Shown: positions 1-64,000 of the stretch, in pieces
Layout: the number at the start of each line of letters is the position of its first letter
How positions within the stretch are numbered: the stretch's first letter is position 1
Assembly (NCBI GenBank): GCA_020629035.1
Contig: JAHDEC010000010.1
Coordinates: forward strand, 1-64,000
Direction of reading: 5' to 3'
DNA length: 64,000 nucleotides
Source of the DNA: Saprospiraceae bacterium
Lineage (GTDB): Bacteria; Bacteroidota; Bacteroidia; Chitinophagales; Saprospiraceae
Notes under the pieces: generated by a model
Database searches by the model: none
What the model saw: only the letters and a program-made list of their open reading frames with translations
What the model was told of the DNA's origin: nothing
Made by a program: the position numbers and the translations under genes

Positions 1-2
1 AT

Positions 3-518
3 TGGCAGTTGGTCGCCATTGCCACCGAATCAGGCATCGAGGAATCGTGGCAAACCTTAGATGTTTTAGATTTTGTTCAGCGAAGCTATTCTGAAGCACC
101 GCTTGATCTCTCTACAGGGGCGACTGATGTACTTGTCACTTTCCCAACAGATGCTATTTTAGAATTATCAAATACCGAATTAATCGTTTTTGTGCAAAAC
201 TTAGATGACAATCAAATAATTAATGGCTACAACATAGCCCTATCCGAATTCTCTATTCTTGAGAACACAGAAGATGCTTCCATCGAAAGTGTGTCAATTT
301 ATCCTAATCCGACAAGGGATATCATCAACTATGATACAACATTGGAAAATCAAGCAGCTATATTACAAGTTTACAACGCGTATGGGCAAATAGTGTGGCA
401 GGAATCGATAGTTGCTGCAAGAGGGCAGCTAGATTGTTCTTCGTTTCCAAATGGTGTATATACCATTAAAATAAGCACAAGCAATAAGCTCTTCAAATCC
501 TCATTTGTAAAACAGTAA
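3..518 (+). CDS. C-terminal part of a secreted protein with a T9SS C-terminal sorting domain (5' end outside the window)
   Basis: Open frame runs from the window edge. The C-terminus (SIYPNPTRDIINYD ... GVYTIKISTSNKLFKSSFVKQ) has the beta-sandwich T9SS CTD pattern seen in Bacteroidota cargo proteins. A hairpin terminator follows. Confidence 0.6.
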   Translation, partial: WQLVAIATESGIEESWQTLDVLDFVQRSYSEAPLDLSTGATDVLVTFPTDAILELSNTELIVFVQNLDDNQIINGYNIALSEFSILENTEDASIESVSIYPNPTRDIINYDTTLENQAAILQVYNAYGQIVWQESIVAARGQLDCSSFPNGVYTIKISTSNKLFKSSFVKQ

Positions 519-528
519 AAGATAAATG

Positions 529-560
529 AGCCTTGCTTCCAAAAAGCAGGGCTTTTTATG
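529..560 (+). terminator. Rho-independent terminator after the first CDS
   Basis: Stem AGCCTTGCTT / AAGCAGGGCT (10 bp with one G-U wobble), 6-nt loop, then TTTTTAT. Confidence 0.6.
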
Positions 561-637
561 GCTTTTGTCGTTAGGGAGTTTCCCAATATTGGGCAATCAA
601 AAGAAAAGAGATTATTTTAATCCATTAAAACCATCTA

Positions 638-2050
638 ATGGACAAGCTGCTAATTATTTCCTTCTTTCTTTTAATCGGACATGCTTCACAGGGACAGTCC
701 TGGGCAAAAACCTACTGGAACGAATTTGATCATGATGCCTTCACCACTTGCATCGGAGAATTATCCGATGGATCGTTAATTGCCGCAGGTCATATTTTTG
801 AAAATGGAAATGGTGGAGATATATTTTACTATAAACTAAACCCTGATGGTGATGTCATTTGGAAATACAGTCTTAGCAGGGATGGTTTTGAACAAGCAGT
901 TGATATTGCTATCCATCCAGATGGTGGTTTTTCATTACTCGCTTGGTCTAATACCGAACGCATTAGCATAAATCAGTTTGATGAAGATGGGTTTTTACTG
1001 GAAAGATTTACTTTTTTAGAACCCCCTCGTAGCTTTCCACGTGACTTTCTTCAACTAGAAAATGGAGATTATTTAATCAGTGGTTATACAGAAAAAAGCG
1101 AAGATCCTTTGGTTAACGAAATAGACCTCTTTCTGCTAAGGAGTAGTTTTGATGGTGAATTAATCTATAGAAGCACTGTTGACTTGGCTGGTCAAAAATG
1201 GGAAGTTCCCACTTCCCTTATTGTTAAAGACGAGTTCGTTTATACAAGCATTTACAATGTATTGGATGACGTGTTTGACCAGTCTATATTTTATCTGTTT
1301 AAATGGAACCTGAGTGATGGTCAGCCTATTTGGCAAGAAAATTTGGGAGAAGGATTAATTACTGATTTAGCATTATCTGCTGACAGTCTTAGCTTAATAG
1401 CTGCTGTGAATGGACCTGATAATTTTTGCTATTTGGCAAGCATTAGTTTTGAGGGAGATATAACTCTTTTAAAGGAAGTCCTCCCTGAAGAGTATTGCGA
1501 ACCCCTGGAAATGCTGGTTTTAGATGATGGTTCGATTGTGCTAAGCGCTATTAGTTATGAGGATGAACTTTTTACTGCAAAAACTTCATTGCTTTACTTT
1601 AATGCTGAGTTGGATTTAATTTGTCGACAGGACTATATTGATGAGTATCAGACCACACCATCATCACTTATCAAGTTAGCAAATGGTAGTGTTTGTTGCA
1701 CCAACAATATTTTCAATGGCAATTGGAGTGATCATCATCCATTAATTGTCAAGCTTGAAGAACCATGTGATGGACCGAGCATTTTAAGTAAATTTACAAA
1801 CAGTCAGCCATCAAAGCATAGCTTTCAGATCACGCCTAATCCAGCAAAAGATTTTATCGAATGGTCTGCAACAAGTAATATAGAAACAACATCATTTCGA
1901 GTTTTATCTACCAATGGAAGATTAATGATGGCAGGAAAAACCAATGAACAAAATCGATTAGATATTAGCCATCTTACTAGCGGTTATTATGTTTTAGTTT
2001 TATTGAAAAATGATGCTAAGCGGAGTCATCTTCCTTTTGTGAAGTTGTAG
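638..2050 (+). CDS. Secreted repeat (beta-propeller-like) protein with T9SS C-terminal domain
   Basis: N-terminal signal peptide MDKLLIISFFLLIGHASQGQ. Repeated DG..I.W-type segments. C-terminus FQITPNPAKDFIEW...YYVLVLLKN matches the T9SS CTD pattern. Confidence 0.55.
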   Translation: MDKLLIISFFLLIGHASQGQSWAKTYWNEFDHDAFTTCIGELSDGSLIAAGHIFENGNGGDIFYYKLNPDGDVIWKYSLSRDGFEQAVDIAIHPDGGFSLLAWSNTERISINQFDEDGFLLERFTFLEPPRSFPRDFLQLENGDYLISGYTEKSEDPLVNEIDLFLLRSSFDGELIYRSTVDLAGQKWEVPTSLIVKDEFVYTSIYNVLDDVFDQSIFYLFKWNLSDGQPIWQENLGEGLITDLALSADSLSLIAAVNGPDNFCYLASISFEGDITLLKEVLPEEYCEPLEMLVLDDGSIVLSAISYEDELFTAKTSLLYFNAELDLICRQDYIDEYQTTPSSLIKLANGSVCCTNNIFNGNWSDHHPLIVKLEEPCDGPSILSKFTNSQPSKHSFQITPNPAKDFIEWSATSNIETTSFRVLSTNGRLMMAGKTNEQNRLDISHLTSGYYVLVLLKNDAKRSHLPFVKL

Positions 2051-2141
2051 TAAATAGGATATTGACCAATGCTGATTATACTCCTTGAGCTATTTGAATC
2101 GTTGGAATGGAATAGCACTTAAAACACGAGGCTGCTCATTT

Positions 2142-3185
2142 ATGGTTAAAAAAGTGATTCAATATTCAGCACTACTCATTCTAGTATACTGCCTTGCTGG
2201 GCTTTCTCTTCCCTACTCGCAAAAACGACTAAGTAATATTTGTTACAAACAAGCAAATTACTTAGGAGGGGCACTCGCTCAAGGATTAGACTACAAGCTT
2301 CAAAACCAATATCCAGAAGGTTATATTTTTAGTCATTCGCTATTGGCACTTTCCTTAATAGAGCTTCACCAGAAAGACTCAAAACGATTTAAACAGCATC
2401 ACCAAAGAAGCCTAAAAAACAGCATCACCAAACTAATTGCCGAAGAAGCCAAACAGACTTTTTCAGAGGACTTAACACTGCCATATGGAGCCTTTTATAA
2501 TGGCTGGACTAATCTAGTATTAAAAAAATTCCTGTCCTCAACATTGAGTTACGAATTTACTAATAGACAAAAATACCTCGATAAACATCATCAACTGAGT
2601 CAGCGTATTAAGCAAGCATTAAAAACAGATACCTTATTGGAGAGCTATCATGAAAGTTACTGGCCTGCTGATAATCTTGCCTGTATAACTTCCTTAACTG
2701 AAGAGGAAGCTGAAGAGTTTTATGATGTTTGGCTAAACCATCTAAAGTTAGGTGAAGCATCTTTGATTCCACATGATTTACAGCAAAAAGAAATTAGGGG
2801 ATCATCCCAAGCACTAAGTCTTTATTTCCTTTCGGAAATACAACAGGATTCAAGTTTATTTGCGATGAATGCACTATTTAAAACTCAATTTGAAAAGCGA
2901 GTTTTAGGTATCCATTTTATCCGAGAAAATCAAGACCAATCCAATAAGATGGATGTTGATTCCGGACCAGTAATTTGGGGTATTGGAAGTGTTGCTACTT
3001 TAATGAATGTGCGTGCTCAATCATGCATGAGTGTAAATTCAGGCCCTACATTTACTTATGGTTTTTTAAATCTTTTAGGTGTGCCTATCACGGGTTTCAA
3101 ATCGAAATATTACCTATTTAAACAAGCCCCGATGTTTGACTTATTTATGCTTTGGGTTGGGGTGAGTTTGTTAGATAAAGTGTAA
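2142..3185 (+). CDS. Hypothetical membrane-anchored protein
   Basis: Long ORF. The ATG at 2142 gives an N-terminal hydrophobic segment (MVKKVIQYSALLILVYCLAGL). The ORF track starts earlier at a TTG. No recognisable catalytic motif. Confidence 0.4.
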   Translation: MVKKVIQYSALLILVYCLAGLSLPYSQKRLSNICYKQANYLGGALAQGLDYKLQNQYPEGYIFSHSLLALSLIELHQKDSKRFKQHHQRSLKNSITKLIAEEAKQTFSEDLTLPYGAFYNGWTNLVLKKFLSSTLSYEFTNRQKYLDKHHQLSQRIKQALKTDTLLESYHESYWPADNLACITSLTEEEAEEFYDVWLNHLKLGEASLIPHDLQQKEIRGSSQALSLYFLSEIQQDSSLFAMNALFKTQFEKRVLGIHFIRENQDQSNKMDVDSGPVIWGIGSVATLMNVRAQSCMSVNSGPTFTYGFLNLLGVPITGFKSKYYLFKQAPMFDLFMLWVGVSLLDKV

Positions 3186-3243
3186 GGTTTTAGTTTTTTT
3201 TATTATCATTAGGTAACGCTACATTAAACTTAAGTTACGTAAG

Positions 3244-4179
3244 ATGAATAGGTCTCTTCTGCCCATATCAAGCATCGTTCTGCTCTTATCCTTATTGTTT
3301 AGTATCTGTTTAGATGCTCAGAAAGATGAATCGAGTCAAGACGTTTTGATTAAGCATGTAACTATTAAAGTTGAAAAAATTCATCACTCGCTTAAGCTTG
3401 CTGAGTATTTAGAAGAAGAGATTATAGAAGCAATGAGGGAGATCTTCGAAGCTAATGACATAGTCTGTATGCAAGAAAATTCCCACATGTACCCTCCAAT
3501 CAAAAATAATGACAAGAAATACTATGATGTGCTCATCAGCATCGATAGTGATGCATCACTTGATTGTGGTCTGATAACGGCTAAACTGAGAAATCAAATG
3601 GGTCTCAATGTGTATTTTAAGCGGAAATCTTTGTTTGGGGTTAGAGGTAGTTTAGATGATCACTGTGAGCAAAAAATCATACATCAAGCTAAGACTTATG
3701 CAAAACGGATGTGCGGTTTTTTATCTAAAGATCAGCGTGACAACTATCTAAAAAAACCGCTCGCAAAAGATGCTAGCAAATCATATAAAACCATTCAACT
3801 CCCTGACATAAAAAACATTGAAACTGGTATTTTACGCGATTCCCTGACAAGCATCCTTGACTCCAAGGATCGCCTAGCCCTAGAAGGAATTTATGAACCA
3901 GAAGATGTATCTGGTGGATTATACACACTAGGGATTATTTATCATGAACACTCCTATAAAATAATTTGCCTTTCTTCTAATCGACAAAATTGGAAAGAAG
4001 GAGATTTAAAAGGAGCTTCTGTTTCCAATATCAATAGTCCTGGTGAAAACCCCACTTTTTACTGGTATATGGCCAACGGAAAAATGGAACTAGCTGTATT
4101 TAATCACTTAGAAAACAATCGACTCAGGTTGACAATTTTAAATGTCGGCTTAACTAGAACATATAAGAAAGTCTATTAA
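3244..4179 (+). CDS. Hypothetical secreted protein or lipoprotein
   Basis: Signal peptide MNRSLLPISSIVLLLSLLFSICLDAQ. No recognisable domain. Confidence 0.45.
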   Translation: MNRSLLPISSIVLLLSLLFSICLDAQKDESSQDVLIKHVTIKVEKIHHSLKLAEYLEEEIIEAMREIFEANDIVCMQENSHMYPPIKNNDKKYYDVLISIDSDASLDCGLITAKLRNQMGLNVYFKRKSLFGVRGSLDDHCEQKIIHQAKTYAKRMCGFLSKDQRDNYLKKPLAKDASKSYKTIQLPDIKNIETGILRDSLTSILDSKDRLALEGIYEPEDVSGGLYTLGIIYHEHSYKIICLSSNRQNWKEGDLKGASVSNINSPGENPTFYWYMANGKMELAVFNHLENNRLRLTILNVGLTRTYKKVY

Positions 4180-4285
4180 ATTAAGTTCTTATGAGTCTGC
4201 AAATATTCAAGCGGGTTCCGTTAAACAAAACATAAAAAATAGTCTTCAGAATAATACACTCAGCATTTCTTTTTAATTTAAAACC

Positions 4286-5074
4286 ATGATCAGTTTATCT
4301 ATAAAGACTTGCATAGCATGCGTTTTTATGTTCTGCATGTTAAACTCCAGCAGCATAAAATCACAAACTATTAGTGATGATTATCACGAGACTTTTGAAA
4401 TCCTAAAAGTAGACCCATCATTTTCCATCAGCAAAGAGCAAGTTGAGGATTTGACATCCCTTGAAGAAATCAACAAACACTTTAAACCTGAGTGGGTAAA
4501 ACAGTATTTCTCCGTAAAAACTATGGCCATTATTGATGGAAAGGAAAAAAGTGTGACTAGTGAAAACAACCATATAGATTCAGCACAAAAAGCCTTACTA
4601 AAACAAGCCGACGAGCACGAATTAGTGCACATTAGCATCAACTATTTACCGAATAACTCCTTAAAGCAAAACGAGGCAAAAGAAATACATTTTTCGTTTG
4701 CTTTCAAACCTAGCATAGATGCAGTTCCTTTGGAAGGAAACGCGACATTGGCCCATAAAATAAAGGAAGAATTAAGTGCCAAGAACTTAGCTTACCGACA
4801 AGAAAAACATCAGCTAGCCATTGCTACTTTTTCGATCTCAGCTGAAGGACATCCATTTAACGTGAAGATGGTTTCATCAACTAAAAACCCAACCATTGAT
4901 TCGGTGATTGTTGAACAACTAAATTGCATGCCGAAATGGAATCCAGCTAGTTATGCAAATGGTAAAGCAACACAACAAGATTTTGCATTGCTGATTGGCG
5001 ATGATCAAAGCTGCAATATTAATCTAGTCAACGTGGAGCAACACGAAAATTTCGGTCTACTCCATCGAAAATAA
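4286..5074 (+). CDS. TonB C-terminal-domain-like protein
   Basis: N-terminal hydrophobic anchor. C-terminal segment NVKMVSS...EQLNCMPKWNPASYANGKATQQDFALLI resembles the K-W-x-P-A-x-x-N-G-K motif of TonB C-terminal (energy transducer) domains. Confidence 0.4.
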   Translation: MISLSIKTCIACVFMFCMLNSSSIKSQTISDDYHETFEILKVDPSFSISKEQVEDLTSLEEINKHFKPEWVKQYFSVKTMAIIDGKEKSVTSENNHIDSAQKALLKQADEHELVHISINYLPNNSLKQNEAKEIHFSFAFKPSIDAVPLEGNATLAHKIKEELSAKNLAYRQEKHQLAIATFSISAEGHPFNVKMVSSTKNPTIDSVIVEQLNCMPKWNPASYANGKATQQDFALLIGDDQSCNINLVNVEQHENFGLLHRK

Positions 5075-5101
5075 AAGAGTGCTAAGTAGTTAGTAAACAA
5101 C

Positions 5102-6757
5102 TTAGTTTGCTAAAAATTTGAGAGTTTGCCGTTCACCATTCTTTAGTATGATTGTCCCTAAATATAGACCAAAGTTGGGCTCAAATTCAACACTTGCATT
5201 GCTTATCCCAGGTATAAATTGATGTAACAATTTTCCTTGTAAATCATAAAGAAATACTTGCTCTACATCATGGACATTAGCCAAAACCTCGATGCGATTA
5301 TTACTGGAGTTATATTGTAAATAAACCTCGATATTCTGCTCCTGTTTGGTGCTCGAAACTAATTCGCAATCATTCGGATTATTTTCAATGGGCAAACCAG
5401 GTGTCAAATCCAGGCCGTCAAAACCTGGATAATCAGGACCATATTTATAAGCTCTGAAATTTGCATTATCGCTAATGTTTTGACCTTGTGTGGCAGGAAA
5501 ATCTCCAAATAAAGGAATTTCATATTCCCAAGCTACATCCCGATCAGGAGTAACTTCAAAGATTAAACCCGGCGATCCTGCATTAATTAGTGTATTGCCA
5601 TTAGGAAGTCTCTGCGCATTGGAAAGAAAAGCGCTATAAAAGTTTTCTCCGCCCTGGTCACCATAAATAGTTTCTAAGGCGGCTGGACCGTATGGCACGC
5701 CCTCTACTCTGGTATAAAAACCCGGTGAATCTTGAGGTGGGTTTAATAGCTGAACTTGCGAAAAATCGGCGCCAGGTTTACCATTACCATTGTTGTAAAT
5801 TAATATTTGGAGTTCATCATCTAAACCTTCTTGTATCCAATGTACACCATGCTGCCCCCATAATAATTGGCCTTCGGGCGGCGCACCTTGATAGGCAGAT
5901 GCATTTCCCCAACGATACAAAATATCTCCACCTTTACCGTAAATGCCTCCTTCATGACTGGCAGCTTCTTCGGTTGTTGTGCTATGGTCGATAATCCATA
6001 CTTCATCTGAATTACGGACTGAAATCAAAATTTGGTCAAGTGTTTCATTATAATCAATGGCATTAAAATGATTCCAATCACGGCTCGCATTAGAGTTACT
6101 ACTGTTCAACTCAGGCAAGTTTATGTCAAACAATTCAGGATGATCAGCCACAAATCCGAAGCCTTCTTTAGTATCATCAAAATCCTGTATGTAATGATCG
6201 TTAATGTGCCATTCCCAGACAATATTTGCATCATCTGAACCCACTGGTTCCAACTCTACAATCTTTTCTGACCACATAAAATTCTGAGATGCTATTTCAT
6301 CCGGATTCCTCCCTAATTCGATCAATTCATCACGATAAGTAAGCTCCCAAGTCAACATGAGTACATTTCCATTAGGCATCATCACTGCATCGTGATGTGA
6401 TAACTGCTCTGAGGTATTAATTTCATATTTCCAAATAACATTATTGTTCCAATCCACTAACTCGATTCCTCCCGCATTACTCGCTGAAGTAAAAGGTCCC
6501 TCAGGATCCACTTTATAGGTTCTAAACAGGTGACCACTTTCTAAAAAATAAGCGGCCAAACCGGGTCTTGTACCTCGGTCCCAATCATTAATTAAATTCC
6601 CACAATTATCCACTAACCATGCCTTAGTGCCCGAAAAGGGAGAAAAGAAGGTATATCCTTCAAAGACTTCATCTGTGGAGGATAAAACACCTACGGTTGT
6701 TTGACTAAACAGAGGCAAAATGCTGAGTGTAATGAAGAGGGATAGCCATATTTTCAT
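5102..6757 (-). CDS. Arylsulfotransferase (ASST)-like beta-propeller protein with T9SS C-terminal domain
   Basis: Signal peptide. W.W/HHD-type motifs (VDWNNNVIWKY, HHDAVMMPNGN, IVWEWHINDH, WNHFNAID). C-terminal T9SS CTD (VFLYDLQGKLL...LKNGERQTLKFLAN). Confidence 0.45.
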   Translation of the reverse strand: MKIWLSLFITLSILPLFSQTTVGVLSSTDEVFEGYTFFSPFSGTKAWLVDNCGNLINDWDRGTRPGLAAYFLESGHLFRTYKVDPEGPFTSASNAGGIELVDWNNNVIWKYEINTSEQLSHHDAVMMPNGNVLMLTWELTYRDELIELGRNPDEIASQNFMWSEKIVELEPVGSDDANIVWEWHINDHYIQDFDDTKEGFGFVADHPELFDINLPELNSSNSNASRDWNHFNAIDYNETLDQILISVRNSDEVWIIDHSTTTEEAASHEGGIYGKGGDILYRWGNASAYQGAPPEGQLLWGQHGVHWIQEGLDDELQILIYNNGNGKPGADFSQVQLLNPPQDSPGFYTRVEGVPYGPAALETIYGDQGGENFYSAFLSNAQRLPNGNTLINAGSPGLIFEVTPDRDVAWEYEIPLFGDFPATQGQNISDNANFRAYKYGPDYPGFDGLDLTPGLPIENNPNDCELVSSTKQEQNIEVYLQYNSSNNRIEVLANVHDVEQVFLYDLQGKLLHQFIPGISNASVEFEPNFGLYLGTIILKNGERQTLKFLAN

Positions 6758-6879
6758 AAGTAAGTAATAACTGTTTGGCGACTAAGATAATGTTTGTTGC
6801 TGAAGGATTAGATTTTGATTAACTTAATGTTTTACCTGAAATAAAATATATGAATTCAAACACTTAATTGTAGTCATTT

Positions 6880-7001
6880 ACATATTTTAATTTTTTATAT
6901 TTATTTTATTTTAATATATTTTAAACTTTTAATCAGTAGATTATAAATGTAATATATATTATATATATTATATTTAAATATTTACTTAAAATTATATAAT
7001 C
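6880..7001. repeat. AT-only low-complexity (TATATAT-type) tract in the promoter region
   Basis: Runs such as aatatatattatatatattatatttaaatattt lie directly upstream of the 7002 start codon. Confidence 0.6.
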
Positions 7002-7910
7002 ATGCAATCATTAACTTCCATAAAAATTATCTTGTTTTTATCTTTTTGCACTCATCTCCCAGCACAAACACCAAAAAATCTTAAAGACTTTAATACAATA
7101 CTTCCTCCAAACTGCATACCTATTAATGACACATTGCTTTGCGACCAAACTGAAGTAAGTAATTTAAACTGGAAAGAATACACATACTACATTAAGAAAG
7201 TAATGGGTGAAGAGTCCGTGGAAGCCAAATCAGCGATGAGTGACCAAGATGGTCATATGTTTAAATTAGACCCTGATAATGGCTCAAAAAAGGGCCGAAT
7301 ACCAGTCCATAAGTCCCAATACCATCATTACGCCTTTTATGACGACTACCCCGTAATCGGCATTAGCTTACAGCAGGCAAAGAATTTTTGCACTTGGAGA
7401 TCTAATGTGGTATTCGAACATTTTCTTGTCGAACGCAACATTCTAGAATCCAGCACTTTAAGCCAAAATCGAGATAATCATTTCACTATTGACAACTACC
7501 TACATAGCGAAATTGCCCAAGAGAATAAACATTTAGTAAGCCATTACCCTAGATACTTTATTCCATCAGAAGAAGAGTGGAGCCTATTGAAGGAAAAAAT
7601 TCAAAATAATGAAATTAAAATTGGAAAAATAAATTCAAGATCAGCCGCAAAAAAGCATCAAAACAAAAAGATAATACCTATCCAAGCAGTCAGAAACACA
7701 AGTCAAAAAACCAAAAACACATTTTATCATATCCTTGGAAATGTGTCCGAAATGATTGATGAAGAATTTTACGTGGAAGGCGGAGACTATACGCAAACGG
7801 CTGATGACATCTTACTTTTGGAGAAAAAGAAGGAAATCTATCCGAGTGATTTTGTGGGCTTTAGATGCTTTTTCGTGTGGGAAGAGATCGACTATGAACT
7901 TTACAAATAA
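7002..7910 (+). CDS. FGE-sulfatase (SUMF1/GldJ-like) domain protein, secreted
   Basis: Signal peptide. YPVIGISLQQAKNFCTWRSN matches the hPV..VsW.dA.aYC.W motif. GNVSEMIDEEF matches the GNVWEW-like motif. Terminal GFRCFF matches GFRC. Confidence 0.6.
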   Translation: MQSLTSIKIILFLSFCTHLPAQTPKNLKDFNTILPPNCIPINDTLLCDQTEVSNLNWKEYTYYIKKVMGEESVEAKSAMSDQDGHMFKLDPDNGSKKGRIPVHKSQYHHYAFYDDYPVIGISLQQAKNFCTWRSNVVFEHFLVERNILESSTLSQNRDNHFTIDNYLHSEIAQENKHLVSHYPRYFIPSEEEWSLLKEKIQNNEIKIGKINSRSAAKKHQNKKIIPIQAVRNTSQKTKNTFYHILGNVSEMIDEEFYVEGGDYTQTADDILLLEKKKEIYPSDFVGFRCFFVWEEIDYELYK

Positions 7911-8086
7911 TCTCATATTATATATTTTTATAATATATTGGAGACCAAACAGAATAACATTTGTCAAGGGTCTTTAAATGACAATTTACATTTATACTTG
8001 CCATTGATTATCTATTTGAGATTGTTTTACAGCCTTAATAATTTTAGCAACTCATTATTTGAGTTGAAATTTGTACTTTCGATTGA

Positions 8087-9931
8087 ATGAAGATTGAATC
8101 CAAATTGAGACTTACTCTACTCCTAGCTATTTGGTGTACAAGCATAGCTGGTGTACACGGACAAAAAGCCCTAATCATAGGTATTGATGGAATCCGCTCA
8201 GATGTTTTTGAATCTAGTCATACACCTGTGCTTGATGATTTAATTAGCGATGGGCTATATAGTCCGGATTGTCTCAACGATGATATAACCATTAGTGGGC
8301 CTGGTTGGTCAGCCATACTTTGTGGGGTGAGGTCTGAGAAACATGGTGTCACTGGCAATGACTTTTCTTCTAACAACTATGATGATTATCCGACCGTCAT
8401 TAAATACATCGAAGAAGCTAACCCTAACCTTAGCACCATTTCTATTTGTAATTGGAACCCAATTAATGATTTTATTGTCCAAAGCTATGCAGATACTAAA
8501 GAGAATGTTGGTTCAGATATAGATGTCGAGACTAGAGCTAGACACTATCTAGATGTCGAAGATCCAGACTTGCTCTTCTTACATTTTGACGAATGCGATG
8601 GTGCGGGTCATAGTACAGGATTTACGAGTGACTCTCCTGATTATGTCACTGCCATAGAAACCACTGATTCACTCATAGGCGAAGTCATTAATAGTTTACT
8701 GGCTCGACCAAACTACTCGGACGAAAACTGGGCAATTTTTATTACTTCTGATCATGGCGGGATAGGATTTAGTCATGGCGGCCAGACTATAGAAGAACGT
8801 AGGATTCCTTTTATCATTTCTGGAGATTCCATTGAAACTACGGTGATAGTAAAGGATAGTAGTCTTATATCTGTCAGCAATTGCTTGATGGATACAACTG
8901 AGTTGACATTTGATGGTGATAATGACTATGTAGAGTTCCCCCATATCCCAGATTATGATTTTGGACCAAATCAAGATTTTACAGTGGAGTGCAGAGTGAG
9001 AACATCTATGGCCGCGGATGTCGCTATAATGGGCAATAAAGATTGGGATAGTGGAAATAACAAAGGATTTGTATTCTCCTTTAAGTATCCAAGTGGACCT
9101 GAATGGAAAGTTAATATCGGCGACGGAAGTAACCGAGCTGATCTAAATATCGGTGCAAGTATTGCGGATAACGAATGGCACAGTCTTTCTGTCACCTTTG
9201 ATAGAGACGGTATGATGAAAATGTATCAAGAGGGTGTCTTTGTGGGCGAGACCTCTATTGCTTCTATCGGAGACATAGACAATAGCTCAGGTATATTCCT
9301 TGGCACAGATATCAACCAAGCATACGATTTTGGTGGATCTATTGCTGAAGTACGAATTTGGGATACAGTATTAGGAGCATCTTCAATCGCTGATTATGCT
9401 TGTAATGAAATAGATGCTCAGCATCCAAATTATAGCTCACTTATTGGATACTGGAAACTAGATGATGAGAATGCTACTGTGATTGAGGATTTTTCTACCA
9501 ATGATAATGATGGGACTATATCAGATGCAACATGGATGGCTACAGATTCTATATATGTGTATGATTACTCGGAGACTCCAAAACTTGTTGATCTTCCGGT
9601 CTCAGTACTCGGTCACCTCTGCATGGCTGCCGAGCCTTCTTGGGATATTGATGGACAAAGCTGGGTAGCCGATTGCACCTACGACTTATCGGCTTGCGTT
9701 AATCCAGGCTACATCACTTGGAATGGATCTATATCTGACAATTGGCATGATGCAAGCAATTGGGATAAAGGCAGAGTGCCCCTTGTTTGTGATAATGTTA
9801 TCATACCAGCAGATTTTTCTGTTAATATCCAAGCGGGTTCAACTGCAGTTTGCTACACCCTTGAAACAATAGGCAACGCCGAATTGTGTCAAGATGCCGG
9901 AGCAAACTTCGAAGTGCTCACTAATGACTAA
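8087..9931 (+). CDS. Alkaline-phosphatase-superfamily nucleotide pyrophosphatase/phosphodiesterase (ENPP-like) fused to a C-terminal LamG/concanavalin-like domain
   Basis: Signal peptide. IIGIDGIRSD, GPGWSAILCG, HFDECDGAGHSTGF and ITSDHGG are the metal-ligand motifs of type I phosphodiesterase/AP-superfamily enzymes. The C-terminal half (FTVECRVRTSMAADVAIMGNKDWDSGNNKGFVF...) is LamG-like. Confidence 0.65.
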   Translation: MKIESKLRLTLLLAIWCTSIAGVHGQKALIIGIDGIRSDVFESSHTPVLDDLISDGLYSPDCLNDDITISGPGWSAILCGVRSEKHGVTGNDFSSNNYDDYPTVIKYIEEANPNLSTISICNWNPINDFIVQSYADTKENVGSDIDVETRARHYLDVEDPDLLFLHFDECDGAGHSTGFTSDSPDYVTAIETTDSLIGEVINSLLARPNYSDENWAIFITSDHGGIGFSHGGQTIEERRIPFIISGDSIETTVIVKDSSLISVSNCLMDTTELTFDGDNDYVEFPHIPDYDFGPNQDFTVECRVRTSMAADVAIMGNKDWDSGNNKGFVFSFKYPSGPEWKVNIGDGSNRADLNIGASIADNEWHSLSVTFDRDGMMKMYQEGVFVGETSIASIGDIDNSSGIFLGTDINQAYDFGGSIAEVRIWDTVLGASSIADYACNEIDAQHPNYSSLIGYWKLDDENATVIEDFSTNDNDGTISDATWMATDSIYVYDYSETPKLVDLPVSVLGHLCMAAEPSWDIDGQSWVADCTYDLSACVNPGYITWNGSISDNWHDASNWDKGRVPLVCDNVIIPADFSVNIQAGSTAVCYTLETIGNAELCQDAGANFEVLTND

Positions 9932-9990
9932 AGCCAATTATGACCCTTGCTTCGCTAATGAAGATGATCAGCATTGGCCTAAATAACAAA

Positions 9991-10019
9991 AGCACAAGCT
10001 GCGCTTACAGTCTTGTGCT
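9991..10019 (-). terminator. Hairpin terminator downstream of the flotillin gene (minus strand)
   Basis: Perfect 8-bp inverted repeat AGCACAAG ... CTTGTGCT. On the minus strand it is followed by TTTGTTATTT. Confidence 0.45.
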
Positions 10020-10042
10020 TCTATCCTTTATAGACAACTAGC

Positions 10043-11578
10043 CTATTCTTCTGAGTCTTCTGCTTCTTCCACTGCTGGTTCTTCTTTTTTCTGGACCAAG
10101 GCTGCAGGCAAACTCATACCTGATTGCTCCAAGAAGTCATTTAATTGGGGCATCATTCCGTAAAGACCTTGGACAAAGTTCCCAACTCCCTGACCGCTTC
10201 CATTATCATAAACTACTACCTTATCTATATCTAGCTCCTTAATAGCAGATGTTTGGATTTGCGCCAATTCCGTTAATTTGTCGATCATCAAGTAGCCTAT
10301 GGCACTTTGCGGGTCTCCCCCAGCCGCTTCTACTAATTTCTGAAAACCTTCTGCCTGCTTAGTTAACAAAGCTTCTTGTCCTTTTGCTTGCGCCATATAC
10401 TTAGCAAGTAAAGCATCTGCTTCCCCCTTAGCTGTTTCTCTCTGTCTTTCTGCTTCTGCCTGTGCAGCTATCACCGCTTTTTGCTTCTCGATATCAGCAT
10501 CTACCACTTCGTCTGCTTGCTTTTTTGCCAGCTCCATTTTTGCTCTAGCATCTTCAGATTCTTTCTCTGCAATATATGCTTCTTCTAGTGCTTTGGCTGC
10601 AGCCACTTTTCTCGCAGCTGTTGCTCTTCTCTCGGCTTCAGCGACTTCTATATCTCTGGTGGCATTCGAGGCTGCAATTTTAATACTGGCTGTATTTTTA
10701 CCTTCTGTTGCGATGGCGCGTGCATCCGCCTCTCCGATTTCTGCTTTAGAATTTGCTTCGGCTGTTCGCACTCTTTGTTTTTGTGTTGCTTCTGCTTCTC
10801 CGATATCGGCTAAACTGTTTGCATTTGCGATTTGAATTCTTTGCACCTGATTAGCTTCTGCTTCTCCAATTTCTGCTCGACTATTTGCATCAGCCACCTT
10901 AATTCGTTGCTCTTGCTGGGCTTCAGCTTGACCTATCGCCCCAGTTCGCTCTTCGTTCGATACTTTTACTTTTGCATCGTTGATTGCTTTAGCAGCCGCC
11001 TCCTTACCTAAAGCTTGGATATAGCCGGATTCATCTTGAATATCAGTCACGTTTACGTTGATCAGCTCTAGTCCGATTTTATGCAGCTCGTTTCCTACAT
11101 TCTGATAAACAGAATCTACAAATTTATCTCGATCAGTATTTAATTCTTCGATATCCATATTGGCAATCACCAATCTCATTTGACCCATTATTATATCGTG
11201 AGCCAAAGAACGAATGGCAGGCTGCTCCAAGCCCAAAAGTCGCTCAGCTGCAGCAATCATCAGATGTGGCTTGTTACTTACACCCACAGTGAACTGCGCA
11301 GGCACTGAAACTCGAATATTCTGCTTTGACAAGGCATCCTGAAGGTTTACATCGATGCTTATTGGAGTTAGATCGAGGTACCGATAATCTTGAATAACAG
11401 GCCATACAAAAGTAGCACCACCGGCATAACATTTGGCTGATTGTTCACCTCCAGTCTTCCCATAGACAACCAGGATTTTATCGGATGGACATCGCTTATA
11501 GCGACTGATGAAAAATAATAGTAATAAGATAGCGAGAAACAGCACAAAGCCCACTACCAATAGCAATTGAGTACCCAT
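10043..11578 (-). CDS. Flotillin / SPFH (band 7) domain protein, YqiK-like
   Basis: N-terminal TM anchor, SPFH-like core, then long A/E-rich heptad repeats (AEANSKAEIGEAEA...) typical of bacterial flotillins. Confidence 0.8.
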   Translation of the reverse strand: MGTQLLLVVGFVLFLAILLLLFFISRYKRCPSDKILVVYGKTGGEQSAKCYAGGATFVWPVIQDYRYLDLTPISIDVNLQDALSKQNIRVSVPAQFTVGVSNKPHLMIAAAERLLGLEQPAIRSLAHDIIMGQMRLVIANMDIEELNTDRDKFVDSVYQNVGNELHKIGLELINVNVTDIQDESGYIQALGKEAAAKAINDAKVKVSNEERTGAIGQAEAQQEQRIKVADANSRAEIGEAEANQVQRIQIANANSLADIGEAEATQKQRVRTAEANSKAEIGEADARAIATEGKNTASIKIAASNATRDIEVAEAERRATAARKVAAAKALEEAYIAEKESEDARAKMELAKKQADEVVDADIEKQKAVIAAQAEAERQRETAKGEADALLAKYMAQAKGQEALLTKQAEGFQKLVEAAGGDPQSAIGYLMIDKLTELAQIQTSAIKELDIDKVVVYDNGSGQGVGNFVQGLYGMMPQLNDFLEQSGMSLPAALVQKKEEPAVEEAEDSEE

Positions 11579-11602
11579 AATAATTTATATTTAGTTAAAA
11601 GA

Positions 11603-12130
11603 TCAGTTACTTTCTAATTCAACAAAAACAAATTCACCTTCGACTTCCACTACAACTATTCTTGCTCCTGTTTTTATTTCAATGTTGTCCCTAGTTTTTG
11701 CTTTAAACTCTCTGGTTGCTCCCTTTACACTTACGTTTACGAGCCCACTTCCACCTTTAGGGATTTTTAGATACACATCGCCACTTTGATACAAAGCATC
11801 TTCCATTGACCAGTTTACATTTTCTTCGTTGCGCAATAACAACTTCAACAAATAGCTGAGCAACATAAAAGCTAACACACCAGCCACGATACCTATCAGG
11901 ACAGCTAACCAGGTACTTTGTTCGTTTACCAATAGTACTTTTATAACCCAACTTGCCACTGATAAAAAGGTCAATATTCCTTTAATAACTCCGAGCCCTC
12001 CTCCGGTTTCAGTATCCACATCAGCACCCACATCTACATCCAAATCGAGACCTCCAAGGATAGACAAAAACAAGAGCAATACTAAGATTCCACCTGCGAA
12101 AAGAGAGATATATGTAAGTGTAGTCACCAT
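11603..12130 (-). CDS. NfeD-family membrane protein (YqiJ/YuaF-like partner of flotillin)
   Basis: Multi-TM N-terminus plus a C-terminal OB-fold-like segment (GATREFKAKTRDNIEIKTGARIVVVEVEGEFVFVE). It lies directly upstream of flotillin in the same orientation, the canonical pairing. Confidence 0.65.
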   Translation of the reverse strand: MVTTLTYISLFAGGILVLLLFLSILGGLDLDVDVGADVDTETGGGLGVIKGILTFLSVASWVIKVLLVNEQSTWLAVLIGIVAGVLAFMLLSYLLKLLLRNEENVNWSMEDALYQSGDVYLKIPKGGSGLVNVSVKGATREFKAKTRDNIEIKTGARIVVVEVEGEFVFVELESN

Positions 12131-12880
12131 AGGTTGATTGGATTAAATGTTGAACCTTTCTAAAGTATTAAGAATTTCTTAACATCTATAATACTAACGA
12201 AATACTTTTGAAATAAAGTTCCGTTAATCCATATCTATACATTGCCACTGAATCAAATTATTATTCATTTCCGAGTTATTTTTTCATACTGAATGCTAAG
12301 TGTGACATTACTAAAATGCAATCAAACAATATTGATTTACACATTAAAAATAATACATATTTATATTTAAAATATTTATATATTACTCATTAATAAATTT
12401 TTACACATTTAAAATATATTGAATATTATATATTCTTAATATATAAATAGAATCAACACTAAATAATAAAATAAGTGGGTTTACGAACAATTCTTCCGCT
12501 TGCTTTTTCCAATGTTATGGATTTAGAAACTGCGTTTAAATCTTTTAAAGCTTCGTTTGCTAAAGCTGAACCCTGTAAAATTTTTACGACTAAAGCAGGC
12601 TACAACACTGATAACTAAGCGGTGCTGTCCATGTTAGAAACTCAAGGCTTAGCTTTTTAAATAGCAAAAAAATTCTACTCACTTTGCAATTAGTCAATCT
12701 TAAAAAATACTATCTTTAAATTATGCAAAGTCTTTATACTTACAACTGAGCTAAAAGCATTTTAGCTTAAAAAATAATAAGTATAAATAAACTCATATAA
12801 AGTATAAAAATTAGCAGGCTTTGTATGCAAACGTTATATCCTCATAGACCTTTTAATTAAGTTTAATTCAAATTAAGTTA

Positions 12881-14671
12881 ATGCACATGAAAGCAACTAC
12901 TTTCAATTTAATTATCTCGTGTATCTTCTTTTCCTTTCAAGGAATATCGCAAGGTGTTATTTCATTTGGCGCAGGAAACGATACAGATATTATAGTCACA
13001 GCCAGCAGTTCACAAGGTAACTCTACACCTGACAAAATAGTCAATGGTGATGGTCTTGATGCAGAAAAAATGGCCGCAGCAAGGTTTTTAACCCAAGCGG
13101 GATTTGGAATGAAGATGCAAGATGTAGAGCAAGTCATTAACATTGGCTATGAATCTTGGATCAATCAAGAATTTGCTAAACCTCTGAGTCTCTATGATGA
13201 TCAAGTGGAAGAAATATGGTCTACCGTTTACCAGATGAGACTCGATGCAGGTATAGAGCCTGATATGATTTTTGGTCCTCTATCAGAACATTTTAACTAT
13301 GGATGGTGGCAGAATGTGATTACCTCAGATGACCAACTACGACATCGTATGGCCTTTAGTTTAAGCCAAATTTTGGTTGTTTCAGGTAAATCAGATCTTG
13401 ACAACTACGCTAGAGCGATGTCATCTTATTACGATGTGTTGTATAAAAATGCCTTTGGGAATTACTATGATTTACTTCTCGAAGCTACCCTTCATCCAGC
13501 TATGGGTTACTATTTATCGCACTTAAATAATGAAAAATCAAACCCAGAAAGTTTGATGAGAGCCGATGAAAACTATGCACGTGAAATCATGCAACTCTTT
13601 ACGATTGGATTGCATCAGTTAAATCAGGATGGAACCGTAAAAATGACAAGTGATGGGTTTCCACTACCCACCTATAACATAGAAGATATTAGAGAGTTAG
13701 CTAAGGTATTTACTGGATTAGGGCCAGGAGCCGTAGACCCCTTCTATCCGCATGTTGATCTTCACTTTGGCTTGGGCTTTTGGGGTGTAGAAAAGCACAC
13801 ACCGATGGCAATGTACAACGAGCACCACGACCAGAGCACTAAACACTTAATCGAAGGCAAAACACTTCCTGCAGGTCAGGATGGTATGAAAGATGTGGAG
13901 GATGCTGTTATGCATTTATTTAACCATCCAAATGTAGGACCCTTTGTGGCAAGACAACTAATTCAACGACTAGTCAAATCGAATCCTACACCTGGCTATA
14001 TTTCCAGAGTAGCTTCTGCATTTAACAATAACGGCGAGGGCGTTCGAGGTGATCTAAAAGCGGTAATTAAAGCCATCTTATTAGATTCAGAAGCACGATC
14101 ATGCGAAGCACTGGAAGATCCAAATAATGGCAAACTTAGAGAACCTATCACTAGATATGCACAACTGGCTAAAACCTTTGAACTAGTAAGTCCATTCGGT
14201 AGATACTGGGACCCGAGTGCTGGTCATCTAGAATGGACAGGACAAATGGCCTTAAATGCACCTTCTGTTTTCAACTTTTATGAGCCAGATTTTCAGCCGG
14301 CTGGTGAATTAACTCAAGCTTACTTGGTGGCTCCAGAATTTAAAATTCACAATACCAAAACAGCCATTGGATATATTAATATGATTAATGCAGCAACTAT
14401 CTGGGACACCTTTATTCGTTCTTGGGAGCTAGACTATGGCGATGAGGTGGTGCGTATGAATACTAGCGACTATGAAGCCAAAGCTGATGACATCGAGCGA
14501 GTTTTAAATGATCTTGACATACTGCTCTCTTACGGACAAATAGAGGATTGGTACCGAGACGAAATTCGAACCGCATGCAATGAGCAGTTATGGGGAGACT
14601 TAAATAAAAACAAAGTGAGAATGGCGATTTACGCCATAATGATTTCACCTTATTACACGATTCAAAAGTAA
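12881..14671 (+). CDS. DUF1800 family protein
   Basis: About 600 aa with a signal peptide. DUF1800-like core (HFNYGWWQNVITSDDQLRHRMAFSLSQILVVS). It is followed by its characteristic DUF1501 partner. Confidence 0.65.
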   Translation: MHMKATTFNLIISCIFFSFQGISQGVISFGAGNDTDIIVTASSSQGNSTPDKIVNGDGLDAEKMAAARFLTQAGFGMKMQDVEQVINIGYESWINQEFAKPLSLYDDQVEEIWSTVYQMRLDAGIEPDMIFGPLSEHFNYGWWQNVITSDDQLRHRMAFSLSQILVVSGKSDLDNYARAMSSYYDVLYKNAFGNYYDLLLEATLHPAMGYYLSHLNNEKSNPESLMRADENYAREIMQLFTIGLHQLNQDGTVKMTSDGFPLPTYNIEDIRELAKVFTGLGPGAVDPFYPHVDLHFGLGFWGVEKHTPMAMYNEHHDQSTKHLIEGKTLPAGQDGMKDVEDAVMHLFNHPNVGPFVARQLIQRLVKSNPTPGYISRVASAFNNNGEGVRGDLKAVIKAILLDSEARSCEALEDPNNGKLREPITRYAQLAKTFELVSPFGRYWDPSAGHLEWTGQMALNAPSVFNFYEPDFQPAGELTQAYLVAPEFKIHNTKTAIGYINMINAATIWDTFIRSWELDYGDEVVRMNTSDYEAKADDIERVLNDLDILLSYGQIEDWYRDEIRTACNEQLWGDLNKNKVRMAIYAIMISPYYTIQK

Positions 14672-14676
14672 CGACT

Positions 14677-16062
14677 ATGGGAATTTCAAGAAGAGAATTT
14701 ATAGCAAAAGCGAGTTGTGGAGCTATGGCGTCTACTACCCTCTTTTCCACACTGTTTAATCTAAAGGTTTTAAACGCTGCTGCCATTAGCAACAGTGCTG
14801 TATTTGGAGGCAATGATTACAAAGCCATGGTTTGCATTTTACTGTCCGGAGGTAATGACAGCTACAATATGCTCATCCCTAACGACACTTCAAGATACAA
14901 TGACTATGCAGCCAGTAGGACTAACATGGCCATTGAAAAAGAATCACTTCTTTCTTTAAACCATGCTAACCTAGCCGTCCACCCAAATATGTCTGAAGTT
15001 CAGCAACTATTTTTGGACCAAAAATTATCGTTTATTTCGAATATTGGGACTTTGATCGAACCTATAAAAGACAAATTTGAAATTAAGGATGGAATCGTAA
15101 ATGCACCCATTGATTTATTCTCACACGAAGATCAGACACAGCAATGGATGACTTCCATCCCTAATGACCAATCGGCTTTAGGATGGGGAGGAAAAATTGC
15201 TGACATGATTATGGATCAAAACGAAAATCAAGAAATTTCAATGAATATCTCACTCGCTGGAAACAACATCTTTCAGCGAGGCGTGAGCACCACTGAATAT
15301 AGCGTTGATCCTGTGTATGGAAATTTAAAAATTGATGGTTATGAGACACCTAACTTATTTGGTGAATTACGAACACAATTGATAGACAACATGGTGGAAG
15401 CTGACTATCAGGACAAGTTTAGAAAAGCTTACATCGATGTAGTGAAAGTAGCTAAAGAAACTTCCTTAGAGTTTAATGAGGCGATGGACCAATCCATCAA
15501 AGTGACCAATGAGTTTTCAGAGAACTCATTGTCTATTCAACTCAGAACTGTTGCCAACATTATTTCGGCTCAGGAAAATCTTGGGATGAAACGTCAAATA
15601 TTTTTTGTGGAGCTTTTTGGTTTTGACAATCATGATTATGCCCTTGATGTGCATGGAGAAATGTTGGAATCATTGAGTAAAGGACTCAGCGAGTTTTACA
15701 CAGCATTGGAAGAAATCAATAAGCAGGATTGCGTAACCACTTTTACCATCTCAGAATTTGGCAGAACCTTAACCTCAAATGGAGATGGAACGGATCATGC
15801 TTGGTCAGGCCACACGATAGTCATGGGCGGCCCTGTAAAAGGTGGTCAAGTGTTTGGAGATTTCCCCGACCTTGCTCTTGATTCAGATGTGGACCTTGGA
15901 GGCGGTGTGCTAGTCCCTAAAGTCTCTGTTGATGAATACTTTGCGGAGTTAGCCATTTGGTTCGGCGTTCCCAAATCAGAATTGACAAGTGTCTTTCCAA
16001 ATCTTGGAAGTTTCTATGATTGGAATAATCAGGAATTACCTCTTGGATTTTTAAATCTTTAA
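14677..16062 (+). CDS. DUF1501 family protein (Tat-exported, sulfatase-like fold)
   Basis: Twin-arginine signal MGISRREFIAKAS. Also LLSGGNDSYNMLIP, EFGRT...NGDGTDHAWSGHTIVMGGPVKGGQVFGDFPDL, which are hallmark DUF1501 motifs. Confidence 0.8.
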   Translation: MGISRREFIAKASCGAMASTTLFSTLFNLKVLNAAAISNSAVFGGNDYKAMVCILLSGGNDSYNMLIPNDTSRYNDYAASRTNMAIEKESLLSLNHANLAVHPNMSEVQQLFLDQKLSFISNIGTLIEPIKDKFEIKDGIVNAPIDLFSHEDQTQQWMTSIPNDQSALGWGGKIADMIMDQNENQEISMNISLAGNNIFQRGVSTTEYSVDPVYGNLKIDGYETPNLFGELRTQLIDNMVEADYQDKFRKAYIDVVKVAKETSLEFNEAMDQSIKVTNEFSENSLSIQLRTVANIISAQENLGMKRQIFFVELFGFDNHDYALDVHGEMLESLSKGLSEFYTALEEINKQDCVTTFTISEFGRTLTSNGDGTDHAWSGHTIVMGGPVKGGQVFGDFPDLALDSDVDLGGGVLVPKVSVDEYFAELAIWFGVPKSELTSVFPNLGSFYDWNNQELPLGFLNL

Positions 16063-16073
16063 TCGATCAAACT

Positions 16074-17888
16074 ATGTTAAAAGCTAACTATATACTTTGC
16101 GTATCATTTTTATTTCTTGGTCATTTTCTTTTTGGCCAATGTCATTTAGATCGACATAACACAGGCAAAGAAAACTCCTGGACCTCCTGCAATGCTTCAG
16201 AAAATCCGAATGCTATCAGAGGTGAATCACACTGGCTAATGATCGAACTACCAGACGAATATCCTTTAGGTGAAATCCAACTTTGGAATCACAATCATCC
16301 TGATGAATTAGAGCAAGGATTGAAGGAGATTTATATTGATCTATCGCTGGATGGAGAAACCTGGATGGAACGTGGCATTTATCCACTAGACAAAGCAAAT
16401 GCAAGTGCTTTTTACGAAGGTCAAAAACACATCAACTTGATGGGCTTTCCAGCCAAGTATGTTTTAATTACCGCCCGAGCAAACTATGGCGCAGAATGCT
16501 TTAGCCTTGCGGAAATTAGAATAAATACATCCCAAGAAAATCAACTATTTACATTTATAGATCTAGTCGAAGAAGTATCATGTTATGGAGGATCAGATGC
16601 AAGTATTTCTGTCAATGTCGCGGGAGGTAACAAACCCTACACGTATAGCTTAGATAATATTTCTTTTCAAGCTGACTCGATGTTTACTGATCTATCAGCT
16701 GGTTTATATACCATTTATGTAAAAGATTTTGAAGGCGCAGAAGGGACACCTACCGATATCTTAATTGACGAACCTGATCAAATAGTATCATCTTCTATCG
16801 CTACCGACACCTCGCTATTTGTTTCAGCAACTGGTGGAATGGGTCAATTAAGCTTCAGTTTGGATGACATCAATTATCAAGCATCCAACGAATTTTATAT
16901 TGATCAAAATGGTCAATTTAATTACTACGTAAAAGACGAAAACGAATGCAAGTCTACCTTTAGTTATACCGCTTTTATCGATTTGGATGACGATGGATTT
17001 AATTCAGATGAAGATTGCGATGACACCAACGCCGAGATAAATCCCGATTCAAACGAGATACCTAACAACGAAATTGATGAGGATTGTGATGGAGAACTAC
17101 TTTATATAGACGAAGATGGTGACGGATTTAATTCGGATGAAGATTGTGACGATAATGACCCGAATATTAATCCAGATGCTGAAGACATCCCTAATAATGA
17201 AATCGACGAAGATTGCGATGGCATTTTATTTATGATCGACGAGGATGGAGACGGCTACAACTCAGATGAGGATTGTGATGATAATGATCCTACCATTAAT
17301 CCTGGCGCGGATGAAATTCCAAATAATGGAATCGATGAAAATTGCGATGGAGTCGACATGCTAATAGATAATGATGGTGACGGATTTAACTCCAATGATG
17401 ATTGCGATGACAATGACCCCGATATTAATCCAGATGCTGAAGAAATACCTAATAATGACATTGATGAAGATTGTGATGGCGAGGCGCTTATTATAGATAA
17501 TGATGGCGATGGATTTAATTCAGACGAAGATTGTGACGATGAAAATCCAGAGGTAAATCCAGACGCTGAAGAAATTGTGGACAATGAGATAGACGAAAAC
17601 TGTGATGGCATAGTGGAAGTATCAAGCGATACCGAGGACGAAGCCTTTACATTTAGATTATTTCCAAACCCATTCCAAGACCATATAATCTTGGAAGTTT
17701 CAAATGCAGAATACAAAAAAATAGAGATCTACTCATCACAATCAAAACTTGTTGCAGAACACGTCTTGACAGACAGAAGAAACCATATCGAACTATCAGG
17801 CTTGCCTGAAGGTCCATATTTCCTCTGCATTATCGATCTTATGACGGGTAGTAGAATGACTGTACAAATAGTAAAGAGTGCTGATTAA
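16074..17888 (+). CDS. Secreted multidomain protein: discoidin (F5/8 type C) domain, SprB repeat, six tandem MopE-like Cys/Asp-rich putative metal-binding repeats, T9SS C-terminal domain
   Basis: Signal peptide. A discoidin-like N-terminal domain. CYGGSDASISVNVAGGNKPYTYSLD is a SprB-type repeat. Six copies of D.DGDGFNSDEDCDDN.P.INPDAE.IPNNEIDEDCDG. C-terminal FRLFPNPFQDHIILEV...GPYFLCII is a T9SS CTD. Confidence 0.65.
   Translation: MLKANYILCVSFLFLGHFLFGQCHLDRHNTGKENSWTSCNASENPNAIRGESHWLMIELPDEYPLGEIQLWNHNHPDELEQGLKEIYIDLSLDGETWMERGIYPLDKANASAFYEGQKHINLMGFPAKYVLITARANYGAECFSLAEIRINTSQENQLFTFIDLVEEVSCYGGSDASISVNVAGGNKPYTYSLDNISFQADSMFTDLSAGLYTIYVKDFEGAEGTPTDILIDEPDQIVSSSIATDTSLFVSATGGMGQLSFSLDDINYQASNEFYIDQNGQFNYYVKDENECKSTFSYTAFIDLDDDGFNSDEDCDDTNAEINPDSNEIPNNEIDEDCDGELLYIDEDGDGFNSDEDCDDNDPNINPDAEDIPNNEIDEDCDGILFMIDEDGDGYNSDEDCDDNDPTINPGADEIPNNGIDENCDGVDMLIDNDGDGFNSNDDCDDNDPDINPDAEEIPNNDIDEDCDGEALIIDNDGDGFNSDEDCDDENPEVNPDAEEIVDNEIDENCDGIVEVSSDTEDEAFTFRLFPNPFQDHIILEVSNAEYKKIEIYSSQSKLVAEHVLTDRRNHIELSGLPEGPYFLCIIDLMTGSRMTVQIVKSAD
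16982..17609. repeat. Coding tandem repeat array, about six units of roughly 120 bp, encoding MopE-like motifs
   Basis: Near-identical DNA and protein units containing gatgaagattgtgatgg / aatccagatgctgaaga are visible in the sequence. Confidence 0.75.
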
Positions 17889-18310
17889 TCGCTGTATGTC
17901 ATTACCCAGTTTACTTTACTGTTAAACTCAAAGAAATAAAATTGGAAAATATTCAATTCTTTTGAATGTAAGACTGGGAAGAAAACTTGATTGCTAATGT
18001 AAAAGCCTAAACTAGTTGAATGGTGGTTCCAGCATATTAAAAATCAACAGAACGCTTTTACCTTGGTCAGAAGTAAAGTTTACCAAAAACTAGCGTACGA
18101 ATAGAGTAAAGTTATTAATATTTTGCGCACTTATAGGTTGTTGTAAAACTGACCATAAGACCCTCAATCAAACGGAAATCGATACCAAATATTAAGGAGA
18201 ATAAATAGTCAAGCTAAATCAAGATGTTAAAGAAAACGTCAAAAAATCAGAAACAAACTGCGATAAAATAAATCCTTACAATTAAACTAAAACACATTAA
18301 ATCAAGATCC

Positions 18311-18835
18311 ATGAAACTGAAATATATCATTTTACTTATCCTTTTTTCTTGTCAAAAATATGGCAATACTCAAATTGACACTTTAGCACTTAAATCGATA
18401 GAAGGGATCACAGACAAAATGCTGGCACTCATTTCTGGTGATATTAACGAAAAACGAAATTGGGATGAATACAGAAACTTGTTCCTTCCAACTGCACAAA
18501 AAATATCCATTCGAGTTTCAAAAGATGGAACCGTTAAAACAAGAACGATGAACTTAGAGGAGTTTATTCGCTATGTAGGACCGCTCTACTCTCGTGATGG
18601 ATTTGAAGAGTACAAAATAGGTTTAACGATTAATGAGTTTAATGGCATCGCAAATGTCTTCCAATCCTATTACTGTAAAAACCTTATAGGTACATATGAG
18701 AAAAGAGGAGTAAATAGTTATCAACTAGTGCAGATGGACAACCGTTGGTGGATTGCAAGCACCTTATTCACAACAGAATCAGACAGCCACAAACTTCCAA
18801 ATGAATTACTTTTTTCGGAGTATCAATCAAAGTAA
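18311..18835 (+). CDS. Hypothetical lipoprotein
   Basis: Lipoprotein-like signal MKLKYIILLILFSCQKY. No recognisable domain. Confidence 0.45.
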   Translation: MKLKYIILLILFSCQKYGNTQIDTLALKSIEGITDKMLALISGDINEKRNWDEYRNLFLPTAQKISIRVSKDGTVKTRTMNLEEFIRYVGPLYSRDGFEEYKIGLTINEFNGIANVFQSYYCKNLIGTYEKRGVNSYQLVQMDNRWWIASTLFTTESDSHKLPNELLFSEYQSK

Positions 18836-18911
18836 GAAAGCTTGATTGCATTAGAAATAACCAAGAATAAGTGCCAGTTTAGGGATACTTACTAATGCTA
18901 CTATTCAATTA

Positions 18912-20021
18912 ATGACCATGATGCGACTCTTAATCATGTGTTTGGCTTGTCTTACTTTAAACCCTCAAGCAGCCTATACACAAACCAAACAATCAGCTAA
19001 CATCCAATTTATAATTACTCAATCAGGTGATTCTATAACCACAAAATCCATAAATAAATCCAGATCTAATGAAGATAGGATTGTTTACCGTCAAAAAGGT
19101 AAAACAAACATGTTAGCTGCTAACCAAGTGGACAACTATTATCAAAAAGGAAGAGTAAGAAGTATTTACGTGAGCAATATTGAGCAAACTAAATTAGTAC
19201 GATTTAGACTCGATGGAAGAATTAAATTAGCCACATCAAAAAGTAGCAAAGGCAATAAACACTTTTATTTATACCATGATGAGAAATGGGAATTTATAGA
19301 GCCTCAAACAGCAAGTATAAAAAGATATCTAAATGATCGACTTCCGAATTTCATAGAAGTCGTAGGCTCAAAAACAATTTACTATGATTTACCCGGACTA
19401 GGAAATGCTTTAGCAAAATACAATGAACATTTAGATGACAGTTATCAAAAAGTTACTGCATTTAAATTTAAAGAAGTTACCAAATTTGGCATTTATTCAG
19501 CTGCCGGGCTTGGGAACTTCAAAATGATTGACCCAGAGTCTACGTTCAACAACTCTGCAATTTACAATTTGGGTCTAATCATTGATTTGCGATTTAGCAG
19601 ACGTTTTACTGGTAAGCTTCAGGCCACTTACCAATCAGGACATTGGGAAAACAGGGCTTGGGAAATCCAGCTAAGAAATGCTATAATTTCTCCTTCGCTA
19701 GGCTATGTTGTTAACCCATTGTATAAAAGAAAACTCTACGTATTAGTGGGATTGCCTGTCGGATTCAATCTAAATTCAGTATTTACAGATAAGGATGTGA
19801 TAGCGGATCCGTCAAAAAACCCAATTGGCACAGGTAGGTTGGGCTTTGGTTATGATATACAGCTCGCAGGTGAAATAACTAACAAGATTGAAGTTTTTGC
19901 ATCCTACCAGTATATCAGAAATTCTAAATCCGAGGAACATCCAGTCTTGACAGCTTCGGACCGTTTTATTAGTTATTCGGTAAACCAGTTTAGAATTGGA
20001 CTCTATTACTATCTCTTTTAA
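18912..20021 (+). CDS. Putative outer-membrane beta-barrel protein
   Basis: Signal peptide. Alternating amphipathic strands. C-terminal aromatic residue (..GLYYYLF) typical of OMP barrels. Confidence 0.35.
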   Translation: MTMMRLLIMCLACLTLNPQAAYTQTKQSANIQFIITQSGDSITTKSINKSRSNEDRIVYRQKGKTNMLAANQVDNYYQKGRVRSIYVSNIEQTKLVRFRLDGRIKLATSKSSKGNKHFYLYHDEKWEFIEPQTASIKRYLNDRLPNFIEVVGSKTIYYDLPGLGNALAKYNEHLDDSYQKVTAFKFKEVTKFGIYSAAGLGNFKMIDPESTFNNSAIYNLGLIIDLRFSRRFTGKLQATYQSGHWENRAWEIQLRNAIISPSLGYVVNPLYKRKLYVLVGLPVGFNLNSVFTDKDVIADPSKNPIGTGRLGFGYDIQLAGEITNKIEVFASYQYIRNSKSEEHPVLTASDRFISYSVNQFRIGLYYYLF

Positions 20022-20163
20022 AATCTTTCATGATGATAGTGAAAAAAAATATTCAGCGGTTTACTGGCTATTGACAAACACAAAAGCCCTGCAAGGTCTG
20101 TGGTTTTGTGATGCGCTGTTAGGCAATAGATATATCAGTGCAATTTATTCCTACCATTTCTAA

Positions 20164-20742
20164 TTAACTTCCGGGCAGCTTTTGACCCAGAGAAGATAAT
20201 TTTGCAATTTTCTCCAGCCTATTCCTTCTTGTTTTATCTGTTTTTGCAAGTTTAATCCATCTCAATACAAATCTTTTGCTTGAGTTATTTATGCTATTAA
20301 AGAATTCGAAAGCTCCCTCAAAATTATTGAGTGAAGTTTTAAGATCCTTGGGGATTAGCAAGTTATCTACATCGTCCATAAAATTCCACAAACCACTTTC
20401 TTTTCCCTGCTTGATTGATTCAAGTCCAGATTGATGCATTTTATTTTCCTCTATAAGTCTACTTGCTCGTTCTTTATAGGTTTTTGCCCAATGCTGTGCT
20501 CTTCTAGGAGTTATTAATTGCATGGTTCGAGCGTTATCTAATTTTCTCCGGATTCCATCTATCCATCCAAAGCAAATTAGCTCATCCAAAACCTCTTCTC
20601 GTGAGACATATTTTTCTTTTTCGGATTTTTTATAACTAACTAGCCATACTCCCTCAGTTCGACCATGGTTATTATATATCCAAGAGCGCAGTTCGCTCGC
20701 ACATTTTATTTCTAACTTTTCGAAACGCTCAGTTTTTATCAT
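20164..20742 (-). CDS. YdeI/OmpD-associated-like family protein (DUF), cytoplasmic
   Basis: 192 aa. W..GWIDG......D......PRR..S.WS..N-type pattern (ICFGWIDGIRRKLDNARTMQLITPRRAQHWAK) recalls the YdeI/OmdA family. Confidence 0.35.
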   Translation of the reverse strand: MIKTERFEKLEIKCASELRSWIYNNHGRTEGVWLVSYKKSEKEKYVSREEVLDELICFGWIDGIRRKLDNARTMQLITPRRAQHWAKTYKERASRLIEENKMHQSGLESIKQGKESGLWNFMDDVDNLLIPKDLKTSLNNFEGAFEFFNSINNSSKRFVLRWIKLAKTDKTRRNRLEKIAKLSSLGQKLPGS

Positions 20743-21543
20743 GTTGATTCCGTCGCTTTTAAAGTATCTACGATGTATGCCTGAATGGTATCCAAATTGA
20801 TTACATCATGATAGTCAAATTCTAAATTTTGCGAGTAAATGGAAGCACTCCATCTTTGAAGCCTATTTAATTCGAGATTGGGATTATTAAAAAAGCAGAA
20901 TTTTAGCTTCTTTTAGAGGAAAACCAAAGAGACAATAAGCTCACCTTCTTTATGCCACATTTTTTGATTCCACTTTTGAATAGAGCACAGATACGGAAAT
21001 TCGCTATTGATCATTTGTTCAAAATCTACTTGTATTTGAATTTCAGTATTCACTAATTCAACTTTTTGTGGTTTCCAAAAATAATTTTACATATTATATA
21101 ATTAACACATATGTATTATATTTAAAAGATTAACAACTCATTATATGCATTTTATGTATTCCGATTTTATTATATATGAACAATCTTTAATGCTTATTGG
21201 GTATTAGCTGCATTCTATAAACCACACATTGGTGACACATGAAGCCAACAACTCGATAGTATACATTATAAATTAAACACATGTATAACTTTTTACATAT
21301 ATTACAATTTGTATTTTAATTAATAATAAATATTAATTTATTTATATATGGAAAATTCTTAATGCATAGATACTAACACATATAGAACTTGAAATTCTCC
21401 TCTTTCCAACAAGCCTATTAAACTCTAAATACAACAAACAAAATGCGCATATGTTGATTTTTAGGCAACCTTTTGCGCTTTTTTTCAACCATATAACTAC
21501 AGAAGCAACTTAGCGAACACAAAACGAATGAAACAAATAGAAT

Positions 21544-22161
21544 ATGTTAAACGAAATCATCAGTGCATTGTTCCAACTAATACTATTTAGTGCAATACCC
21601 TTTATCGCCTTACTAATCTCTCATAAAAGTTCGAAAAACTTCTTTAATCACATTGGTTTAATACGCCCAAAGGCTGCGCCAATTAAGTCCGCAATTGTGC
21701 TGAGCTTACTGTATTCCATCCCGCTACTAATCCTATTAACAGCCAACCAATCGGTCCTGGAAATTATGCAATCACCCAGCACTGTAGCTGGCAGAATACG
21801 AGCAACGGGCCTGAACCTACAATCAGTCACAACTTTGCTTATCATCGCCATTTTAAACACCGCCCTAGCCGAAGAGATTTTGTTTAGAGGCTTTATTGCG
21901 AAAAAATTAATAAAGCTATGAGGCCACACAAAGGGGAATATCTTACAAGCTATTGTTTTTGGCTTGGTACATTTGGGTTTAGTCGCTTTAAGCACCCACA
22001 ACATTAGCTTCCTTTGTATCGCATTTATCTTCCCGACATTCATGGCTTACTTTATCACGGAAATAAATGAAAAGCAAGCTAATGGGAGTATAATTCCAGG
22101 TATAATCACCCACGCAATATCCAACATACTAGGCTACACATTCATTGGATACATTTATTAG
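21544..22161 (+). pseudogene. CPBP-family (CAAX/Abi) intramembrane metalloprotease interrupted by one in-frame TGA
   Basis: The reading frame is continuous from 21544 to 22161 except for TGA at 21919-21921. Motif 1 EEILFRGFI lies before the stop and motif 2 FGLVHLG after it. The total length (about 205 aa) fits the family. Confidence 0.6.
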
Positions 22162-22482
22162 AGACCATACGTGACAAACAAAATAATTTGGAGTCTTTTA
22201 CTTTAGCAAACATATTGGCTTCAATGGATCAAATAAAACTCATGATCTTAAACCCCAAAAAGAAGCTTTGAAGCGAGGAATAGGTTCGCAATTTAATTAA
22301 AAGAAAATGCTATCATGAATATTCCCAACAGCATTTTACATATTAAATATTATAATTATATAATATATTTATAATGTATTAAATATTGATTGTCATTATG
22401 CTATACATCTTAAATATTAACATATGTTACTTTATTAATGTAAAGTATGTTTTATTAAATATTACTTATCAAAACATATGGA

Positions 22483-23025
22483 CTACTGCTGAGCTACTAC
22501 TTCCACTTCAAAAACAAGGGGACTATCTGGTGGAATACTATTACCAAACCCTCTTTTACCGTAAGCCAAATGAGAAGGTATTAACAACTTTGATTTTGTT
22601 CCAGTATTAACCTCCATTAACCATTCGTTCCAACCTTGGATCATACGACCTACATTAAATTTGATAGGCTGTCCTCGATCATAACTTGAATCAAACTTAG
22701 TTCCATCTAATAAATAACCTGTATAGTCTGCAGATACCTTTGATCCCATGATAAATGGCTCACCACTACCCGCTTTCTCAGTTGTATAGTATACACCATT
22801 AGGGGTGCGCTTACAGTCAAGGTTATTATCAACTGCATAAGCTATAAGTGTGTTGTTATCCTTATCCTTTAAGGTCTGAGGATTCGACACATAGTGCTGA
22901 TATAAATTGGAAGCAACAATGGCTTTATCTACTTTTTCATCACCAGGTCTAGCTTTAGCATTTGAGCCTGAATTGCAGGCAGCCATACTCAAGCACACTG
23001 CTAATAAAATCATTAGGTTTTTCAT
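22483..23025 (-). CDS. FKBP-type peptidyl-prolyl cis-trans isomerase lipoprotein
   Basis: Lipobox signal MKNLMILLAVCLSMAAC. FKBP core (VSADYTGYLLDGTKFDSSYDRGQPIKFNVG..MIQGWNE...LIPSHLAYG). Confidence 0.8.
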   Translation of the reverse strand: MKNLMILLAVCLSMAACNSGSNAKARPGDEKVDKAIVASNLYQHYVSNPQTLKDKDNNTLIAYAVDNNLDCKRTPNGVYYTTEKAGSGEPFIMGSKVSADYTGYLLDGTKFDSSYDRGQPIKFNVGRMIQGWNEWLMEVNTGTKSKLLIPSHLAYGKRGFGNSIPPDSPLVFEVEVVAQQ

Positions 23026-23036
23026 AGTATTTTGTT

Positions 23037-23843
23037 TTATGTATTTGCAACTTTCATCATCGTATCTTCTACTTGATGAACTAATTCTGTATATCTAGGA
23101 TCTCGTTTGATATCCTTATTTCTAATAATTGGTAAATCTATATCGATGTGCTCTACAAATCTTGATGGAGCATATTTCATGATGTAAATATCATCAGCTA
23201 GGTAAACAGCTTCTGCAATATCATGAGTCACAAAAACAATCGTGGACTGAAATTTATGCCAGATGCTTGTTAGTAATTCTTGCATTTGCAATCTTGTCCT
23301 TATATCTAAGGCTCCAAAAGGTTCGTCCATTAACAAAATACTAGGATTTGCTAACAGACTTCGAGCAATTGCCACCCGTTGCAATTGTCCACCTGATAAA
23401 CTTGGATACTGAGCATATTTATGTTGATGTCCATCTAATCCCACTAATTTCACCAGCTCCATTGCTTGCTCATCACGATCTCTTTTACTCACTCCTTTGT
23501 ACCGCAGTGCAAGACCTACATTATCTAATACAGTCATCCAAGGTAATGACGAGTATTGCTGAAAAACCATACTCACTCTTCGATTTTTCGAAACTGGTTT
23601 TCCTTCGATAAGCACTTTTCCTTCAGTAGGGCTTTGCAAACCTGCCATATACCTGAGCAAGGTTGATTTTCCGCAACCCGACATCCCAAGAATAACCACA
23701 AATTGACCTTGATTAGGTTTGTCCTCGATGATAAAATCTAAATCCTTAATGATCCAATTTTCTCCACCGTCATAGCTTTGACCAGCACCTCTTATTTCGA
23801 TTATATTGTTCTGATTTGGATCGTCAATAAATAACTTCATCAA
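23037..23843 (-). CDS. ABC transporter ATP-binding protein (NitT/TauT-type)
   Basis: Walker A GMSGCGKST, ABC signature LSGGQLQRVAIARSL, Walker B LLMDEPFGALD. Confidence 0.85.
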   Translation of the reverse strand: MMKLFIDDPNQNNIIEIRGAGQSYDGGENWIIKDLDFIIEDKPNQGQFVVILGMSGCGKSTLLRYMAGLQSPTEGKVLIEGKPVSKNRRVSMVFQQYSSLPWMTVLDNVGLALRYKGVSKRDRDEQAMELVKLVGLDGHQHKYAQYPSLSGGQLQRVAIARSLLANPSILLMDEPFGALDIRTRLQMQELLTSIWHKFQSTIVFVTHDIAEAVYLADDIYIMKYAPSRFVEHIDIDLPIIRNKDIKRDPRYTELVHQVEDTMMKVANT

Positions 23844-24892
23844 TACAACGGCTTTGGTTTAACTAATTGGTAAATCTGATAAGCTATAATGGTTAAGAAG
23901 AGTAAATGGATGGTCCAACAAGTATCTTGAAAGAAATAATCTAAAATTTTGACATCTGAAATTATCCCAGTAAACTCATTAATGGCAACTAAAAGGTAGA
24001 CTCCTAAAATGGCCCACATAAATATCTTTCCGGCAAAACCCAATAACAGCTTTGCTGAATCAGGAATCGTAAATAGTTTTTTAGGTTTCTCTTTTTGTTG
24101 ATACTTAAACGGAAAAAATTTCCTATCCAATAAAACAAATAAGCGATCTTGAATTATACCAATCAAAATAAATAGCAATAGAATGGCAAATACCTTATCA
24201 GGCCTGCCTTGTCGCTTACCTATGAAAAAGATTAGCGAGCCAAGTCCTCCTTGATTAGCAATTCCTTCCGCAACTATTATGTAGGTCCATGATATTGCGG
24301 TTAGCACACGGATATCATCAGAAAGTTTGGATAAAACACTTGGAATATAAACCGTTATTATAGTATCCCATGCATTAGCCCCAATCGTGTAAACAGTTTT
24401 TAAATAGACATCCTTTACTTCATCAACACGTTGAATAATGATGGGAATCAAATAAATCATGATTCCAAAAGCTAAAAAATTAATTTTCATCCCAGACCCT
24501 ATCCCAAAGGCCACAATAAAAAGACCTGTAATGGCTGTAATTGGAATAAATCTAATCCCATCGACTGGGCGCTGATAACTAGCCCTTAAGATTGGAAATA
24601 AACCAATACAAAAACCAATGGGTATAGAAATAAGTAGGGCCTTGATATAACCTCCAAAGTTAAAACCGAGGGACAAGCATATATTTCGGATTAGATCATT
24701 TTCCACAAACATCTCACCAAAAGCACTAAAAACTTTGAACGGTGCAGGCAAAATACTAGGAGGCATAACTGGAGCATTACCCACAGTCAATAAAACCCAA
24801 AATAACAGGATAGACAAGAACCCAAGTATGCCAAAAATCATACTTTGCAAGGGGCTAATTGGCCCTCTCAGCTTAAACATCCATTCGAACAA
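23840..24892 (-). CDS. ABC transporter permease (binding-protein-dependent inner-membrane component)
   Basis: Multi-TM protein whose stop and start overlap the ATPase gene by 4 bp. Topology is typical of a NitT/TauT permease. Confidence 0.7.
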   Translation of the reverse strand: MFEWMFKLRGPISPLQSMIFGILGFLSILLFWVLLTVGNAPVMPPSILPAPFKVFSAFGEMFVENDLIRNICLSLGFNFGGYIKALLISIPIGFCIGLFPILRASYQRPVDGIRFIPITAITGLFIVAFGIGSGMKINFLAFGIMIYLIPIIIQRVDEVKDVYLKTVYTIGANAWDTIITVYIPSVLSKLSDDIRVLTAISWTYIIVAEGIANQGGLGSLIFFIGKRQGRPDKVFAILLLFILIGIIQDRLFVLLDRKFFPFKYQQKEKPKKLFTIPDSAKLLLGFAGKIFMWAILGVYLLVAINEFTGIISDVKILDYFFQDTCWTIHLLFLTIIAYQIYQLVKPKPLY

Positions 24893-24909
24893 TACGCTTG
24901 TCTTTTATC

Positions 24910-26556
24910 TTAATTAGCTATAATCTGAAATTCAGTTCTTCTGTTTTTACTCTTACACTCATCTGTTGCATTGGTCTCACAACCCTTAACTGGTTTATCT
25001 GGACCATTACCGATAATGACAAATTTATTAGCTGCCATTCCGTATGCCTTCTCTAAATAATTAGCCACAGACTTTGCACGCTTTTCTGAAAGTGACATAT
25101 TCATGGCTCTGCCACCTACATTGTCTGTGTTACCTTCTACTCTTATTCTAGAATTAGCAAAAGACTTTGCAACATCAGCAAATTGAAAATCAATGATAGT
25201 TTTGGCATTTTCTGTTAGCTCAAATTGTCCAGAAGGAAAGTTTATACTCACTGGCTTCACTGCTATTGGCGCAGATTTCTTTACGGTTTCGGTTGCAGGT
25301 GTAAATGCTTTCGATTTTTCAGCTCCATATTTTGCTCCTGTCAATTTGCTATCTGCTGCTTGCATAGAACCTGTATTGATTACTGTTCTCCAGCTCGGTG
25401 CTTCATTTTCTGCATCTCCAGTTTTTACAAAATTCTTAGACATCTTAGCATATAAATCTTGACCTTTCTGCCCTTTATAATCATTATTCAATCCGAAGAA
25501 ATTCATATTATCGCCATGGCCTGTCCAGTGAACCACAGACATCATACCTTTAGCATCATCTACCGATACACCGTTTAATTCTGCCAAATATTTTGCGGCT
25601 TTGGTTTGATTAGATGGATTCTTCATCTCGGCAACCCCTTTCATCCAACCTTCATAAAACGCATCAAACATTTTACGCTTGTTATTAATCACATCTTCTT
25701 TTGCTAGCATAATATCTGCAATTACATGTGATTGATTTTCAGTTGTTAATAAGATCTTTGAGCCTTGGACATCTCTCGTTGCTAAGATATCATCTGGACT
25801 CCATACCACTGCTGCATCCACATCTTTAGACGATCTAAATAATTCTGCTGCTTTTAAATTATCGGTGGTTTTAATAACCTTTACGTCATCATAGTTTAAT
25901 CCTGCAGCCTCTAAAGACGTTATTAGTAAGGTCTGAGCAGGCGAAGGAACCGCTACGGCAATGGTCTTGCCTTTTAAATCATTGATGGTGTTAATTCCTC
26001 TCTTGACAATAATGGCATCACCCCCTCTTGACCAATCCACTTGAATAAATGCCTTTGGTTTTAATGCATTAATTTCTGCGGGAGCAGTATATAGTGGAAA
26101 TGCATCCGCTGTCTGTACAATGATATCATACTCATCAGCGATCCAAGCATCCATGGCATTCAGCAAATCATTTTCCAACCTGAAATCTACTTTGATTCCA
26201 TAATCTTTATAGAAACGACTTCGCTCGTTGGCCTGAGCTCCTTCATTAAAATACAAACCTGGTGCATAACCACCCCAAGAAACTAGTTGAACTTTTAGTG
26301 TGTTTTCATCATCCTGGCTATTGTTATTGGATCTCGCGTTGTTTTTAGATGAATTGTTTTGCTGTTTTGCAGTAGCATCATTACTGCTAGAAGAGGACCC
26401 ATTATCACCTGCACTTTGAGCTGTTTCTTCAGCTTTATCTTTTATAGTAGAACCCAATGCTGTATTATCTAAGACCCATTTACCTGCAAAAAATATGACA
26501 GCTAAAATAAGTAAGGTAATGAGCAACTTTGAAAAGGTTGTTAATCTTCTTGCCAT
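24910..26556 (-). CDS. ABC substrate-binding protein (NMT1/SsuA-like) fused to a C-terminal OmpA/MotB peptidoglycan-binding domain
   Basis: N-terminal anchor, S/N-rich linker and a periplasmic binding-protein-like core. The C-terminus (FPSGQFEL...NTDNVGGRAMNMSLSEKRAKSVANYL...NRRTEFQI) is a classic OmpA_C-like domain. Confidence 0.6.
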   Translation of the reverse strand: MARRLTTFSKLLITLLILAVIFFAGKWVLDNTALGSTIKDKAEETAQSAGDNGSSSSSNDATAKQQNNSSKNNARSNNNSQDDENTLKVQLVSWGGYAPGLYFNEGAQANERSRFYKDYGIKVDFRLENDLLNAMDAWIADEYDIIVQTADAFPLYTAPAEINALKPKAFIQVDWSRGGDAIIVKRGINTINDLKGKTIAVAVPSPAQTLLITSLEAAGLNYDDVKVIKTTDNLKAAELFRSSKDVDAAVVWSPDDILATRDVQGSKILLTTENQSHVIADIMLAKEDVINNKRKMFDAFYEGWMKGVAEMKNPSNQTKAAKYLAELNGVSVDDAKGMMSVVHWTGHGDNMNFFGLNNDYKGQKGQDLYAKMSKNFVKTGDAENEAPSWRTVINTGSMQAADSKLTGAKYGAEKSKAFTPATETVKKSAPIAVKPVSINFPSGQFELTENAKTIIDFQFADVAKSFANSRIRVEGNTDNVGGRAMNMSLSEKRAKSVANYLEKAYGMAANKFVIIGNGPDKPVKGCETNATDECKSKNRRTEFQIIAN

Positions 26557-26608
26557 GGTTTTAAGTTTGTATTATAGTTGAATTGTTGTTTTGAAATTGG
26601 TTTGTATA

Positions 26609-27625
26609 TTATTCGTCAAAATAATTATCGTATTCATTATCGCTAGCCTCTAGCTTCTCTTTTGGTGCCTCATTAAGATCAAGCACATCATTGGTCATCA
26701 CATCATTCAGAATGTTTTCTTTGGCATCTCCTAGAAGTAAGGAGTCTGCCTCTGCTTCCCACTTTTCTAACATTTTAAGCCCTTTCTCTTCAAATATTCC
26801 ATTTTGCAAGTCCATAGACTTCATAAATTCTTCAGAAACATCCATAAATCGCTCCATCTCTCCCACTTTACTACTTACATCTTCCGCCATAGCTTCCATT
26901 GCTTGATCAAAAACAGCTTTTTTGTCCTTATCTCCTTTTATGATATTCATGGCTGATCTCATAGCACTATGACTCGCAAGAATAGCTTTCTGCTCTTGTT
27001 CCTTAATTTTTACTTGATCCTCGATATCTTCTGCTAAAATCGCAGAGTTTTCACGCATCTTATTTAAAACTCGGTGCAACACTTCCATTTGCTTAAGCAG
27101 ATCTTCTAGCTTCACATTCGATTCCTTTAATCGACCTGCTTTTCTAGATTTAAGAATCATAACCGATTGGTTATTGGTTTGTTTTGCTTGACTTGCTAAT
27201 TTCATATTTTGCTGAATCTGCATTCTATTTTTATGGACCATCTCCATTAAAACATGTTTTTGCGTTCTCAGCTTACCCATCTGACGGGTCATTTTCTTCA
27301 AATTGTACTTTAGATCTTCTACGTAGTTTTTCAATATTGCGATAGGATTCATTTGGACAAAAATCCCTGTGATCCAACGCATCGTACTTTTAAATAAGTA
27401 GCCAACTAACTTACGAGCTTTTGAGTCCAATGCCATAAAAACTAGGACACCCAGAGCAGCCAAACTAACATACATGCCTATCCCTGAGGTAGCAGCAGCT
27501 ACTAAACCTGCACCTAGAATCCATACCAAATAGGCTCCCAAACCTAGAGCACCAGCTATTACGATACCTCCAGTTACTCCTTCTGGTTTAGACCAAAATG
27601 ATTTTCCTTTAGAATTTTTTGCCAT
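26609..27625 (-). CDS. Membrane-anchored PspA/IM30-like coiled-coil protein
   Basis: Two N-terminal TM helices, then a long heptad-rich region (ILKNYVEDLKYNLKKMTRQMGKL...) with PspA-like periodicity. Confidence 0.35.
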   Translation of the reverse strand: MAKNSKGKSFWSKPEGVTGGIVIAGALGLGAYLVWILGAGLVAAATSGIGMYVSLAALGVLVFMALDSKARKLVGYLFKSTMRWITGIFVQMNPIAILKNYVEDLKYNLKKMTRQMGKLRTQKHVLMEMVHKNRMQIQQNMKLASQAKQTNNQSVMILKSRKAGRLKESNVKLEDLLKQMEVLHRVLNKMRENSAILAEDIEDQVKIKEQEQKAILASHSAMRSAMNIIKGDKDKKAVFDQAMEAMAEDVSSKVGEMERFMDVSEEFMKSMDLQNGIFEEKGLKMLEKWEAEADSLLLGDAKENILNDVMTNDVLDLNEAPKEKLEASDNEYDNYFDE

Positions 27626-27748
27626 GTCTTAGCTTAAATATTGAATTGGTTTAAGAAGCCAAATTACAAATAAAATGCTGGATGACATTAAAGAATTCCG
27701 CTATACTTGATTTTTCGATTAACTAATGATAATTAACGTCTAAAATAG

Positions 27749-28471
27749 CTACTTCAGGTATTTTTGCATGGCTTGGACGTCAGCTTTGATTTGATCTACA
27801 ACACTGTGGTAGGCATTATAAAAACCTTGCTTGGTTGCCTGTACTTTTGCATTGGCTTGATTAGCATCATTTTTCACAGAACTAAGCTCTGATTCGAGTT
27901 TTGCAATCTCTTTTTTCAGTTGCTCTATCTGTGCTGTTTTTTGCTTGATTTGGTCTTCGGAGGTCTTTATTTTTTCTTCTCTAAAACTTACCTGTTTAGA
28001 TTCCTGGGCTTTAAATGCTACTTCAAATTTTTGTTGCTCCTCCTTTAAGATATTTAGATAATGCTGAGCGGCATCAAATATTTTATTTTCATTTGCCCCC
28101 ATTGTTTTTGCCATGGCCATTGCGGATTGATAGCGAGTTGCTTCATCCATATCTACTTTGCTTAAAGACTGCAATGATTGCTTGTATTCTAAATAGTCAA
28201 ACCCTTCCAAGTTATTTGATTCAATGGCTCCTAGTAATTTGTCTACAAATTTTTCATTGGGCTTTCCGGAGGCTGCTAAAATAGGTGCTTCTTTGCTTGG
28301 GGCACTGCTTGCCGGCTTAGCTGTTGATGCAGAGGCTTGTTTTTGTTCAGATTGCTTAATGGCACGCTCTAGATCACTTAAATTGGCTTCTTTAGGTGAT
28401 GATTTACCAGACTTCCCTTTGGTATCGCCACCTTCTTCCACAATAAATAGAGACTTTAATTTTTTAAGCAT
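27749..28471 (-). CDS. Hypothetical coiled-coil protein
   Basis: K/S/A-rich N-terminus and a C-terminal coiled coil. No catalytic motif. Confidence 0.4.
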   Translation of the reverse strand: MLKKLKSLFIVEEGGDTKGKSGKSSPKEANLSDLERAIKQSEQKQASASTAKPASSAPSKEAPILAASGKPNEKFVDKLLGAIESNNLEGFDYLEYKQSLQSLSKVDMDEATRYQSAMAMAKTMGANENKIFDAAQHYLNILKEEQQKFEVAFKAQESKQVSFREEKIKTSEDQIKQKTAQIEQLKKEIAKLESELSSVKNDANQANAKVQATKQGFYNAYHSVVDQIKADVQAMQKYLK

Positions 28472-28622
28472 AATCCTGTTATCTGTTTTTTACAATCTTG
28501 AAACAAAGCTACATTCAAGCTTGTTCATTTTTATGAGATAAGCTAAAATAGAAAAGATATTTTTGATGTCAACTTTCTGCGAATCTTCATTTTATATATT
28601 TGTGATAATAAAGTCCAATTAA

Positions 28623-29873
28623 ATGATACAAGTTTCTTCAGAAATAGGTCCTCTAAAAAAAGTTATTGTTCATAAGCCAGATATAGGCATTCAGCGTATT
28701 TCGCCAAAGCGTGCGGAAGAATTGCTCTTTGACGATATCGTTTACTACCCTAAAATGGTGGAGGAACATAATGTATTTACGCAAGTTTTAGAGTCAGCCA
28801 TTGCTAAAGAAAATGTTATCCGGATCGAAGATTTACTAAAAGAAAGTCTGGCAACGGATAGTCCCTTAAAAAGGGAATTAATAACGAAGGTCGTTTTTGA
28901 AGAAGAACTACCAAAATCACTGATCGATACATTGGCCAATAAAGATGCTGAATCATTAGCCTCCGTTTTAATTACAGGCATAGATACTAGCAATCAGCAT
29001 GTCCTTTTCGATCCGATCCCCAATTTTATTTTCACGCGAGATATTGCGGTGAGTATAAAAGATCATTTATTAATCACCAAGGCCGCTAAAACAGCTCGCC
29101 AACGAGAGAATTTAATTACCAGGTACATTTTCCATGCTCACCCAATGTTTAAAAACCTTGTGAGTGAACATAAGATAATTAACCTAAATAATCTGGAAGC
29201 ATTCCCTCCTTCTCCCAACGGAGAAAAGGTGTCTATAGAAGGTGGTGACGTCATGATGTTTCACAACGATTTCTTGTTGGTTGGTTGTAGTGAACGAAGT
29301 ACATCGCATGGTTTTGATCTTTTAAAAGAAAGAATCTTTAAGGATAAGGTTTTAAATCATGTGGTGAAAATCATTATACCTAATGATCGCTCTTGCATGC
29401 ACATTGACACCCTATTTACTCGCATTGATCAGCTAGATATTGTATGCTATAAACCTATTGTTTACGATGGTTTGAGTTCCAATGTCGAGGTTCATAGTTC
29501 AGATGGTTCCATAAGAACCTATTCTTCCGTTAAGGACTTTATACATGCGGAAATTGATGAAAAGATGAATTTTATTTTTTCTGGTGATGGAGTTTCCCCT
29601 TTTCAAGAAAGAGAACAATGGACCGATGGCTGCAACCTAGTCGCATTAAAGCCAGGAATTGCCTTAAGTTATGAGCGAAACCCAAAAACCTTAGCCGCTT
29701 TTGAGCAGAATGGCTACTCCATTATGGAAGCAAAAGACTTCATTCATGAGTGTACTAATGATGCTCAATTTTTCGAGCATTTGCAAAAAACGATCATCAC
29801 TTTACCATCCTCTGAATTATCTAGAGCTAGAGGTGGATCTCATTGTATGACTTGTCCCATAGTTAGGAGTTAA
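28623..29873 (+). CDS. arcA: Arginine deiminase
   Basis: N-terminus SEIGPLKKVIVHKPD...ELLFDDI and C-terminal catalytic-Cys motif GGSHCMTCPIVR match ArcA (amidinotransferase superfamily). Confidence 0.75.
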   Translation: MIQVSSEIGPLKKVIVHKPDIGIQRISPKRAEELLFDDIVYYPKMVEEHNVFTQVLESAIAKENVIRIEDLLKESLATDSPLKRELITKVVFEEELPKSLIDTLANKDAESLASVLITGIDTSNQHVLFDPIPNFIFTRDIAVSIKDHLLITKAAKTARQRENLITRYIFHAHPMFKNLVSEHKIINLNNLEAFPPSPNGEKVSIEGGDVMMFHNDFLLVGCSERSTSHGFDLLKERIFKDKVLNHVVKIIIPNDRSCMHIDTLFTRIDQLDIVCYKPIVYDGLSSNVEVHSSDGSIRTYSSVKDFIHAEIDEKMNFIFSGDGVSPFQEREQWTDGCNLVALKPGIALSYERNPKTLAAFEQNGYSIMEAKDFIHECTNDAQFFEHLQKTIITLPSSELSRARGGSHCMTCPIVRS

Positions 29874-29877
29874 GCCT

Positions 29878-30297
29878 ATGTATACATTTGATTTCCATAA
29901 ACGAGTGCGCTATGCAGAAACAGATAAAATGGGATATTTGTATTATGGAAACTATCCTAAATACTTTGAAATAGGTCGTGTAGAAACCATTCGGTCATTA
30001 GGCTTTGATTATAAAGATTTTGAAGATGTACATGGGATTATGTTACCTGTTGTGGGATTGGAAGTAAAATATCTTGAGCCAGCATACTATGATGATTTAC
30101 TAACCATTCGATCATCTTTACAAACTATGCCCGGTAAAATGATTAGCTTCCATCATGAAATCTTAAGGCCTGATGGAGTCATTATTAATAAAGCCACTGT
30201 AAAGTTGTTTTTTGTAGACGTGCAGACTAATAAGCGAGTATCAGCACCTACCTTTATGGTGGATGCGTTAAAATCACACTTTGACCAAGAAAACTAA
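29878..30297 (+). CDS. Acyl-CoA thioesterase, YbgC/4HBT hotdog-fold family
   Basis: 139 aa. FHKRVRYAETDKMGYLYYGNY is the N-terminal catalytic-Asp region of 4HBT-type thioesterases. Confidence 0.7.
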   Translation: MYTFDFHKRVRYAETDKMGYLYYGNYPKYFEIGRVETIRSLGFDYKDFEDVHGIMLPVVGLEVKYLEPAYYDDLLTIRSSLQTMPGKMISFHHEILRPDGVIINKATVKLFFVDVQTNKRVSAPTFMVDALKSHFDQEN

Positions 30298-31252
30298 AAA
30301 TCCCGTTATACGAACTGCCAAATTATTTTGGTATCGGATCATAGGGCTTAGTAAAAAATATTCTTTGCCAGGCTTCGGCGGTGCAAGTATCTATGATGTA
30401 ATTTCCTTGATTATTCAAGAAGCAATGAAAGATGACATCGTGACACGAGCAAACTCGGTCGCATTTAACTTCTTTTTGTCACTTTTCCCTACGCTAATCT
30501 TCATTTTTACCCTACTTCCTTTATTTCCAATTTCTGTGGACATTTTAGCAACCTTATCTCAGAATACCAGTGGGATAATGCCTGAAAATGCACATAATTA
30601 TTTATTCGGAATGGTAGAGGATGTAGTCACTAGAAAGCGTAATAATTTATTGAGTATTGGTTTTATTTTAGCTGTATTCTTTGCGTCCAGTGGTCTATCT
30701 ACCCTTATGTATGGATTCGATAAAAGTAGTTACAAACAGACTTTTAAAAAGCGGAGCATGGTTCGCCATCGTTTAGTGGCCATCTTCCTAACTATTCTCT
30801 TGTCGACTGTGCTTATTTTATCCATTTTGTTTATCGTTTTTGGACACCAATTAATTACCGTCCAATTAGACAACCTAGGCTGGACAATGATGTCAAAATG
30901 GATTCTTTTTATGTTTCAATGGATCGCCCTAATTGTCTTATTCTATTTGATAATCACCCTAATTTACAGATATGGACCAGCCATGTTTCGGCGGATCCCC
31001 TTTATAAATCCAGGCGCAACATTGGCCGTTATACTACTCATTGTTAGCTCGATGGCTTTTGCTTACTTCGTGAATAATTTCGGTAGGTATAATGAAATTT
31101 ATGGCTCGATAGGTGCACTCATCGTCTTACTTGCCTGGCTACAAATAAACGCTTTTATCCTTTTAGTAGGCTTTGAGTTAAATGCTAGTATCGCGGTAAA
31201 TAAAACGAAAATCTATAATAAGAAAATGCAAGAAAGCTTAAATAACGAATAA
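30281..31252 (+). CDS. YihY/BrkB family membrane protein
   Basis: Six TM segments. ANSVAFNFFLSLFPTLIF signature of the YihY family. Confidence 0.7.
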   Translation: MTKKTKNPVIRTAKLFWYRIIGLSKKYSLPGFGGASIYDVISLIIQEAMKDDIVTRANSVAFNFFLSLFPTLIFIFTLLPLFPISVDILATLSQNTSGIMPENAHNYLFGMVEDVVTRKRNNLLSIGFILAVFFASSGLSTLMYGFDKSSYKQTFKKRSMVRHRLVAIFLTILLSTVLILSILFIVFGHQLITVQLDNLGWTMMSKWILFMFQWIALIVLFYLIITLIYRYGPAMFRRIPFINPGATLAVILLIVSSMAFAYFVNNFGRYNEIYGSIGALIVLLAWLQINAFILLVGFELNASIAVNKTKIYNKKMQESLNNE

Positions 31253-31280
31253 ACATATTAGATAATATTTTAATATGTTT
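31251..31280. terminator. Bidirectional AT-only hairpin between convergent genes
   Basis: Perfect 10-bp inverted repeat AAACATATTA ... TAATATGTTT with a 10-nt loop. It overlaps both stop codons. Confidence 0.45.
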
Positions 31281-31836
31281 ATTCGCCCCATCTATAGGTA
31301 GATTGTTCGATATCTAGATGATCCATTACTCGATCTACCACGGTCATGCATAGCTCTTCTACATTGTTCGGTTTAGAATAAAAGGATGGTGAGGCAGGCA
31401 TTATCAAAGCCCCTGCTTTATCTAGCAGAGCCATATTATTTAGATGTATAGTGCTATAAGGCATTTCCCGAGCAACCACAATTAATTTACGCTTTTCTTT
31501 TAAGATGACATCAGCAGCCCGTGTGCTTAAATCATTGGAAATCCCTTGAGCCATTCTAGCAAGCAGACCCATAGAGCACGGGCAAACTACCATATAATTG
31601 TATTGGGCAGAACCTGAGGCGAAAGGTGCATTGAAATCAGTGGAATCGTAAAAATCAAAAGGGTAACTTTCTTTATTAAAAGGTCCTATCTCGATTTCCC
31701 AATTAATCAGTGCATTCTTGCTCATGCATACACCCACCGTAATATCTTTAATCAAACTTAATTTATCCATGAGAAGTTTAGCATAGATACTTCCACTACT
31801 CCCTCCTATGGCTAAGACTATTTTCTTCTGATTCAT
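31279..31836 (-). CDS. ubiX: Flavin prenyltransferase UbiX
   Basis: KIVLAIGGSSGSIYAKLL, PCSMGLLARMAQGISNDL and IVVAREMPYSTIHLNNM match UbiX/Pad1 flavoproteins. Confidence 0.8.
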   Translation of the reverse strand: MNQKKIVLAIGGSSGSIYAKLLMDKLSLIKDITVGVCMSKNALINWEIEIGPFNKESYPFDFYDSTDFNAPFASGSAQYNYMVVCPCSMGLLARMAQGISNDLSTRAADVILKEKRKLIVVAREMPYSTIHLNNMALLDKAGALIMPASPSFYSKPNNVEELCMTVVDRVMDHLDIEQSTYRWGE

Positions 31837-31837
31837 A

Positions 31838-33067
31838 TTAAATTACTTCAGCTACTGTATAAATACTTCCAGTTACTAATACTAAATCATTTTTATGGGC
31901 AGATTGTTTTGCAGCGGCTAAAGCCTTTCTAACTGAGATGTATTCTTTTCCTAATAAACCATAGCTTGAAGCTTCATTCTTGAGCACTGTTTTGTTCTTT
32001 CCTCGGGGAATATCTGCTTTCGCAAAATAGTACTTTGCATCTTTTGGAAATAAAGCCAAGACCTTATCCAAAGGCTTATCCCCAACCATTGCCAAGACTA
32101 TATGAAGCCTTCCAAAACTCATTTTTGCAATACCTCCAAATAGGGCTTTTAATCCAGGCAAGTTGTGAGCCCCATCCGCTAAAACCCTAGGAGAGCTCAC
32201 TAAAGTTTGAAACCTGCCGATGTAGTAGCAGTTTTTCCTGACATTTTCGATTCCATTGCGCTGGTGCTGTTCTGAAATATTAAACAAATCCTTTAATAAA
32301 TACGATGCCGATAAACTTGTCTCCACATTTCTTCTGTAAAACGGATTAATCGCTTCTTTTACTTGAATACTTGTTTTATTCAGTAAGTCTCGACTATAAT
32401 ACAGAGGTGCATCCAATGAATTAGCTTTTTTTTCAAAAACAGGTTTCACCTCTTTCTGGTATTCCCCGATTAAGACTGGAATGTCTTGCTTGATAATTCC
32501 TGCTTTCTCTCCTGCAATGGCAACTAATGTATCTCCTAATGTATTTTGATGATCTAGTCCAATGTTGGTTATCACCGATAACACCGGTGTAATAATATTA
32601 GTCGAGTCCAGTCTTCCACCTAGTCCAACTTCTAGAACCACCCCATCCACCTTCGATGAAGCAAAATAATCAAAAGCTAGGGCAACTGAAATTTCAAAAA
32701 AGGAAGGCTTGAGTGTTTCAAAGGCACCTAAAACCTTTAATCGATTTACAAAAGCAACTACGTAGTTTTTAGGAATAAGCTGCCCATTTATTTTACATCT
32801 TTCCCTAAAATCCTTGTAATGGGGTGAAGTATATAAACCAACTTTATGTCCTGCTTCCTGCAAGATTGAGGCTATATAATGAGACACTGAGCCTTTACCA
32901 TTTGTGCCTGTTACATGTACGTATTTTAATTGATCTTGAGGATTATCCAGCAAGTCCATCAGGCTGATAATATTGGACAAATCAAGCTTTATTGCCTTGG
33001 GTCCAATACGCTGATGCATAGGCAATTGTCGGTATAAAAACGATAATATACTTTGATAATTTTTCAA
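31838..33067 (-). CDS. folC: Bifunctional folylpolyglutamate synthase / dihydrofolate synthase
   Basis: Mur-ligase P-loop VHVTGTNGKGSVS. FolC-like middle and C-terminal domains. Confidence 0.8.
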   Translation of the reverse strand: MKNYQSILSFLYRQLPMHQRIGPKAIKLDLSNIISLMDLLDNPQDQLKYVHVTGTNGKGSVSHYIASILQEAGHKVGLYTSPHYKDFRERCKINGQLIPKNYVVAFVNRLKVLGAFETLKPSFFEISVALAFDYFASSKVDGVVLEVGLGGRLDSTNIITPVLSVITNIGLDHQNTLGDTLVAIAGEKAGIIKQDIPVLIGEYQKEVKPVFEKKANSLDAPLYYSRDLLNKTSIQVKEAINPFYRRNVETSLSASYLLKDLFNISEQHQRNGIENVRKNCYYIGRFQTLVSSPRVLADGAHNLPGLKALFGGIAKMSFGRLHIVLAMVGDKPLDKVLALFPKDAKYYFAKADIPRGKNKTVLKNEASSYGLLGKEYISVRKALAAAKQSAHKNDLVLVTGSIYTVAEVI

Positions 33068-33252
33068 GCCTTTTTATAATCAATTTTCTAAGTAAAATTT
33101 AATATTTTTGCGGTTCATTTTTCGTCTCAAAAATAGTGTATGAAACTTATCTCCGAATGTCAAATGTACAAATTGGCGTGACAGGTTTTTTATTTTGCCT
33201 TTTTTTCTAGCCTTATTCTGATTTTGATAGTAGTGGATCGGTTGATATAGTA

Positions 33253-33792
33253 TTGGCCCATAATAATGATGATCGAGTAGTTCCTGTGAGAGGAAGAGAA
33301 TGCTCATCTCAGCAATGTCCTGATATTAAGAAGAAGTTCCCTTCCTACAATGATTTTGCTCGAGCTGATGTCACTCAAATTTATAGTGGCATTCAGGAGG
33401 CAGATCATAAACAAATAAACACGTTCAAATCGTCTGCCTTCTTAAATAAAGGTGGCGCATCATTCGAGTGGAAACCTTTTCCTAACGAAGTACAAGTAAG
33501 TCCCATTTTTGATATTACGATCCTTGATATTGATAAAGATAATAAGGAAGAAATAATCATGGGTGGTAATCTATTTGTTTCAGAAATTGAGACGGGTTGT
33601 GCGGATGCTGGTGTTGGTGTTATCATGAAATACATCGATGGTGAGTTTAAGGTTTTAAGACCACTCGATACAGGCTTTTTTATTGACAAAGACGTGCGTA
33701 AGGTTAAAACGATAAAGAATCCACAAGGAAAAGATATGATTGTAGTAGCTAATAATAATGACTACCTGCAGGTTTGGAAACCCAATAGCTAA
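33253..33792 (+). CDS. Hypothetical protein; possibly the C-terminal remnant of an FG-GAP/VCBS (CRTAC1/ASPIC-like) protein
   Basis: No ATG (frame opens at TTG). DIDKDNKEEII...GGNLF resembles FG-GAP/VCBS calcium-binding loops. No upstream partner ORF. Confidence 0.3.
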   Translation: MAHNNDDRVVPVRGRECSSQQCPDIKKKFPSYNDFARADVTQIYSGIQEADHKQINTFKSSAFLNKGGASFEWKPFPNEVQVSPIFDITILDIDKDNKEEIIMGGNLFVSEIETGCADAGVGVIMKYIDGEFKVLRPLDTGFFIDKDVRKVKTIKNPQGKDMIVVANNNDYLQVWKPNS

Positions 33793-33861
33793 TACAACAC
33801 ATAGCTCTAGACTCAATCTACTAGCTATATTTCGGAACTGAGATGTTCCTATTTGCTTTGA

Positions 33862-34737
33862 TCATAGGTGTCGCTCAGCATGGTAGCTAGAACGAACTAA
33901 AGGTCCCGATTCTACAAAATCAAGGCCTTTTGAAAGCCCTACTTCTTTGTATTCAGCAAAAAGATCAGGATGGATAAACTCGTGCACATCTATGTGCATT
34001 TTGGTAGGTTGTAGATACTGGCCTATGGTTAACACATCACATCCATGTTCCACTAAATCATCCATGATTTTAAATACTTGTTCTTTTGTTTCACCGAGTC
34101 CCACCATCACACCTGACTTAGTTCGCTTACCAAACTCTTTAGTAAGTTTTATCTGATCAAGACTACGTTGATATTTGGCCTGAGGTCTTACTTTTCTATA
34201 CAGTGCTTCTACTGTTTCCATATTATGACTAACCACTTCCTGTCCACCTTGAATCATTCTGGTTAATGCATCCCAATTTGCTTTTACGTCTGGAATTAAG
34301 GTCTCTATCGTTGTGCTTGGACTTATTTCTTTTACCTTTCTGACCGTTTGATACCAAATCTCTGCTCCTCGATCTTTGAGCTCATCTCTATTAACAGAAG
34401 TAATAACTGCATGCTTAACTTGCATTTTAAAAATTGCTTCAGCTACCCTATTCGGCTCATCTTCGTCATACTCTGGTGGTCGACCCGTTTTTACTGCACA
34501 AAAAGAACAACTTCGAGTACATACATTACCAAGGATCATAAAAGTTGCAGTTCCAGCACCCCAACATTCGCCCATGTTCGGACAATTACCACTTTGACAA
34601 ATGGTATGCAAGTCATAGGTGTCTACCAGTTTACGTACACGTTTATAATTCTCGCCAATAGGCAATTTAACACGTAACCAATCCGGTTTACGAGCTCTGC
34701 CTTTACTATCCTTTTCTACGATGGGTAAATCTAACAA
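33862..34737 (-). CDS. lipA: Lipoyl synthase
   Basis: [13 protein letters not shown] and radical-SAM CTRSCSFC cysteine clusters. Confidence 0.9.
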
Positions 34738-34742
34738 GTGTA

Positions 34743-35546
34743 TTAATTTGTGCGTCGCAAACCTAATTGAAAGCTAGCAAATAGTTTAATAAAATATGGA
34801 CTATTTCTTCGTTCTTCTGTTTCCACTAAAATGTCTATTCCGCGAGTATAAACATCTAACATAACCCCAGTTTCGAAGGCTCTCATATATTTATCGAAAG
34901 CACCTAGTCCAAAGTGTAAGGCGGCTTTAGCCTGGATCCCAGGTACCAAGGCAATATTTCCAAGTCCCTCTGAAAAAGGTGAAGCTCCATATATGTCATC
35001 AATTTCTAAAAATTTATCAGCATTATCTTCTGAATAAGGCTCTGACAAAATTTCGACTGTTGGTTGTCCATCAGTAGGAAAGTAAATCAACTTCAAGTGA
35101 TAGGGTTTCAACAAAGCGATAGAAGGTCCTACTTCATACATCCAGGCAACCGCAATTCCTCTCCTCTTTGCTTTTTCTGACAAATACGTTTTTCTTCCAA
35201 TGCCTGCTCGCAGATTTATGACACTATTAATTTTCCCAAAATAAAAAGGTCTAGAAGTCCCTTCTCCAGCAAAATTATAATTCTTGTTCTGTCGACGTTC
35301 CCTTAAATCCCTTTGAAATCCAAGTTCAAACTGATAAAAAGAAGTTTTGTGATAAGTTCTTATTTTCCCTTTATAATAACTAACCGAGGCTCCTTGTTCG
35401 TGCAGTCGAACTTGGAATGCCTCTTCACTTTTAAAAATAACCCCTTTACGATCTAATTCTACAATCTTAGGTTGCATCACACGCTGAGCGCTTAAACACA
35501 CAGTGAAGCTTATAGAAAGTGCTAATATGAAGATTAATCGTCTCAC
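34743..35546 (-). CDS. Hypothetical secreted or outer-membrane protein
   Basis: Signal peptide [21 protein letters not shown]. No recognisable domain. Confidence 0.4.
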
Positions 35547-35689
35547 GCTTTAATAACTATAAAGTTAGGCTTTTTGTTTTGTATTTATTCCTGAAGTCCA
35601 AGATCAAATTTCGAGCTCTATGATTGCTTTCTTTCAAAAAGTGATGGATAGCTTTAAATAAAAATTGATACCTTTCCGTTCTCAGAAAA

Positions 35690-36967
35690 ATGATCGTCTT
35701 TTCACCATATTCATCTCCTAGGTTAAGTTACGTACTTGATTTTATATTTGGTGAATGTTTTGCCAGTTCTTACCAGCTAATCTTTGAAAAGAACGACATC
35801 CCGACAAATCAAAAAGTACTTGAGTATAATACTCAGCAGAGCATAGAAGGCAGTTTCTTTATTAAAGCCTCTTCTTTGTTGTTTGAAGAGCATCTCGAAG
35901 AATGCAAAGAATCTAGTCAATGGTTTAACGACCCATTAAACGAAAACAATGATTATTTATCCATGATATTTTTCTGTTTATCAAGACATGAAGAATACCA
36001 AAACAAACCAAGGGATAGCTATAATCGATTTCCAAGCACTTCCTCTATTTTGTCAAAAAACAAGCTCCTGCGAACACCTGTGGTTGATCTAATGGTTGAT
36101 CATTTAGGTAAACAAATGAATCACTTTTTTGATACAAAACTGGAATTAAGCAACGAGACTGGGGTTCAAATAAGCTTTGATATAGATCAGGTCTGGCTAG
36201 CTAAACACATTCCTACCAAAATTAAACTTGGGAGATTATTAAAGCAGCTAATGAGCTTAGATTTCAAGGGCATTAAGGAGCATAAAAATATTCGTCAAGG
36301 AAAGATCGAAGACCCGTTCGATATCTTAAACATATTAAATAAATATCACATATATAAACCCTTGTTTTTCTTTTTATTCGCAGAACGATCGCCATATGAT
36401 AAAGGACATAATCCTTCCCTCAATGTGTTTAAAAAGTTAATCAGCCGACTAGCTAAGGATCATAAAGTAGGCATACACCCATCCATGGCCTCTTCTAAAA
36501 ATCCTGCTCTACTAGCAGACGAAATGCAAAAGTTTCACAGCATACCTAATGTGACTAAAAACATCTCAAGACAACATTATCTAGCCTTTAGTTTGCCTGA
36601 TACTTATCGCCATTTGTATAACTTAGGTATACGAGAGGAATATTCGATGGGTTATGCTGATGCCATTGGCTATCGATCAGGCACAGCTCGATCTTTTTAT
36701 TGGTTTGATTTACAAAAAAACGAAGTGACTGATTTAAGAATATTCCCTTTTCAGATCATGGATGTGAGCCTAAAAAACTACTTAAAACTAAGTCCAGCAT
36801 CGGCTTTAACAAAAGCGGAACAAATGGTCAAGCAAGCAGCCATTTACAAAAGTCCCTTACGTATTTTATGGCATAATAGTTCATTTTATCCAAAGCATGG
36901 TTGGGGAGGCTGGGAAAAGATATTTGAATACCTTGTGAAACATCAAAGAACAAAGGATTTTGATTAA
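35690..36967 (+). CDS. Hypothetical protein, possibly polysaccharide-deacetylase (NodB)-like
   Basis: 425 aa. His-containing segments GIHPS and ILWHNSSF are weakly NodB-like. It lies upstream of the symporter and murQ. Confidence 0.3.
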   Translation: MIVFSPYSSPRLSYVLDFIFGECFASSYQLIFEKNDIPTNQKVLEYNTQQSIEGSFFIKASSLLFEEHLEECKESSQWFNDPLNENNDYLSMIFFCLSRHEEYQNKPRDSYNRFPSTSSILSKNKLLRTPVVDLMVDHLGKQMNHFFDTKLELSNETGVQISFDIDQVWLAKHIPTKIKLGRLLKQLMSLDFKGIKEHKNIRQGKIEDPFDILNILNKYHIYKPLFFFLFAERSPYDKGHNPSLNVFKKLISRLAKDHKVGIHPSMASSKNPALLADEMQKFHSIPNVTKNISRQHYLAFSLPDTYRHLYNLGIREEYSMGYADAIGYRSGTARSFYWFDLQKNEVTDLRIFPFQIMDVSLKNYLKLSPASALTKAEQMVKQAAIYKSPLRILWHNSSFYPKHGWGGWEKIFEYLVKHQRTKDFD

Positions 36968-36988
36968 TTTGGTCTAAAATCTTACAAT

Positions 36989-38491
36989 TTGCAAATCAGT
37001 TCAGGGGTCATTTTACTCATAATCATCAGCTATTTTCTTGTCCTTTTAGGCATAAGTTATTTCACTACACGGAAAGCGGACAGTCAAAGTTTTTACCTAG
37101 GAAATCGTAAATCTCCTTGGTTAGTGGTTGCTTTTGGGATGATTGGTGCTTCGTTGTCTGGGGTAACCTTCATTTCTGTTCCGGGAGCTGTGGGAGATGG
37201 AGGATCGAATATGGCCTTTAGCTATATGCAGATGGTATTTGGCTATTTAGTTGGTTATTTGATCATTGCGACAGTGCTGATGCCCATTTATTATCGAATG
37301 AATTTGACCTCGATTTATGGTTTTTTAGAAGATCGTTTTGGTCCAGTTAGTTATAAAATAGGTGCCGCCTACTTTCTGCTCAGCCGCGTAATTGGGGCTT
37401 CACTTAGATTGTATTTAGTTTCGATTGTACTTGACCAGTTTGTCTTGGGTCCTTTAGGCATTCCCTTTTTATTGACCGTAATAATTTCCATTTTGCTAAT
37501 TTGGTCCTACACCTTTATCGGTGGTATAAAAACCATTATTTGGACAGATACCATGCAGACTTTATTTATGCTTCTGTCTGTCATATTAACAATTGTCTTT
37601 ATATGTAATGCTCTGGATATTAGCTTTGCCAATATTGGGACATCTATTAAAGAAAGTGGATTAGGCCAAATGTTTTTCTTTGAAAATGGGTGGAGTGACC
37701 CTAATAATTTTTACAAACAGTTTATTTCAGGTGCCCTACTTGCCTTAGTGATGACGGGCTTGGACCAAGATATGATGCAGAAAAACCTGAGTTGTAAATC
37801 ACTTAAAGATGCTCAGAAAAATATGTTTGTATTTAGCATCATTCTGATATTTGCCAATCTCCTTTTCCTGAGCTTAGGTGCCTTACTATATATGTATGCC
37901 AACCAAATGGGAATTATAATTCCGGAAAAATCGGACCAACTGTATCCCACACTAGCTTTACAGCATTTTTCTCCCATGATCGGTGTATTCTTTATTTTGG
38001 GATTAATTGCAGCTGCCTACTCAAGTGCGGATTCTGCCTTAACGGCGCTGACTACTTCGTTTAGTGTGGATATCTTAGATATCGAAAAAAAGAATCTCTC
38101 AGACGCCCAAAAGAAAAGAACTCGACTTATCGTTCATGTGGGTTTTTCTTTATTACTGGTTGTAGTTATCGTCGTTTTTAATGCCCTTAATGATGGTGCC
38201 GTAATTAATAAGGTGTTTATAGCAGCGAATTATACCTATGGTCCTTTGCTAGGTCTTTATACCTTCGGAGTATTGCACAAGCGCTTAGTTTTAGATCCTT
38301 GGGTAATTATTGTTTGCATAGCATCACCCATTCTTTCTTATATAATTAATATGTATTCTGGAGTCTGGTTTAATGGCTTTTCATTTGGCTTCCTAATTCT
38401 TGCATTGAACGGCTTTATTACTTATCTCGGCTTATGGATATTATCTTTAATACATGATCAACAAAATAACCGAGCAAGCATCAAATCATAG
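36989..38491 (+). CDS. Sodium:solute symporter (SSF) family transporter
   Basis: TTG start. About 13 TM segments. SFYLGNRKSPWLVVAFGMIGASLSGVTFISVPG SSF signature. Confidence 0.8.
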   Translation: MQISSGVILLIIISYFLVLLGISYFTTRKADSQSFYLGNRKSPWLVVAFGMIGASLSGVTFISVPGAVGDGGSNMAFSYMQMVFGYLVGYLIIATVLMPIYYRMNLTSIYGFLEDRFGPVSYKIGAAYFLLSRVIGASLRLYLVSIVLDQFVLGPLGIPFLLTVIISILLIWSYTFIGGIKTIIWTDTMQTLFMLLSVILTIVFICNALDISFANIGTSIKESGLGQMFFFENGWSDPNNFYKQFISGALLALVMTGLDQDMMQKNLSCKSLKDAQKNMFVFSIILIFANLLFLSLGALLYMYANQMGIIIPEKSDQLYPTLALQHFSPMIGVFFILGLIAAAYSSADSALTALTTSFSVDILDIEKKNLSDAQKKRTRLIVHVGFSLLLVVVIVVFNALNDGAVINKVFIAANYTYGPLLGLYTFGVLHKRLVLDPWVIIVCIASPILSYIINMYSGVWFNGFSFGFLILALNGFITYLGLWILSLIHDQQNNRASIKS

Positions 38492-39269
38492 GCATTTAGA
38501 GCAACGATCTACCGAAGAACTAACGCGCATCATTAATGATGAGGATAAAACGGTCGCATTTGCCGTAGAAAAATCCATCCATCAAATCAATAAAAGCATA
38601 GACGCTATTTTTAATCAAATGAAAAAAGGTGGCCGTTTGTTTTACATTGGTGCAGGAACTTCTGGGCGATTAGGCATACTAGATGCCTCTGAATGCCCTC
38701 CTACTTTTGGCGTGGATGATGATTGGGTTATCGGTTTAATTTCGGGTGGAGATAAAGCCATTCGGAAGGCTCAAGAATTTGCCGAAGATGATACTAATCA
38801 GGCCTGGATTGATTTACAAGCATATGCCATTTCTCCGAATGATATTGTCTTGGGACTCGCCGCTTCCGGCACAACGCCCTATGTTGTTTCGGGACTGCAA
38901 ACAGCTAGAGAAAACCAGGTTCCTACCGTCTGTATCACTTGTAATACAAACACGCCTATTGCAGCACAGGCAGATTACCCTATCGAGGTTATTGTCGGTC
39001 CAGAAGTAGTAACCGGCAGCACTCGAATGAAATCAGGAACAGCACAAAAATTGGTCTTGAATATGATATCGACCACGGTTATGATCAAGCTAGGCAGAGT
39101 GGTAGATAATCGGATGGTGGATATGAAACTTAGCAATGATAAACTGGTGGATAGAGGTACTAAGATGGTCATGGAACAAACAAAATTAGATTACAAAACT
39201 GCTCAAAAATTTCTACTGAAAGAAGGCAGTGTGCGAAAAGCCATAGCTTTTTTTAACACTAGATTGTAA
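38454..39269 (+). CDS. murQ: N-acetylmuramic acid 6-phosphate etherase
   Basis: SIS-domain motifs RIINDEDKTVAFAVEKS, GRLFYIGAGTSGRLG, ECPPTFGV. Confidence 0.85.
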   Translation: MINKITEQASNHRHLEQRSTEELTRIINDEDKTVAFAVEKSIHQINKSIDAIFNQMKKGGRLFYIGAGTSGRLGILDASECPPTFGVDDDWVIGLISGGDKAIRKAQEFAEDDTNQAWIDLQAYAISPNDIVLGLAASGTTPYVVSGLQTARENQVPTVCITCNTNTPIAAQADYPIEVIVGPEVVTGSTRMKSGTAQKLVLNMISTTVMIKLGRVVDNRMVDMKLSNDKLVDRGTKMVMEQTKLDYKTAQKFLLKEGSVRKAIAFFNTRL

Positions 39270-39368
39270 ATAGTATAGGTGTTTGTGGTTATGAGCAATA
39301 CTTGACTTACGGGTCATGATATCCAGCGTTTCTGTGAGGAACGAAGAGATATGATCTGATATATGTTG

Positions 39369-40547
39369 CTAGGCACTGGCATTTTCGAGTTGTATGAATT
39401 TAATTTTCATTAGTCTTTGCTTACTTATTGATTTAGCACATACTCCTCTGCAAATGGAAGATAAAATCTCAATGTTACTTTTTAATTGAAGAGAGTCAAG
39501 TACTTGTTGTTGGTACTCTTTGTTTATCTCAATTTTATATACGCAGTCGGAAATAAGGATTTTTCCTTTTCTTATGTACCCGATTTTTCTGTAACAATTC
39601 CTTCCAACCCTTCCTAAAAGAATGTTCCCTTTGTTTGCATATGCTTCTTGTCTTATTTCAGCTTTTCTACGATCTCCATTTATATTAGTTAGACCATAAT
39701 CTAAGCTGGTTGTATGAACAAATTTAGATTTTAGTGATTTGAGCTCTTTATGAGAAAAAGATCCTCTTCTAATTTCCGCCCCTAAGTCATTTAGAGAAAC
39801 TAGTTTTTTATTTTGATTATTTTGAAAATGCCAATATTTGAAATCGAATGTCTCATGAAGTAAATTACTTTGTATTTTCAAGTTTTTGACTTTTGCTTTT
39901 GGGTCAAACTTACAAAGTGTTACCATGTAGTTTTTTACTGGTTCTATTTTCTTGATTATTAGTATAGTTGTTTTTGCTTCAGTTGTTTTGAACGACCTTT
40001 CAGGTATGTCAATTATTTTAATTAGTTTATAATTTTTCAGAATGGCTTCTCTGAAGCCCTTGTAGGTATGTGAAGCAGAAATGGAATCTGAAACTATTAT
40101 TCCAAGTATACCATTTTTTTTGATCGAGCTTAAACCATATGCAGCAAATAATATTTCTGTATTAAAATTGTTCAGGTTTAGGTAATTAAGAATTTTTATT
40201 TCACTCAGGAGCTTTTTATAATTAGAATCAAATTTTAATTTTATATAAGGAGGATTGCTTATAGCGGCATCTAATTTTGTTATTTGTAGTGATTGAAATA
40301 TATTTTCTTTCCTAAGATCAATTTGATAAAGTTTGGAGTCGTTAATTAAAATGTTCTTTAGCTTATTTTGAAGATTTATGTCAATTCCTATGACATTTGA
40401 TGTCTTATAGACATTTTGAAATTGTTTACTTAAAGCTCCATCTCCAATTCCTAAATCTAGCACATAGGTAGGTTCGATAAGCGGTAGTGCCTGAATTAAT
40501 ATTTTGCTTATACTATCAGATGTATAATGTGCTCCATTGTTTATCAT
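39369..40547 (-). CDS. Gamma-class amino-methyltransferase (M.TaqI/HemK-like; probably N6-adenine DNA MTase) with C-terminal target-recognition-like region
   Basis: Motif I VLDLGIGDGAL lies before motif IV NPPY (about nt 40245-40256). The C-terminal roughly 200 aa are basic. It is the last gene of the AT-rich 4-gene cassette and its start overlaps the upstream gene's stop. Confidence 0.6.
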   Translation of the reverse strand: MINNGAHYTSDSISKILIQALPLIEPTYVLDLGIGDGALSKQFQNVYKTSNVIGIDINLQNKLKNILINDSKLYQIDLRKENIFQSLQITKLDAAISNPPYIKLKFDSNYKKLLSEIKILNYLNLNNFNTEILFAAYGLSSIKKNGILGIIVSDSISASHTYKGFREAILKNYKLIKIIDIPERSFKTTEAKTTILIIKKIEPVKNYMVTLCKFDPKAKVKNLKIQSNLLHETFDFKYWHFQNNQNKKLVSLNDLGAEIRRGSFSHKELKSLKSKFVHTTSLDYGLTNINGDRRKAEIRQEAYANKGNILLGRVGRNCYRKIGYIRKGKILISDCVYKIEINKEYQQQVLDSLQLKSNIEILSSICRGVCAKSISKQRLMKIKFIQLENASA

Positions 40548-41500
40548 TATATAAGATTAGTTAAGTGATAAATGTATGTTTTGCCAGACCCTTGGCTGCC
40601 AAATTTCTTTTCCAAAGGGAAATCATAAACAATATAAGTATTATTCAAAGCCGCATATAGTGCCATTCCTAATAAATGAGGTCTGGGTCCAATTGGACAT
40701 AAGTAAATGTCATATTGAGATTTCCAATTTAATTCTAATTCTTTTAAAGTATTTATTATGTCAAATGGAGAAGTCGCTAAGCAATTTTTTGCATTGTCGA
40801 ATACATCATACCTGAGTAATGTATCCGAGTTCAATTTAAGAGCAATTTGATCCCAACCTGGTTTGTAAGAGGGAAAACCAAAAATTGGGTAAATTTCTTT
40901 AGGGTTGGTAGATTCATTTATGGCAACAAATCTTTTCTTGTCAAAACCAAGTGATACGATTAGTAATTTGTCTTTTTTCGATGCTTTTTTTATAAACCCA
41001 GGCACTGGTGACGAACTACCTTTAAACATTTCAATTAAGTCGAAAGGTTCTTCAGAATCTTTTAAGTTTGGTAGATTTTTTCTTTCATACTTCTTAGGCT
41101 GTGTATAGCTAACAAAAAAAAGTTTGGTTTTAATTTCCTTTACGAACACACTAATTGAATAGAAAATCAAAGCTTGTCTCATAGAAGTGATGTCTAAGAG
41201 AACTGATTTAGTTGTTAAGTTTAGTGAATTTAAAAGTTTGAAGTATTGCGGAATTATAGGTATGGAATTTAAACTTTTATCAATGATCTCTCCGTTTTGT
41301 TTTAATGTATATGAAAAAGACTGGTAATTGTCTTTTGACGATAGGAGTAAGATTAATCCTTTATAACCCTTTAGTTTTGTTAAAAGTGCTGACGATCTAT
41401 GATCTTCTTCTTGCAATGAATCAGTTATCACAATATCAACATTTGAGCTGAATATTGCACGATTATGATCAGATAGTATATAGGATTCTTGATACATCAT
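40547..41500 (-). CDS. Hypothetical protein of the island; possible PD-(D/E)xK-type nuclease
   Basis: No clear family. VLLDITSM...(20 aa)...VFVKEIKTK gives a hhhD...hh(E)xK arrangement. Translationally coupled on both sides (ATGA overlap). Confidence 0.3.
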   Translation of the reverse strand: MMYQESYILSDHNRAIFSSNVDIVITDSLQEEDHRSSALLTKLKGYKGLILLLSSKDNYQSFSYTLKQNGEIIDKSLNSIPIIPQYFKLLNSLNLTTKSVLLDITSMRQALIFYSISVFVKEIKTKLFFVSYTQPKKYERKNLPNLKDSEEPFDLIEMFKGSSSPVPGFIKKASKKDKLLIVSLGFDKKRFVAINESTNPKEIYPIFGFPSYKPGWDQIALKLNSDTLLRYDVFDNAKNCLATSPFDIINTLKELELNWKSQYDIYLCPIGPRPHLLGMALYAALNNTYIVYDFPLEKKFGSQGSGKTYIYHLTNLI

Positions 41501-43422
41501 TGATGGTCTGAGAATAGATTTGGAGTTTCTGAGATTGATCGAAAAAGATACTTAGTGACTATGGATTCAATTTGTTTTTCAGACCCAATAAGTAAGCCTT
41601 CTATATCTTGGGCACTTATTTTAAGTTTTCTTTTTCTTCTATGGGATATACCAAAATAAGGGCAATAAATATGATTGATGTGAAAATCAAAAAATTCTAT
41701 CCCATCTTTGGTTTTGCTTGACTCTCCTTGTTCAAGAATTTTGTTTTTTAAGGCTTCTTGGAAAAGAATAAAGGCTTCTTCCTTATTTTGTTTTAAAGTA
41801 TTGTATTCAGTTGTGAAATGGTTTTGTTCTACTTCTCCTAATGTCGATGATGGAGAGATATGGTGAGATCTAAAAATTTTACCTAATGCTAAGGTGAAAT
41901 ACTTTAATCTGAATCCATGAGGTTCATATGATTCAATTTCATCTATTTTGTTCTTGCTTACTTTATGGGCTGCATCGGACTGTTCAATTTGGGTTAGTTG
42001 CCTAGGTTTTTTAAAGTCTAATCTGTCACTAGAATAGAACAGGGCATTATTGAATGATTCTTCAACTAATTCTAAAAAACTTCTTATTACACCTGATGAC
42101 AAGGCAGAGAAAGTTTGAATTCCAGAATATAGTTTCGCGGCATTTATCTCATGGCCTAAAAGAAACTCAGTGTGGTATAAAGTATTGCCAATTAAATCTT
42201 TATAGCGTTGATTTTGATTTTCAATCATTTCCTTAAGTTCTAAGGCAGGAATTATATTTGATTTTGTTCGCAACAAAAGACATATTGAATTTCTAATTAT
42301 TAATGGATCTAATGAGGAGAAAAAACCCTTTAACGATTCCAAGGTAGTTTTATCATAATTAAGTTTTCGAGATTGAATTTCAAGAACTTGATATAATTGT
42401 TTTTTTAAGTTATTAAACTGATCTATCGACAAAACTTTGAATTCTTCACCTCTTGGATATTTTTTAAGGTACCATTTCAAAGATGTATGGTCTTCGGATT
42501 TTGATAGGATGTTTTGCTCTTCTAGATAAATACTAAGCCGTTTGTCACAAATCTTTACTGCTAAATTTATAAATTCTTGAATGTTGGAGTATTCTGCAGT
42601 GTCAGTTGTCAAAGAGACATAATCGTCTTTTTTGCGAATTTCTTCTTGAGAAGCAACCTTATAGGATTTGATGCCATTTGTAATTACTGCGTAATCAAAT
42701 ACAAGGTTATGATTACTTTGCTTAAGTAGAGTATTTAAAGTTATCTGTTGATACTTAAGAAGCTTTTCAAATTCATCTATATATATATGAAAAGTTAAAT
42801 GAGAAAAGTATTCGATTTTTTTTAATTCTTCTACTAGATCAGTTATTATTATTCCAGGACCTGTACCGTTAGGAGAATCATTTAATGTAGAATTTGAGAA
42901 TGTTTCTAAATCAATTAACTTCTTCTGTAATACATTTTTTAGTTCCGCAAGAGAGTTGATATTGTGAGTTGAAAAACGGTAAGCTAACTTTTTGTTAAAA
43001 GGTTCAATGTTTTCAATTGTCATTAAACCTTCTTTTATTGCCTCTTGAATAAAGTCAATAATTTCAAGAGTTATCACACAATTAAAATATAGATTAAATA
43101 AGCCTGACCAAACTTTCTCAGAAGTCTCTTTCCCTGTAAAGCTTGATATAAATCTTGAATCAACTAGGTAGTAAAATCCGATATGTTTCTCACTGCCAAT
43201 TAAGTTTTTTATAGTTGGCTCAGATTGATAGGAATATTTTTTTTCTTGCCACGAGTTGCACTTGTAAAACATGGTTTTACCAGTACCTCTACTGCCTTCA
43301 AAAATTAATGGCTTTTCGGATATCTTTGCTCTAAATGGTTCGTCGACAAAATATTTCCACACATTGTCTCCCATCTGTTCAGTTCGCAACTTTGAAAACG
43401 GGTTATATGGTTTTAAATTCAT
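41497..43422 (-). CDS. Large P-loop NTPase (Walker A/B; AAA/ORC- or STAND-like) of the island
   Basis: Walker A IFEGSRGTGKTMF (about nt 43271-43312). Walker B HIYIDEFEKL. Long alpha-helical C-terminal region. The likely start is the internal ATG at 43422, directly after the upstream stop; the ORF track extends to 43491. Confidence 0.6.
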   Translation of the reverse strand: MNLKPYNPFSKLRTEQMGDNVWKYFVDEPFRAKISEKPLIFEGSRGTGKTMFYKCNSWQEKKYSYQSEPTIKNLIGSEKHIGFYYLVDSRFISSFTGKETSEKVWSGLFNLYFNCVITLEIIDFIQEAIKEGLMTIENIEPFNKKLAYRFSTHNINSLAELKNVLQKKLIDLETFSNSTLNDSPNGTGPGIIITDLVEELKKIEYFSHLTFHIYIDEFEKLLKYQQITLNTLLKQSNHNLVFDYAVITNGIKSYKVASQEEIRKKDDYVSLTTDTAEYSNIQEFINLAVKICDKRLSIYLEEQNILSKSEDHTSLKWYLKKYPRGEEFKVLSIDQFNNLKKQLYQVLEIQSRKLNYDKTTLESLKGFFSSLDPLIIRNSICLLLRTKSNIIPALELKEMIENQNQRYKDLIGNTLYHTEFLLGHEINAAKLYSGIQTFSALSSGVIRSFLELVEESFNNALFYSSDRLDFKKPRQLTQIEQSDAAHKVSKNKIDEIESYEPHGFRLKYFTLALGKIFRSHHISPSSTLGEVEQNHFTTEYNTLKQNKEEAFILFQEALKNKILEQGESSKTKDGIEFFDFHINHIYCPYFGISHRRKRKLKISAQDIEGLLIGSEKQIESIVTKYLFRSISETPNLFSDHQ

Positions 43423-44348
43423 TGGGTCGTTTTTCTTCTTATTAAATGCTTCCAATCCGGAGACTTTTTGTGAAATATTGGTAACGACCAATTTGGAATT
43501 CTATCGCTAAATATCACAGCAAAGTCAAGTTTTTTAAAACCTCTGAAACTTACTCCTCGTGTTTTTTGTATTTCATTAAAATAACTTACAGCTTTCTCCC
43601 TTTCATTAGAATCTTTTCTCCAAATTGCGGTGTTTTCTTCATGAAATATTCTGTTTTCGTTAGTAAGCTCTTCTACAACAACCACATTTATGTTTTCCAG
43701 AGATCCTGCTTGCTTTAATTTTTTGACACTATCAATGTATCCAATTAATGCAAGATAAGTTATGCTGAAATCATTGCTTTTTGCATATTCTTTTATGAAT
43801 TCTATGTTCTGTGATTTCCAAAAATTCTTAAGTTGCATTCCAGATCCAATGCAATCGTCAACAATTATTAATTGCTCATAGTTTTGAATTATATCTTGAT
43901 TGATATTATGTAAAAAATAAACATTTTCTTTTGGTACTGATAGTTTATGAACTAAATCACCTGTCACCAAATTTCCACTTTCATATGGCTTGTCAGAATC
44001 TAATAAGGGGATAAAACAAGTTTTGTTCTTTAATTCGGTAATAGTCCCATTGTAATAGTTTCGAGGAAGTATGTGATCTTTAAAACTATTTAGAAAACTT
44101 TTAATTTGACTTGACCAGACTAGTTCATATATGCCATATTCTAGAAGTTTGATCAAATCCTTTTTTGAATAGAAAATTGTGTTTAGCAATATTTTAAGGA
44201 GATAGTATTTGCCTTCATCATCATTATCGAAATTGAAATTTATCCACTCTTCAATTTCCTTGAATGAAAGGAAATCACATTTTGACCTAACAAGAGCTTT
44301 AAGCACTGGTAGTTTAGCTCTATAGTATTGTGAATGATTTATTTCCAT
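43419..44348 (-). CDS. Phosphoribosyltransferase (PRTase)-domain protein, first gene of the island cassette
   Basis: Central PRPP-binding-type motif LIIVDDCIGSGMQL (about nt 43830-43871). Four hydrophobic residues, an acidic pair and a small-residue loop, as in type I PRTases. An N-terminal roughly 150 aa region of unknown function. Confidence 0.5.
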   Translation of the reverse strand: MEINHSQYYRAKLPVLKALVRSKCDFLSFKEIEEWINFNFDNDDEGKYYLLKILLNTIFYSKKDLIKLLEYGIYELVWSSQIKSFLNSFKDHILPRNYYNGTITELKNKTCFIPLLDSDKPYESGNLVTGDLVHKLSVPKENVYFLHNINQDIIQNYEQLIIVDDCIGSGMQLKNFWKSQNIEFIKEYAKSNDFSITYLALIGYIDSVKKLKQAGSLENINVVVVEELTNENRIFHEENTAIWRKDSNEREKAVSYFNEIQKTRGVSFRGFKKLDFAVIFSDRIPNWSLPIFHKKSPDWKHLIRRKTTQ

Positions 44349-44570
44349 TTAGTTATTTTCATTTTTGCTTGTGCCTAACAATAAATAAAGATCACTTAAA
44401 CACTTTGAATTTGTAGAGAATTAAGAAGCTTTTCTAGCACCCTATCTTCCCATTAGTTAGAGATGATAAATATCTTTTTGAGTGCTAAGTAAATCAAACT
44501 AAACATTTTTCAGCTTACTCATCTTTGGAAAAGCTACCAAATAGTTTAATTAGTATATTAATATAGGTAT

Positions 44571-45167
44571 TTAACCTCTATTCTTCTCAAGCAGAATCAT
44601 CATCATTAAGCCTAATAAGATGCGATCATCATCATCCGAATCCATAGGGCCTTCTTTCGTAATTTCAAAATTTCTACCAAAAAAAGAAGGCAGTTTTCGC
44701 AATCTAACAATTTCCTTATCTTTTGTATTTTTTACGATATATGATGGATTAAATAAATAGCCGGTAAGCATGCTTATAATCGGGATTTGCCCCAAAATAG
44801 AGTCTCCAACTTTTGCCCAAGCATTTTCCTCGCTTACTGTGTATTGTATATTCTGATTTTCGTCTAGAATAGTATACTGGGCTTTCCAAATTGACTTCCA
44901 ACCTTTTCTTGCAATTTTCCCAAATTCTTTACCATCCTTATCAAAGAATGCATAAGCCGCAGAAAAATCCAACCACTTATCGGCTTTGATCCGATATAAT
45001 TGTTCGGTTTTTGATTGATCACTGAAAATGAGAATGTCTTCCTTAAGCTTAAATAGTTTTTGTTTTACGTAAGCAATAATCTTTCCTTTAGAGTCGGTTG
45101 CTGTAAAGTCATTCGATATAGAGGAAATTTTAAATTGAAGGGAGATAGGAAAAGTAATGTTCTGCAT
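44571..45167 (-). CDS. LURP-one-related (LOR)/Tubby C-terminal-like family protein (DUF567)
   Basis: About 198 aa. YVKQKLFKLKEDILIFSDQ...YRIK.. pattern typical of bacterial LOR/scramblase-like proteins. Confidence 0.5.
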   Translation of the reverse strand: MQNITFPISLQFKISSISNDFTATDSKGKIIAYVKQKLFKLKEDILIFSDQSKTEQLYRIKADKWLDFSAAYAFFDKDGKEFGKIARKGWKSIWKAQYTILDENQNIQYTVSEENAWAKVGDSILGQIPIISMLTGYLFNPSYIVKNTKDKEIVRLRKLPSFFGRNFEITKEGPMDSDDDDRILLGLMMMILLEKNRG

Positions 45168-45286
45168 GATTTATTTTTAATCTAAAATAGATATTTATTC
45201 CTATTTAAGACTAAGCATTCAGCACTACTTTGATGATTAGATATTTGTTGAAGATGCACAACTAACCAAGAAAAACAACATTGGAC

Positions 45287-45973
45287 CTACAAACCTTGCT
45301 GCATTCTATCCCGCTCTTCACGCTCCCATTTAGTTAGCTTAAAAGTATCTCTATCTAAGAGAAAATCTTCCTCATCACTTTCATCAGCCCAAGGGTCAAC
45401 AACTATCTCATCTCGCTCGATCATATTTCTAAAAAGAAACGCAATGACGATACCTACAACACCCCCAAACAGATGGCTTTCCCATGAGATACCCTCCTGA
45501 TTAGGCAATAATCCGTAGAAATAACCGCTGTACATAATCACAATCACAAGAGACAAAATGATTGACTTCAGATTCCGTCTGAAAATACCCAACCAGAAAA
45601 TAAACGATACTAAACCGTACACAACCCCACTTGCCCCAATATGATAAACTGGGCGAGCAAGGAGCCACACCGCTAATCCTGTGAGTACGTAAATAAGCAA
45701 AAAACTAGGCCAAGCTATCCGACGATAGAAATAGAAAATAATCGTCATAAGCACTAATAAAGGCAGACTGTTCGATATTAAATGACCAATATCGCTATGG
45801 GCTAATGGAGAAGTAATAACACCCAACAAACCATCCATTTCTCTAGGAAACACACCCAATCGAAGCCGACCAGGGGCTAAATACATCCTGTAAAAATGGA
45901 ACAACCATAAAAAGCCGACAAACACCAACGGCTTTTTCAGGGCATCAAAAAAATATTTTGACTGATTATCCAT
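45287..45973 (-). CDS. Rhomboid-family intramembrane serine protease
   Basis: Six TM helices. HIGASGVVYGL catalytic Ser motif (GxSG) and a downstream His (SHLFGG). Confidence 0.75.
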   Translation of the reverse strand: MDNQSKYFFDALKKPLVFVGFLWLFHFYRMYLAPGRLRLGVFPREMDGLLGVITSPLAHSDIGHLISNSLPLLVLMTIIFYFYRRIAWPSFLLIYVLTGLAVWLLARPVYHIGASGVVYGLVSFIFWLGIFRRNLKSIILSLVIVIMYSGYFYGLLPNQEGISWESHLFGGVVGIVIAFLFRNMIERDEIVVDPWADESDEEDFLLDRDTFKLTKWEREERDRMQQGL

Positions 45974-45981
45974 AAGTAGAA

Positions 45982-46695
45982 CTAAACAAATCTACGTTGA
46001 ACAAGTTTAAGAAATTTCTTCGCTTTTTTAATGTTTGAAGGACTGGACCAATCATTAGTTGCAGCAACACCTGATCTTAAATAGCTAACCGCTTCATCAT
46101 AAGATTTCATTTCGTGGATTGAAGACAATACCTCATTGAAACTTTGTTGATCTCCTCCAAAAAGCTCTTTAATGGTAAAAACCTTTTCGTTAATTCCCAT
46201 TGATTTCCCGATGTTAGAGACCTTAGTCAAACTTAGTTTATGCGATAAATCAGTTATTTCTTCACTTTCAAACAAAGCATCCATCGAACCACCTGTCGAA
46301 ACTTCTTTCACTGCTTGTTTAATAGCTGGAGCCTTTGTTGATTCCTTAAGCTTCGAATCTGCCTCCGCCATCACCACTTCTTTTTCTACAGGAGCCTGTG
46401 GAATGACTTCTATCATTTCAGGTTTTTCTGCTACGACCTCTGGCATTTCCGCCTTTGGTTCTGGAGCCTGCTTTGCTGCTGCTGGTATGATGTCAGTTGG
46501 CTTCTCTTCTTTCTTTGCAACTACCGGTTCCTCCACTTTTGCTTTAATCGACTCACCACCTATTGTGTCTATTAAGTCTTGCAAATAAAGTTTGAGTAAG
46601 TCTTTCTCCACATCGTTAGCTTCTCCAGCTCCATCGATCATGGTTAGTAAAGTTTCAACTTTTTTAAATTTTTTCTTGAATGATTTTAAGTCCAT
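45982..46695 (-). CDS. Hypothetical protein with A/E/K/P-rich low-complexity linker
   Basis: Long ORF. The central PEV/AEK repeats are compositionally biased. Structured N- and C-terminal regions. Confidence 0.4.
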   Translation of the reverse strand: MDLKSFKKKFKKVETLLTMIDGAGEANDVEKDLLKLYLQDLIDTIGGESIKAKVEEPVVAKKEEKPTDIIPAAAKQAPEPKAEMPEVVAEKPEMIEVIPQAPVEKEVVMAEADSKLKESTKAPAIKQAVKEVSTGGSMDALFESEEITDLSHKLSLTKVSNIGKSMGINEKVFTIKELFGGDQQSFNEVLSSIHEMKSYDEAVSYLRSGVAATNDWSSPSNIKKAKKFLKLVQRRFV

Positions 46696-46831
46696 AATTC
46701 TCCGTGTTTGTATGTATAAACTGATTTTGCGCGTCCTTTATTCCAAATTTAACATATTATAATTATTTCTAATACATCAAATAATATGCTAAAATGTATT
46801 AATTTGATAATTTTATGAAAAATTAACCTTC

Positions 46832-47416
46832 ATGTTTTTAGAACCCAGTTTTAGAGGCCAACGCAGCGGTTGGATCGAAGTCATTTGTGGCTCTATGTTT
46901 TCGGGTAAAACTGAGGAACTAATCAGAAGACTTAAAAGGGCTAAGATAGCTAATCAAAAAGTAGCAATCTTTAAACCGGCTAAAGATGTTAGATATGACG
47001 AGCAAGCCGTCGTTTCGCACGACGATAATGCCATCCAGTCGCTTACCCTTGAAAAAAGTAAAGAAATCTTAGCACATATTCATGATGTAAATGTAGTAGG
47101 TATCGATGAAGCCCAATTTTTCGATGAGCACCTAACTGCTGTTTGCCAGCAACTAGCGATTAGAGGAATTCGAGTAATTATTGCCGGACTGGATATGGAT
47201 TTTCGAGGAAATCCTTTCGGTCCAATACCGCAACTCCTAGCAGTAGCTGAGTATATTACTAAAGTTCATGCAATTTGTCCACATTGTGGAAGTCTAGCTA
47301 CCCATTCCTACAGACTGAGTGAAGAAAACGAAACAGTTTTGCTTGGTGAAAAGGATAAATATGAGCCAAGATGTCGCGTTTGTTATAGTATGGGGAACAT
47401 ATTAAATTTATCCTAA
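46832..47416 (+). CDS. tdk: Thymidine kinase
   Basis: P-loop [18 protein letters not shown]-terminal zinc ribbon CPHCG...CRVCY. Confidence 0.9.
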
Positions 47417-47527
47417 ACATTTTAACCAGATATTAATATTCCACCTCATTAATAACTGCTTATAAATAGTATATTTGCGCCTTGTAAAATGGAAGCCTTT
47501 ACCATTTAATAAAACCAATTTCTAAGG

Positions 47528-49045
47528 ATGCAAGAAGCTACTCAAATACGATCAGCGCTCATTTCTGTTTTTCACAAGGATGGATTAGAAGCTGTGATTC
47601 CAGGACTAATCGAAAATAAAGTAAAAGTTTACTCTACTGGAGGTACTTATGCTTTCTTAAGTAATTACGATGTAGACTTACATAAAGTCGAAGACCTAAC
47701 AGGATATCCATCTATTCTAGGCGGTCGTGTAAAAACCTTACATCCTAAAGTATTTGGTGGTATTCTAGCGAAACGTGAAGAGGGACATTTAGCAGAGCTC
47801 AGTGAATACACCATTCCAACCTTTGATTTGGTGATTGTGGATCTCTACCCTTTCGAAGAAACTGTAAAGAGTACTAATGATGAGACAGCCATTATTGAGA
47901 AAATAGACATTGGAGGCATTGCCTTAATTAGAGCGGCGGCCAAAAACTTTAAAGATGTGGTAGTTATACCATCTAAAGATCAGTATCCTGCTTTAAAAGA
48001 TTTACTCGACAATGAAGCGAAAAGCAACATTGAACAAAGAAAAAAATTAGCGGCTTCGGCCTTTAGTATATCATCTAATTATGACAACCATATCTCAGCA
48101 TATCTTGCTGAAGAAAAGAAATTCAACATAAATCTAGCCAGTTCTACCTCGCTGCGATATGGAGAAAATCCTCATCAGCAAGGAATCTTTTTTGGCGAAC
48201 TAGCACCAATGTTTAGACAAATTTCTGGCAAATCTTTATCCTTTAATAATTTAGTGGATGTCGATGCGGCAATCCAGCTTATGAAGGAGTTTAAAGATAA
48301 TCCAATCACTTGTTGTGTATTAAAACACACCAATGCATGTGGAGTGGCAACGAGGTCTACCATGATAGAAGCTTGGAAAGACGCACTAGCCGGCGATCCT
48401 ACTTCGGCGTTTGGTGGCGTAATTATTTTCAATGCTGAGATAAATGCAGAAACAGCGGAAGCCATTAACGAGATTTTCTATGAGGTACTTATTGCTCCTT
48501 CTTTTTCAGAAGAGGCTCAAGCTATATTGACTAAAAAGAAAAAGCGGGTTTTACTGGAGCTAAATCGCTATCCATCAGCCGATAAACAATTTAAATCCAT
48601 TTTGGATGGAGTAATTGTACAGGATACAGATGCTCAGGTGGAAGATAAATCCTCCTTCGAAAATAAAACATATAAAGAAGCAACACCGGACCAATTAACG
48701 GCCCTAGCATTTGCTAATAAGTGCGTAAAGCACTTGAAGTCAAATACTATAGTATTAATTAAAAACAACCAACTAATCGGCATGGGTTGTGGACAAACAT
48801 CCAGAGTGGATGCATGTAAACAAGCCATTGAAAAAGCACACAAATTTGGTTTTGATACCGAAGGATCGGTTATGGCATCGGATGCCTTCTTTCCTTTTCC
48901 TGATTGCGTGCAGTTAGCTGGAGAAGCTGGCGTGAAAGCTATCGTGCAGCCTGGTGGCTCGATTAATGACCAAATGAGCATCGATGCATGTAATGATCTA
49001 AATATCGCAATGGTATTTACAGGGGTAAGGCATTTTAAACATTAA
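47528..49045 (+). CDS. purH: Bifunctional AICAR transformylase / IMP cyclohydrolase
   Basis: MGS-like N-terminus ALISVFHKDGL...KVYSTGGT. AICARFT core. About 505 aa. Confidence 0.9.
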   Translation: MQEATQIRSALISVFHKDGLEAVIPGLIENKVKVYSTGGTYAFLSNYDVDLHKVEDLTGYPSILGGRVKTLHPKVFGGILAKREEGHLAELSEYTIPTFDLVIVDLYPFEETVKSTNDETAIIEKIDIGGIALIRAAAKNFKDVVVIPSKDQYPALKDLLDNEAKSNIEQRKKLAASAFSISSNYDNHISAYLAEEKKFNINLASSTSLRYGENPHQQGIFFGELAPMFRQISGKSLSFNNLVDVDAAIQLMKEFKDNPITCCVLKHTNACGVATRSTMIEAWKDALAGDPTSAFGGVIIFNAEINAETAEAINEIFYEVLIAPSFSEEAQAILTKKKKRVLLELNRYPSADKQFKSILDGVIVQDTDAQVEDKSSFENKTYKEATPDQLTALAFANKCVKHLKSNTIVLIKNNQLIGMGCGQTSRVDACKQAIEKAHKFGFDTEGSVMASDAFFPFPDCVQLAGEAGVKAIVQPGGSINDQMSIDACNDLNIAMVFTGVRHFKH

Positions 49046-49052
49046 TACAAGC

Positions 49053-49772
49053 TTGAATTTAAGTATAGATATAGGAAACACATTTATCAAATTGGGTCTT
49101 TATGATGGAGGCCAAATGGTAGATTATATCAAGATTAAAGATCATGATGATCCTGAGTTAGCTGATTTTCTATCGAGTAGCAACATTGAAAAAACACAAG
49201 TTAGTTCGGTCAGAAAACAAACCAAAGAGCTTTTAAATACGTTCTCTTTAAAGTCTGCAGTATCTATAGTGAGTCACACATCCAACATGCCGATTAGGCT
49301 TGAGTATGATACTCCACATACATTAGGAATAGACAGGATAACTGCTTGTTTGGGTGCATTAAGTCATTTTCCTGATCAGCATTGCTTAGTAATCGACCTT
49401 GGTACTTGTATGACCTTGGATATATTAACTGCAGACAAGGTTTTTAAAGGAGGTAATATTTCGCCCGGTTGGAAAATGCGATTAGATGCCATGGACCAAA
49501 TGACGTCTAAATTACCTTTGGGCCAATTGAAAAAGCATAAAGAAATACTCGCGACATCGACTGCGATGGCACTCGAAAATGGAGCGTTTTATGGAATATT
49601 ATTTGAATTAAGAGGTTATATATCTTTAATGAGGGACAAATACCCTGAATTAAAGGTAATTTTTACTGGAGGAGCAGCAAATGATTTTGCAGAGTTCATA
49701 GAAACTGAGATATTTGTGCTTCCATTTCTGATCTTAGATGGATTAAATTATTTAAATGAAAATTATAGCTAG
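49053..49772 (+). CDS. coaX: Type III pantothenate kinase
   Basis: LSIDIGNTFIKLGLY N-terminal ASKHA motif and GIDRI motif. About 240 aa. Confidence 0.85.
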   Translation: MNLSIDIGNTFIKLGLYDGGQMVDYIKIKDHDDPELADFLSSSNIEKTQVSSVRKQTKELLNTFSLKSAVSIVSHTSNMPIRLEYDTPHTLGIDRITACLGALSHFPDQHCLVIDLGTCMTLDILTADKVFKGGNISPGWKMRLDAMDQMTSKLPLGQLKKHKEILATSTAMALENGAFYGILFELRGYISLMRDKYPELKVIFTGGAANDFAEFIETEIFVLPFLILDGLNYLNENYS

Positions 49773-51102
49773 AATTATTTTACTAAGTCAACTGATTGTT
49801 TTGCCTTTGCTACTGCAAGGTCAGGCACAGAATAATTCCATCTTTTCCAGGTTTGGTATTGGGGATTTATATCCTCAGGCTTTTTCTTCTACCGCTGGAA
49901 TGGGATTTGCAGCTTCGGGATATTTTAGCGAATCTCAAACAAATACATTAAATCCTGCTTCATACGGTTATCTCAAGAAAACAAGTTTCGATGTAGGCTT
50001 AAATGCTAAATACTACGATCTGTCGACCGATAACAGCAGTTTTAGAAATTGGACAGGTAGTTTTGATTATTTGTCAATAGCGTTTCCCTTATTTAACAAC
50101 ATTAATCGAGCATTAAGCCCTATCGAAAGAAATTACAATCTGGGGATGGCTTTTTCACTCCAACAATATTCTAAGGTTGGATACAATATAACCACCACTG
50201 AAGTAATAGATGGTGTAGGTCAGATAGAACGAAATTTTACTGGTTTTGGAGGAACAACCAAATTCCTTTGGGGTAATAGTTTCCAGTATAAGGGACTGGC
50301 TGCTGGGTTTAACCTAGGATATATTTTCGGAAGGATTAATTATGAAAAGAATGTATTCTTTGTCGATTATCTAAATCCATTTAATAATTTGTTTAATACT
50401 TCGTATTCGATCAGGGGCTTCCAGTTTGATGGAGGACTTATGTATACCCACGTTTTAAATAAGAAGGCAGTAGAAGCTGATAATTTGGTACAAGAAAACA
50501 GTCTAACTGCAGGTATTCATTATTCTAGCAACTCGAATGCAAACACAAGCGAAACCAGCAATGAAGTCACATTTCTAAATGCTCCCAATTCGAATAACGT
50601 AGTTGATGAAATAAGAACAGTCCAAGATAGTGCGGGACAAATGACGATTCCTGGCTCATTAGGTTTTGGATTGTCTTATAAATATGGAAGAAAATGGGGA
50701 GCTGCAATATCTTATGCTACTTCACCTTGGTCTCAATATACCAATGACGTGGAACCGCCTTTAGCCATGAATTTAAATGATATTGGATCCCTTAACTTAG
50801 GGTTCTACTACATTCCTAAATATAATTCGATCTCGAACTTTTTATCTAGAATAAATTATAAAGCAGGTTTCTACACTAGAACAGAACCTGCAAGCTTTTC
50901 AGATAATCAAGTCTCCAATACCGGATTTACCTTTGGTTTAGGAATGCCGTTTATATATCAAAGAAAATCATCTATAGCTGATATTAATATTGCGCTAGGA
51001 AGAAAGAAAGCCGCAGACATTCTGGTAGAAAATTACATGGAATTACGTTTCGGATTCTCTTTTAATGATGATGAGTGGTTCTTAACAAGGAAGTATAACT
51101 AA
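49756..51102 (+). CDS. Outer-membrane beta-barrel protein, FadL/PorV-PorQ-like
   Basis: Signal peptide. N-terminal AGMGFAASGYFS...NPAS motif shared by FadL-fold T9SS-associated barrels. C-terminal aromatic residue. Confidence 0.4.
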   Translation: MKIIARIILLSQLIVLPLLLQGQAQNNSIFSRFGIGDLYPQAFSSTAGMGFAASGYFSESQTNTLNPASYGYLKKTSFDVGLNAKYYDLSTDNSSFRNWTGSFDYLSIAFPLFNNINRALSPIERNYNLGMAFSLQQYSKVGYNITTTEVIDGVGQIERNFTGFGGTTKFLWGNSFQYKGLAAGFNLGYIFGRINYEKNVFFVDYLNPFNNLFNTSYSIRGFQFDGGLMYTHVLNKKAVEADNLVQENSLTAGIHYSSNSNANTSETSNEVTFLNAPNSNNVVDEIRTVQDSAGQMTIPGSLGFGLSYKYGRKWGAAISYATSPWSQYTNDVEPPLAMNLNDIGSLNLGFYYIPKYNSISNFLSRINYKAGFYTRTEPASFSDNQVSNTGFTFGLGMPFIYQRKSSIADINIALGRKKAADILVENYMELRFGFSFNDDEWFLTRKYN

Positions 51103-51199
51103 ACTTTATCATTCCTTTAACACACCATAATATAAAAATATTTCATCTTGACATTGTATTTAGTTAACACTATAAAAAGCACCAAAACAAACTTAAGTT

Positions 51200-52606
51200 A
51201 TGAGTAAATTGATGTATACCCTATTAATATTAGGAATCGCAACATTCGCAAATGCCCAGTGCGAAAATTGGGTAGATAATGGTACGGAAGATGAAGCCTC
51301 TACTGCTCACTCTATCTATAGAACTGCTTTAAAAACAGAAGATTACGCTACAGCCTTTGAAAACTGGCAAAAAGCATATGATCTTGCGCCGGCTGCAGAT
51401 GGCAAGAGAGATTACCATATGACAGATGGAGCAAAACTGTACATGCAAAAGCATAAAGAATCTACAGATGATGCTGAGAAAAAAGAATACGCAGCAAAAG
51501 TAGTAGAACTATATGACCAAGCTGTTGACTGCTATCGTGCTAAAAGTATTTCTTTAAAATGTGGAGATACTGATGAATGCATAAATCAGCGTATTTCCTA
51601 CCTGAGAGGAAGACAAGGATATGATATGTATTATTCGCTTAATTCTCCGTATTCTAAGAACTATGAAGTATTACAAGAAGCGGTGACACTAGGAGGCAAT
51701 GATGTGGAATACATTGTTTTTGATCCATTAGCCAAAATAGCCGTTTACCAATATCAAAAAGGAAAATTAGGTAAAGCACAAGCTTTAGCTGTCTACCAGT
51801 CACTAGAAAAAATCGCTGAGCATAACATCGAAAACAATGCGGACTACGGTAGTTACTTCGAACAAGCCTGGAAAGCATCTAAAGTGCATTACTCTCCTGT
51901 TGAAAGTGAAATTTTTGACTGTGAATTTTTCAAGAACAAACTAAGACCTGAGTACGATGCTAACCCTGATGACAAGGATGTAATCAAGAAGGTATTAGCT
52001 AAACTCAAAGCACAAGGTTGTACAGAATCTGATGAACTTGTTAAAGAGTTAGATGGGAAATGGAAAACTTACGCAGCAGCAGCTAATGCACAGATGTTAT
52101 CTGATGACAAAGAGAACAACCCAGCCAAGTACGCTAAAAAACTTAGACAGGAAGGAGATTTCGAAGGAGCTATTTCTTACTACGAAAAAGCCATTGGCAA
52201 AGAAACAGATAATGTTAAGAAGGCTAGTTATTTACTATCAGTAGCTAAGATTCAATACAGTAAATTTAAGAAATACAGCGATGCGCGTAATAATGCAAGA
52301 GAAGCTGCGAAATTAAGACCAAACTGGGGAGATCCTTACATCACAATCGGTGATATGTATGGTAGCTCAGCAAGAGGATGTGGAGATGACTGGGCAGTGA
52401 GACTAGCTATTATTGCGGCCATGGAGAAGTACGAATACGCAAAAAGTATCGATCCTGCAGCTGCGGAAGAAGCACAATCTAGATTAAATAAGTACTATAC
52501 TTCATTACCCGAAAAGCAAGAAGGATTTATGAGAAAAGTACAGCCTGGTCAAAGTGTCAAAGTACCATGCTGGATTGGAGAAACTGTGAAAGTTAGATTT
52601 AAATAA
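51200..52606 (+). CDS. Hypothetical secreted protein (TPR-like alpha-helical)
   Basis: Signal peptide MSKLMYTLLILGIATFANAQ. Helical repeats rich in Y/A/K. Confidence 0.4.
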   Translation: MSKLMYTLLILGIATFANAQCENWVDNGTEDEASTAHSIYRTALKTEDYATAFENWQKAYDLAPAADGKRDYHMTDGAKLYMQKHKESTDDAEKKEYAAKVVELYDQAVDCYRAKSISLKCGDTDECINQRISYLRGRQGYDMYYSLNSPYSKNYEVLQEAVTLGGNDVEYIVFDPLAKIAVYQYQKGKLGKAQALAVYQSLEKIAEHNIENNADYGSYFEQAWKASKVHYSPVESEIFDCEFFKNKLRPEYDANPDDKDVIKKVLAKLKAQGCTESDELVKELDGKWKTYAAAANAQMLSDDKENNPAKYAKKLRQEGDFEGAISYYEKAIGKETDNVKKASYLLSVAKIQYSKFKKYSDARNNAREAAKLRPNWGDPYITIGDMYGSSARGCGDDWAVRLAIIAAMEKYEYAKSIDPAAAEEAQSRLNKYYTSLPEKQEGFMRKVQPGQSVKVPCWIGETVKVRFK

Positions 52607-52630
52607 TCAAGTGATATAAATAATAAAAAA

Positions 52631-52657
52631 GCTCTTCAGTTATGAAGGGCTTTTTTT
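52631..52657. terminator. Bidirectional Rho-independent terminator between convergent genes
   Basis: GCTCTTCA-GTTA-TGAAGGGC hairpin flanked by A-run and T-run (AAAAAA...TTTTTTT). Confidence 0.65.
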
Positions 52658-55600
52658 ATTTCTACCCTTGAAAAACCATAACAATAAACCAATCATAAGC
52701 ATCCCAAAGCCATACAAATATGAGCTATATGGACCTACAAAATCTAAGGGAGACATATCACCAGTAGCTATAAATCCAGCGTAATAGTAAGGTGTTTTTT
52801 GAGAATCAGGAATCGTCTCATCATTTATATAGGCCAATTTCGCTTCCCTAAGTGCATGATCTTTTCGGAGGCCATCCTTTAAAAAAGAGTAAAACTTGGT
52901 CATTAAATAAGCACTTGCCTCATCTGGGACACGCCATAAAGAACTTACAATGGACTTTGCGCCAGCATATTGGAAAGCATGGGCCATCGACAAGCTTCCT
53001 TCTCCGTCTTGCAGTTCGCCTGTACCAGTGTTACAAGCACTCAACACTAAAAGCTCATTTTCCATTTCAAGCTGATACACCTCAAATGCAAAGAGCTTTT
53101 GATCATACAGACTATCTTTTTTATCACCAAATAGAAGAAAAGAATTCATTCCATTTTCTTCATTCATTATTGAGTGCATAGCCAAATGGACGATATCCTT
53201 GTCTAAGGAATGAGCAACAAAAGAAGCTTCATTTGCTTCACTTCCTACATAAGCATCACCACCTAAAAGTTCTTCGATTTTAGAAACTTCTAGTTGGGCT
53301 CCTGGTAGCGCATAATTTCCATCTCTAACCACTGAAGCATAAATCTTATTTGATGCTAATAATAAGGAGTCAATGCCATCTTCTTTGTATTCAGGGGCAA
53401 AACAGGCTAGAGATCGAACCTTTACAGATCTTGTTAGGTCTTCTCCTTTGATTAGCGATTGGTTAGCATGATAGCTAATATTATATGAGTTCATTAACGA
53501 GGAATCATCATAAGTTAAGATCTCGAAAGGCAGTTGCAACAATAAATTACTTGGGACTATATTTATATTTTCAATGCCTTCTGTAATTGTATAATTATTA
53601 AAAATCGAACGACTAATTTGGTTTACAAGGTCCACATTGTTTTTCCCTGATTTAAGCTCATTAATGTATTGTTCCACCTGATGGTAAAACGCTAAAGGCT
53701 TTTCTATTTTATTCACCACAACTTGATCCTGGCTAATAAAAAAAACGACCGCCATCTCCTCAGTTAAGTGGCTATCGATAATTAAGTCATGAGTCCCTAA
53801 ATTAATATTCCTTTCGCTAGTTGATTTACCAGTTACTGATGAATAAGCCGGATATTTACTACTAATGCTTGCGTTCCAATTATCTCGCTCTCGTAGGAGA
53901 GCAAATAAATTGGTTTTTGCAGCAGCCAAATCCATCATTGAGTCCTGTTCAGTAATGACATTTTTATAGTATAAGATACTGTCCTCGATCATCACTTTTT
54001 CCTCTAATACTTCATCGGGGATATCGTTAAATTTAATTTTAGACTTAGCTCTCATGGAAGCTAATAGTTTACGAGATCTATTAGTATTAACTATATCCAT
54101 CGCTTGATTTATGAAATTCAGACCACCTGATTTTTCGTGCATAGCTAAGGCAGCCTTTAGGGCAATATTAAATACCTCCTGACTTGCATTACTCATGTCA
54201 TAAAACGAGGAAGAATTAATATTCGACTCTGATTGTAGATCGATATTTTGCTTAAACAATTCAAACTGAGCCAATATGGTTTGTAGGTAATCTTCTTGTT
54301 GCTGGTGAGTATAAAGATCATCCAAACCTTTAATATGCTGGGTTTGTACCCATAATAATTCTTCCAATCTCGAAAAACTTCCATCAATGGCATCGGCTTT
54401 GGGATCAAAGGATAAATTTGCATAGGCTAAAGCTATAGCCTCATTGAAGTCTTCCTTTTTATTTTGCTTAGCAGCTTGATGAGCTTTTACATTGTAAGCA
54501 TCAAGAAACAATCGGTTATCACCATCTTTTATTTGGGCAGTTTCATCTAAGGATAGTTCTATTAACTTGGCAGCTTTGTTTATTTGGCCTTTCTCAAAGT
54601 AACATTTCGAGGCTAATAAATTCGAGAATGCTTGATATGTGTTGGCTTCGTGATTTAGTTTAGCATTTATTGGATCTGCTTTTTGTTTTAGGTAAAATAA
54701 GGCAGAATCGACTTGATTTAGATTAAAATACTCACTGGCTATCCCATGATAGAGTGTGAGTTTCGATTGATCCATGATAGATGAATTAGATTCATAGTAG
54801 TCAGCGATTGACATTTTTAATTTAATGGCCTCCTCGAACCTACCTAAATTACCTTTGGCATTTGAAAGGTTTTCGATAAGTACGTAATAGTTACTACTCT
54901 TCATCGCATCTTTAGTCGCTAAATTTCTCAGGGTTTGCTCATAATACTCTATGGCTTCTTCATTCTTGCCCATTTTGCTAAGCGCATTGCCAATGTTCAT
55001 TAAAGGCTGGGTAGCCTGCCTGGAATCAGCACCCATGGTTCTTGCAAAAATGTCATAAGAGCGTTCAAATAACTCTTTAGCTTTTCGGAAATTGGCCTTA
55101 TTAAAGTAAGTGATCCCTAAATTATTGCAAAGCCCCGCATAAAGCGCACTCTCCTTATTCTTTCCATCAAAAAACTTCAGTGCATTAACAAAATGGAGTT
55201 CGACAGAATCCATTTTGCCCTCTCTCCAAAAAGCCAAACCCAATTTAACACAAACTCTAGCATGACGTTCATGGTCATCTGGCATATGCTCCAAAGCGAT
55301 AGGCAAGGTTCTTCGCATCAATACAATGGCTGAATCTACCCTATTGGTCTCCATGTAAATTTGGCTCATGTTTGAGTTAAGAATAACATTGCTCCCATTT
55401 GGATATCCTCTAATGTCATTAACAATTTCTGTTGCAAGGTGATAGTGTCGCTCAGCCTCATCATATTCGTCAAGCCTTTGTAATACATATACCTGTAAAC
55501 CATGCAATCTTGATGTGACCAGGTTTTGTTTCCCAACGGTGGGATAAGCGATAACTAAGGCAGAATCGAGTAAGGCTTTTGAAGCTTTATACTCATTTTT

Positions 55601-55732
55601 TTTATTGAGTTCTATCGCTTCTTCATACATTTTTTGGAGCATGATGGAATCTTGCTGCGCTTGGCTGTATGATGTAGAGATATATAGAAAGAGCAGTGTA
55701 AAAAAGGCTCTTACCATTGGTAGTTTATTCAT
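52640..55732 (-). CDS. TPR-repeat protein with C-terminal CHAT (caspase-like) protease domain and C-terminal TM helix
   Basis: Signal peptide. About 700 aa of TPR-like repeats. CHAT motifs HLAMHS (catalytic His) and LLVLSACNTG (catalytic Cys). Terminal hydrophobic segment. Confidence 0.7.
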   Translation of the reverse strand: MNKLPMVRAFFTLLFLYISTSYSQAQQDSIMLQKMYEEAIELNKKNEYKASKALLDSALVIAYPTVGKQNLVTSRLHGLQVYVLQRLDEYDEAERHYHLATEIVNDIRGYPNGSNVILNSNMSQIYMETNRVDSAIVLMRRTLPIALEHMPDDHERHARVCVKLGLAFWREGKMDSVELHFVNALKFFDGKNKESALYAGLCNNLGITYFNKANFRKAKELFERSYDIFARTMGADSRQATQPLMNIGNALSKMGKNEEAIEYYEQTLRNLATKDAMKSSNYYVLIENLSNAKGNLGRFEEAIKLKMSIADYYESNSSIMDQSKLTLYHGIASEYFNLNQVDSALFYLKQKADPINAKLNHEANTYQAFSNLLASKCYFEKGQINKAAKLIELSLDETAQIKDGDNRLFLDAYNVKAHQAAKQNKKEDFNEAIALAYANLSFDPKADAIDGSFSRLEELLWVQTQHIKGLDDLYTHQQQEDYLQTILAQFELFKQNIDLQSESNINSSSFYDMSNASQEVFNIALKAALAMHEKSGGLNFINQAMDIVNTNRSRKLLASMRAKSKIKFNDIPDEVLEEKVMIEDSILYYKNVITEQDSMMDLAAAKTNLFALLRERDNWNASISSKYPAYSSVTGKSTSERNINLGTHDLIIDSHLTEEMAVVFFISQDQVVVNKIEKPLAFYHQVEQYINELKSGKNNVDLVNQISRSIFNNYTITEGIENINIVPSNLLLQLPFEILTYDDSSLMNSYNISYHANQSLIKGEDLTRSVKVRSLACFAPEYKEDGIDSLLLASNKIYASVVRDGNYALPGAQLEVSKIEELLGGDAYVGSEANEASFVAHSLDKDIVHLAMHSIMNEENGMNSFLLFGDKKDSLYDQKLFAFEVYQLEMENELLVLSACNTGTGELQDGEGSLSMAHAFQYAGAKSIVSSLWRVPDEASAYLMTKFYSFLKDGLRKDHALREAKLAYINDETIPDSQKTPYYYAGFIATGDMSPLDFVGPYSSYLYGFGMLMIGLLLWFFKGRNKKSPS

Positions 55733-55858
55733 ATTGATAGGAATGATTCTTTAGTTAATGTAAGTCTTAAATTGTTATTCACCAAATAGTTTCTCCGATT
55801 TCAAGAGTGAGAAAAGACAAATGTCGATGTCATAGATGCTTAGCCAAAGGATAGTAAA

Positions 55859-55880
55859 ATCACATTTTCATGTGATTAAG
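55859..55880. promoter_or_regulatory. 22-nt palindromic operator-like motif ATCACATTTTCATGTGATTAAG, 53 bp upstream of the adhesin start
   Basis: Inverted repeat TCACAT-TTTC-ATGTGA. An identical copy occurs at 60943-60964. A TAnnTTTG-like -7 box (TACTTTTG) follows. Confidence 0.5.
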
Positions 55881-55932
55881 ATGGTTTAGCATCAAATTAC
55901 TTTTGAGGTATTATTAAATCAAAAAAAGTATT

Positions 55933-58900
55933 ATGAATTCCTATCTACTTACATTTTTTAAATCAATCTTACTAACGCTACTGTTAGTGGGAATCAATCA
56001 AGCTCAAGCTCAAATTTTTTGGGGTGATTATACTGGAGCCGTTACAGCAGAATGCAGCGATGGACCTCTTGAAGTTAATGTCAATGTTTCTGGAATTGGT
56101 ATTCTGGGAGAAGACAATCTTGGTATTGTGGAAGTATTTGTTGATTTAACAGTTGGCAGTGGCTTTCTTGTTGATCTCGTCCTAGAAGCACCTAATGGGG
56201 ATGAATTTATACTTGCGGCCTCTTCATTAGGTTCATATCCTGGATGGACTGGGTTCTACCACTCAATTGCTTATATCCCTTGTCCTGATTTACCTACACC
56301 TCAAGATTCATGGTCCAGCTTATGGTATACCGATGGACAACCAGAGGAAGATTTTTCCGTGCTAAACGATCAAGGAATCAATGCAGATGGAAATTGGAAA
56401 ATTAAAATATGTAATGATAATTTGCAAGCTAGTTATTTTTCAGAACTTTATTCCTCGAGAATTACCTTCGGTAATATCTGTCCGGAAGTCACCAATGTTT
56501 ATTATGCATCGGCAGGTCCTGAGTGTCCTGATGATCTGAGCCAAGTCTATATTGAAGTAGAAGATGGTATTTGCCAAGCCAGTACAGTATCCGACGATAA
56601 TGGTAATTCGACATCAACGGGATTTGAAGTCATCGATATGTGGGTAGGAACTGGAGATAATAATTTCTATGCTGAAGATGATTATGGTTGCACAGGTCCT
56701 GGTTTTGAATTTAATTTGGACCCTATTGACCTTGAATACCCTGTTTTTTCTAATTTACCAGATCTGACCATTTACGCATGGGTAACTGAAGGTACGTGCT
56801 CAGCTGAAGTTAGCATTGTAGATCCAAATTATTCTGACAATTGCGGGATTGTTTCAGCCATTGGTACTCTTGAAGACGTAAACGGGACAATATCTACATT
56901 TGCATTAGAAGAAGGTATGTCATTTGACTACATTTTGGGAGTAGGCAATAGTTATCTTACTTTCACCATTGAAGATGCTTATGGAAATATTACCACATAT
57001 ACAACCACTATCCAAGTAATAGATCCAATTCCTCCAGTTGCAGCTAACCCATTGGTAAATATATATATTGAATGTGGTGATCCATATGATGGTGATCCTA
57101 CTCCGTGGTTAGATAACTTCCTTTTGTCAGATAATTGTTCATCCGTAGAAGAAATTAGTCTCTCACTGATTGATTCGTATACCACCCAAAATTGCGGCTC
57201 AAGTTTTACAGATACTTGGATTTATGAATTTTATGACGCAAATGGCAATTTCAATTATGATACAAATTTGGAATTAAACATTATTGTTCAAGATAACCAA
57301 GGTCCTACAATTACTGGGGTTCCTACAGAACCAATCATTTTTGATTGTGGTGATGATTTCTTACCCTACTTCCCTATCATTGGTGTAGATGTTTTTGCTG
57401 ATGATTATTGTGAAGGAGATTTAACTTCTTCGATTGAAGAATCTATAACCCTTGTTGCTAATGACTGCAATGATGGAACTGGGATTATTGAAATAGAAAC
57501 GCATACTTTCTTGGTAAGCGATGGATGTGGCGCAACATCTGAGATATCGTATGAAGTACATATTACTGATTTGTTGCAACCAACTTGGTTAGCTCCATTT
57601 GAAGCACCTATGCTAATTACGGGTGAATGTGGAGTAGATGATTTGCAAGAAATTATTGACGCTTATATCCCAATCGCCGGAACTTGTAATGGAGAAATTG
57701 AAGGCATAGAAACAGCAAATGAATTTTCAGAAGAATGTCTTGGATCAGCTTCAGGAACTACCTTCATTGATTACGAGTCAACTAGTGACTGTGGGGTGAG
57801 TGCTTTTACTAGCTTGGTAGTTGAACTTTTAGATACCCAAGCTCCAGTCATTTCCGGCCAATTACCAGATGTAATCATTCAATGCGGGGATGAATTTCCT
57901 GCAGCTCCTATCCTATCTAGCATGGATGCATGTAATGGTGATGTAACTGATTTGATTGAATTAACGATTACATCATCGACTGATGATTGTGATGCGAATA
58001 TTGTAGAAACCTACACTTATCTCTATACTGCTTCTGATTATTGTGGCAATTCGGCTAGCTATGCTTGGAGTGTTGCTATTGAAAATGATTTTTCCATCGA
58101 ATTAGGAGATGATGTGATCTTGTGTGATGAACCTGAATATCTTATTACGGCAGCAGAAGGCAATTCATATCTGTGGTCAACTGGTGAAACGACACAAAGC
58201 ATTGTGGTAAATACAACAGCGATTTATAGTGTTGTTGTCTACTCGAATAATGGATGTTGCGCAGAAGATGATATAGCCATTAGCTTCGAATCAGGAACAC
58301 CAGTAACAGCGGAAGGTGGAGAATTAGATTGTGAAGGTGGTGCGATAAGTCTATTTGCAGCATCGGGACCTACTTCTACCTATGCATGGACTGGACCTGG
58401 AGGCTTTACTAGTGATTTACAAAATCCAATGGTAAGCCAAGCAGGAACATATACGGTTACAGCAACTAATGAGTTGGGTTGTAGTTCTATGGCAACAGCT
58501 GAAGTAACAACAGACACAAATGTGCCTAGTCTCAGCACCACTGGTGGTGTTTTAGACTGCAATAATTCAACCGTTACTTTATCAGCTTCTTCCGATACAG
58601 AAGATGTTTCTTTTGCATGGTCAGGACCTGATGGGTTTACTAGTGATCAAGAAAGTATTGAAGTCGATGTTGCAGGTGATTATATGGTTACGATTATGGC
58701 TCCTAATGGCTGTATTGCTACCGGTTTAGCAGTTGCGAGTGAAAACCTCGAACTACCAGATTTATCAGCAATAGGTGGCAGTTTATCATGCAACACAAAT
58801 GAAACCCTTATTAGTGCAAGTTCTGCAGATCTTGTGACGTATGCTTGGAGTGGGCCTAATGGCTTTACAAGTGATCTAGCAGAACCTACCGTAAGTGAAG

Positions 58901-60855
58901 CTGGTGATTATACCGTAATAGCAACTGGTGAAAATGGTTGTAGTACTGAGCTTGTGGTAAATGTGTTCTTTGATGGGGCAGAACCAGATCTAAGTGCCTC
59001 AGGTGCAGAATTAAATTGCCAAAACAATGTGGTTACAATAGAAGCCAGTTCAGCTGATGAAAATGTTAGCTTTATGTGGAGTGGTCCAGATGGATTTGAA
59101 TCAAATATTCCCAATCCACAGGTTACTATGGTTGGTAGCTATACGGTTACTGCTACAGGAGAAAATGGTTGTACGACCAGTCTTGATGTAGAAGTTAGCA
59201 CAGATGATAGTGTTCCAAGTTTTGACTTAAGTGCAAATAATATTAATTGCCTGGAACCAACATCAATCATCATTGTCAATATTGACACTGAAGAAGTTGA
59301 GTTTACTTGGAGTGGACCAAATGGTTTTACTTCCGATGAAAAAGACATTCAAGTAAGTGAAGCTGGTACTTATAGCCTAGAGGTAAATAGCGCTAATGGA
59401 TGCAGTTTTAGTGATTTCATCATTATTGAAGAAGATTTTACCATTCCGTCAGTTATCCTTTTTGATGGACAAATTACTTGTGCTAATCCTAGTATTATCC
59501 TAGAAGCTATTACAGATGAAGGAGTGAGTTATCTTTGGTCAGGACCAAATGGCTTTAGTTCTGATGAAGCATCTCCGACAACAAGTGAATCTGGACTGTA
59601 TACCTTAAGTGTTACAGCTGCAAATGGTTGTTCAAATGAAGCATCCTTAACAGTGGAAGATAATACCCAAGAGCCAGAAGTAATTGTCACAGGTGGCACT
59701 TTAAATTGTGAAAATTTAACAACAGAAATTTATGGCGAAACGAATGTGGAAAATGCCATGTTTAGCTGGATCGGGCCAAATGGATTTAGCTCTATAGATC
59801 CATCCCCAATTGTGACAGAGGCTGGCTTGTACACCTTAGAAGTGACCGCACCCAATGGATGCACAAATGATGCAATGACTGAAGTAACGTCTGAAATGGA
59901 ACTACCAATTTTCGAAGCAAATGGAGTGACCTTAAATTGTACCAATCCAGTAAATAATATTTCGGTAAACTCAGATGAGCAAATAAGTATTCGTTGGACT
60001 GGTCCTAATGGTTTTACATCCATCGATGCCAATCCATTAGTACAAACACCAGGTATTTATACTGTGGAGGTGACTGGTGAAAATGGATGTATTACAACCG
60101 AAGATGTTATGGTGGTTGGTGATTTTGACGAACCAGTATTTAGCTTGGAAGCTACCATTATTGATTGCTTTGATGGCCTGGCTGACGTGACTACAATGAT
60201 CGAAGACCAAGAAGGCCTATGGTATGAATGGACTGGACCAAATGATTTCATAGCCCCAGACAAGGATATTCAAGTTAGTGAGTCTGGAGTCTACACGTTG
60301 ACAGCCACTGCGGCTAATGGATGTACTTATACTGAAACAATTTTTGTTTCAGATCCACCGATGGTAGAAGCTACTTTCGATAATACTCCAACAACTCTCG
60401 GTAGTTTTAGTGGAAGTTCAACAATTACAATAACTGCAGGTGATGGACCATTTGATATTGAATGGGAAGATGGCCAAATGGGTGATTTTGCAGAAGGTTT
60501 GGATGATGGACGTATTGAGGTCTATGTAACAGATGCTTATGGTTGCACTACTACTTTTGAGACTTTAATTGAACTGGTATCATCCAATTCGGATGAAGAT
60601 ATAGTCAATGATTGGAACGTTTATCCTAATCCTGCAACAGACAATCTTAGGGTTTCGTTAGAAACTGCTGAATTCTTTGAGGGTTCTATATTCATTTATA
60701 ATACTCAAGGGAAGCGTGTTTTTTCACAAGCCGTAGATAATACAAATCATTTAGATATTAACCTGGATGTCTCTCAATTAGCACCAGCCAATTACATCTT
60801 ACAAATTGTGGGGTCGGATGTAAATATTAGCCAGCAAATTATGATTATTAAATAG
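55933..60855 (+). CDS. Giant T9SS-secreted adhesin-like protein: proprotein-convertase P-like domain, DNC-motif Ig-like domains, nine tandem repeats of about 77 aa, T9SS C-terminal domain
   Basis: Signal peptide. VDLTVGSGFLVDLVLEAPNGDEFIL P-domain-like segment. Repeated W(S/T)GPNGF(T/S)SD....SEAG.YT..AT..NGC units. C-terminal WNVYPNPATDNLRV...YILQIVG T9SS CTD. Confidence 0.7.
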   Translation: MNSYLLTFFKSILLTLLLVGINQAQAQIFWGDYTGAVTAECSDGPLEVNVNVSGIGILGEDNLGIVEVFVDLTVGSGFLVDLVLEAPNGDEFILAASSLGSYPGWTGFYHSIAYIPCPDLPTPQDSWSSLWYTDGQPEEDFSVLNDQGINADGNWKIKICNDNLQASYFSELYSSRITFGNICPEVTNVYYASAGPECPDDLSQVYIEVEDGICQASTVSDDNGNSTSTGFEVIDMWVGTGDNNFYAEDDYGCTGPGFEFNLDPIDLEYPVFSNLPDLTIYAWVTEGTCSAEVSIVDPNYSDNCGIVSAIGTLEDVNGTISTFALEEGMSFDYILGVGNSYLTFTIEDAYGNITTYTTTIQVIDPIPPVAANPLVNIYIECGDPYDGDPTPWLDNFLLSDNCSSVEEISLSLIDSYTTQNCGSSFTDTWIYEFYDANGNFNYDTNLELNIIVQDNQGPTITGVPTEPIIFDCGDDFLPYFPIIGVDVFADDYCEGDLTSSIEESITLVANDCNDGTGIIEIETHTFLVSDGCGATSEISYEVHITDLLQPTWLAPFEAPMLITGECGVDDLQEIIDAYIPIAGTCNGEIEGIETANEFSEECLGSASGTTFIDYESTSDCGVSAFTSLVVELLDTQAPVISGQLPDVIIQCGDEFPAAPILSSMDACNGDVTDLIELTITSSTDDCDANIVETYTYLYTASDYCGNSASYAWSVAIENDFSIELGDDVILCDEPEYLITAAEGNSYLWSTGETTQSIVVNTTAIYSVVVYSNNGCCAEDDIAISFESGTPVTAEGGELDCEGGAISLFAASGPTSTYAWTGPGGFTSDLQNPMVSQAGTYTVTATNELGCSSMATAEVTTDTNVPSLSTTGGVLDCNNSTVTLSASSDTEDVSFAWSGPDGFTSDQESIEVDVAGDYMVTIMAPNGCIATGLAVASENLELPDLSAIGGSLSCNTNETLISASSADLVTYAWSGPNGFTSDLAEPTVSEAGDYTVIATGENGCSTELVVNVFFDGAEPDLSASGAELNCQNNVVTIEASSADENVSFMWSGPDGFESNIPNPQVTMVGSYTVTATGENGCTTSLDVEVSTDDSVPSFDLSANNINCLEPTSIIIVNIDTEEVEFTWSGPNGFTSDEKDIQVSEAGTYSLEVNSANGCSFSDFIIIEEDFTIPSVILFDGQITCANPSIILEAITDEGVSYLWSGPNGFSSDEASPTTSESGLYTLSVTAANGCSNEASLTVEDNTQEPEVIVTGGTLNCENLTTEIYGETNVENAMFSWIGPNGFSSIDPSPIVTEAGLYTLEVTAPNGCTNDAMTEVTSEMELPIFEANGVTLNCTNPVNNISVNSDEQISIRWTGPNGFTSIDANPLVQTPGIYTVEVTGENGCITTEDVMVVGDFDEPVFSLEATIIDCFDGLADVTTMIEDQEGLWYEWTGPNDFIAPDKDIQVSESGVYTLTATAANGCTYTETIFVSDPPMVEATFDNTPTTLGSFSGSSTITITAGDGPFDIEWEDGQMGDFAEGLDDGRIEVYVTDAYGCTTTFETLIELVSSNSDEDIVNDWNVYPNPATDNLRVSLETAEFFEGSIFIYNTQGKRVFSQAVDNTNHLDINLDVSQLAPANYILQIVGSDVNISQQIMIIK
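58381..60350. repeat. Coding tandem repeat array, nine units of about 228-231 bp
   Basis: Units start at about 58387, 58615, 58846, 59077, 59308, 59533, 59764, 59992 and 60226. Each encodes a WxGPNGFxSD...NGC module. Confidence 0.75.
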
Positions 60856-60882
60856 TGTTATTCATATACAACAGTTTGTTAG

Positions 60883-60916
60883 AAAGAGGTGCGTTTTTCG
60901 CGCCTCTTTTTTTTTG
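60883..60916 (+). terminator. Rho-independent terminator after the adhesin gene
   Basis: AAAGAGGTGCG-TTTTT-CGCGCCTCTTT hairpin followed by a T9 run. Confidence 0.75.
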
Positions 60917-60942
60917 TGAATCAATGCTGCGCTTGCTTAAAT

Positions 60943-60964
60943 ATCACATTTTCATGTGATTAAG
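60943..60964. promoter_or_regulatory. Second copy of the 22-nt palindrome ATCACATTTTCATGTGATTAAG, 52 bp upstream of the 61016 gene
   Basis: Exact identity to the 55859-55880 copy at almost identical spacing from the start codon. Confidence 0.5.
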
Positions 60965-61015
60965 GATCCTCGACCTTGATTTAACTTTATACTAATTCTT
61001 TAAATAGAAGTAAGT

Positions 61016-62758
61016 ATGAAAAATTCCTATCTTTTTCCAATATGTATCTATTGGCTATTGGCGCTTTGCCCATCGGCTAATATCCAAGCTCAAAATCTCG
61101 ATAATTTTGACAAGGAAAATCCGGTTAAATTATCTGGTAATATTTCCTTAGGAAGTGCATTTTACCATGCAAATGGTATTGAAAATAAACGGAGCCCTTT
61201 CAGTTATTATTTAAGTGCAAACCCTACCATAACTCTTTATGGCTTTAATATACCGATGTCGTTTACTTACCGAGACCAGCAAGGGTCCTTAAGCAACCCA
61301 TTCCAGCGGCTAAGCATAAGTCCATCATGGAAATGGATACGTGTGCATGCGGGTGATGTTAGAATGGGTTTAAATCCATATATCTACTCAGGTGTAGTGC
61401 TTAAAGGTGGCGGTATAGAACTTTCTCCAAAATTATTCAGGTTTTCTGCGGCTTATGGCACATTAGAAAACCCATTGGCTCAAATTGATACTATAGTTGC
61501 AGGATTGGAGCAATTAGAGACGTACAAGAGACAAGCAATGACCATATTAGCTGGAGTGGGTAGTTCAAGCAATTATGTCGAACTCAATTTTTTGAGAGCA
61601 AAAGACGATCCATTAGCAACAACACCAGGAGGATTTCATGAGTTTGTAAAAGCCGAAGAAAATATAGCACTAGGAGCTGCCTTTAAGTTTACCTTATTCA
61701 AACGTTTTTTTGTGAGTGCCAATGTTGCCTCAAGTGCAATAACGGCAGACCAAAATTCTCCCTTTGAAGTCATAGATGCAAACTCGAGTGAGGCACTTCA
61801 AAGATTGGATAATCTGTTTACAGTTAATCTTTCTACCAGAATTTCTTTTGCCGGTGATGCTGATGTAGGTCTCAAGTTTAGACATTTTGGTATCAGTGCC
61901 AATTATCGCCGCATTGACCCTCAATATAAAAGTCTAGGTACTTTGTATTTTCAAGAGGATCTAGAAAATTATACGATTAGACTAAATTTTTCACTTTGGA
62001 AAAATAAAATAAAATTTAATGGCTCCGGTGGGATTCAAAGAAACAATCTAAACGATCTTAGGAGCTTTACAAATGAAAGAAAAATTGCAAATGGCACTTT
62101 AAGTTTAATCCCTACAAAGTGGTTTGTACTTTCTGCTCGATATTCAAATTTCCAAACCGATCGCACACCCGGATTTTTTAATGTTTCTGATACACTACGT
62201 TACGCTCAAACAACCGACATCAAAGGAGGAACCATGCGATTTCGTTTTGGAAAAAAGATTCCATCATCCATTACTGTAAGTGCCAATGTACAAAGCTTAG
62301 TCGATGTGTTAAGCAACATAGAAGGTAATCGAACCATTGATAATTACATTGGGAACCTTAGTTACAATTTGAATTTAAAAGAAAAGAGAATCAATTTCAC
62401 CAGCGGTTTACAATACATAGAAAATCAATTTCCAGATCGAAATAATCAACGTTATGGAGCCAATATTAAAGTAGGAACAAACTTTTTAGACAAAAAACTA
62501 AAACTAAATGTTGGAACAGCTTACCATTACAATTTTGAAGATTTTATAGCTGATGGCAATTCTTTTACGGGCCAGATAAAACTCAACTATAAGAGATCTA
62601 AATTGATAACTACCGGTTTAAACATCAATTTTCTTCATAGAATAAGAGCTATTGAATCATATCAGGAATGGCGAGCAACTGCTAAAGTCAGCTATCGATT
62701 TAATACCAATTTCAAAAAAGAGACCACTACCCCAAACCAAAATAACACCTCCAATTAA
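61016..62758 (+). CDS. Hypothetical outer-membrane or secreted protein downstream of the adhesin
   Basis: Signal peptide MKNSYLFPICIYWLLALCPSANIQAQ. Beta-rich alternating pattern. No specific family recognised. Confidence 0.4.
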   Translation: MKNSYLFPICIYWLLALCPSANIQAQNLDNFDKENPVKLSGNISLGSAFYHANGIENKRSPFSYYLSANPTITLYGFNIPMSFTYRDQQGSLSNPFQRLSISPSWKWIRVHAGDVRMGLNPYIYSGVVLKGGGIELSPKLFRFSAAYGTLENPLAQIDTIVAGLEQLETYKRQAMTILAGVGSSSNYVELNFLRAKDDPLATTPGGFHEFVKAEENIALGAAFKFTLFKRFFVSANVASSAITADQNSPFEVIDANSSEALQRLDNLFTVNLSTRISFAGDADVGLKFRHFGISANYRRIDPQYKSLGTLYFQEDLENYTIRLNFSLWKNKIKFNGSGGIQRNNLNDLRSFTNERKIANGTLSLIPTKWFVLSARYSNFQTDRTPGFFNVSDTLRYAQTTDIKGGTMRFRFGKKIPSSITVSANVQSLVDVLSNIEGNRTIDNYIGNLSYNLNLKEKRINFTSGLQYIENQFPDRNNQRYGANIKVGTNFLDKKLKLNVGTAYHYNFEDFIADGNSFTGQIKLNYKRSKLITTGLNINFLHRIRAIESYQEWRATAKVSYRFNTNFKKETTTPNQNNTSN

Positions 62759-62781
62759 ATCAATTTCAATATCCATAAAAC

Positions 62782-64000
62782 ATGAAAAAATTAATGCGTT
62801 TTCCTATCTATCTTATCACTTTTATATTCCTTAGTGTCACAGTTTCCGCGCAAGATTATCCTTTAGAAATTAGCGTATTACTTACGCCTCCATTTCCAAC
62901 TAATTTAGATGCCTATGCTGAATATTTGGAAACTGGTCTGTTTTCAATCAACAATACTTCTAATGAAGATGTGGAGGCTTATTTTACTGCTTCTCTTACG
63001 AAGAGCAATGGGTTTAGTATTGAATTGGATGGTCAAAGTAAACAATCCATCCTTTTCCCACCGGGAATTACATTTCTAGGCTCAGCTGAAATTGAAGAAA
63101 CCTTTGCTGGGCTGTCAGATCAAGATGCTAATATTCAGGGATTGACAAACGAACAAATCAATAACCTTGTTCTTTATCGACAATTGCCAGAAGGTGATTA
63201 TGAAATTTGTGTCCATGCCTTCGATGAATTTGGACAGGCCTTATCTGAACCTGGCGCGATTAGTTGTTTTTCATTTAATGCACTCTATCCAGAACGTCCG
63301 ATTATCATCGATCCTTTTGAGGGAATGCCAGTTGATACTATTGGGATGGTAAATGTGGTATGGTTACATAACCTAAGCGATTTTAATGTAAAAAATAGAT
63401 TAGAATACCATTTAAAACTGATCGATTTGACTGAACTTGGTGTACCGGCATCCATGGCACAAGATGTCATGTTTAATGAAAGTACTGATGCCATCACAAA
63501 AATTATTGAGGGAGAAACATTCTATATCTTAGATATTTTTGAAGATCCGGGTATATTGGTTGAAGGCCATAGCTATGCTATTAAAGTACAAGCTGTAGAT
63601 CCTGATGAAGAAGTAGCCTTCCAATTTGGGGGTCATAGCGAAATGGTCTTGTTTGACTATGGAGAGACAGGACCTATTGACGAAGAAGACGAAGAAGAAG
63701 AGGATGAGGAGGATGAGGATGATGAGGAGGATGAGGATAATGCTTATGCTGATCAAGAACCAGGAGAATGTGTAGGCAATTGCATTGCTACCCTACCCGA
63801 AGAGGAAACATCTGAAGAATTAGAAGGCAATGACTTAGTTTTTTTAGGGAAGTTTACTATGGAATTAACGGAAGAACCTGATGGAGATCCTGATATCGGC
63901 TATTCTGGCATTGGGGAGATTGAAATCGACATGCTAAATAATACAAAAGTCTTAGTCGAGTATAGCGGTTTAAAAGCAACCAAAATTGGAGCTGTTTTGG
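62782..64000 (+). CDS. Hypothetical secreted protein with acidic E/D-rich linker (3' end outside the window)
   Basis: ATG at 62782. Signal peptide MKKLMRFPIYLITFIFLSVTVSAQ. The frame is open to the window end (checked by hand translation). Contains an EEDEEEEDEEDEDDEEDED tract. Confidence 0.5.
   Translation, partial: MKKLMRFPIYLITFIFLSVTVSAQDYPLEISVLLTPPFPTNLDAYAEYLETGLFSINNTSNEDVEAYFTASLTKSNGFSIELDGQSKQSILFPPGITFLGSAEIEETFAGLSDQDANIQGLTNEQINNLVLYRQLPEGDYEICVHAFDEFGQALSEPGAISCFSFNALYPERPIIIDPFEGMPVDTIGMVNVVWLHNLSDFNVKNRLEYHLKLIDLTELGVPASMAQDVMFNESTDAITKIIEGETFYILDIFEDPGILVEGHSYAIKVQAVDPDEEVAFQFGGHSEMVLFDYGETGPIDEEDEEEEDEEDEDDEEDEDNAYADQEPGECVGNCIATLPEEETSEELEGNDLVFLGKFTMELTEEPDGDPDIGYSGIGEIEIDMLNNTKVLVEYSGLKATKIGAVL

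Follow-up and report, generated by a model that had tools for sequence, protein, structure and literature searches.

A four-gene island beside murQ

The window, a 64,000-nt stretch of a Saprospiraceae bacterium contig, contains four minus-strand open reading frames at 39369-44348 that form a tightly packed cassette, set there among housekeeping genes and not within a defence island. They encode a PRTase-CE phosphoribosyltransferase (PRTase; g1, 43419-44348, 309 aa), an ORC-CDC6-like AAA+ ATPase (g2, 41497-43422, 641 aa), a stand-alone tandem CARF/SAVED-like Rossmannoid protein (g3, 40547-41500, 317 aa), and a gamma-class N6-adenine DNA methyltransferase (MTase; g4, 39369-40547, 392 aa). The length of g2 is counted from its ATG; the open reading frame lister extends the frame mechanically to a TTG at 43491. 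Direct reading of the sequence revealed ATGA overlaps at the g1/g2 and g2/g3 junctions and a TAATG with a 1-nt overlap at g3/g4. The packed start/stop overlaps of the original prediction were thus present at every junction, except that g1 and g2, described there as abutting, share an ATGA.

We also read both edges of the island directly. Upstream of g1 lies an AT-rich, non-coding leader of 222 nt (44349-44570, minus strand), which presumably carries the operon promoter; the 5' side has no other intergenic gap of any size. The distal edge is a 99-nt spacer (39270-39368) between the convergent stops of murQ and g4, in which no intrinsic terminator was found. An identical murQ is present on two metagenome contigs, both of which end at approximately 39339.

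The island was expected to be AT-rich relative to its flanks, and windowed GC content agreed: 0.304 compared to 0.370 +/- 0.012 for 481 other 5.3-kb windows (z = -5.5), the lowest of which was 0.3365. Individually, the four genes range from 0.296 to 0.310 in GC content, all below the 0.342 minimum of the window's remaining 43 genes, and their GC3 values of 0.24-0.26 are likewise lower than the 0.323 +/- 0.032 found elsewhere. An imperfect direct repeat brackets the island, with one copy inside the 3' end of murQ (39206-39238, plus strand) and the other inside the LOR-family gene (44667-44702, plus strand). The copies share 11 + 12 exact colinear nt separated by a 3-nt indel, a level of match reached by none of 3000 shuffles and none of 1563 real-sequence control pairs. 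This repeat may be an insertion footprint or something else. The LOR-family gene itself has the lowest GC content of the 43 non-island genes.

Protein families and comparison with known systems

The original prediction had read g1 as a PRTase with a PRPP motif, g2 as a P-loop NTPase with Walker A and B motifs, g4 as a gamma-class MTase with NPPY and a TRD-like tail, and g3 as a possible nuclease with an hhhD...ExK signature. Profile searches and comparison with 30-36 homologues per gene bore out the first three assignments and overturned the fourth.

g1 aligned with the whole of the Pfam PRTase-CE profile (PF24390; positions 1-253 of 253, 142.6 bits against a cut-off of 27), with no match to Pfam Pribosyltran. 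An N-terminal helical domain (approximately residues 1-108) is followed by a Rossmann core of the type I PRTase kind, whose PRPP loop, LIIVDDCIGSGMQ, is intact and comprises a hydrophobic strand, DD, and x-x-[ST]-G. Loop residues D164, D165, G168, S169, G170, and Q172 are conserved among the homologues. g1 also matched the PADLOC retron PRTase_III-A profiles over nearly its full length (1.1e-17), and its closest fold is uracil PRTase. By sequence, it is closer to the models of retron type III-A PRTase effectors than to any housekeeping PRTase, and we predict that it is the effector of the cassette. The retron-Eco11 PRTase depletes PRPP, leading to abortive infection (PMC12746101), and ShosT is a toxic PRPP-binding protein (PMC11961720). 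Anti-phage activity has been validated for NADR, a retron-III-like PRTase system whose PRTase resembles uracil PRTase by HHpred (PMC13092281).

The cassette shares with type III-A retrons such as Retron-Eco11 the catalytic DD and GSG PRPP loop of g1, but those systems include a reverse transcriptase and an msDNA-type ncRNA. We detected no reverse transcriptase domain in the four island genes and no Rfam match anywhere in the window. NADR, whose PRTase resembles uracil PRTase as g1 does, uses a NADAR partner that is absent here. In contrast to both systems, the PRTase of the cassette is joined to an ORC/Cdc6-like ATPase, a CARF-like protein, and an MTase, and Pfam places it in a family of its own, PRTase-CE. 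The analogy with ShosT drawn in the original prediction was apt only loosely. ShosTA and PsyrTA also deploy a PRTase-domain toxin in anti-phage defence, but their DprA-like antitoxin is missing here, g1 lacks the ShosT-type pyrophosphatase (PPase) domain, and PADLOC returned no match to ShosT, ShosA, or PsyrT models, the matches of g1 being to retron type III-A PRTases instead.

For g2, the match to Pfam PF24389 spanned residues 7-602 and the entire profile (positions 1-571 of 571; 2.2e-78, 264.9 bits, cut-off 27), and both NCBI and UniRef name its homologues 'ORC-CDC6 family AAA ATPase'. At least 90% of the 36 homologues retain the residues of Walker A (GSRGTGKT; G43-x-R45-G46-x-G48-K49-T50) and Walker B (IDEFE; D216 E217). 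A basic motif at the C-terminus, ISHRRKRK, is conserved as well (I592, S593, K599). None of the PADLOC models searched matched g2, and sequence searches detected no relative of known structure. We predict that g2 is a core component that acts as a DNA-sensing switch and scaffold; DNA sensing is inferred solely from its clade membership and the basic C-terminal motif.

g3 matched 13 PADLOC CARF6 models (best 3.5e-34) and has a CARF Rossmannoid fold whose two lobes align with Can1 and SAVED domains, with no fused effector domain. The only conserved acidic residues are D103 and D293, and E-x-K is not conserved across the homologues. g3 was therefore rejected as a PD-(D/E)xK nuclease by profile, fold, and motif, and we predict instead that it is a core component serving as a nucleotide-ligand sensor or regulator. 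CARF/SAVED signalling in type III CRISPR ancillary effectors and CBASS Cap4/Cap5 shares this fold and the CARF6 match, whereas g3 has no fused effector and no linked Cas10 or CD-NTase. No cyclase gene (Cas10, CD-NTase, mCpol) was conserved within approximately 4.5 kb of the cassette at 35 loci, and no CRISPR array or cas gene is present in the conserved cassette unit.

In g4, motifs X, I (DLGIGDG), and IV (NPPY) occur in that order, followed by a TRD-like C-terminal half, and T9, D31 and G35 of motif I, N98, P99, and P100 are conserved. It matched Pfam N6_Mtase (4.2e-12) and Eco57I (2.4e-10) and, over its full length, the PADLOC MTase_II model PDLC03285 (1.2e-49); its closest PDB sequences by search are M.BseCI and BsaXI. 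A housekeeping HemK/PrmC identity, which the original prediction had raised as a check on this assignment, was rejected (NCBIfam 32.7 bits against a cut-off of 199), while the DNA MTase profiles fit. No cognate restriction endonuclease lies by g4, and no nuclease recurs in the flanks of related loci. Type II restriction-modification was rejected, there being no endonuclease and g3 being CARF-like with no conserved nuclease motif. MADS (mad1-mad8, eight genes) was also set aside, as only the catalytic domain of g4 partially matched mad2 (PADLOC 3.9e-16; NCBIfam 17.7 bits against a cut-off of 720). We predict that g4 is the self-marking component of the cassette.

Like BREX, in which methylation is presumed to mark self (PMC12839542), the cassette lacks a classical restriction nuclease and combines a large ORC/Cdc6-clade AAA+ ATPase with an N6-adenine MTase of the gamma class. 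However, PglZ, BrxA, BrxB, and BrxL are absent, and BREX has no counterpart of the PRTase or the CARF-like protein. g2 is half the size of BrxC/DUF499, belongs to a different family (PF24389), and has no PADLOC BrxC match, while g4 is a small type-II-like enzyme with only partial, weak matches (5.5e-8) to the approximately 1200-aa PglX.

PADLOC 2.0 matched the cassette to no named system, as the original prediction had supposed, and three of the four genes are hypothetical in RefSeq. The claim that the system is undescribed holds in that we found no named or experimental description of the cassette in the literature, but not for its component families, which are already catalogued in Pfam (PF24390 and PF24389), NCBI protein names, and the CARF6 profile set.

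Distribution, mobility, and variation of the cassette

At least five bacterial phyla, as well as resistance plasmids of Klebsiella, carry the cassette as a single unit. Of the complete related loci examined, all have the full set of four genes apart from two in spirochaetes, where this MTase is missing; methylation may therefore be dispensable. Gene order and tight packing are identical across complete loci from Bacteroidota, Bacillota, and one deltaproteobacterium, while the MTase has relocated upstream in Marinobacter, Aeromonas, Campylobacterota, and the Klebsiella plasmids. The gene overlaps are conserved among related loci, and pairwise identity matrices of g1-g4 correlate (r = 0.88-0.97). 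The flanks differ at every locus compared, and in 19 of 19 loci GC content is lower within the cassette than around it, by a mean of 7.6 points. It is carried by 154 plasmids, of which 135 are conjugative and 129 are from Klebsiella; in Acinetobacter, it adjoins tRNA-Val. Because of the shared order and packing, conserved overlaps, and correlated divergence, we conclude that g1-g4 are one system rather than two modules, and differing flanks, AT-richness, plasmid carriage, and tRNA-Val adjacency indicate that it is horizontally mobile. The predictions that the island was acquired horizontally and that its four genes are functionally linked in a single operon were both upheld.

ORFs flanking other loci include AbiE, type I REase, NsnAB, DRT reverse transcriptase, putAbiC, and, in a single case, Cas1; PDC-S01/S04/S30/S66, serine recombinases, and TniQ are also found. 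In one variant locus, L086, the PRTase is absent and a TIR_2 domain is fused to the ORC-CDC6-like ATPase. This locus retains a g3 homologue (E = 8e-27) with the ATPase, although both the PRTase and the MTase have been replaced, the latter by an unrelated N6_N4 MTase, and its neighbours encode ThsB_TIR, TIR_2, and LD_cluster2 proteins. Most loci thus encode the effector as a PRTase-CE gene of its own, and one variant as a TIR fused to the ATPase; the ATPase and CARF/SAVED-like protein form a conserved core, the effector and adenine MTase are exchangeable, and neither a nuclease nor a nucleotide cyclase is part of the unit. The exchange of TIR for PRTase is a defence-style effector swap. L086 shares with Thoeris and other TIR systems the TIR effector position, Thoeris-like neighbours, and a logic in which a sensor governs the enzymatic destruction or conversion of an essential ribose-nucleotide metabolite. 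Thoeris, in contrast, has no ATPase-CARF-MTase set, and the window cassette has no TIR. The effector swap and the defence genes flanking other loci argue for an immune-type system, in line with the defence-like context and architecture originally proposed, and the cassette looks like an uncharacterised anti-phage system.

Genes for ThyA, ThyX, or dUTPase adjoin, overlap, or lie within approximately 1.6 kb of the cassette at 10 of 39 loci in four phyla (ThyA at six loci, ThyX at two, trimeric dUTPase at two, and dimeric dUTPase_2 at one, the two dUTPases being unrelated families). A rough binomial estimate for this linkage gave P = 1e-16, or 1e-7 if the ThyA loci are counted as a single event. 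ThyA was the only neighbour family to recur in at least five loci (within approximately 4.5 kb of the cassette, 35 loci). The ThyA loci share no flanking similarity, and thyA therefore travels with the cassette. This linkage suggests that the metabolism being perturbed or buffered is that around the dUMP to dTMP node of pyrimidine deoxynucleotides.

Proposed mechanism and alternative explanations

We consider it somewhat probable, from homology and genomic context, that the cassette is an abortive-infection system coupled to methylation, whose effector consumes PRPP. The MTase would mark host DNA, while the ATPase, like ORC/Cdc6-clade defence ATPases such as BrxC, would engage DNA and turn on at foreign, unmarked DNA or another infection cue. 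Once activated, it would release the PRTase, which, by analogy with the retron-Eco11 PRTase, would consume PRPP and collapse nucleotide synthesis. Phage replication would stop at the cost of host growth, through abortive infection or growth arrest. The CARF-like protein could bind a nucleotide-derived ligand and thereby tune or gate the ATPase switch; both the ligand and its binding are putative, with no linked cyclase. We found no experimentally characterised precedent in the literature for an abortive response triggered by unmethylated DNA. If correct, this mechanism would pair DNA methylation and a nucleotide sensor with a metabolite-depleting enzyme in place of a nuclease.

PRPP depletion alone gives no account of the role of ThyA, ThyX, and dUTPase. 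A broader version, which we regard as doubtful, is that the cassette represents a new immune class in which methylation gates a metabolic response in place of a nucleolytic one: the ATPase would read whether DNA is methylated or foreign, and a cyclase-less CARF/SAVED protein would co-control a swappable enzyme acting at ribose C1', with a PRPP- or NAD-derived product or a dU/dT-pool metabolite as its ligand. Such a ligand would bring the dUMP-to-dTMP node (ThyA, ThyX, dUTPases) into a sensing or self-protection circuit.

The presence in the core of a CARF-like sensor unlinked to any cyclase could also mean that the PRTase (or TIR) makes a ribose-linked messenger from PRPP (or NAD+), which the CARF/SAVED-like protein senses to activate the ATPase or another true effector. 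The interchangeable PRTase and TIR both work at ribose C1', Thoeris TIR domains produce nucleotide signals, and L086 adjoins ThsB_TIR and LD_cluster2 (SLOG-like) genes. We nevertheless think such a cascade unlikely: the PRTase or TIR is the only recognisable killing domain in the cassette, g3 carries no effector fusion, the PRTase effectors investigated so far consume PRPP or are toxic rather than signalling, and the scheme is inferential throughout.

The plasmid copies raise a further explanation, a selfish, toxin-antitoxin-like addiction or epigenetic module in which the MTase or an ATPase-CARF complex restrains a toxic PRTase and loss of the element kills the cell; the module may additionally shield plasmid DNA from restriction. 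Conjugative IncFII plasmids of Klebsiella commonly carry the cassette immediately next to repA, its genes are compactly arranged with coupled translation, ShosTA and PsyrTA are toxin-antitoxin systems with PRTase toxins, and the MTase is kept with no nuclease, as in restriction-modification-type addiction. In the reference-genome set, however, most copies are chromosomal with no obvious mobile-element backbone, four genes including a sensor ATPase and a CARF protein exceed known modules in complexity, and the swap to a TIR effector, in an island rich in Thoeris genes, is the kind of change typically seen in immune systems. Defence and addiction can coexist, and addiction as the explanation appears quite unlikely.

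The recurrent operon linkage of four unrelated dUMP/dTMP-pathway enzyme families would also suit a nucleotide- or DNA-modification pathway, in which the PRTase, MTase, and ThyA, ThyX, or dUTPase make or install a modified pyrimidine, or keep the genome uracil-free and specially methylated, under regulation by the ATPase and CARF protein. Thymidylate-synthase-like enzymes initiate known pyrimidine hypermodification pathways, a defence system containing thymidylate synthase was recently validated, and uracil PRTase is the nearest fold to g1. This pathway is very unlikely, as Thy or Dut genes occur at only approximately one quarter of loci and not in the window operon, the ThyA copies appear canonical (264 aa; Pfam E = 6e-130), and replacing a PRTase with a TIR would be senseless in biosynthesis. 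The resemblance to uracil PRTase is, moreover, generic among effector PRTases.

The original alternative of two adjacent modules, an M.TaqI-like type II restriction-modification pair (g3 and g4) beside a PRTase and NTPase pair (g1 and g2), retains almost no probability: although g4 is similar to gamma-class MTases of types II and IIG and is the least congruent and most divergent of the four genes, repositioned in Proteobacteria, it is refuted by the lack of a nuclease, by co-occurrence across phyla and co-evolution of all four genes, and by L086, where g3 remains with the ATPase despite the change of MTase family.

An AT-rich operon between murQ and a LOR-family gene

The original prediction placed an AT-rich island of four packed minus-strand genes between murQ, which ends at 39269, and a LOR/Tubby-C-like gene at 44571-45167, and composition and gene layout both indicate that this island is real and not a product of chance. 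Its GC content is 0.304, compared to 0.370 +/- 0.012 in all other 5.3-kb windows (z = -5.5), and the GC content of each cassette gene is below that of all 43 remaining genes in the window. The ORFs, all on the minus strand, are g1 (43419-44348, 309 aa), g2 (41497-43422, 641 aa), g3 (40547-41500, 317 aa), and g4 (39369-40547, 392 aa). Direct reading of the sequence gave ATGA, ATGA, and TAATG at the g1/g2, g2/g3, and g3/g4 junctions, so that each stop codon overlaps the following start codon. A scan of the island for sigma-70 promoters and terminators returned nothing informative. Among the 43 non-island genes, the LOR/Tubby-C-like gene has the lowest GC content (0.342) and may therefore have arrived together with the island; no homologue of it was found beside the cassette at any other locus examined.

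The product of g2 matched the Pfam ORC-CDC6-like AAA+ ATPase family over its full length (2.2e-78), with Walker A and B conserved, while g4 encodes a gamma-class N6-adenine DNA methyltransferase (MTase) with motifs X, I, and NPPY followed by a target recognition domain, and a full-length match to a type II MTase profile (1.2e-49). Two identities that had been considered beforehand fell away: HemK/PrmC scores for g4 were far under the cut-off, and neither Pfam ComF nor Pribosyltran matched g1, the phosphoribosyltransferase (PRTase). Neither g1 nor g2 gave a significant hit to solved structures in single-sequence or profile searches. A stretch of the g2 C-terminus that could be read as HNH-like (DFHINHIYCP...SHRRKRK) was discarded, as its His and Cys residues are unconserved in proteobacterial homologues. 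The resemblance of g1 to uracil PRTases was likewise dropped as a sign of a pyrimidine substrate, since it is shared by a different effector PRTase.

The suggestion that this system is undescribed appears to hold for the cassette as a whole, as PADLOC 2.0 contains no system of this composition and a full-text literature search found no publication describing or testing it. It does not hold for the parts, which are already catalogued as Pfam PF24389 and PF24390, under NCBI names, and in CARF6 profiles. The adjacent accessions PF24389 (ATPase) and PF24390 (PRTase) suggest that someone had already noted this pairing; the Pfam names may derive from comparative genomics of nucleotide-centric conflict systems or from CARF classification. 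PADLOC 2.0 models gave no match to g2, and the family name "PRTase-CE" was absent from the full-text literature searched.

One four-gene system and its putative immune role

Alignment of g2 homologues yielded 35 loci from reference genomes. By profile searches, all four genes were present in every locus uncut by a contig end, the sole exceptions being two spirochaete loci (L012 and L026) that carry PRTase-ATPase-CARF without this MTase. The order PRTase-ATPase-CARF-MTase occurs in Bacteroidota, Clostridia, and one deltaproteobacterium, and MTase-PRTase-ATPase-CARF in Marinobacter, Aeromonas, Campylobacterales, and Sulfurovum. Close gene packing was kept across the loci compared, and the four proteins have correlated matrices of pairwise identity (r = 0.88-0.97), with the MTase the most divergent. 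Co-occurrence, packing, and these correlations establish a single four-gene operon and refute the alternative division into a restriction-modification pair and a PRTase/NTPase pair.

In L012 (1101-2231, 6663-11095), an HNH protein precedes the triad, and after it come a DUF4007 protein and an AAA ATPase of 1183 aa; these neighbours could be another DNA-modification or defence module, possibly Ssp/Dnd-like. The Terrimonas locus (L007:12914-15627) has two extra genes separating the MTase from the CARF-like gene: one encodes a 578-aa protein in which a zinc ribbon accompanies a weak ORC-CDC6-like Walker A region, the other a 326-aa protein without a family match.

A variant locus, L086 (3189-7564), suggests an immune role more strongly than any other single item of evidence. 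It lacks the PRTase and encodes an ATPase with an N-terminal TIR domain (a TIR_2 and ORC-CDC6-like fusion). The next genes are a g3 homologue (E = 8e-27) and an MTase from an unrelated family, N6_N4; ThsB_TIR, TIR_2, and LD_cluster2 genes lie nearby. From this composition, the ATPase and CARF-like protein form the core, with the effector (PRTase or TIR) and MTase exchangeable, an arrangement familiar from defence systems. The flanks of other loci contain AbiE, putAbiC, a type I REase, NsnAB, a DRT reverse transcriptase, Cas1, and several PADLOC candidate systems, along with serine recombinases, TniQ, and integrases. The related PRTase effector of retron-Eco11 acts by PRPP depletion and abortive infection (PMC12746101), and ShosT is PRPP-binding and toxic (PMC11961720). 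Recent work validated the anti-phage activity of a retron-III-like PRTase whose partner is a NADAR protein (PMC13092281).

We lean towards a methylation-coupled abortive-infection or growth-arrest system, a mechanism that we infer from the observed homology, architecture, and context. The MTase would mark self DNA, while the ORC/Cdc6-like ATPase, a putative sensor of foreign DNA or another infection cue, would control the effector; the fusion of TIR to the ATPase in L086 speaks for a direct physical link between ATPase and effector. The PRTase would consume PRPP, and the CARF/SAVED-like protein would bind a nucleotide ligand and gate the switch. Among the weak points of this model are the MTase-less spirochaete loci and the failure to find a classical CARF-ligand synthase linked to the cassette within ~4.5 kb across 35 loci. 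Alternatively, the PRTase or TIR could itself make a second messenger that g3 senses, which we consider unlikely. In composition, we rate the cassette as a combination of known kinds of defence: methylation-associated, CARF-sensing, and PRTase-effector. As a defence system, the cassette would represent methylation-coupled immunity without a nuclease and another case of interchangeable PRTase/TIR metabolite-depleting effectors; its CARF/SAVED sensor would then function independently of CRISPR or CBASS cyclases, which would raise the question of its ligand.

Mobility and island borders

Flanking genes differ at essentially each locus, and in 19 of 19 loci the cassette exceeds its flanks in AT content. 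Of the 154 plasmids found to carry it, 135 are conjugative and 129 come from Klebsiella; it adjoins repA on more than 100 conjugative Klebsiella pneumoniae IncFII plasmids. In one representative (L040, NZ_CP064231.1, 76485-81557), the order is MTase-PRTase-ATPase-CARF; RefSeq annotates the plasmid cassette as three hypothetical proteins and an N-6 DNA methylase. It is also present in four E. coli genomes, including at least two recorded as transconjugants from conjugation assays. That the cassette is an addiction or epigenetic module of such mobile elements is a doubtful reading, to which we give little weight. If the cassette does serve in defence, its carriage on IncFII plasmids may bear on the ecology of plasmids and on phage therapy in a host of clinical importance; the Klebsiella plasmid version is directly testable in E. 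coli.

An IMG/VR search for the cassette gave no match. Viral carriage was also considered from two records named "Acinetobacter phage" and rejected, as both contain tdcB, cstA, and tRNA-Val and look chromosomal. In one of them (L087, CAKLQF020000018.1, "Acinetobacter phage MD-2021a"), these genes surround the cassette together with a pirin-like gene, and the record reads as bacterial chromosome, not as a phage genome. The Acinetobacter cassette abuts tRNA-Val.

For the window itself, similarity to the closest relative (L042, 73% identity) is confined to the cassette. An imperfect direct repeat (11 + 12 exact nt and a 3-nt indel) brackets the island, with one copy inside the murQ 3' end (39206-39238) and the other inside the LOR-family gene (44667-44702); its score was reached by 0 of 3000 shuffles and 0 of 1563 real-sequence control pairs, and it may be an insertion footprint. 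Every contig found with an identical LOR gene also has the island. The cassette was absent beside 43 metagenome murQ relatives (43-67% identity), which are too distant to serve as an empty-site comparison and do not share downstream synteny. Two metagenome contigs with identical murQ (L001 and L002) end at ~39339, ~30 nt short of the MTase stop codon, where a cassette contig (L038) begins; the assembly graph branches at just this one border of the island. We rejected strain polymorphism as the reading of these breaks because the other border has no matching break.

Linkage to thymidylate and dUTPase genes

In 10 of 39 non-window loci, spread over four phyla, a dUMP/dTMP-pathway gene overlaps the cassette, adjoins it, or lies no more than ~1.6 kb away. 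In six Bacteroidota loci, thyA is directly upstream (~8260-9060 in L003, L004, L006, L011, and L031; 4471-5265 in L036). The Syntrophomonas locus has a ThyX gene overlapping the MTase end (L013:14077-14760) with a trimeric dUTPase beside it (L013:14827-15255), and a Ruminococcus has ThyX 1.5 kb upstream of the cassette (L019:6824-7447). In a deltaproteobacterium, a trimeric dUTPase (L030:14380-14871) follows the MTase at a distance of 4 nt, and in Acinetobacter a dimeric all-alpha dUTPase (dUTPase_2, L087:3365-4003) shares 4 nt with the start of the PRTase gene. These genes represent four unrelated protein families of one pathway. By a rough binomial estimate, the linkage has P ~1e-16, or ~1e-7 with the ThyA loci counted as one event. 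Among the five ThyA loci (of six) that were compared, similarity is limited to thyA and the cassette, even between two Mucilaginibacter genomes; with no common similarity in the flanks, thyA seems, from these alignments, to travel with the cassette.

A pyrimidine-modification pathway is an improbable explanation of the cassette. Under the abortive-infection or growth-arrest model, the accessory genes would mark the pyrimidine deoxynucleotide node as affected or buffered, and that four unrelated dUMP/dTMP enzymes have been captured again and again suggests that immunity is tied to the thymidylate pool in a specific way that can be tested.

The window's own cassette is an operon without a Thy/Dut gene. 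A thymidine kinase gene (46832-47416) lies ~2.5 kb from it on the opposite strand, and purH (47528-49045), also of nucleotide metabolism, ~3 kb away; either placement could be coincidence. An Rfam search of the whole window gave no match. Elsewhere in the window, a 750-nt AT-rich gap (12131-12880, GC ~0.28) separates a minus-strand ORF upstream from a plus-strand ORF downstream, and a 511-aa minus-strand ORF (10043-11578) lies nearby in the most GC-rich kilobase (0.449), whose AT skew is strong (-0.38).

Follow-up and report, generated by a model that had tools for sequence, protein, structure and literature searches.

An ORC/Cdc6-like AAA+ ATPase encoded in a mobile cassette with phosphoribosyltransferase, CARF6 and DNA methyltransferase genes in a Saprospiraceae bacterium

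What kind of protein is the 641-aa Walker-type NTPase encoded within a 64,000-nt stretch of a Saprospiraceae genome (contig JAHDEC010000010.1, positions 1 to 64,000; hereafter the window), and in what process could it take part together with its gene neighbors? A first-pass annotation had left the protein as an NTPase of unclear class, which proved too cautious. Computation showed the family and fold of the protein, the conservation of its motifs, the structure and synteny of its operon, and the mobility and domain fusions of the cassette.

The ATPase gene and its operon

The open reading frame on the reverse strand extends over 41497..43491 and would encode 664 aa from a TTG codon or 641 aa from the ATG at 43422-43420. 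The first-pass annotation had preferred this ATG to the start at 43491, and the identical 641-aa protein is indeed recorded in NCBI and Logan (P0001). Furthermore, the N-termini of 24 aligned homologues fall within a few residues of its first methionine, and the alignment to the Pfam model PF24389 begins at residue 7, in line with the ATG start. The frame is real and intact, and both Walker motifs, A (GSRGTGKT) and B (HIYIDEFE), lie where they had been placed. The ATG had also been described as lying directly after the upstream stop codon; its position holds, but the two codons overlap by 4 nt (ATGA). The genes and their junctions, the latter read directly from the sequence, are as follows.

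43419..44348, reverse strand: 309-aa phosphoribosyltransferase-like protein (PRTase-CE; Pfam PF24390, E 2.6e-41)
43419..43422, reverse strand: stop/start overlap ATGA of the PRTase and ATPase genes
41497..43422, reverse strand: 641-aa ORC/Cdc6-like AAA+ ATPase, start ATG at 43422
41497..41500, reverse strand: stop/start overlap ATGA of the ATPase and CARF6 genes
40547..41500, reverse strand: 317-aa CARF6-family protein (PADLOC, best E 3.5e-34)
40545..40549, reverse strand: junction TAATG of the CARF6 and methyltransferase genes
39369..40547, reverse strand: 392-aa N6-adenine-type DNA methyltransferase (Pfam N6_Mtase and Eco57I)

As read from these junctions, the ATPase gene is the second of a translationally coupled operon that encodes, in order, PRTase-CE, the ORC-like ATPase, CARF6 and the N6-adenine methyltransferase.

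Family and predicted structure of the ATPase

The ATPase matches Pfam PF24389 ('ORC-CDC6-like') over its full length at 264.9 bits (cut-off 27; E 2.2e-78), residues 7-602 aligning to model positions 1-571 of 571. Judged by sequence, the match is far beyond chance and makes the protein a member of an already named, computationally defined family, whose proteins NCBI labels 'ORC-CDC6 family AAA ATPase'. A search of 1.84 billion proteins returned 1632 cluster representatives (50% clustering) at E<=1e-3, a third homologue search, with a 108-sequence profile, added almost nothing to the earlier set, and PF24389 was matched by 57/57 diverse members scanned. Part of these 57 also match AAA_14, AAA_22 and AAA_16 weakly. 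Neither PADLOC (2023 release, matches listed at E<=1) nor NCBIfam has any model matching the ATPase, which agrees with the earlier view that it is not BrxC, GajA, PtuA or an Avs protein; housekeeping ATPase families were likewise without a match. Lacking a model for the ATPase, the 2023 PADLOC release does not list this system among its validated or candidate systems. PDB sequence searches with the family profiles gave P-loop-level noise and no significant chain match. The window protein sits in the family length class (~620-680 aa) as a divergent member, with <=73% identity to any other recorded protein, and every window protein looked up was a singleton at 90% identity. Its main regions are listed below.

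43273..43296, reverse strand: Walker A/P-loop GSRGTGKT(M), residues 43-51, with R45 an arginine inside the P-loop
42820..43158, reverse strand: helical insertion of ~110 residues (89-201) separating core strands 2 and 3 of the model
42766..42789, reverse strand: H212-E219 of the Walker B motif HIYIDEFEKL (residues 212-221), on model strand 210-216
41929..42495, reverse strand: all-helical middle region, residues 310-498, with near-invariant Y432, G434, R447 and Q481
41617..41916, reverse strand: C-terminal winged-helix-like domain of the model, residues 503-602, with the basic tail SHRRKRK

Both the P-loop GxRGxGK[TS] with its internal arginine and the Walker B DExE are present (GSRGTGKT and DEFE). 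Across 108 family members of 20-44% identity, G43, R45, G48 and K49 of the P-loop and D216 and E219 of Walker B are invariant, and E217 is conserved in 99%; the P-loop arginine is retained even in versions of the ATPase fused to TIR or kinase domains. The window protein carries Val at T256, a position that is Thr in 93% of the family, and shares this Val with its closest homologue.

The AlphaFold2 model (pLDDT 87.3, pTM 0.83) has an AAA+ alpha/beta core fold structurally similar to Cdc6/ORC. Walker-type archaeal AAA+ ATPases, Cdc6/ORC subunits, MuB and TnsC rank highest among its structural neighbors, above STAND proteins and BrxC. Together with the PF24389 match, this ranking bears out the first-pass suggestion of an ORC/AAA-like or STAND-like NTPase and places the protein on the ORC side. 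The insertion at residues 89-201 forms five helices (pLDDT >90) and lies where AAA+ proteins of the ORC/Cdc6 type carry their initiator-specific insert. In the 108-member alignment, no arginine between model strands 4 and 5 reaches 70% conservation; T256, E261 and D267 are the polar residues kept in this stretch. Candidate arginines are R45, R295 (84%) and R447 (95%), and R447 is the sole candidate for a sensor-2-like arginine in the alignment. A helical C-terminal domain had been proposed, and this is correct for about residues 278-498; the last ~350 residues are not purely helical, as a winged-helix-like H-S-H-H-S-S unit occupies ~503-582 (H503-521, E535-539, H540-546, H548-559, E563-570, E576-582). 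Conserved family-wide in this domain are G514, E532, F536, S593 and R595. From the model, it is presumed to be the DNA-binding part of the protein. A hidden metal site or HNH-like nuclease, considered for H581, H584, C587 and H594, which are conserved in close homologues, was rejected because these residues vary family-wide.

How far these likenesses reach differs among the known groups. PF24389, PF24390 and the CARF6 family are matched at full length and above threshold by the ATPase, PRTase and CARF6 proteins, with the same motifs, length class and neighborhood, and the ATPase departs from its family only slightly, in its divergence and the Val at T256. The archaeal Walker-type ATPases PABY2304 (2qen) and SSO1545 (2fna) and the RADAR protein RdrA (8fnt) share ~10% identity with it. 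That group typically carries an arginine in the P-loop, and 5/57 PF24389 members match ATPase_2 (PF01637) weakly; the window protein differs in its ~110-residue helical insert, its far larger helical C-terminal region and its gene partners. With ORC/Cdc6, and with MuB and TnsC, it would share the helical insert after strand 2 and the C-terminal winged helix, as modeled, and presumably ATP-dependent assembly on DNA. Yet it matches no Cdc6/ORC Pfam family, no conserved box VII arginine was found in it, and it sits in an operon whose context is defense-like rather than replicative. STAND and Avs proteins resemble the family in their effector-NTPase modularity, as in the N-terminal TIR fusion of P0053, and weak NACHT or nSTAND matches occur in 13-16 of the 57 members. 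However, the window ATPase carries no TPR, LRR or WD40 repeat sensor at its C-terminus, is structurally nearer to ORC/Cdc6 and the archaeal ATPases, and belongs to a family partnered by separate CARF6 and methyltransferase genes. The ABC/OLD-type proteins GajA (Gabija) and PtuA (Septu) are set apart by the lack of a PADLOC match at E<=1.

Partners, mobility and natural variants of the cassette

The PRTase-like protein also matches the PADLOC models of retron type III-A PRTases (E 1e-17); in its PRPP loop D164, D165, G168 and G170 are invariant and S169 is found in 91% of 34 homologues. At E<=1 the CARF6 protein matches thirteen PADLOC models (twelve named CARF6--CARF_CARF_CARF or ending in _TM, one named CARF_STK_AAA), and it has no match in Pfam. 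Its homologue search returned 5 proteins, and its invariant residues are Y132, P135, Y138, G185, R190, G271 and D293. PDB sequence searches with these two proteins gave no matches. The methyltransferase matches PADLOC MTase_II PDLC03285 at full length (E 1.2e-49) and, weakly, PglX models of PADLOC and NCBIfam. The names PRTase-CE, ORC/Cdc6 and CARF6 are said to come from Burroughs et al. in 2015 and Makarova et al. in 2020. The motifs of the two enzymes are located as follows.

43830-43868, reverse strand: PRPP-loop motif IIVDDCIGSGMQL of the PRTase-like protein
40437-40457, reverse strand: motif I DLGIGDG of the methyltransferase
40245-40256, reverse strand: motif NPPY of the methyltransferase, with N98, P99 and P100 invariant

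In the window, the PRTase-CE gene lies upstream and the CARF6 gene downstream of the ATPase gene on the same strand. Among homologue-bearing genome loci, the same-strand neighbors include the PRTase in 34/34, CARF6 in 32/34 and a methyltransferase in 29/34; apart from one, the loci that deviate are contig ends, among them 4/5 of those lacking the methyltransferase. The family is spread over Bacteroidota, Bacillota, Spirochaetota and several proteobacterial groups, and the cassette was found on 157 plasmids (130 from Klebsiella, 138 conjugative), in one Klebsiella plasmid beside aac(3)-IIe. Its flanks differ in every locus compared; Tn7-like genes (TnsD/TniQ) adjoin it in Marinobacter, and another locus (L008) has a Mu-type transposase beside it. 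The cassette is, then, a horizontally mobile four-gene unit. In the window it forms a ~5-kb low-GC insert (GC 0.29-0.31 versus about 0.36-0.40 in the flanks) surrounded by housekeeping genes (murQ, tdk, purH). Around it, searches for tRNA genes and with Rfam came back empty, terminal repeats amounted to one weak 33-nt pair, and no promoter or terminator signal exceeded shuffled sequence; the viral contigs searched contained no relatives.

An ORC/Cdc6-like protein on mobile DNA could also be a replication or partition initiator binding to an origin carried by the island or plasmid, with unrelated cargo as neighbors. Many copies of the cassette are plasmid-borne, and the ATPase has initiators and loaders of replication (Cdc6, ORC, DnaA, Hda) as its fold neighbors, but we consider such a role highly improbable. 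Translational coupling links the four genes, whose synteny extends across phyla, and the plasmids that carry them have their own replicons (e.g., IncR). The window cassette, for its part, has no tRNA gene, no origin-like repeats and no integrase-sized ORFs between it and the housekeeping flanks. Furthermore, fusions to TIR and kinase domains, as seen here, typify conflict systems.

These fusions are also informative about how the parts may cooperate. One protein (P0210) is a 1217-aa fusion of a kinase, PF24389 and CARF6 that matches PADLOC PDLC01925 end to end, a kinase/ATPase/CARF6 architecture already described, with an Arg in the P-loop (PMC4012209). Another locus (L041) keeps only the ATPase and CARF6 of the cassette. 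The fusion and this pairing both suggest that ATPase and CARF6 act together. Two independent contigs (L039 and L042, 59% identity) encode an ATPase with an N-terminal TIR fusion and have no PRTase gene, while keeping CARF6 and a methyltransferase. A TIR domain fused to the ATPase where the PRTase is absent favors the PRTase as the output enzyme; TIR domains can be signal generators or effectors, however, so the swap leaves the role of the PRTase unsettled. The partner methyltransferases come from three families (N6_Mtase gamma-type, N6_N4_Mtase and C5 DNA_methylase), suggesting that methylation itself matters, rather than one enzyme.

A possible role in defense

The cassette is most likely an anti-phage or anti-plasmid system. 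Elsewhere it has the surroundings of a defense island, with a type II R-M system, Thoeris-like TIR genes, a Schlafen/AlbA_2 protein and a PD-(D/E)XK-containing AAA-ATPase_like protein; the window locus, in contrast, lies outside any recognizable defense island, which counts against a defense reading. We lean, by a modest degree, toward viewing the ATPase as the AAA+ subunit, and the ATP-powered switch that binds DNA, of a mobile PRTase-CE/ORC-like/CARF6/methyltransferase cassette for a restriction-modification-like, BREX-like defense with the PRTase as its output. Against this view, the cassette encodes neither a nuclease nor any other classical restriction effector, PADLOC lacks a model for the ATPase, no conserved arginine finger was found between its strands 4 and 5, and the window copy has Val at T256. 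In retron III, ShosTA, PsyrTA and Ophion, PRTases serve as effectors or toxins (bioRxiv 10.1101/2025.09.30.679545), and the likeness to retron III-A PRTase effector models, together with the conserved PRPP loop, supports an output role for the PRTase here. We infer a mechanism in which the methyltransferase would mark host DNA and a complex of ATPase and CARF6 would bind DNA through the winged helix of the ATPase. In its ATP state, the ATPase may assemble on unmarked DNA, as Cdc6/ORC, MuB and TnsC do on DNA, and this assembly would turn on the PRTase as the catalytic output, which could poison or deplete nucleotide pools or make a nucleotide-like product. A search of the available literature found no experimental study of any family member, which also counts against this view. 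The PRTase system in DefensePredictor is a different one, pairing a PRTase with NADAR.

The comparison with BREX draws on the logic of that system (bioRxiv 10.1101/2025.10.09.681413). The likeness consists of a DNA methyltransferase, a large ORC/Cdc6-type ATPase and a non-nuclease-looking enzyme, with no classical restriction endonuclease. Unlike BREX, the cassette has no PglZ, BrxA, BrxB or BrxL, and its ATPase has no BrxC/PglY match (PADLOC, E<=1) and is half the size of BrxC. We know of no PRTase or CARF6 partners in BREX.

The TIR and CARF6 connections also suggest a second-messenger route, in which the PRTase (or TIR) would make a nucleotide-like signal on infection, the CARF6 Rossmann domain would bind it, and CARF6 would gate the ATPase, which as the executing component would clamp or block the DNA of the invading replicon. 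TIR domains generate signals in Thoeris, and the TIR replacement of the PRTase in L039 and L042 fits this scheme, as do the CARF6-ATPase fusion in P0210 and the size of the 317-aa CARF6 protein, too small for an effector domain of its own. The membership of the latter in the CARF superfamily (PADLOC CARF6 E 3.5e-34), whose proteins are ligand sensors (PMC4012209), points the same way. We still regard this route as rather unlikely: apart from AAA+ and the winged helix, the ATPase has no domain recognizable as a catalytic effector, CARF6 has no known ligand, and in L041, where ATPase and CARF6 are paired, no generator enzyme was detected. Moreover, the PRTases of retron III, ShosTA and PsyrTA are reported as effectors or toxins (bioRxiv 10.1101/2025.09.30.679545).

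Thymidylate and dUTP genes adjoin the cassette in several unrelated lineages. In six Bacteroidota loci thyA overlaps the PRTase gene; thyX follows the methyltransferase gene in L012, lies upstream in L018 and stands next to L041; in L038 it is dUTPase_2 that overlaps the PRTase gene; and tdk is 2.5 kb from the cassette in the window. This linkage could mean that the PRTase-like enzyme, the ATPase and the CARF-like protein install or read a base modification beyond methylation, possibly of thymidine or uracil, in the manner of ATPase-assisted base exchange and with the methyltransferase as an accessory. Such a pathway is improbable, in our judgment, given that the majority of loci have no thymidylate or dUTP neighbor, that the TIR and kinase swaps fit base exchange poorly, and that Pfam, PADLOC and NCBIfam scans found no glycosylase or transglycosylase signature. 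In addition, the linked thyA looks, by eye and against E. coli ThyA, like canonical ThyA, and the linkage may be a hotspot effect.

Returning to the defense reading with a PRTase output, we tentatively entertain a more specific version of it, in which a fixed core of ORC-like ATPase and CARF6 sensor would be combined with self-marking by any of the three methyltransferase families and with an interchangeable PRTase, TIR or kinase arm, the PRTase version acting on pyrimidine/thymidylate metabolism. The system is carried on clinical Klebsiella resistance plasmids. Action of the PRTase on the pyrimidine/thymidylate branch would account for the recurring thyA, thyX and dUTPase neighbors. If this version is true, the cassette would be an R-M-like system that kills by nucleotide chemistry and leaves the DNA uncut.

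The window copy is itself ordinary: another rather divergent, intact cassette on a 5-kb low-GC insert. It belongs, however, to a large family with a wide host range, and pipelines label three of the four cassette genes 'hypothetical'. If the defense reading is true, the family would represent a methylation-gated system without a nuclease, which would affect phage therapy and the spread of plasmids in Klebsiella.

The ATPase gene and its operon

The gene at the center of this analysis (g2) lies on an ORF track of 664 codons that opens with a TTG (41497..43491, minus strand) and contains an in-frame ATG at 43422, from which a protein of 641 residues is read. The first-pass annotation had proposed this shorter reading, and both the ORF and its start are borne out: the exact 641-residue protein is already recorded in NCBI and Logan (P0001), 24 homologues start, when aligned, no more than a few residues from M1, the match to its Pfam model begins at residue 7, and the start codon is joined to the stop codon of g1, the gene upstream, in an ATGA. 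The two overlap by 4 nt, whereas the first-pass annotation had placed the ATG directly after that stop. The Walker A (GSRGTGKT(M); residues 43-51, window 43273-43296) and Walker B (HIYIDEFEKL; residues 212-221, window 42766-42789) motifs are present as described. Since stop and start codons overlap at all three junctions, the four minus-strand genes g1-g4 are translationally coupled.

Genes and downstream junctions of the window cassette
43419-44348 (-), g1, PRTase-CE
41497-43422 (-), g2, ORC-like ATPase
40547-41500 (-), g3, CARF6
39369-40547 (-), g4, N6-adenine methyltransferase
41500-41497 (-), g2/g3 junction, ATGA
40549-40545 (-), g3/g4 junction, TAATG

The product of g1 matches PF24390 'PRTase-CE' (E 2.6e-41) and the PADLOC models of retron type III-A PRTase effectors (E 1e-17), and its PRPP loop IIVDDCIGSGMQL has D164, D165, G168 and G170 invariant and S169 conserved at 91% among 34 homologues. 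The g3 protein matched no Pfam family and thirteen PADLOC models (best E 3.5e-34), twelve of them CARF6--CARF_CARF_CARF or _TM and one CARF_STK_AAA; its motifs D103-I-T-S and G271-(T/P)-R-P occupy what we take to be the positions of the two CARF signature motifs. The last gene encodes an N6-adenine methyltransferase of the gamma type, in which motif I is present and NPP(Y) is invariant; its full length aligns to a PADLOC type II methyltransferase model (E 1.2e-49). No nuclease was found among the four.

The GC content falls to 0.29-0.31 over 40-45 kb of the window, compared with about 0.36-0.40 on both sides, and each window protein that we looked up was a singleton at 90% identity. Other compositional outliers lie at 10-11 kb (GC 0.449, AT skew -0.379) and 12-13 kb (GC 0.282), and there were no Rfam or tRNA matches anywhere in the 64 kb. 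The cassette is flanked at 39206-39238 and 44667-44702, a spacing of 5.46 kb, by an imperfect direct repeat of 33-36 nt whose copies share about 85% identity and differ by a 3-nt indel. Because both copies lie within ORFs (the murQ 3' end and a LOR-like gene), the repeat probably arose by chance and is not an att site. The LOR-like gene (44571-45167; 198 aa, with weak matches to Tubby_C_like and LOR, LURP-one-related) is on the cassette's strand, 222 nt upstream of g1 and inside the low-GC stretch, with the cassette on one side and, on the other, a hydrophobic ORF of 228 aa that looks multi-pass; it is absent beside the cassette in the other loci.

Family and fold of the ATPase

The Pfam search that had been suggested for g2 returned an end-to-end match to PF24389 'ORC-CDC6-like' (E 2.2e-78; 264.9 bits against a cut-off of 27). 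Its close homologues (37-73% identity, 618-660 aa except for two partial records) all belong to PF24389, and some bear the NCBI/UniRef name 'ORC-CDC6 family AAA ATPase'. When 1.84 billion cluster representatives were searched with a profile, 1632 proteins reached E<=1e-3 and 406 of them E<=1e-30, nearly all with a length of 620-680 residues. Across 108 family members with 20-44% identity to the window protein, G43, R45, G48 and K49 (GxRGxGKT) and D216 and E219 (DExE) are invariant. Near-invariant are E217, Q225, N230, K234, T256, E261 and D267 and, further along, Y432, G434, R447, Q481, G503, G514, E532, F536 and S593. The arginine within the P-loop is a hallmark (Makarova et al.). All testable features that define PF24389 were found in the window protein, which belongs to this family. 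It departs at a single position conserved at 90% or more, residue 256 (window 42655-42657) in the loop between core strands 4 and 5, which is Thr in 93% of the family and Val in g2 and its closest homologue, P0002.

Sequence searches of the PDB with g2 returned P-loop noise only. A first AlphaFold model, built from 25 sequences, had a poor ATPase core (pLDDT 77) and weak structural matches; a second, for which 57 sequences were used, divergent fusions among them, had a pLDDT of 87.3 and a pTM of 0.83.

Predicted elements of the second model (residues)
39-42, 80-86, 210-216, 240-246, 269-272: five core strands
89-201: helical insertion (about 110 residues) separating strands 2 and 3
278-302: long helix
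up to about 498: all-helical region
503-582: winged-helix-like unit, then a basic stretch, SHRRKRK

Structural neighbors of the second model, with scores
PABY2304 (2qen): 11.7
Drosophila Cdc6: 11.1
SSO1545 (2fna): 10.9
MuB: 10.3
TnsC (9g0f): 10.1
ORC5: 10.1
yeast Cdc6: 10.1
archaeal Cdc6/Orc1: 9.2-9.4
RdrA: 8.9
BrxC: 8.2-8.5
NLRs, MalT, CED-4, Avs5: 7.6-8.7

These neighbors, together with weak secondary Pfam matches among 57 members (AAA_14 in 35/57, AAA_22 in 27/57, NACHT in 16/57, AAA_16 in 15/57 and ATPase_2 in 5/57), place g2 among the AAA+ proteins of the ORC/Cdc6 and archaeal-ATPase neighborhood. This fits the earlier suspicion of an ORC/AAA-like class. The accompanying view that g2 is not BrxC, GajA, PtuA or Avs also held, since no PADLOC or NCBIfam model matches it; nor is it a STAND NTPase. 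In the second model and the 108 members, no conserved arginine stands between strands 4 and 5 as a box VII finger, and the candidates in g2 are R295, R447 and the P-loop arginine R45.

Synteny, mobility and exchange of cassette parts

Scanning one genome per species yielded 35 loci, whose ORFs were then searched with profiles. In the 34 with a g2 homologue, the same strand carried the PRTase in 34/34, CARF6 in 32/34 and the methyltransferase in 29/34, and a contig edge terminates both loci without CARF6 and four of the five without a methyltransferase. The order PRTase-ATPase-CARF6-methyltransferase recurs in Bacteroidota, Bacillota (Oscillospiraceae, Ruminococcus, Lachnospiraceae and Syntrophomonas), Spirochaetia, Leptospirales and a deltaproteobacterium; the methyltransferase leads in Marinobacter, Aeromonas, Campylobacterales and Sulfurovum. 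The flanks differ at every locus and include defense-type genes (a Schlafen/AlbA_2 protein, an AAA-ATPase_like protein with a PD-(D/E)XK domain and AAA_14/DUF4143). By tblastn against PLSDB, the ATPase is on 157 plasmids, 130 from Klebsiella and 138 conjugative, and four E. coli transconjugant plasmids also carry the cassette. The IncR/MOBF plasmid OW967834.1 (L037; 9245-14296) has it in full, about 3 kb from aac(3)-IIe. On the 130 Klebsiella plasmids, which are mostly conjugative, the cassette is complete and comprises methyltransferase, PRTase, ATPase and CARF6, the last three labeled 'hypothetical protein' by PGAP/RefSeq.

In Marinobacter nauticus (L031:11283-12713), a Tn7-like TnsD/TniQ gene adjoins the cassette, followed by three genes of TnsC/B/A-like sizes, and the cassette is probably transposon cargo there; a Mu-type transposase follows the cassette at L008:12547-14124. 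IMG/VR viral contigs held no g2 relatives. A record labeled 'Acinetobacter phage MD-2021a' (L038; CAKLQF020000018.1) has efp, cstA, tdcB, kamA and tRNA-Val around the cassette and looks like bacterial chromosome rather than phage, so the two 'phage' matches are no proof of phage carriage.

Several loci vary the gene set. P0210 (L040; 1217 aa) joins a protein kinase, a PF24389 ATPase (E 1.6e-27) and CARF6 in one polypeptide that matches PADLOC PDLC01925 'CARF6--CARF_STK_AAA' end to end. An overlapping 388-aa gene without a Pfam match precedes it (L040:158-6032), and a C5 cytosine DNA methyltransferase, HNH, Vsr and an EcoO109I-type R-M system lie downstream. In P0053 (758 aa; L039:3189-7564), a full-length PF24389 ATPase has a TIR domain fused N-terminally, with CARF6 and an N6_N4-type methyltransferase following and no PRTase on the contig; a second such contig (59% identity; L042:2702-7072) has the same three genes and likewise no PRTase gene. 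A minimal pair (L041) consists of an 890-residue ATPase and CARF6 only. In a Spirochaetia MAG (L011:6663-11095), DUF4007 and a 1178-residue AAA_16 ATPase, components discussed as BREX/Dnd-related (bioRxiv 10.1101/2025.10.09.681413), take the methyltransferase position. From these fusions, the minimal pair and the methyltransferase replacement, ATPase and CARF6 emerge as the fixed core, and their fusion suggests that they act together. We conclude that the enzyme upstream of the ATPase, or fused to its N-terminus, is exchangeable and can be PRTase, TIR or kinase. A replication initiator, to which the ORC/Cdc6 resemblance could point, is an unlikely role for g2, because the operon is coupled, fusions of the ATPase to kinase or TIR occur at other loci and the window lacks an origin-like feature.

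Two further gene arrangements were observed. A Thoeris-like set (TIR plus LD_cluster2) adjoins the TIR-fusion locus L039. Between CARF6 and methyltransferase at L006:10914-13627 are two genes, for a 578-aa P-loop protein (GPRGTGKT, a zinc ribbon and a sub-threshold PF24389 P-loop match) and a 326-aa protein that carries the HEPN-like motif RxxxxH, an insert that looks like a nested second system.

Thymidylate or dUTP genes adjoin the cassette in several unrelated lineages. In six loci from Chitinophagaceae or Sphingobacteriaceae (L002, L003, L005, L010, L030 and L035), each with its own outer flanks, a thyA that looks canonical runs 1-4 nt past the PRTase start or stops 2 nt short of it. A thyX gene follows the methyltransferase in Syntrophomonas (L012:12077-12760), lies upstream in a Ruminococcus operon (L018:4824-5447) and sits beside the ATPase-CARF6 pair (L041:2773-3501); in Acinetobacter (L038:4365-5003), a dUTPase_2 gene overlaps the PRTase gene. 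The window itself has tdk 2.5 kb from the cassette (46832-47416). The linkage could reflect an insertion hotspot or a functional link, and it prompted a weaker rival reading of the cassette, that of a DNA hypermodification pathway.

Proposed mode of action and standing of the family

From gene content we infer a restriction-modification-like arrangement without a nuclease, our functional claims resting throughout on comparative genomics and predicted structure. The methyltransferase would mark host DNA, and methylation as such would be what counts, because three methyltransferase families serve. The ATPase-CARF6 complex would contact DNA via the winged helix and, when ATP-bound, would assemble on unmarked DNA, much as Cdc6/ORC, MuB and TnsC do on DNA. 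In this view g2 would work like the ORC/Cdc6 initiators, although by sequence it is not one of them. Assembly would then switch on the PRTase. In type III retrons, ShosTA, PsyrTA and Ophion, PRTases have been described as the effectors or toxins, with purine metabolism disturbed by the ShosT PRTase (bioRxiv 10.1101/2025.09.30.679545). Under the main rival reading the parts are unchanged, but the PRTase or TIR would generate a signal and CARF6 would sense it. In its logic the cassette would be closest to BREX, where an ORC/Cdc6-type ATPase is likewise combined with a methyltransferase and an enzyme other than a nuclease (bioRxiv 10.1101/2025.10.09.681413).

The g2 family is already known and computationally defined; the window protein adds a new and divergent member to it. 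The association of PRTase-CE, ORC/Cdc6 and CARF was reportedly described computationally by Burroughs et al. in 2015, and the CARF6 clade is said to have been described by Makarova et al. in 2020; our literature search found no experimental work on the cassette. The window copy is ordinary, and it is the PF24389 family as a whole that poses a testable problem.

What the first reader, a model, noticed from the sequence alone, without database searches (positions are those of the whole stretch)
43419..44348. PRTase-like protein with a conserved PRPP-loop but an unrecognisable N-terminal 150 aa
The motif QLIIVDDCIGSGMQL, at about 43830-43871 on the minus strand, has the exact architecture of the type I phosphoribosyltransferase PRPP-binding loop. 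The protein is not a recognisable purine or pyrimidine salvage enzyme in length, neighbourhood or flanking sequence. In defence contexts PRTase domains act as toxins (ShosT) or nucleotide-depleting effectors.
Basis: partly seen in the sequence, partly recalled or inferred. Interest (0 to 1): 0.6.

Follow-up and report, generated by a model that had tools for sequence, protein, structure and literature searches.

The report
PRTase-ATPase-CARF-methylase defence cassette
The flagged gene is a real but very divergent phosphoribosyltransferase, a member of a catalogued but apparently untested family; it is the first gene of a mobile four-gene operon (enzyme, ATPase, nucleotide sensor, DNA methylase) that looks like a nuclease-free anti-virus system.

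Summary

My best reading is a methylation-gated immune system. The ATPase would be the switch, the PRTase the PRPP-using effector, and the CARF protein a nucleotide-binding regulator. This mechanism is inferred, not shown.

One unexpected point: in the closest clade a canonical thyA is fused into the operon, and dut is adjacent in three other loci.

The families are already in databases. I found no experimental study in the searchable library.

The parts
43419..44348 (-). PRTase-CE family phosphoribosyltransferase-like protein, 309 aa (the flagged gene). It has an N-terminal helical domain of about residues 1-108 and a type I PRT core from about residue 110.
43830..43874 (-). PRPP-binding loop QLIIVDDCIGSGMQL: a hydrophobic strand, an acidic pair D164 D165, and G-S-G-x-Q.
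   Evidence: Translation. D164, D165, G168, G170 and Q172 are invariant in 24 homologues. hhalign places it in register with the E. coli Upp PRPP loop, but not significantly (E 0.22).
43971..44009 (-). Conserved loop P-L-L-D-S-x-K-P-x-E-S-G-N (residues 114-126) after the first core strand. This is the position of the PPi loop in classical PRTases. It is the only low-confidence stretch of the model.
   Evidence: P114, D117, P121, S124 and N126 are invariant. pLDDT is below 50 for residues 118-124. The assignment as a PPi-loop equivalent is inferred from topology.
41497..43422 (-). ORC/Cdc6-like AAA+ ATPase, 641 aa. Its ATG overlaps the PRTase stop codon (ATGA). Walker A G-x-R-G-x-G-K-T and Walker B D-E are invariant. 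The C-terminal ~240 aa are strongly conserved but of unknown fold.
   Evidence: Pfam PF24389 E 2.5e-78, full length. Start position from the gene calls on identical contigs. Invariant columns in 17 homologues. No PDB sequence hit.
40547..41500 (-). Tandem-CARF (SAVED-like) nucleotide-sensor protein, 317 aa, with no fused effector domain. It overlaps the ATPase stop by 4 nt.
39369..40547 (-). TaqI/Eco57I-like gamma-class N6-adenine DNA methyltransferase, 392 aa, with an NPPY motif at 40245-40256. It overlaps the CARF gene stop by 1 nt.
   Evidence: Pfam N6_Mtase 4e-12 and Eco57I 2e-10. PADLOC MTase_II PDLC03285 E 1.2e-49, full length. N-P-P is invariant in 23 homologues.
44349..44570 (-). 222-nt upstream intergenic region, presumed to hold the operon promoter. 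No thyA here, unlike the closest clade.
   Evidence: Sequence. No convincing sigma-70-type promoter or terminator was found; Bacteroidota promoters are not covered by that scan.
39206..39238 (+). Left copy of an imperfect 33-36 nt direct repeat that brackets the low-GC cassette. It lies in the 3' end of the MurQ-like gene.
   Evidence: the repeat finder families D8 and D9 with a consistent 5461-5464 nt spacing. Similarity does not extend further. Possible insertion scar; unproven.
44667..44702 (+). Right copy of the same repeat, inside the LOR/tubby-like ORF on the opposite strand.

Best explanation
What it is (high confidence, about 0.9). The gene encodes a full-length member of the PRTase-CE family, a very divergent type I phosphoribosyltransferase. 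It is the first gene of a horizontally mobile, translationally coupled four-gene operon: PRTase, ORC/Cdc6-like AAA+ ATPase, tandem-CARF protein, N6-adenine DNA methylase.

How it most likely works (inferred, about 0.4-0.45). The operon is a restriction-modification-like immune system that lacks a nuclease.
1. The methylase marks host DNA as self.
2. The ORC/Cdc6-like ATPase is the DNA-engaging switch. It licenses the system on unmarked foreign DNA, much as BrxC and PglX are thought to operate in BREX.
3. The PRTase is the catalytic effector. It uses PRPP to make, or in reverse to destroy, a nucleotide. This perturbs nucleotide pools, plausibly pyrimidine/dUMP-dTMP metabolism, and blocks phage replication or arrests the cell.
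4. The effector-less tandem-CARF protein binds a nucleotide ligand and tunes the complex allosterically. The ligand could be the PRTase product or substrate, or an alarm nucleotide made elsewhere.

Shown here: family membership, fold, motif conservation, operon conservation, mobility, and absence of any detectable nuclease or cyclase. Inferred: every functional role, the complex formation, and the methylation gating.
For: Identity:
- Pfam PF24390 (E 2.6e-41) and PF24389 (E 2.5e-78), both full length.
- PADLOC PRTase_III-A, CARF6 and MTase_II.
- Invariant DD-x-x-G-x-G-x-Q in the PRTase. Invariant Walker A and Walker B in the ATPase.

Operon:
- 4-nt, 4-nt and 1-nt gene overlaps.
- The same order PRT>ATPase>CARF>MTase is found in 51 of the related loci from at least five phyla. 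The exceptions are L013/L052 and L032 (no MTase), L012 (MTase upstream) and L015 (interrupted).

Mobility and defence context:
- GC is 0.30 against 0.37 in the flanks. Flanking genes are not shared between loci.
- Neighbouring genes in relatives include type I and MmeI-type restriction-modification genes, an HNH gene, DUF4007, integrases and recombinases.
- None of the four proteins hit PHROGs apart from generic DNA-methyltransferase families for the methylase, and no relative was found in viral contigs.

PRTase as effector rather than accessory:
- It is the only enzyme in the cassette besides the ATPase and the methylase. The CARF protein carries no effector domain.
- PRTase-CE is the constant module in other architectures. 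An AAA_22-PRTase-CE single-protein fusion stands alone in a defence island (L033). A small AAA gene plus an X-PRTase-CE gene occur without CARF (L087).
- Other defence PRTases are toxins or are required for defence: ShosT (PMC11961720, PMC12961424), retron type III effectors and OpnC (10.1101/2025.09.30.679545).

Link to nucleotide metabolism:
- A canonical thyA is coupled to the operon by an overlapping stop/start in 12 loci with unrelated flanks. dut is adjacent in 3 further loci.
- Uracil PRTases are the closest solved folds.
Against: - No experiment or paper on this system was found in the searchable library, so every role is inferred.
- A CARF sensor normally sits upstream of an effector fused to it. 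Here nothing is fused, which fits a signalling role for the PRTase about as well as an effector role.
- The methylase is missing in some distant members (L032, L013), so methylation gating cannot be the core mechanism of the whole family.
- The ATPase C-terminal ~240 aa were not modelled and could hide a nuclease or another effector.
- The classical PRTase flexible loop appears to be absent or very short between residues 136 and 158. This could mean a macromolecular substrate or no catalysis at all.
- The thyA/dut association might reflect hitch-hiking rather than function.
Confidence: 0.42

Rival explanations
1. The PRTase is the signal synthase. When the ATPase senses foreign DNA, the PRTase condenses PRPP with a base or nucleotide to make an unusual nucleotide messenger. 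The tandem-CARF protein binds it. The CARF-ATPase complex is the actual effector, for example an ORC-like DNA clamp that blocks replication.
For: CARF and SAVED proteins are dedicated nucleotide-messenger receptors, and the closest folds are Csm6, Can1, Can2, Cam1 and Cap5. No Cas10, CD-NTase or other cyclase is conserved in any of 84 loci, which leaves the PRTase as the only candidate nucleotide-producing enzyme. PRTase and CARF genes are co-inherited in about 50 loci, including distant ones (L032, L038).
Against: No downstream effector domain was detected. PRTase-CE also occurs with an AAA ATPase but without any CARF protein (L033, L087). That is hard to reconcile with a dedicated PRTase-to-CARF signalling axis. 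No PRTase is known to make a second messenger (my knowledge).
Confidence: 0.27
2. The PRTase acts on a macromolecule. It phosphoribosylates a base in unmethylated invader DNA or RNA, or removes one by pyrophosphorolysis. N6-adenine methylation protects host sites.
For: The flexible loop that shields the small-molecule active site in salvage PRTases seems to be missing. The strict pairing with a DNA methylase and an ORC-like, presumably DNA-binding, ATPase suggests that DNA is the object. Some PRTase-fold proteins such as ComFC and PyrR bind nucleic acids (PMC5512222). ATP-PRTase shows that an adenine ring nitrogen can attack PRPP (my knowledge).
Against: This is pure inference. No nucleic-acid-binding motif was identified in the PRTase. 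The methylase is absent from some family members. There is no precedent for DNA phosphoribosylation by a type I PRTase.
Confidence: 0.1
3. The PRTase-like domain is a non-catalytic PRPP or nucleotide sensor. It reports metabolic state, or phage-induced PRPP or nucleotide changes, to the ATPase.
Against: The acidic pair and the phosphate-binding G-S-G-x-Q are invariant across more than 20 distant homologues. This is more typical of retained chemistry, although binding alone could also conserve them.
Confidence: 0.08
4. It is an ordinary housekeeping salvage PRTase, or a diverged ComFC competence protein, that happens to lie next to a methylase.
For: It has a PRT fold. The nearest solved structures are uracil PRTases. 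tdk and purH lie within 5 kb in the window.
Against: No match to any salvage PRTase or ComF model in Pfam, NCBIfam or PADLOC. The gene is sporadic and horizontally transferred with non-syntenic flanks. It is always coupled to the ATPase and never to comFA or dprA. No N-terminal cysteine is conserved, as a ComFC zinc finger would require.
Confidence: 0.02

Closest known systems
Pfam PF24390 (PRTase-CE) with PF24389 (ORC-CDC6-like), and the PADLOC/CRISPR-accessory profile sets 'PRTase_III-A' and 'CARF6'
   Same: The window proteins are full-length, high-scoring members. The three-gene core PRTase-ATPase-CARF is conserved even in distant members.
   Different: The databases give only names. I could not retrieve a paper describing the system: Makarova et al. 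2020 NAR (PMC7498327), the likely source of the CARF6 label by my recollection, is not held. The window's clade adds a TaqI-like methylase as a fixed fourth gene. No type III CRISPR-Cas genes are conserved next to it in any locus examined.
ShosTA (ShosT PRTase toxin with the DprA-like ShosA antitoxin)
   Same: A defence-associated PRTase-fold protein whose PRPP binding is essential for toxicity (PMC12961424). ShosT disrupts purine metabolism (PMC11961720).
BREX (PglX N6-adenine methylase with the BrxC ORC/Cdc6-like ATPase), as a nuclease-free methylation-gated defence
   Same: An N6-adenine DNA methylase of the Eco57I/N6_Mtase type is coupled to a large ORC/Cdc6-like P-loop ATPase with no recognisable nuclease. 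The window methylase gives weak PglX hits (5.5e-8; 7.8e-7).
   Different: There are no PglZ, BrxA, BrxB or BrxL homologues. The ATPase matches no PADLOC BrxC model (0 hits). The PRTase and CARF components have no BREX counterpart.
Type III CRISPR-Cas and CBASS ancillary CARF/SAVED effectors (Csm6, Can1, Can2, Cam1, Cap4, Cap5)
   Same: The 317-aa protein has the CARF fold, apparently twice in one chain as in Can1 or SAVED.
   Different: No effector domain is fused to it. No Cas10 or CD-NTase is present in the cassette.
Classical type I PRTases, especially uracil PRTase (Upp)
   Same: The core fold and the PRPP loop architecture.

Membership tests
Pfam PF24390 PRTase-CE | Full-length match to the family model above the gathering score | tested here: met
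   142.6 bits against a cut-off of 27. Residues 32-305 align to profile positions 1-253 of 253. All 47 homologues carry PF24390.
Pfam PF24390 PRTase-CE | Genomic coupling to a PF24389 ORC-CDC6-like ATPase | tested here: met
   The adjacent overlapping gene is PF24389, E 2.5e-78. The same pairing occurs in nearly all of the 84 loci whose contigs extend past the PRTase gene. AAA-PRTase fusions exist.
Type I phosphoribosyltransferase superfamily | PRT core fold (parallel sheet flanked by helices) | tested here: met
Type I phosphoribosyltransferase superfamily | PRPP-binding motif: hydrophobic strand, two acidic residues, small-residue phosphate loop | tested here: met
   LIIVDDCIGSGMQ. D164, D165, G168, G170 and Q172 are invariant.
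Type I phosphoribosyltransferase superfamily | PPi loop, flexible catalytic loop and hood for the base | tested here: inconclusive
   A conserved but different loop (PLLDSxKPxESGN) sits in the PPi-loop position. The segment where the flexible loop should lie (residues 136-158) is short. The C-terminal conserved region is unlike known hoods.
Type I phosphoribosyltransferase superfamily | PRPP-dependent transferase activity | not testable with these tools
   Requires biochemistry.
ShosT / ShosTA | Sequence or close structural similarity to ShosT | tested here: not met
ShosT / ShosTA | Adjacent DprA-like antitoxin ShosA | tested here: not met
   The only conserved neighbours are the ATPase, CARF and MTase genes, with thyA in one clade.
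ComFC competence protein | Neighbourhood with comFA or dprA, and an N-terminal four-cysteine zinc finger (the latter from my knowledge) | tested here: not met
   No such conserved neighbours. The only highly conserved Cys is C166 in the PRPP loop.
Salvage PRTases (Upp, Apt, Hpt, PyrE) | Match to Pfam or NCBIfam salvage-enzyme models | tested here: not met
   No Pribosyltran or UPRTase hit at E<=1 in Pfam. No NCBIfam hit at E<=0.1.
Restriction-modification-like (methylation-gated) defence | Cognate DNA methyltransferase with catalytic motifs in the same operon | tested here: met
   N6_Mtase/Eco57I domains, NPPY, PADLOC MTase_II E 1.2e-49. Fixed last gene in 51 loci.
Restriction-modification-like (methylation-gated) defence | A nuclease that cuts unmodified DNA | tested here: not met
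   No nuclease domain in any of the four proteins by Pfam, NCBIfam, PADLOC or PHROGs. The ATPase C-terminus was not modelled, so a cryptic nuclease is not excluded.
CARF/SAVED second-messenger immunity (type III CRISPR, CBASS) | CARF or SAVED sensor domain | tested here: met
CARF/SAVED second-messenger immunity (type III CRISPR, CBASS) | A cyclase (Cas10 or CD-NTase) and an effector domain fused to the sensor | tested here: not met
   Neither is present in the window cassette nor conserved in 84 loci.
BREX | PglZ, BrxA, BrxB, BrxC and BrxL core genes | tested here: not met
   No PADLOC hits for the ATPase. Only weak PglX-type hits for the methylase domain.

The most novel reading that the evidence does not exclude
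The cassette is an uncharacterised, nuclease-free, methylation-gated immune system. Its executioner is a PRPP-dependent phosphoribosyltransferase acting on pyrimidine (dUMP/dTMP-related) metabolism or on uracil-related substrates. A tandem-CARF protein reads a PRPP-derived nucleotide. The thyA and dut genes built into related operons act as self-protection or pool-buffering components. If so, this would be the first PRPP-based signal or effector paired with a CARF sensor, and the first defence operon that carries its own thymidylate synthase.
Probability: 0.2. Interest if true: 0.8.

Novelty: new member of a known kind. Interest (0 to 1): 0.5.

Why it matters
Defence systems built on nucleotide chemistry have been productive ground, as with CBASS, Thoeris, type III CRISPR and the nucleotide-depleting enzymes. 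This cassette combines three modules that are each understood elsewhere (a methylase for self-marking, an ORC-like ATPase and a CARF sensor) with an enzyme class whose role in immunity is understood only for ShosT. It contains no detectable nuclease.

If the effector model holds, the system would show a new way to stop phages: PRPP-dependent chemistry gated by DNA methylation. It would also assign a ligand class to an orphan CARF family.

The family is large: 2370 representatives at 50% identity clustering. It spans several phyla, including gut Clostridia, so the result would generalise. The operonic thyA and adjacent dut genes give a concrete and testable metabolic lead.

Tried and rejected
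- Sequence searches of the PRTase alignment, the ATPase and the ATPase alignment against all PDB chains found nothing meaningful.
- Pfam on isolated fragments (ATPase C-terminus, PRTase N-terminus, both CARF halves, methylase C-terminus) at E<=10 gave no new domains.
- PHROGs gave no hits for the three core proteins. A viral-contig scan found no relatives. A phage origin is therefore unlikely.
- NCBIfam had no models for the three core proteins.
I use it only as a consistency check.
- Literature searches for PRTase+CARF+Cdc6, for the Pfam names and accessions, and for phosphoribosyltransferase+Cdc6+phage defense found no paper on this system. Makarova 2020 and Burroughs 2015 are not held. The 2014 CARF/WYL paper and the CoCoNuT paper do not mention it.
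- PADLOC on the N-terminal extensions of fused family members found nothing beyond the PRTase.
- I looked for a type III CRISPR link, suggested by the PADLOC name. No cas genes are conserved in any locus. The window has no Rfam or tRNA hits.
- The promoter and terminator scan was uninformative.
- Tandem repeats upstream of the cassette are not consistent between loci.
- I considered and rejected a thyA insertion hotspot with a thyA-folA context. Flanks on both sides differ between loci and no folA follows.
Full report
**1. The observation**

The ORF at 43419-44348 on the minus strand encodes 309 aa. Translating 43830-43874(-) gives QLIIVDDCIGSGMQL.

The motif is not a chance resemblance.
- In an alignment of 24 homologues at 30-70% identity, D164, D165, G168, G170 and Q172 are invariant.
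- The protein matches Pfam PF24390 "PRTase-CE" over the whole model (E 2.6e-41).
- It also matches the PADLOC profiles called PRTase_III-A (E 1e-17).
- RefSeq names its homologues "phosphoribosyltransferase-like protein".

**2. Fold**

An AlphaFold2 model built on the 24-sequence alignment is confident (pLDDT 88.9, pTM 0.87).
- Foldseek also ranks uracil PRTases first, but weakly (E 3e-3).
- Sequence-level searches do not reach any classical PRTase. There was no Pribosyltran hit in Pfam at E<=1, no PDB hit with the family profile and no NCBIfam hit.
It was not significant (E 0.22).

The predicted topology is that of the type I PRT core:
- strand 110-114;
- a conserved loop PLLDSxKPxESGN in the PPi-loop position;
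- a helix and a short strand;
- strand 159-167 ending in the PRPP loop;
- two further strand-helix units.

The long flexible loop of salvage enzymes seems to be missing.

It is a confidently predicted helical domain, conserved across the family and part of the Pfam model.

**3. The gene is the head of an operon**

Three more genes follow on the same strand with overlapping stop and start codons.
- An ORC/Cdc6-like AAA+ ATPase at 41497-43422, 641 aa. It matches PF24389 (E 2.5e-78, full length). Walker A and Walker B are invariant.
- A TaqI/Eco57I-like N6-adenine DNA methylase at 39369-40547, with an NPPY motif.

The four genes have GC of about 0.30 against 0.37 for the flanks.

**4. Conservation and mobility**

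I collected 28 related loci by scanning one genome per species and 46 more from metagenomes. Further loci came from look-ups of individual proteins.
- Profile searches of all ORFs show the order PRTase > ATPase > CARF > methylase in 51 loci. These come from Bacteroidota, Clostridia and other Bacillota, Spirochaetia, Dehalococcoidia and Syntrophomonas.
- The exceptions are L013/L052 and L032 (no such methylase), L012 (methylase upstream) and L015 (interrupted after the ATPase).
- All-against-all clustering of flanking ORFs finds no other widely conserved neighbour. In particular there is no dprA, comFA, cas10 or CD-NTase.
- Flanks differ from locus to locus. They often hold other defence or mobility genes: type I and MmeI-type restriction-modification genes, an HNH gene, DUF4007, integrases and recombinases.
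- No relative was found in viral contigs, and the three core proteins have no PHROG hit.
- The family is large: 2370 cluster representatives at E<=1e-3, almost all about 300 aa and matched end to end.

**5. Modularity**

A few family members have other architectures.
- A 1052-aa protein combines an unknown N-terminus, an AAA_22 ATPase and PRTase-CE. It stands alone in a defence island (L033).
- A 557-aa X-PRTase-CE follows a 336-aa AAA gene, with no CARF (L087).
- A 447-aa X-PRTase-CE appears solo on a short contig (L086).

So the PRTase and an AAA ATPase are the constant pair. The CARF protein and the methylase are add-ons in particular clades.

**6. Mechanism**

None of the roles is shown; all are inferred. 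The cassette contains a self-marking enzyme, an ATPase of the ORC/Cdc6 type, a nucleotide receptor without an output domain, and one small-molecule enzyme. No nuclease or other toxic domain was detected.

The reading I favour (about 0.4) has four parts:
- The methylase marks self DNA.
- The ATPase is the DNA-engaging switch.
- The PRTase is the effector that consumes PRPP to make or break a nucleotide and so perturbs nucleotide supply.
- The CARF protein tunes the complex by binding a nucleotide.

Support for this reading:
- the modularity described in section 5;
- precedent from other defence PRTases, namely ShosT (PMC11961720, PMC12961424), and the retron type III effectors and OpnC cited in 10.1101/2025.09.30.679545;
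- the metabolic neighbours described in section 7.

The main rival (about 0.27) makes the PRTase the synthase of a messenger read by the CARF protein. It explains why a CARF sensor is present without any cyclase. It leaves the system without a recognisable effector, and it does not explain the CARF-less variants.

Lesser rivals:
- phosphoribosylation or pyrophosphorolysis of nucleic-acid bases, with methylation as protection (0.1);
- a non-catalytic PRPP sensor (0.08);
- a housekeeping enzyme or ComFC (0.02).

The unmodelled C-terminal 240 aa of the ATPase are the main blind spot. They carry strongly conserved motifs and could hide an effector.

**7. An unexpected association**

In the clade closest to the window (43-50% identity), a thymidylate synthase gene lies immediately upstream of the PRTase. 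Its stop codon overlaps the PRTase start (TAATG or ATGA) in 12 loci.
- It is a canonical ThyA: Pfam E 1e-128, and 65% identical without gaps to E. coli ThyA as I recall that sequence, with the catalytic Cys conserved.
- Genes beyond thyA are not shared between these loci.
- In L040, a direct repeat of about 1 kb brackets thyA plus the cassette. thyA therefore seems to travel with the cassette.
- In three other loci a dUTPase gene is adjacent. It overlaps the methylase gene in L038, lies upstream in L037 and lies downstream in L026.

The window's own cassette has no thyA. A thymidine kinase gene lies 2.5 kb away on the other strand, with three genes in between, which may be coincidence.

Both ThyA and Dut act on the dUTP-dUMP-dTMP branch, and the closest solved folds of the PRTase are uracil PRTases. 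This is only a lead, but a testable one.

**8. Comparison with what is known, and novelty**

The protein is a member of PF24390, and its partner is a member of PF24389. The sensor belongs to the CARF6 group of the PADLOC profile set. By my recollection that label comes from Makarova et al. 2020, which I could not read.
- It works like other defence PRTases only in the broad sense. It is not a ShosT, ComFC or salvage-enzyme family member, because the defining features were tested and not met (see the membership table).
- The pairing of an N6-adenine methylase with an ORC/Cdc6-like ATPase and no nuclease is reminiscent of BREX. None of the BREX-specific genes is present.
- I found no experimental or descriptive paper on the system in the searchable library.

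I therefore file the finding as a new member of a known, catalogued but apparently uncharacterised kind. The fixed methylase and the thyA/dut link are the points that may be new.

**9. Verdict**

Interest is moderate (0.5). The gene is not an orphan curiosity, but the system it belongs to is widespread, mechanistically open and directly testable.

Noticed in passing
L001 7207-8001; also L002, L004, L005, L006, L039-L044, L046 (gene directly upstream of the PRTase): A canonical thymidylate synthase (thyA) is fused into the operon by an overlapping stop/start in 12 loci of the clade closest to the window. Genes beyond thyA are not shared between loci, so thyA seems to move with the cassette. The window's cassette lacks it.
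   Followed up: partly
L038 5659-6099; L037 369-797; L026 13689-14135: A dUTPase (dut/DCD family) gene lies next to the cassette in three otherwise unrelated loci. In L038 it overlaps the 3' end of the methylase gene on the same strand. Together with thyA this points to dUMP/dTMP metabolism.
   Followed up: partly
window 39206-39238 and 44667-44702: An imperfect 33-36 nt direct repeat brackets the low-GC cassette, about 5.46 kb apart. The left copy is the 3' end of the MurQ-like gene (peptide KFLLKEGSVRK). The right copy reads KFLPKKEGSFR on the + strand but lies inside the LOR-like ORF on the - strand. It may be an insertion scar or chance.
   Followed up: partly
window 44571-45167 (-): A 198-aa LURP-one-related / tubby C-terminal-like protein (weak Pfam hits, below the gathering score) lies just upstream of the cassette. 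It has no counterpart next to the cassette in any related locus.
   Followed up: no
window 46832-47416 (+) and 47528-49045 (+): An ORF I read as thymidine kinase (tdk) and one I read as purH lie 2.5-3.2 kb from the PRTase start (no domain search run). Given the thyA/dut link in relatives the tdk proximity is curious, but three unrelated genes intervene and the strand is opposite.
   Followed up: no
L040 4043-5019 and 13131-14187: A direct repeat of about 1 kb (91-93% identical, containing a DnaJ-domain ORF) flanks an ~8.1 kb segment that holds thyA plus the four-gene cassette. A 22-nt tandem array (3.7 copies) lies at 6592-6673, upstream of thyA.
   Followed up: partly
L033 8001-11159: A 1052-aa single protein combines an unknown ~390-aa N-terminus, an AAA_22 ATPase and PRTase-CE. 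It stands alone between an MmeI-type restriction-modification gene and a protein of more than 3636 aa with Eco57I methylase and helicase domains.
   Followed up: partly
L087 126-2848: A two-gene variant: a 336-aa AAA gene followed by a 557-aa protein with an unknown ~300-aa N-terminus fused to PRTase-CE. There is no CARF. It lies near N6_N4 methylases and an integrase, and an HVO_A0261_N-domain gene nearby suggests a possibly archaeal context.
   Followed up: no
L025 12954-15401: An 815-aa fusion of an ADP-ribosylglycohydrolase domain to a type I HsdM methylase lies directly downstream of the cassette. This is an unusual architecture.
   Followed up: no
L013 383-2231 and 6663-11095: In this Spirochaetia locus the TaqI-like methylase is missing. 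A SAM methyltransferase and an HNH endonuclease gene lie upstream. DUF4007 and a 1178-aa AAA protein lie downstream.
   Followed up: no
L008 6518-7392; L007 4187-4365: Several tandem arrays with a 21-nt period lie within 1.5 kb upstream of the cassette in two Marinilabiliales loci. Nothing comparable is found in the window or in most other loci.
   Followed up: no
window 10001-12000: This is the strongest compositional outlier in the window (GC 0.42, GC skew -0.22, AT skew -0.18). There is no Rfam or tRNA hit anywhere in the window.
   Followed up: no

Follow-up and report, generated by a model that had tools for sequence, protein, structure and literature searches.

A palindrome shared by surface-protein promoters of a Saprospiraceae bacterium as a predicted operator of a NarL/FixJ-family response regulator

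The lux-box and tra-box of LuxR and TraR are 18-20-bp palindromes centred near -42.5. NarL heptamers follow the consensus TACYYMT in a 7-2-7 arrangement, and NarL-family regulators also repress some promoters. To our knowledge, only a handful of transcription-factor sites and not one activator-dependent promoter design have been characterized in Bacteroidota beyond Bacteroides and Flavobacterium, and we know of none of either kind in the largely uncultured Saprospiraceae. At yeaR and ogt of E. coli, a NarL dimer bound at -43.5 and -44.5 activates transcription (PMC10853779, PMC7419079). Binding of LiaR requires an A-tract beside its inverted repeat (PMC4447274).

Here we analyzed a 64-kb stretch of Saprospiraceae DNA (the window), in which a palindrome precedes two genes for secreted proteins. 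We propose that this palindrome is probably the operator of an autoregulated NarL/FixJ-family response regulator (RR), its predicted binder, which would activate the promoters of the cluster. With LiaR and VraR the locus shares a receiver (REC) plus GerE helix-turn-helix (HTH) regulator, an inverted-repeat operator with an adjacent A-tract, and a site at the regulator's own locus. The LiaR A-tract requirement is matched by the 7-4-7 repeat and the AAA at 55856-58, directly ahead of the core of copy 1. The locus differs from LiaR and VraR in its half-site (ATCACAT rather than a TCAGHCT-type sequence), in host phylum and promoter type, with a Bacteroidota -7 box here, and in its kinase, which carries Reg_prop/Y_Y_Y or TPR sensor domains and is not of the LiaS/LiaF type. 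Its predicted targets encode surface proteins and are unlike the cell-envelope stress genes of those systems.

Similarly, NarL at yeaR and ogt provides a dimer of the same family acting at an inverted heptamer pair about 43 bp upstream of the start, although the arrangement here is 7-4-7 rather than 7-2-7 and the polymerase and sigma factor are Bacteroidota-type. In this comparison the transcription start and the -42.5 position are predictions for our locus, where the contact would be with alpha-CTD or sigma region 4. LuxR and TraR offer a further parallel in a GerE/LuxR-type HTH dimer, a palindrome over the -35 region and positive autoregulation of the locus. These proteins respond to acyl-homoserine lactone via an N-terminal ligand domain, whereas the regulator here would be controlled by phosphorylation, and the sequences are unrelated save for ATGTG/CACAT words in opposite order.

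Palindromes and -7 boxes in the window

The original prediction placed an identical 22-nt palindrome ahead of two consecutive secreted-protein genes, and the 22-mer ATCACATTTTCATGTGATTAAG does occur there in two exact + strand copies (Table 1). As also predicted, the 64-kb window holds no further copy, here searched at up to three mismatches, and no match was found in 100 shuffled windows. The core is an 18-nt inverted repeat of the form 7-4-7 (ATCACAT-TTTC-ATGTGAT) in which 11 bp, roughly a turn of the helix, separate the centres of the half-sites. When only the 14 half-site bases were scored, two sites were found in the window at up to two mismatches, with 0.45 expected, and counts at three to four mismatches were at or below chance. 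Near-identity of the two copies extends to 25 nt (AAAATCAC... and AATATCAC...) and then drops off. The distance to the start codon is 52 nt for copy 1 (ATG at 55933), within the 52-53 nt claimed, and 51 nt for copy 2 (ATG at 61016), just outside it.

Table 1. Features of the cluster in the window and on the overlapping contig L041
Feature	Position	Strand	Basis and remarks
TPR-CHAT gene, divergent	52640..55732	-	Pfam CHAT and TPR; member of a wider conserved neighbourhood
Palindrome copy 1	55859..55880 (core 55859-55876)	+	Exact match; predicted RR-dimer operator of the adhesin promoter
-7 box TACTTTTG (Bacteroidota sigma-A)	55898..55905	+	Read from sequence; predicted transcription start near 55910
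Adhesin, 1640-aa secreted PKD/Ig-repeat protein	55933..60855	+	Pfam PKD, Ig_2, Ig_7, Por_Secre_tail
Intrinsic terminator, strong (hairpin + T-run)	60881..60911	+	13-pair stem; -19.2 kcal/mol, z = -5.9
Palindrome copy 2	60943..60964 (core 60943-60960)	+	Exact match; predicted RR-dimer operator of the 580-aa/2001-aa/689-aa operon promoter
-7 box TAACTTTA	60982..60989	+	Predicted transcription start near 60994
580-aa secreted protein	61016..62758	+	No Pfam match; first gene of a conserved 580/2000/690-aa module
2001-aa secreted protein, 5' part	62782..64000	+	Runs off the window; starts 23 nt after the 580-aa gene
Palindrome copy 3	L041 18895-18912		Ahead of the RR gene
RR gene, 207 aa	L041 18992-19615		REC + GerE/LuxR HTH; L041 gene table
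HisKA_3 histidine kinase gene	L041 from 19668		L041 gene table

Each copy is followed, as had been noted, by a Bacteroidota-type -7 element, and the gap from the 18-nt core to the start of this box is exactly 21 nt in both cases. The same holds across four genomes, where a TAnnTTT[G/A] box lies exactly 21 nt after the site in 10/10 cluster sites; the information content of these ten is 1.79 bits per position in the palindrome, 1.53 in the box and 0.4-0.6 elsewhere. With the box taken at -12 to -5, as in Flavobacterium (PMC9723704), the centre of the site is predicted at about -42.5 and the palindrome at -34 to -51, where a -33 element would sit. When the aligned cluster sites were read by eye, rather than by a computed scan, no -33-like TTTG was apparent at its customary distance, as would suit promoters that depend on an activator. 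A sigma-70-type promoter scan was uninformative for this phylum (30 found, 26 expected).

Between the two transcription units, past the adhesin stop codon and 32 nt upstream of copy 2, lies an intrinsic terminator that divides the adhesin transcript from the next promoter. On the other side of copy 1, the divergent TPR-CHAT gene is probably not driven by the palindrome, because the orthologous cluster L043 keeps the site without a TPR-CHAT gene between its 468-aa gene and the adhesin. Inspection of the TPR-CHAT side by eye, again with no computed scan, revealed no -7 box at 21-22 nt.

The response regulator gene and orthologous clusters

Contig L041 shares 11,834 nt of identical sequence with the window and carries the cluster past the window end, in the order adhesin, 580-aa, 2001-aa and 689-aa genes, a REC+GerE/LuxR RR and a histidine kinase (HK). 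The third palindrome copy, ACCACATTTTCATGTGAT, stands 7,061 nt past the window end, raising the count from two copies in the 64-kb window to three over 72.8 kb, every one at a promoter. Together with the HK gene, the RR gene itself closes the cluster, some 7.2 kb past the window end, and tblastn found no RR homologue inside the 64-kb window. The protein retains the canonical receiver residues D11, D57 and K107, and its nearest solved homologues are VraR/LiaR (VraR E = 4e-25) and NarL; among NCBIfam equivalogs it stayed under every cut-off.

Three orthologous Saprospiraceae clusters (L043, L045 and L127; 46-62% protein identity), each also with a REC+GerE RR and a HisKA_3 kinase nearby, retain the palindrome at the corresponding promoters, again spaced 21 nt from the box. 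The site was found at the adhesin promoter in L043 (4793) and L127 (4559), and at the promoter of the 580-aa gene in L043 (9928), L045 (10) and L127 (9931), while the DNA surrounding the conserved palindrome and box diverges between clusters. The orthologous copies vary mutually by 1-3 bases, indicating that identity of the copies is not required, and in L127 both halves covary symmetrically (ACCACAT...ATGTGGT). Furthermore, the palindrome was absent from 3/3 clusters without a GerE-type RR. These have a LytTR RR (L126), an AraC-type regulator (L128) or no adjacent regulator (L129), and the L126 adhesin promoter has instead a direct repeat of 22-nt period.

These results support the earlier suggestion of a shared operator through which a dimeric regulator would control the adhesin and its downstream gene: palindrome and spacing are conserved at orthologous promoters, a candidate regulator is encoded in the cluster with the same site before its own gene, and the site tracks this RR family in independent loci (see below). 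We propose that phosphorylation would bring about an RR dimer, each HTH of which would read one 7-bp half-site of the consensus A[T/C]CACAT-N4-ATGTG[A/G]T, with the A-tract on the promoter-distal side. Sitting 21 bp ahead of the sigma-A -7 box, with its centre at about -42.5 and in the place of the -33 element, the dimer would recruit or stabilize RNA polymerase. Three promoters would thereby be co-activated: one for the T9SS adhesin gene, one for the 580/2001/689-aa operon and one for the RR-HK genes, the last amounting to positive autoregulation. RR binding, dimer stoichiometry, transcription start positions and activation as the direction of control are in this model predictions from sequence.

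The direction of control deserves separate consideration. In L127, whose RR gene is divergent, only 32 nt separate the site from the RR start codon, and the 21-nt geometry is missing on that side. Any autoregulation in this cluster would have to follow another mode, and such a position is more typical of repression. The same RR-site pair might therefore act as a repressor, with the RR or its unphosphorylated form blocking polymerase at -34 to -51 and a changed signal de-repressing the cluster, and a site that fills the place of the -33 element is in keeping with this. We nevertheless regard repression as unlikely. The spacing is rigid across distant lineages (21 nt at all ten cluster sites, 21-22 nt at other Bacteroidota sites), and a fixed distance to the -7 box points to a stereospecific polymerase contact that a simple roadblock would not need. 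Additionally, the aligned sites showed by eye no -33-like TTTG, and NarL activates from the same position (PMC10853779).

The distribution of the copies also bears on whether the palindrome is an operator at all. It can fold as a 7-8-bp hairpin, the window copies form direct repeats on either side of the adhesin gene, and many of the non-Bacteroidota matches described below are tips of longer terminator-like hairpins, features that could suggest a hairpin or RNA element, a REP/MITE-like repeat, a leftover of promoter duplication, or direct repeats for excision of the adhesin gene. We find such explanations hardly credible. At -6.9 to -7.1 kcal/mol (z about -1.8 to -1.9) the hairpin is a weak one; it lacks a T-run and was not called by the terminator scan, in contrast to the genuine terminator ahead of copy 2, and a site upstream of the -7 box lies outside the transcript that it would control. 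An Rfam search (E-value up to 1) returned no family for the palindrome; its only hit, a chance one below threshold, fell within the adhesin gene. A dispersed REP-like element at non-promoter sites, the scenario named in the original prediction as contrary to an operator, finds no counterpart in the 72.8 kb, where the copies are all at promoters; homology stops after 25 nt, and each genome has a single copy or few. Excision through the two direct repeats was rejected, since the copies in orthologous clusters differ from one another and the L041 gene table has no gene called as a recombinase.

Co-occurrence of the site with GerE/LuxR regulators

The 18-mer was scanned in 185,579 GTDB species representatives, a set that does not include the source genome, and gave 40 hits (19 in Bacteroidota, 21 outside), with one exact copy in each species genome hit. 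For ten of the 40, from several phyla, a GerE/LuxR HTH gene is no more than about 250 bp away, and five of these ten genes encode REC-GerE RRs, from Saprospiraceae, Hymenobacter, Sphingobacterium and Bacteroidales. A -7-like box follows at a gap of 21-22 nt in 10/19 Bacteroidota hits, and never at the remaining gaps from 15 to 29, compared with just 1/21 of the non-Bacteroidota hits; the same 21-22 nt gap was found in 8/18 metagenome sites. Outside Bacteroidota, the site is found immediately 3' of MalT-like LuxR genes, in some cases within a longer hairpin, and could there be partly terminator-related. Elsewhere the palindrome precedes unrelated genes, including RR genes, a TPR-cyclase and a lipocalin-like gene.

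In an independent set of 80 RR homologue loci, picked by protein similarity, a palindrome with at most two mismatches was present in the 250 nt ahead of the RR gene in 13, where about 0.06 would be expected. Spacers differ among these sites, and a symmetric variant, ATCCCAT-N4-ATGGGAT, occurs in two loci (L059 and L066). The site was detected in 14 of the 23 loci whose recognition helix reads [ST][IL][NDE]T[VI]R[TS]H and in none of the 57 others (Fisher p = 5e-10, a value that overstates independence because the sequences are phylogenetically related). Thus, every palindrome found among the 80 loci accompanies a TVR[T/S]H recognition helix, and nine of the 23 helix-matching homologues had no site in the DNA examined.

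This association also bears on the identity of the binding protein. Since the RR is a predicted binder and the visible DNA amounts to about 84 kb of the genome, another dimeric transcription factor, encoded elsewhere, might bind the palindrome and have the RR gene merely as one target, a reading that the superficial likeness of the half-sites to CRP-type TGTGA/TCACA words could encourage. We judge this quite improbable given the co-occurrence with GerE-type HTH genes in 10/40 genome hits, the lack of the site in orthologous clusters that lack the RR, and the agreement of the site with the recognition-helix signature. CRP/FNR sites (TGTGA-N6-TCACA) share with the palindrome the pentamer words and the N6 distance, a resemblance only. 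The half-sites here stand in swapped order, TCACA-N6-TGTGA, which a CRP-type dimer could not read, and the candidate regulator belongs to the GerE/LuxR family rather than to the cNMP-binding type; a CRP/FNR site was therefore rejected.

The surface-protein cluster and its predicted control

The products of the cluster are largely without annotation. NCBIfam gave no name for any cluster protein, and PADLOC returned nothing for them except generic TPR. The adhesin has a signal-peptide-like N-terminus and a C-terminal T9SS type A sorting domain (TIGR04183). The SprB sorting domain is type B, and we thus do not class the adhesin as SprB-like. Among homologues of the 580-aa protein, some have a precomputed PF13557 assignment, and the source of one calls it a TonB-dependent receptor; the gene caller placed the start of the 580-aa product 14 codons downstream, and the 566-aa version was used for look-up.

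The cluster may also bear a second layer of control. The word TTCCTATC(T) hugs the translation starts of cluster genes, in differing reading frames. A complementary sRNA seed, AGATAGGAA, was sought in the clusters to account for the TTCCTATCT word, and none was conserved.

Searches of the literature on the half-site words and on NarL-type regulators in Bacteroidota or Flavobacterium turned up no account of the palindrome site. A paper on P. gingivalis CdhR was rejected as a precedent, as it matched through primer sequences alone. Most likely, the locus represents a bacterial switch of an ordinary type, this particular example of which has not been described before, and it reveals no new regulatory principle. 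More tentatively, it is possible that the palindrome and the TVR[T/S]H GerE/LuxR HTH form an old operator-regulator pair reused with varied sensors, which would be REC domains in Bacteroidota and, in Chloroflexota, Desulfobacterota and KSB1, STAND ATPases resembling MalT, besides an 81-aa HTH that stands alone. Within Bacteroidota, this pair would define an activator-dependent promoter design consisting of the site, 21-22 bp and a -7 box with no -33 element, and it may serve as master switch of a widespread, uncharacterized surface module of T9SS adhesin, 580/2000/690-aa proteins and TPR-CHAT.

For the Saprospiraceae, the locus offers a precise wiring diagram, with one kinase/regulator pair, three promoters of rigid geometry and predicted transcription starts. 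The recognition-helix signature predicts where the palindrome occurs, and the motif is directly usable for regulon prediction in metagenome-assembled genomes. Together, these features provide an entry point to a conserved cluster that encodes very large secreted proteins and is still without annotation.

Palindrome copies and the genes behind them

A search of the window found the 22-mer ATCACATTTTCATGTGATTAAG exactly at both places where the original prediction had put an identical palindrome, and also bore out that the window holds no further copy, as there was no third match at ≤3 mismatches and the next copy lies only beyond the window end. No match was obtained in 100 dinucleotide-preserving shuffles of the window. 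The core, ATCACAT-TTTC-ATGTGAT (the 18-mer), is an inverted repeat of 18 nt with a 7-4-7 layout. When the 14 half-site bases were scored, the two copies were the only window sites at ≤2 mismatches (0.45 expected), and weaker matches were at chance level. The copies are near-identical across 25 nt, with one mismatch, after which similarity decays; outside the palindrome the two upstream regions share loose similarity only. The predicted -7 elements were located, each at an exact gap of 21 nt, and the distance to the ATG, put at 52-53 nt, was close to that claim at 52 and 51 nt.

Features of the window and of related loci
Feature	Locus	Position	Strand	Remark
22-mer, copy 1	window	55859-55880	+	before adhesin gene
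-7-like box TACTTTTG	window	55898-55905	+	starts exactly 21 nt past 18-nt core of copy 1
ATG, adhesin gene	window	55933	+	
22-mer, copy 2	window	60943-60964	+	before 580-aa gene
-7-like box TAACTTTA	window	60982-60989	+	starts exactly 21 nt past 18-nt core of copy 2
ATG, 580-aa gene	window	61016	+	
Third copy ACCACATTTTCATGTGAT	L041	7,061 nt past window end		97 nt before RR start codon
Intrinsic terminator	window	60881-60911		after adhesin stop codon; -19.2 kcal/mol, z = -5.9
Adhesin tandem repeats	window	58378-60330		
Three-gene module	window	61016-64000		
Three-gene module	L041	8850-18761		
Low-GC segment	window	40001-44348		
Word TTCCTATC(T)	window	55938-55946, 61024-61032, 62801-62809	+	
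Word TTCCTATC(T)	window	55736-55743, 45143-45151	-	
Word TTCCTATC(T)	L041			RR 5'UTR
Word TTCCTATC(T)	L043	10009, 11774, 20087		
Word TTCCTATC(T)	L045	104, 1824		
Palindrome sites	L043			before adhesin, 576-aa and RR genes
Palindrome sites	L045			before 571-aa and RR genes
Palindrome sites	L127			before adhesin (intergenic region common with divergent RR gene) and before 573-aa gene
18-mer with -7-like box at 21-22 nt	L013	2061-2078		Bacteroidota
18-mer with -7-like box at 21-22 nt	L030	1889-1906		Bacteroidota
18-mer with -7-like box at 21-22 nt	L031	4514-4531		Bacteroidota
Direct repeat CCGTTTATAGCCAT / CCGCTAATAGCCAT	L126	4540-4575		before adhesin gene; 22-nt period

Copy 1 is followed by the gene for the adhesin, a 1640-aa protein with PKD/Ig repeats and a type A T9SS sorting domain, and copy 2 by the gene for a 580-aa protein of no Pfam family. 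A third gene starts at 62782, 23 nt after the 580-aa gene, and extends past the window end; all three products have signal-peptide-like N-termini. Because a strong intrinsic terminator follows the adhesin stop codon, we conclude that copy 2 is part of a separate promoter. On the upstream side of copy 1 is a divergent TPR-CHAT gene, and since the orthologous cluster L043 keeps the site without TPR-CHAT there, copy 1 probably serves the adhesin promoter and not the CHAT gene.

Several other features of these genes were recorded. Roughly 77-aa PKD/Ig-like units recur in tandem about eight times in the adhesin gene, each spanning 228-234 nt and sharing 60-75% DNA identity. In the public annotation, the 580-aa protein is called from a TTG at 61058, 14 codons downstream; the resulting 566-aa product loses the signal-peptide-like N-terminus, and therefore the ATG is the more plausible start. 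The 580-aa protein belongs to a module with proteins of roughly 1350-2450 aa and roughly 660-690 aa, the last with faint fn3, which is kept from Saprospiraceae to Pedobacter and Fulvivirga, usually with a TPR-CHAT gene nearby; the module proteins had no assignment in Pfam, NCBIfam or PADLOC. On the minus strand of a low-GC segment (0.304 vs about 0.36), two neighboring genes encode ORC-CDC6-like (PF24389, 664 aa) and PRTase-CE (PF24390, 309 aa) proteins and look like an acquired conflict/defence-type pair.

The response regulator and its orthologous clusters

A homolog search with the 580-aa protein led to L041, a contig that shares 11,834 identical nt with the window and reaches 8,758 nt further, with the order TPR-CHAT (minus), adhesin, 580-aa, 2001-aa, 689-aa, 207-aa response regulator (RR) and histidine kinase genes. 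The RR, of which no homolog was found within the window, has REC and GerE/LuxR HTH domains and retains the canonical receiver residues; its closest solved structures are VraR/LiaR and NarL, and it scores below every NCBIfam equivalog cut-off. The kinase has Reg_prop, Y_Y_Y and HisKA_3 domains.

The palindrome lies at the same promoters in the orthologous clusters of three Saprospiraceae MAGs (L043, L045 and L127), where the 580-aa protein is 62%, 54% and 46% identical. In 10/10 cluster sites the gap from the 18-mer to a TAnnTTT[G/A] box is exactly 21 nt. Mean information content over the ten sites reaches 1.79 bits per position for the palindrome and 1.53 for the box, compared with 0.4-0.6 for flanks and gap. 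Half-site changes tend towards symmetry (e.g. ACCACAT...ATGTGGT in L127), and an AAA run precedes the palindrome.

Three further clusters with the 580/2000/690-aa module but without a GerE-type RR (L126, with a LytTR RR; L128, with an AraC-type neighbor; L129, with neither) all lack the palindrome. In L126 (Saprospiraceae MAG GCA_020627785.1), a divergent LytTR response regulator and kinase stand in place of the GerE-type RR, and the adhesin gene is preceded by a direct repeat with a 22-nt period, the pattern expected for a LytTR regulator. Regulator and cis-element appear to have been swapped together.

A second short word, TTCCTATC(T), was observed at or beside translation starts of cluster genes. 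In the adhesin, 580-aa and 2001-aa genes it stands at ATG+5, ATG+8 and ATG+19, respectively; for TPR-CHAT it lies 3 nt ahead of the ATG, and the RR 5'UTR has a version with 1 nt inserted. Orthologous genes of other genomes have it at their starts as well. Because the frames differ (N-S-Y-L, F-P-I-Y, Q-F-L-W, I-L-S), the word is conserved at the nucleotide level. Its 9-mer form occurs four times in the window (0.89 expected), always no more than 20 nt past a start codon; one of these starts belongs to an unrelated 198-aa gene. L126 lacks the word, and no complementary sRNA seed was found nearby. The word could be an RNA-level control element.

Co-occurrence of site and regulator across genomes

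A scan for exact 18-mer matches in 185,579 species genomes returned 40, each single-copy, 19 of them in Bacteroidota. Many non-Bacteroidota matches are tips of longer hairpins, of which tens would be expected by chance on a rough estimate, given the number of terminator hairpins. In the window itself, the palindrome forms a weak hairpin (about -7 kcal/mol, z about -1.8) without a T-run, and an Rfam search gave no match. It is highly improbable that the palindrome is a hairpin or terminator, a REP-like repeat, a duplication relic or an excision site, as these readings failed their defining tests. A CRP site was also rejected, since the resemblance is superficial and the half-site order reversed.

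For 10 of the 40 matches, a GerE/LuxR HTH gene is found at a distance of about 250 bp or less. A REC-GerE regulator and HisKA_3 kinase adjoin the 18-mer in two Saprospiraceae MAGs, Hymenobacter polaris, Sphingobacterium wenxiniae and a Bacteroidales MAG, and another Saprospiraceae MAG has it near an 81-aa stand-alone HTH. The neighbors in Chloroflexota, a deltaproteobacterium and KSB1 are large MalT-like LuxR regulators of roughly 900 aa, a class assigned by size, a GxGKT motif and a C-terminal HTH match rather than by domain search. In these Anaerolineales, Anaerolineae, KSB1 and deltaproteobacterial MAGs (L019, L027, L035 and L038), the stop codon of a LuxR-family regulator gene precedes the identical 18-mer by 40-220 nt; three of these regulators have about 900 aa, and L019 has a 216-aa reading frame. 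In L027 the 18-mer lies within a longer GC-rich hairpin. The HTHs share 35-44% identity with the HTH of the Saprospiraceae RR and have the helix S[IL][ND]TVR[ST]H in common with it. This suggests that the operator/HTH pair may be much older than the Bacteroidota two-component version.

A [T/G]AnnTTT[G/A] box at a 21-22 nt gap accompanies 10/19 Bacteroidota matches, with no other gap between 15 and 29, and 1/21 non-Bacteroidota matches. The genes after the L013, L030 and L031 sites encode a TPR-adenylate/guanylate cyclase, a small stand-alone LuxR HTH (adjoining an EAD11-domain gene) and a lipocalin-like protein. Because unrelated genes follow the site elsewhere, the predicted regulon varies by lineage and is not tied to T9SS cargo.

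Furthermore, among 80 metagenome loci chosen solely by RR similarity (36-54% identity), 13 carry the palindrome (≤2 mismatches) no farther than 250 nt upstream of the RR gene, against an expectation of about 0.06 for this quantity of DNA. Of the six other sites, five are downstream of that gene, 0.7-1.5 kb past its start. Spacers vary (CATG, CTTA, ATAT, TTTT), half-sites are unchanged or symmetrically altered (ATCCCAT-N4-ATGGGAT), and 8/18 sites have a -7-like box at 21-22 nt. The site is present at 14/23 loci with the helix [ST][IL][NDE]T[VI]R[TS]H and 0/57 with other helices (Fisher p = 5e-10, an optimistic value because the loci are related to each other, although the direction is clear). 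Site presence thus tracks the recognition helix of the RR. These co-occurrence data make it unlikely that a different, unlinked regulator binds the palindrome, a reading to which we give little credence. Together with conservation, they support the predicted shared operator of a dimeric regulator and make it more precise, with the RR as the probable ligand.

Promoter geometry and proposed mode of regulation

In Flavobacterium, the sigma-A box TAnnTTTG lies at -12 to -5 (PMC9723704). With 21 nt in between, the 18-mer would reach from -34 to -51, centered at -42.5, and would take the place of the -33 element. Lux-type boxes also sit at this promoter position. NarL dimers activate yeaR from -43.5, as seen by cryo-EM (PMC10853779), and ogt from -44.5 (PMC7419079), which is the position predicted for the 18-mer. 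LiaR, a close structural relative of the RR, needs an A-tract beside its inverted repeat (PMC4447274), a requirement matched by the AAA run.

We propose that the RR, phosphorylated in response to a signal presumably sensed by its kinase, would bind the palindrome as a dimer and activate the adhesin promoter, the 580/2001/689-aa operon promoter and its own promoter, with transcription starts predicted near 55910 and 60994. Repression from the same site is conceivable but rather unlikely, as activation is favored both by the helical phasing, which is rigid even in distant lineages, and by the absent -33 element.

No description of the palindrome site or of the RR was found in the literature. In kind, this would be a classical two-component arrangement, with an autoregulated NarL-family regulator, a palindromic operator and neighboring target genes. 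The findings define a probable activator-type promoter geometry for Bacteroidota, suggest an HTH-operator pair common to several phyla with different sensor domains, and provide an entry point into an unannotated cluster of giant secreted proteins.
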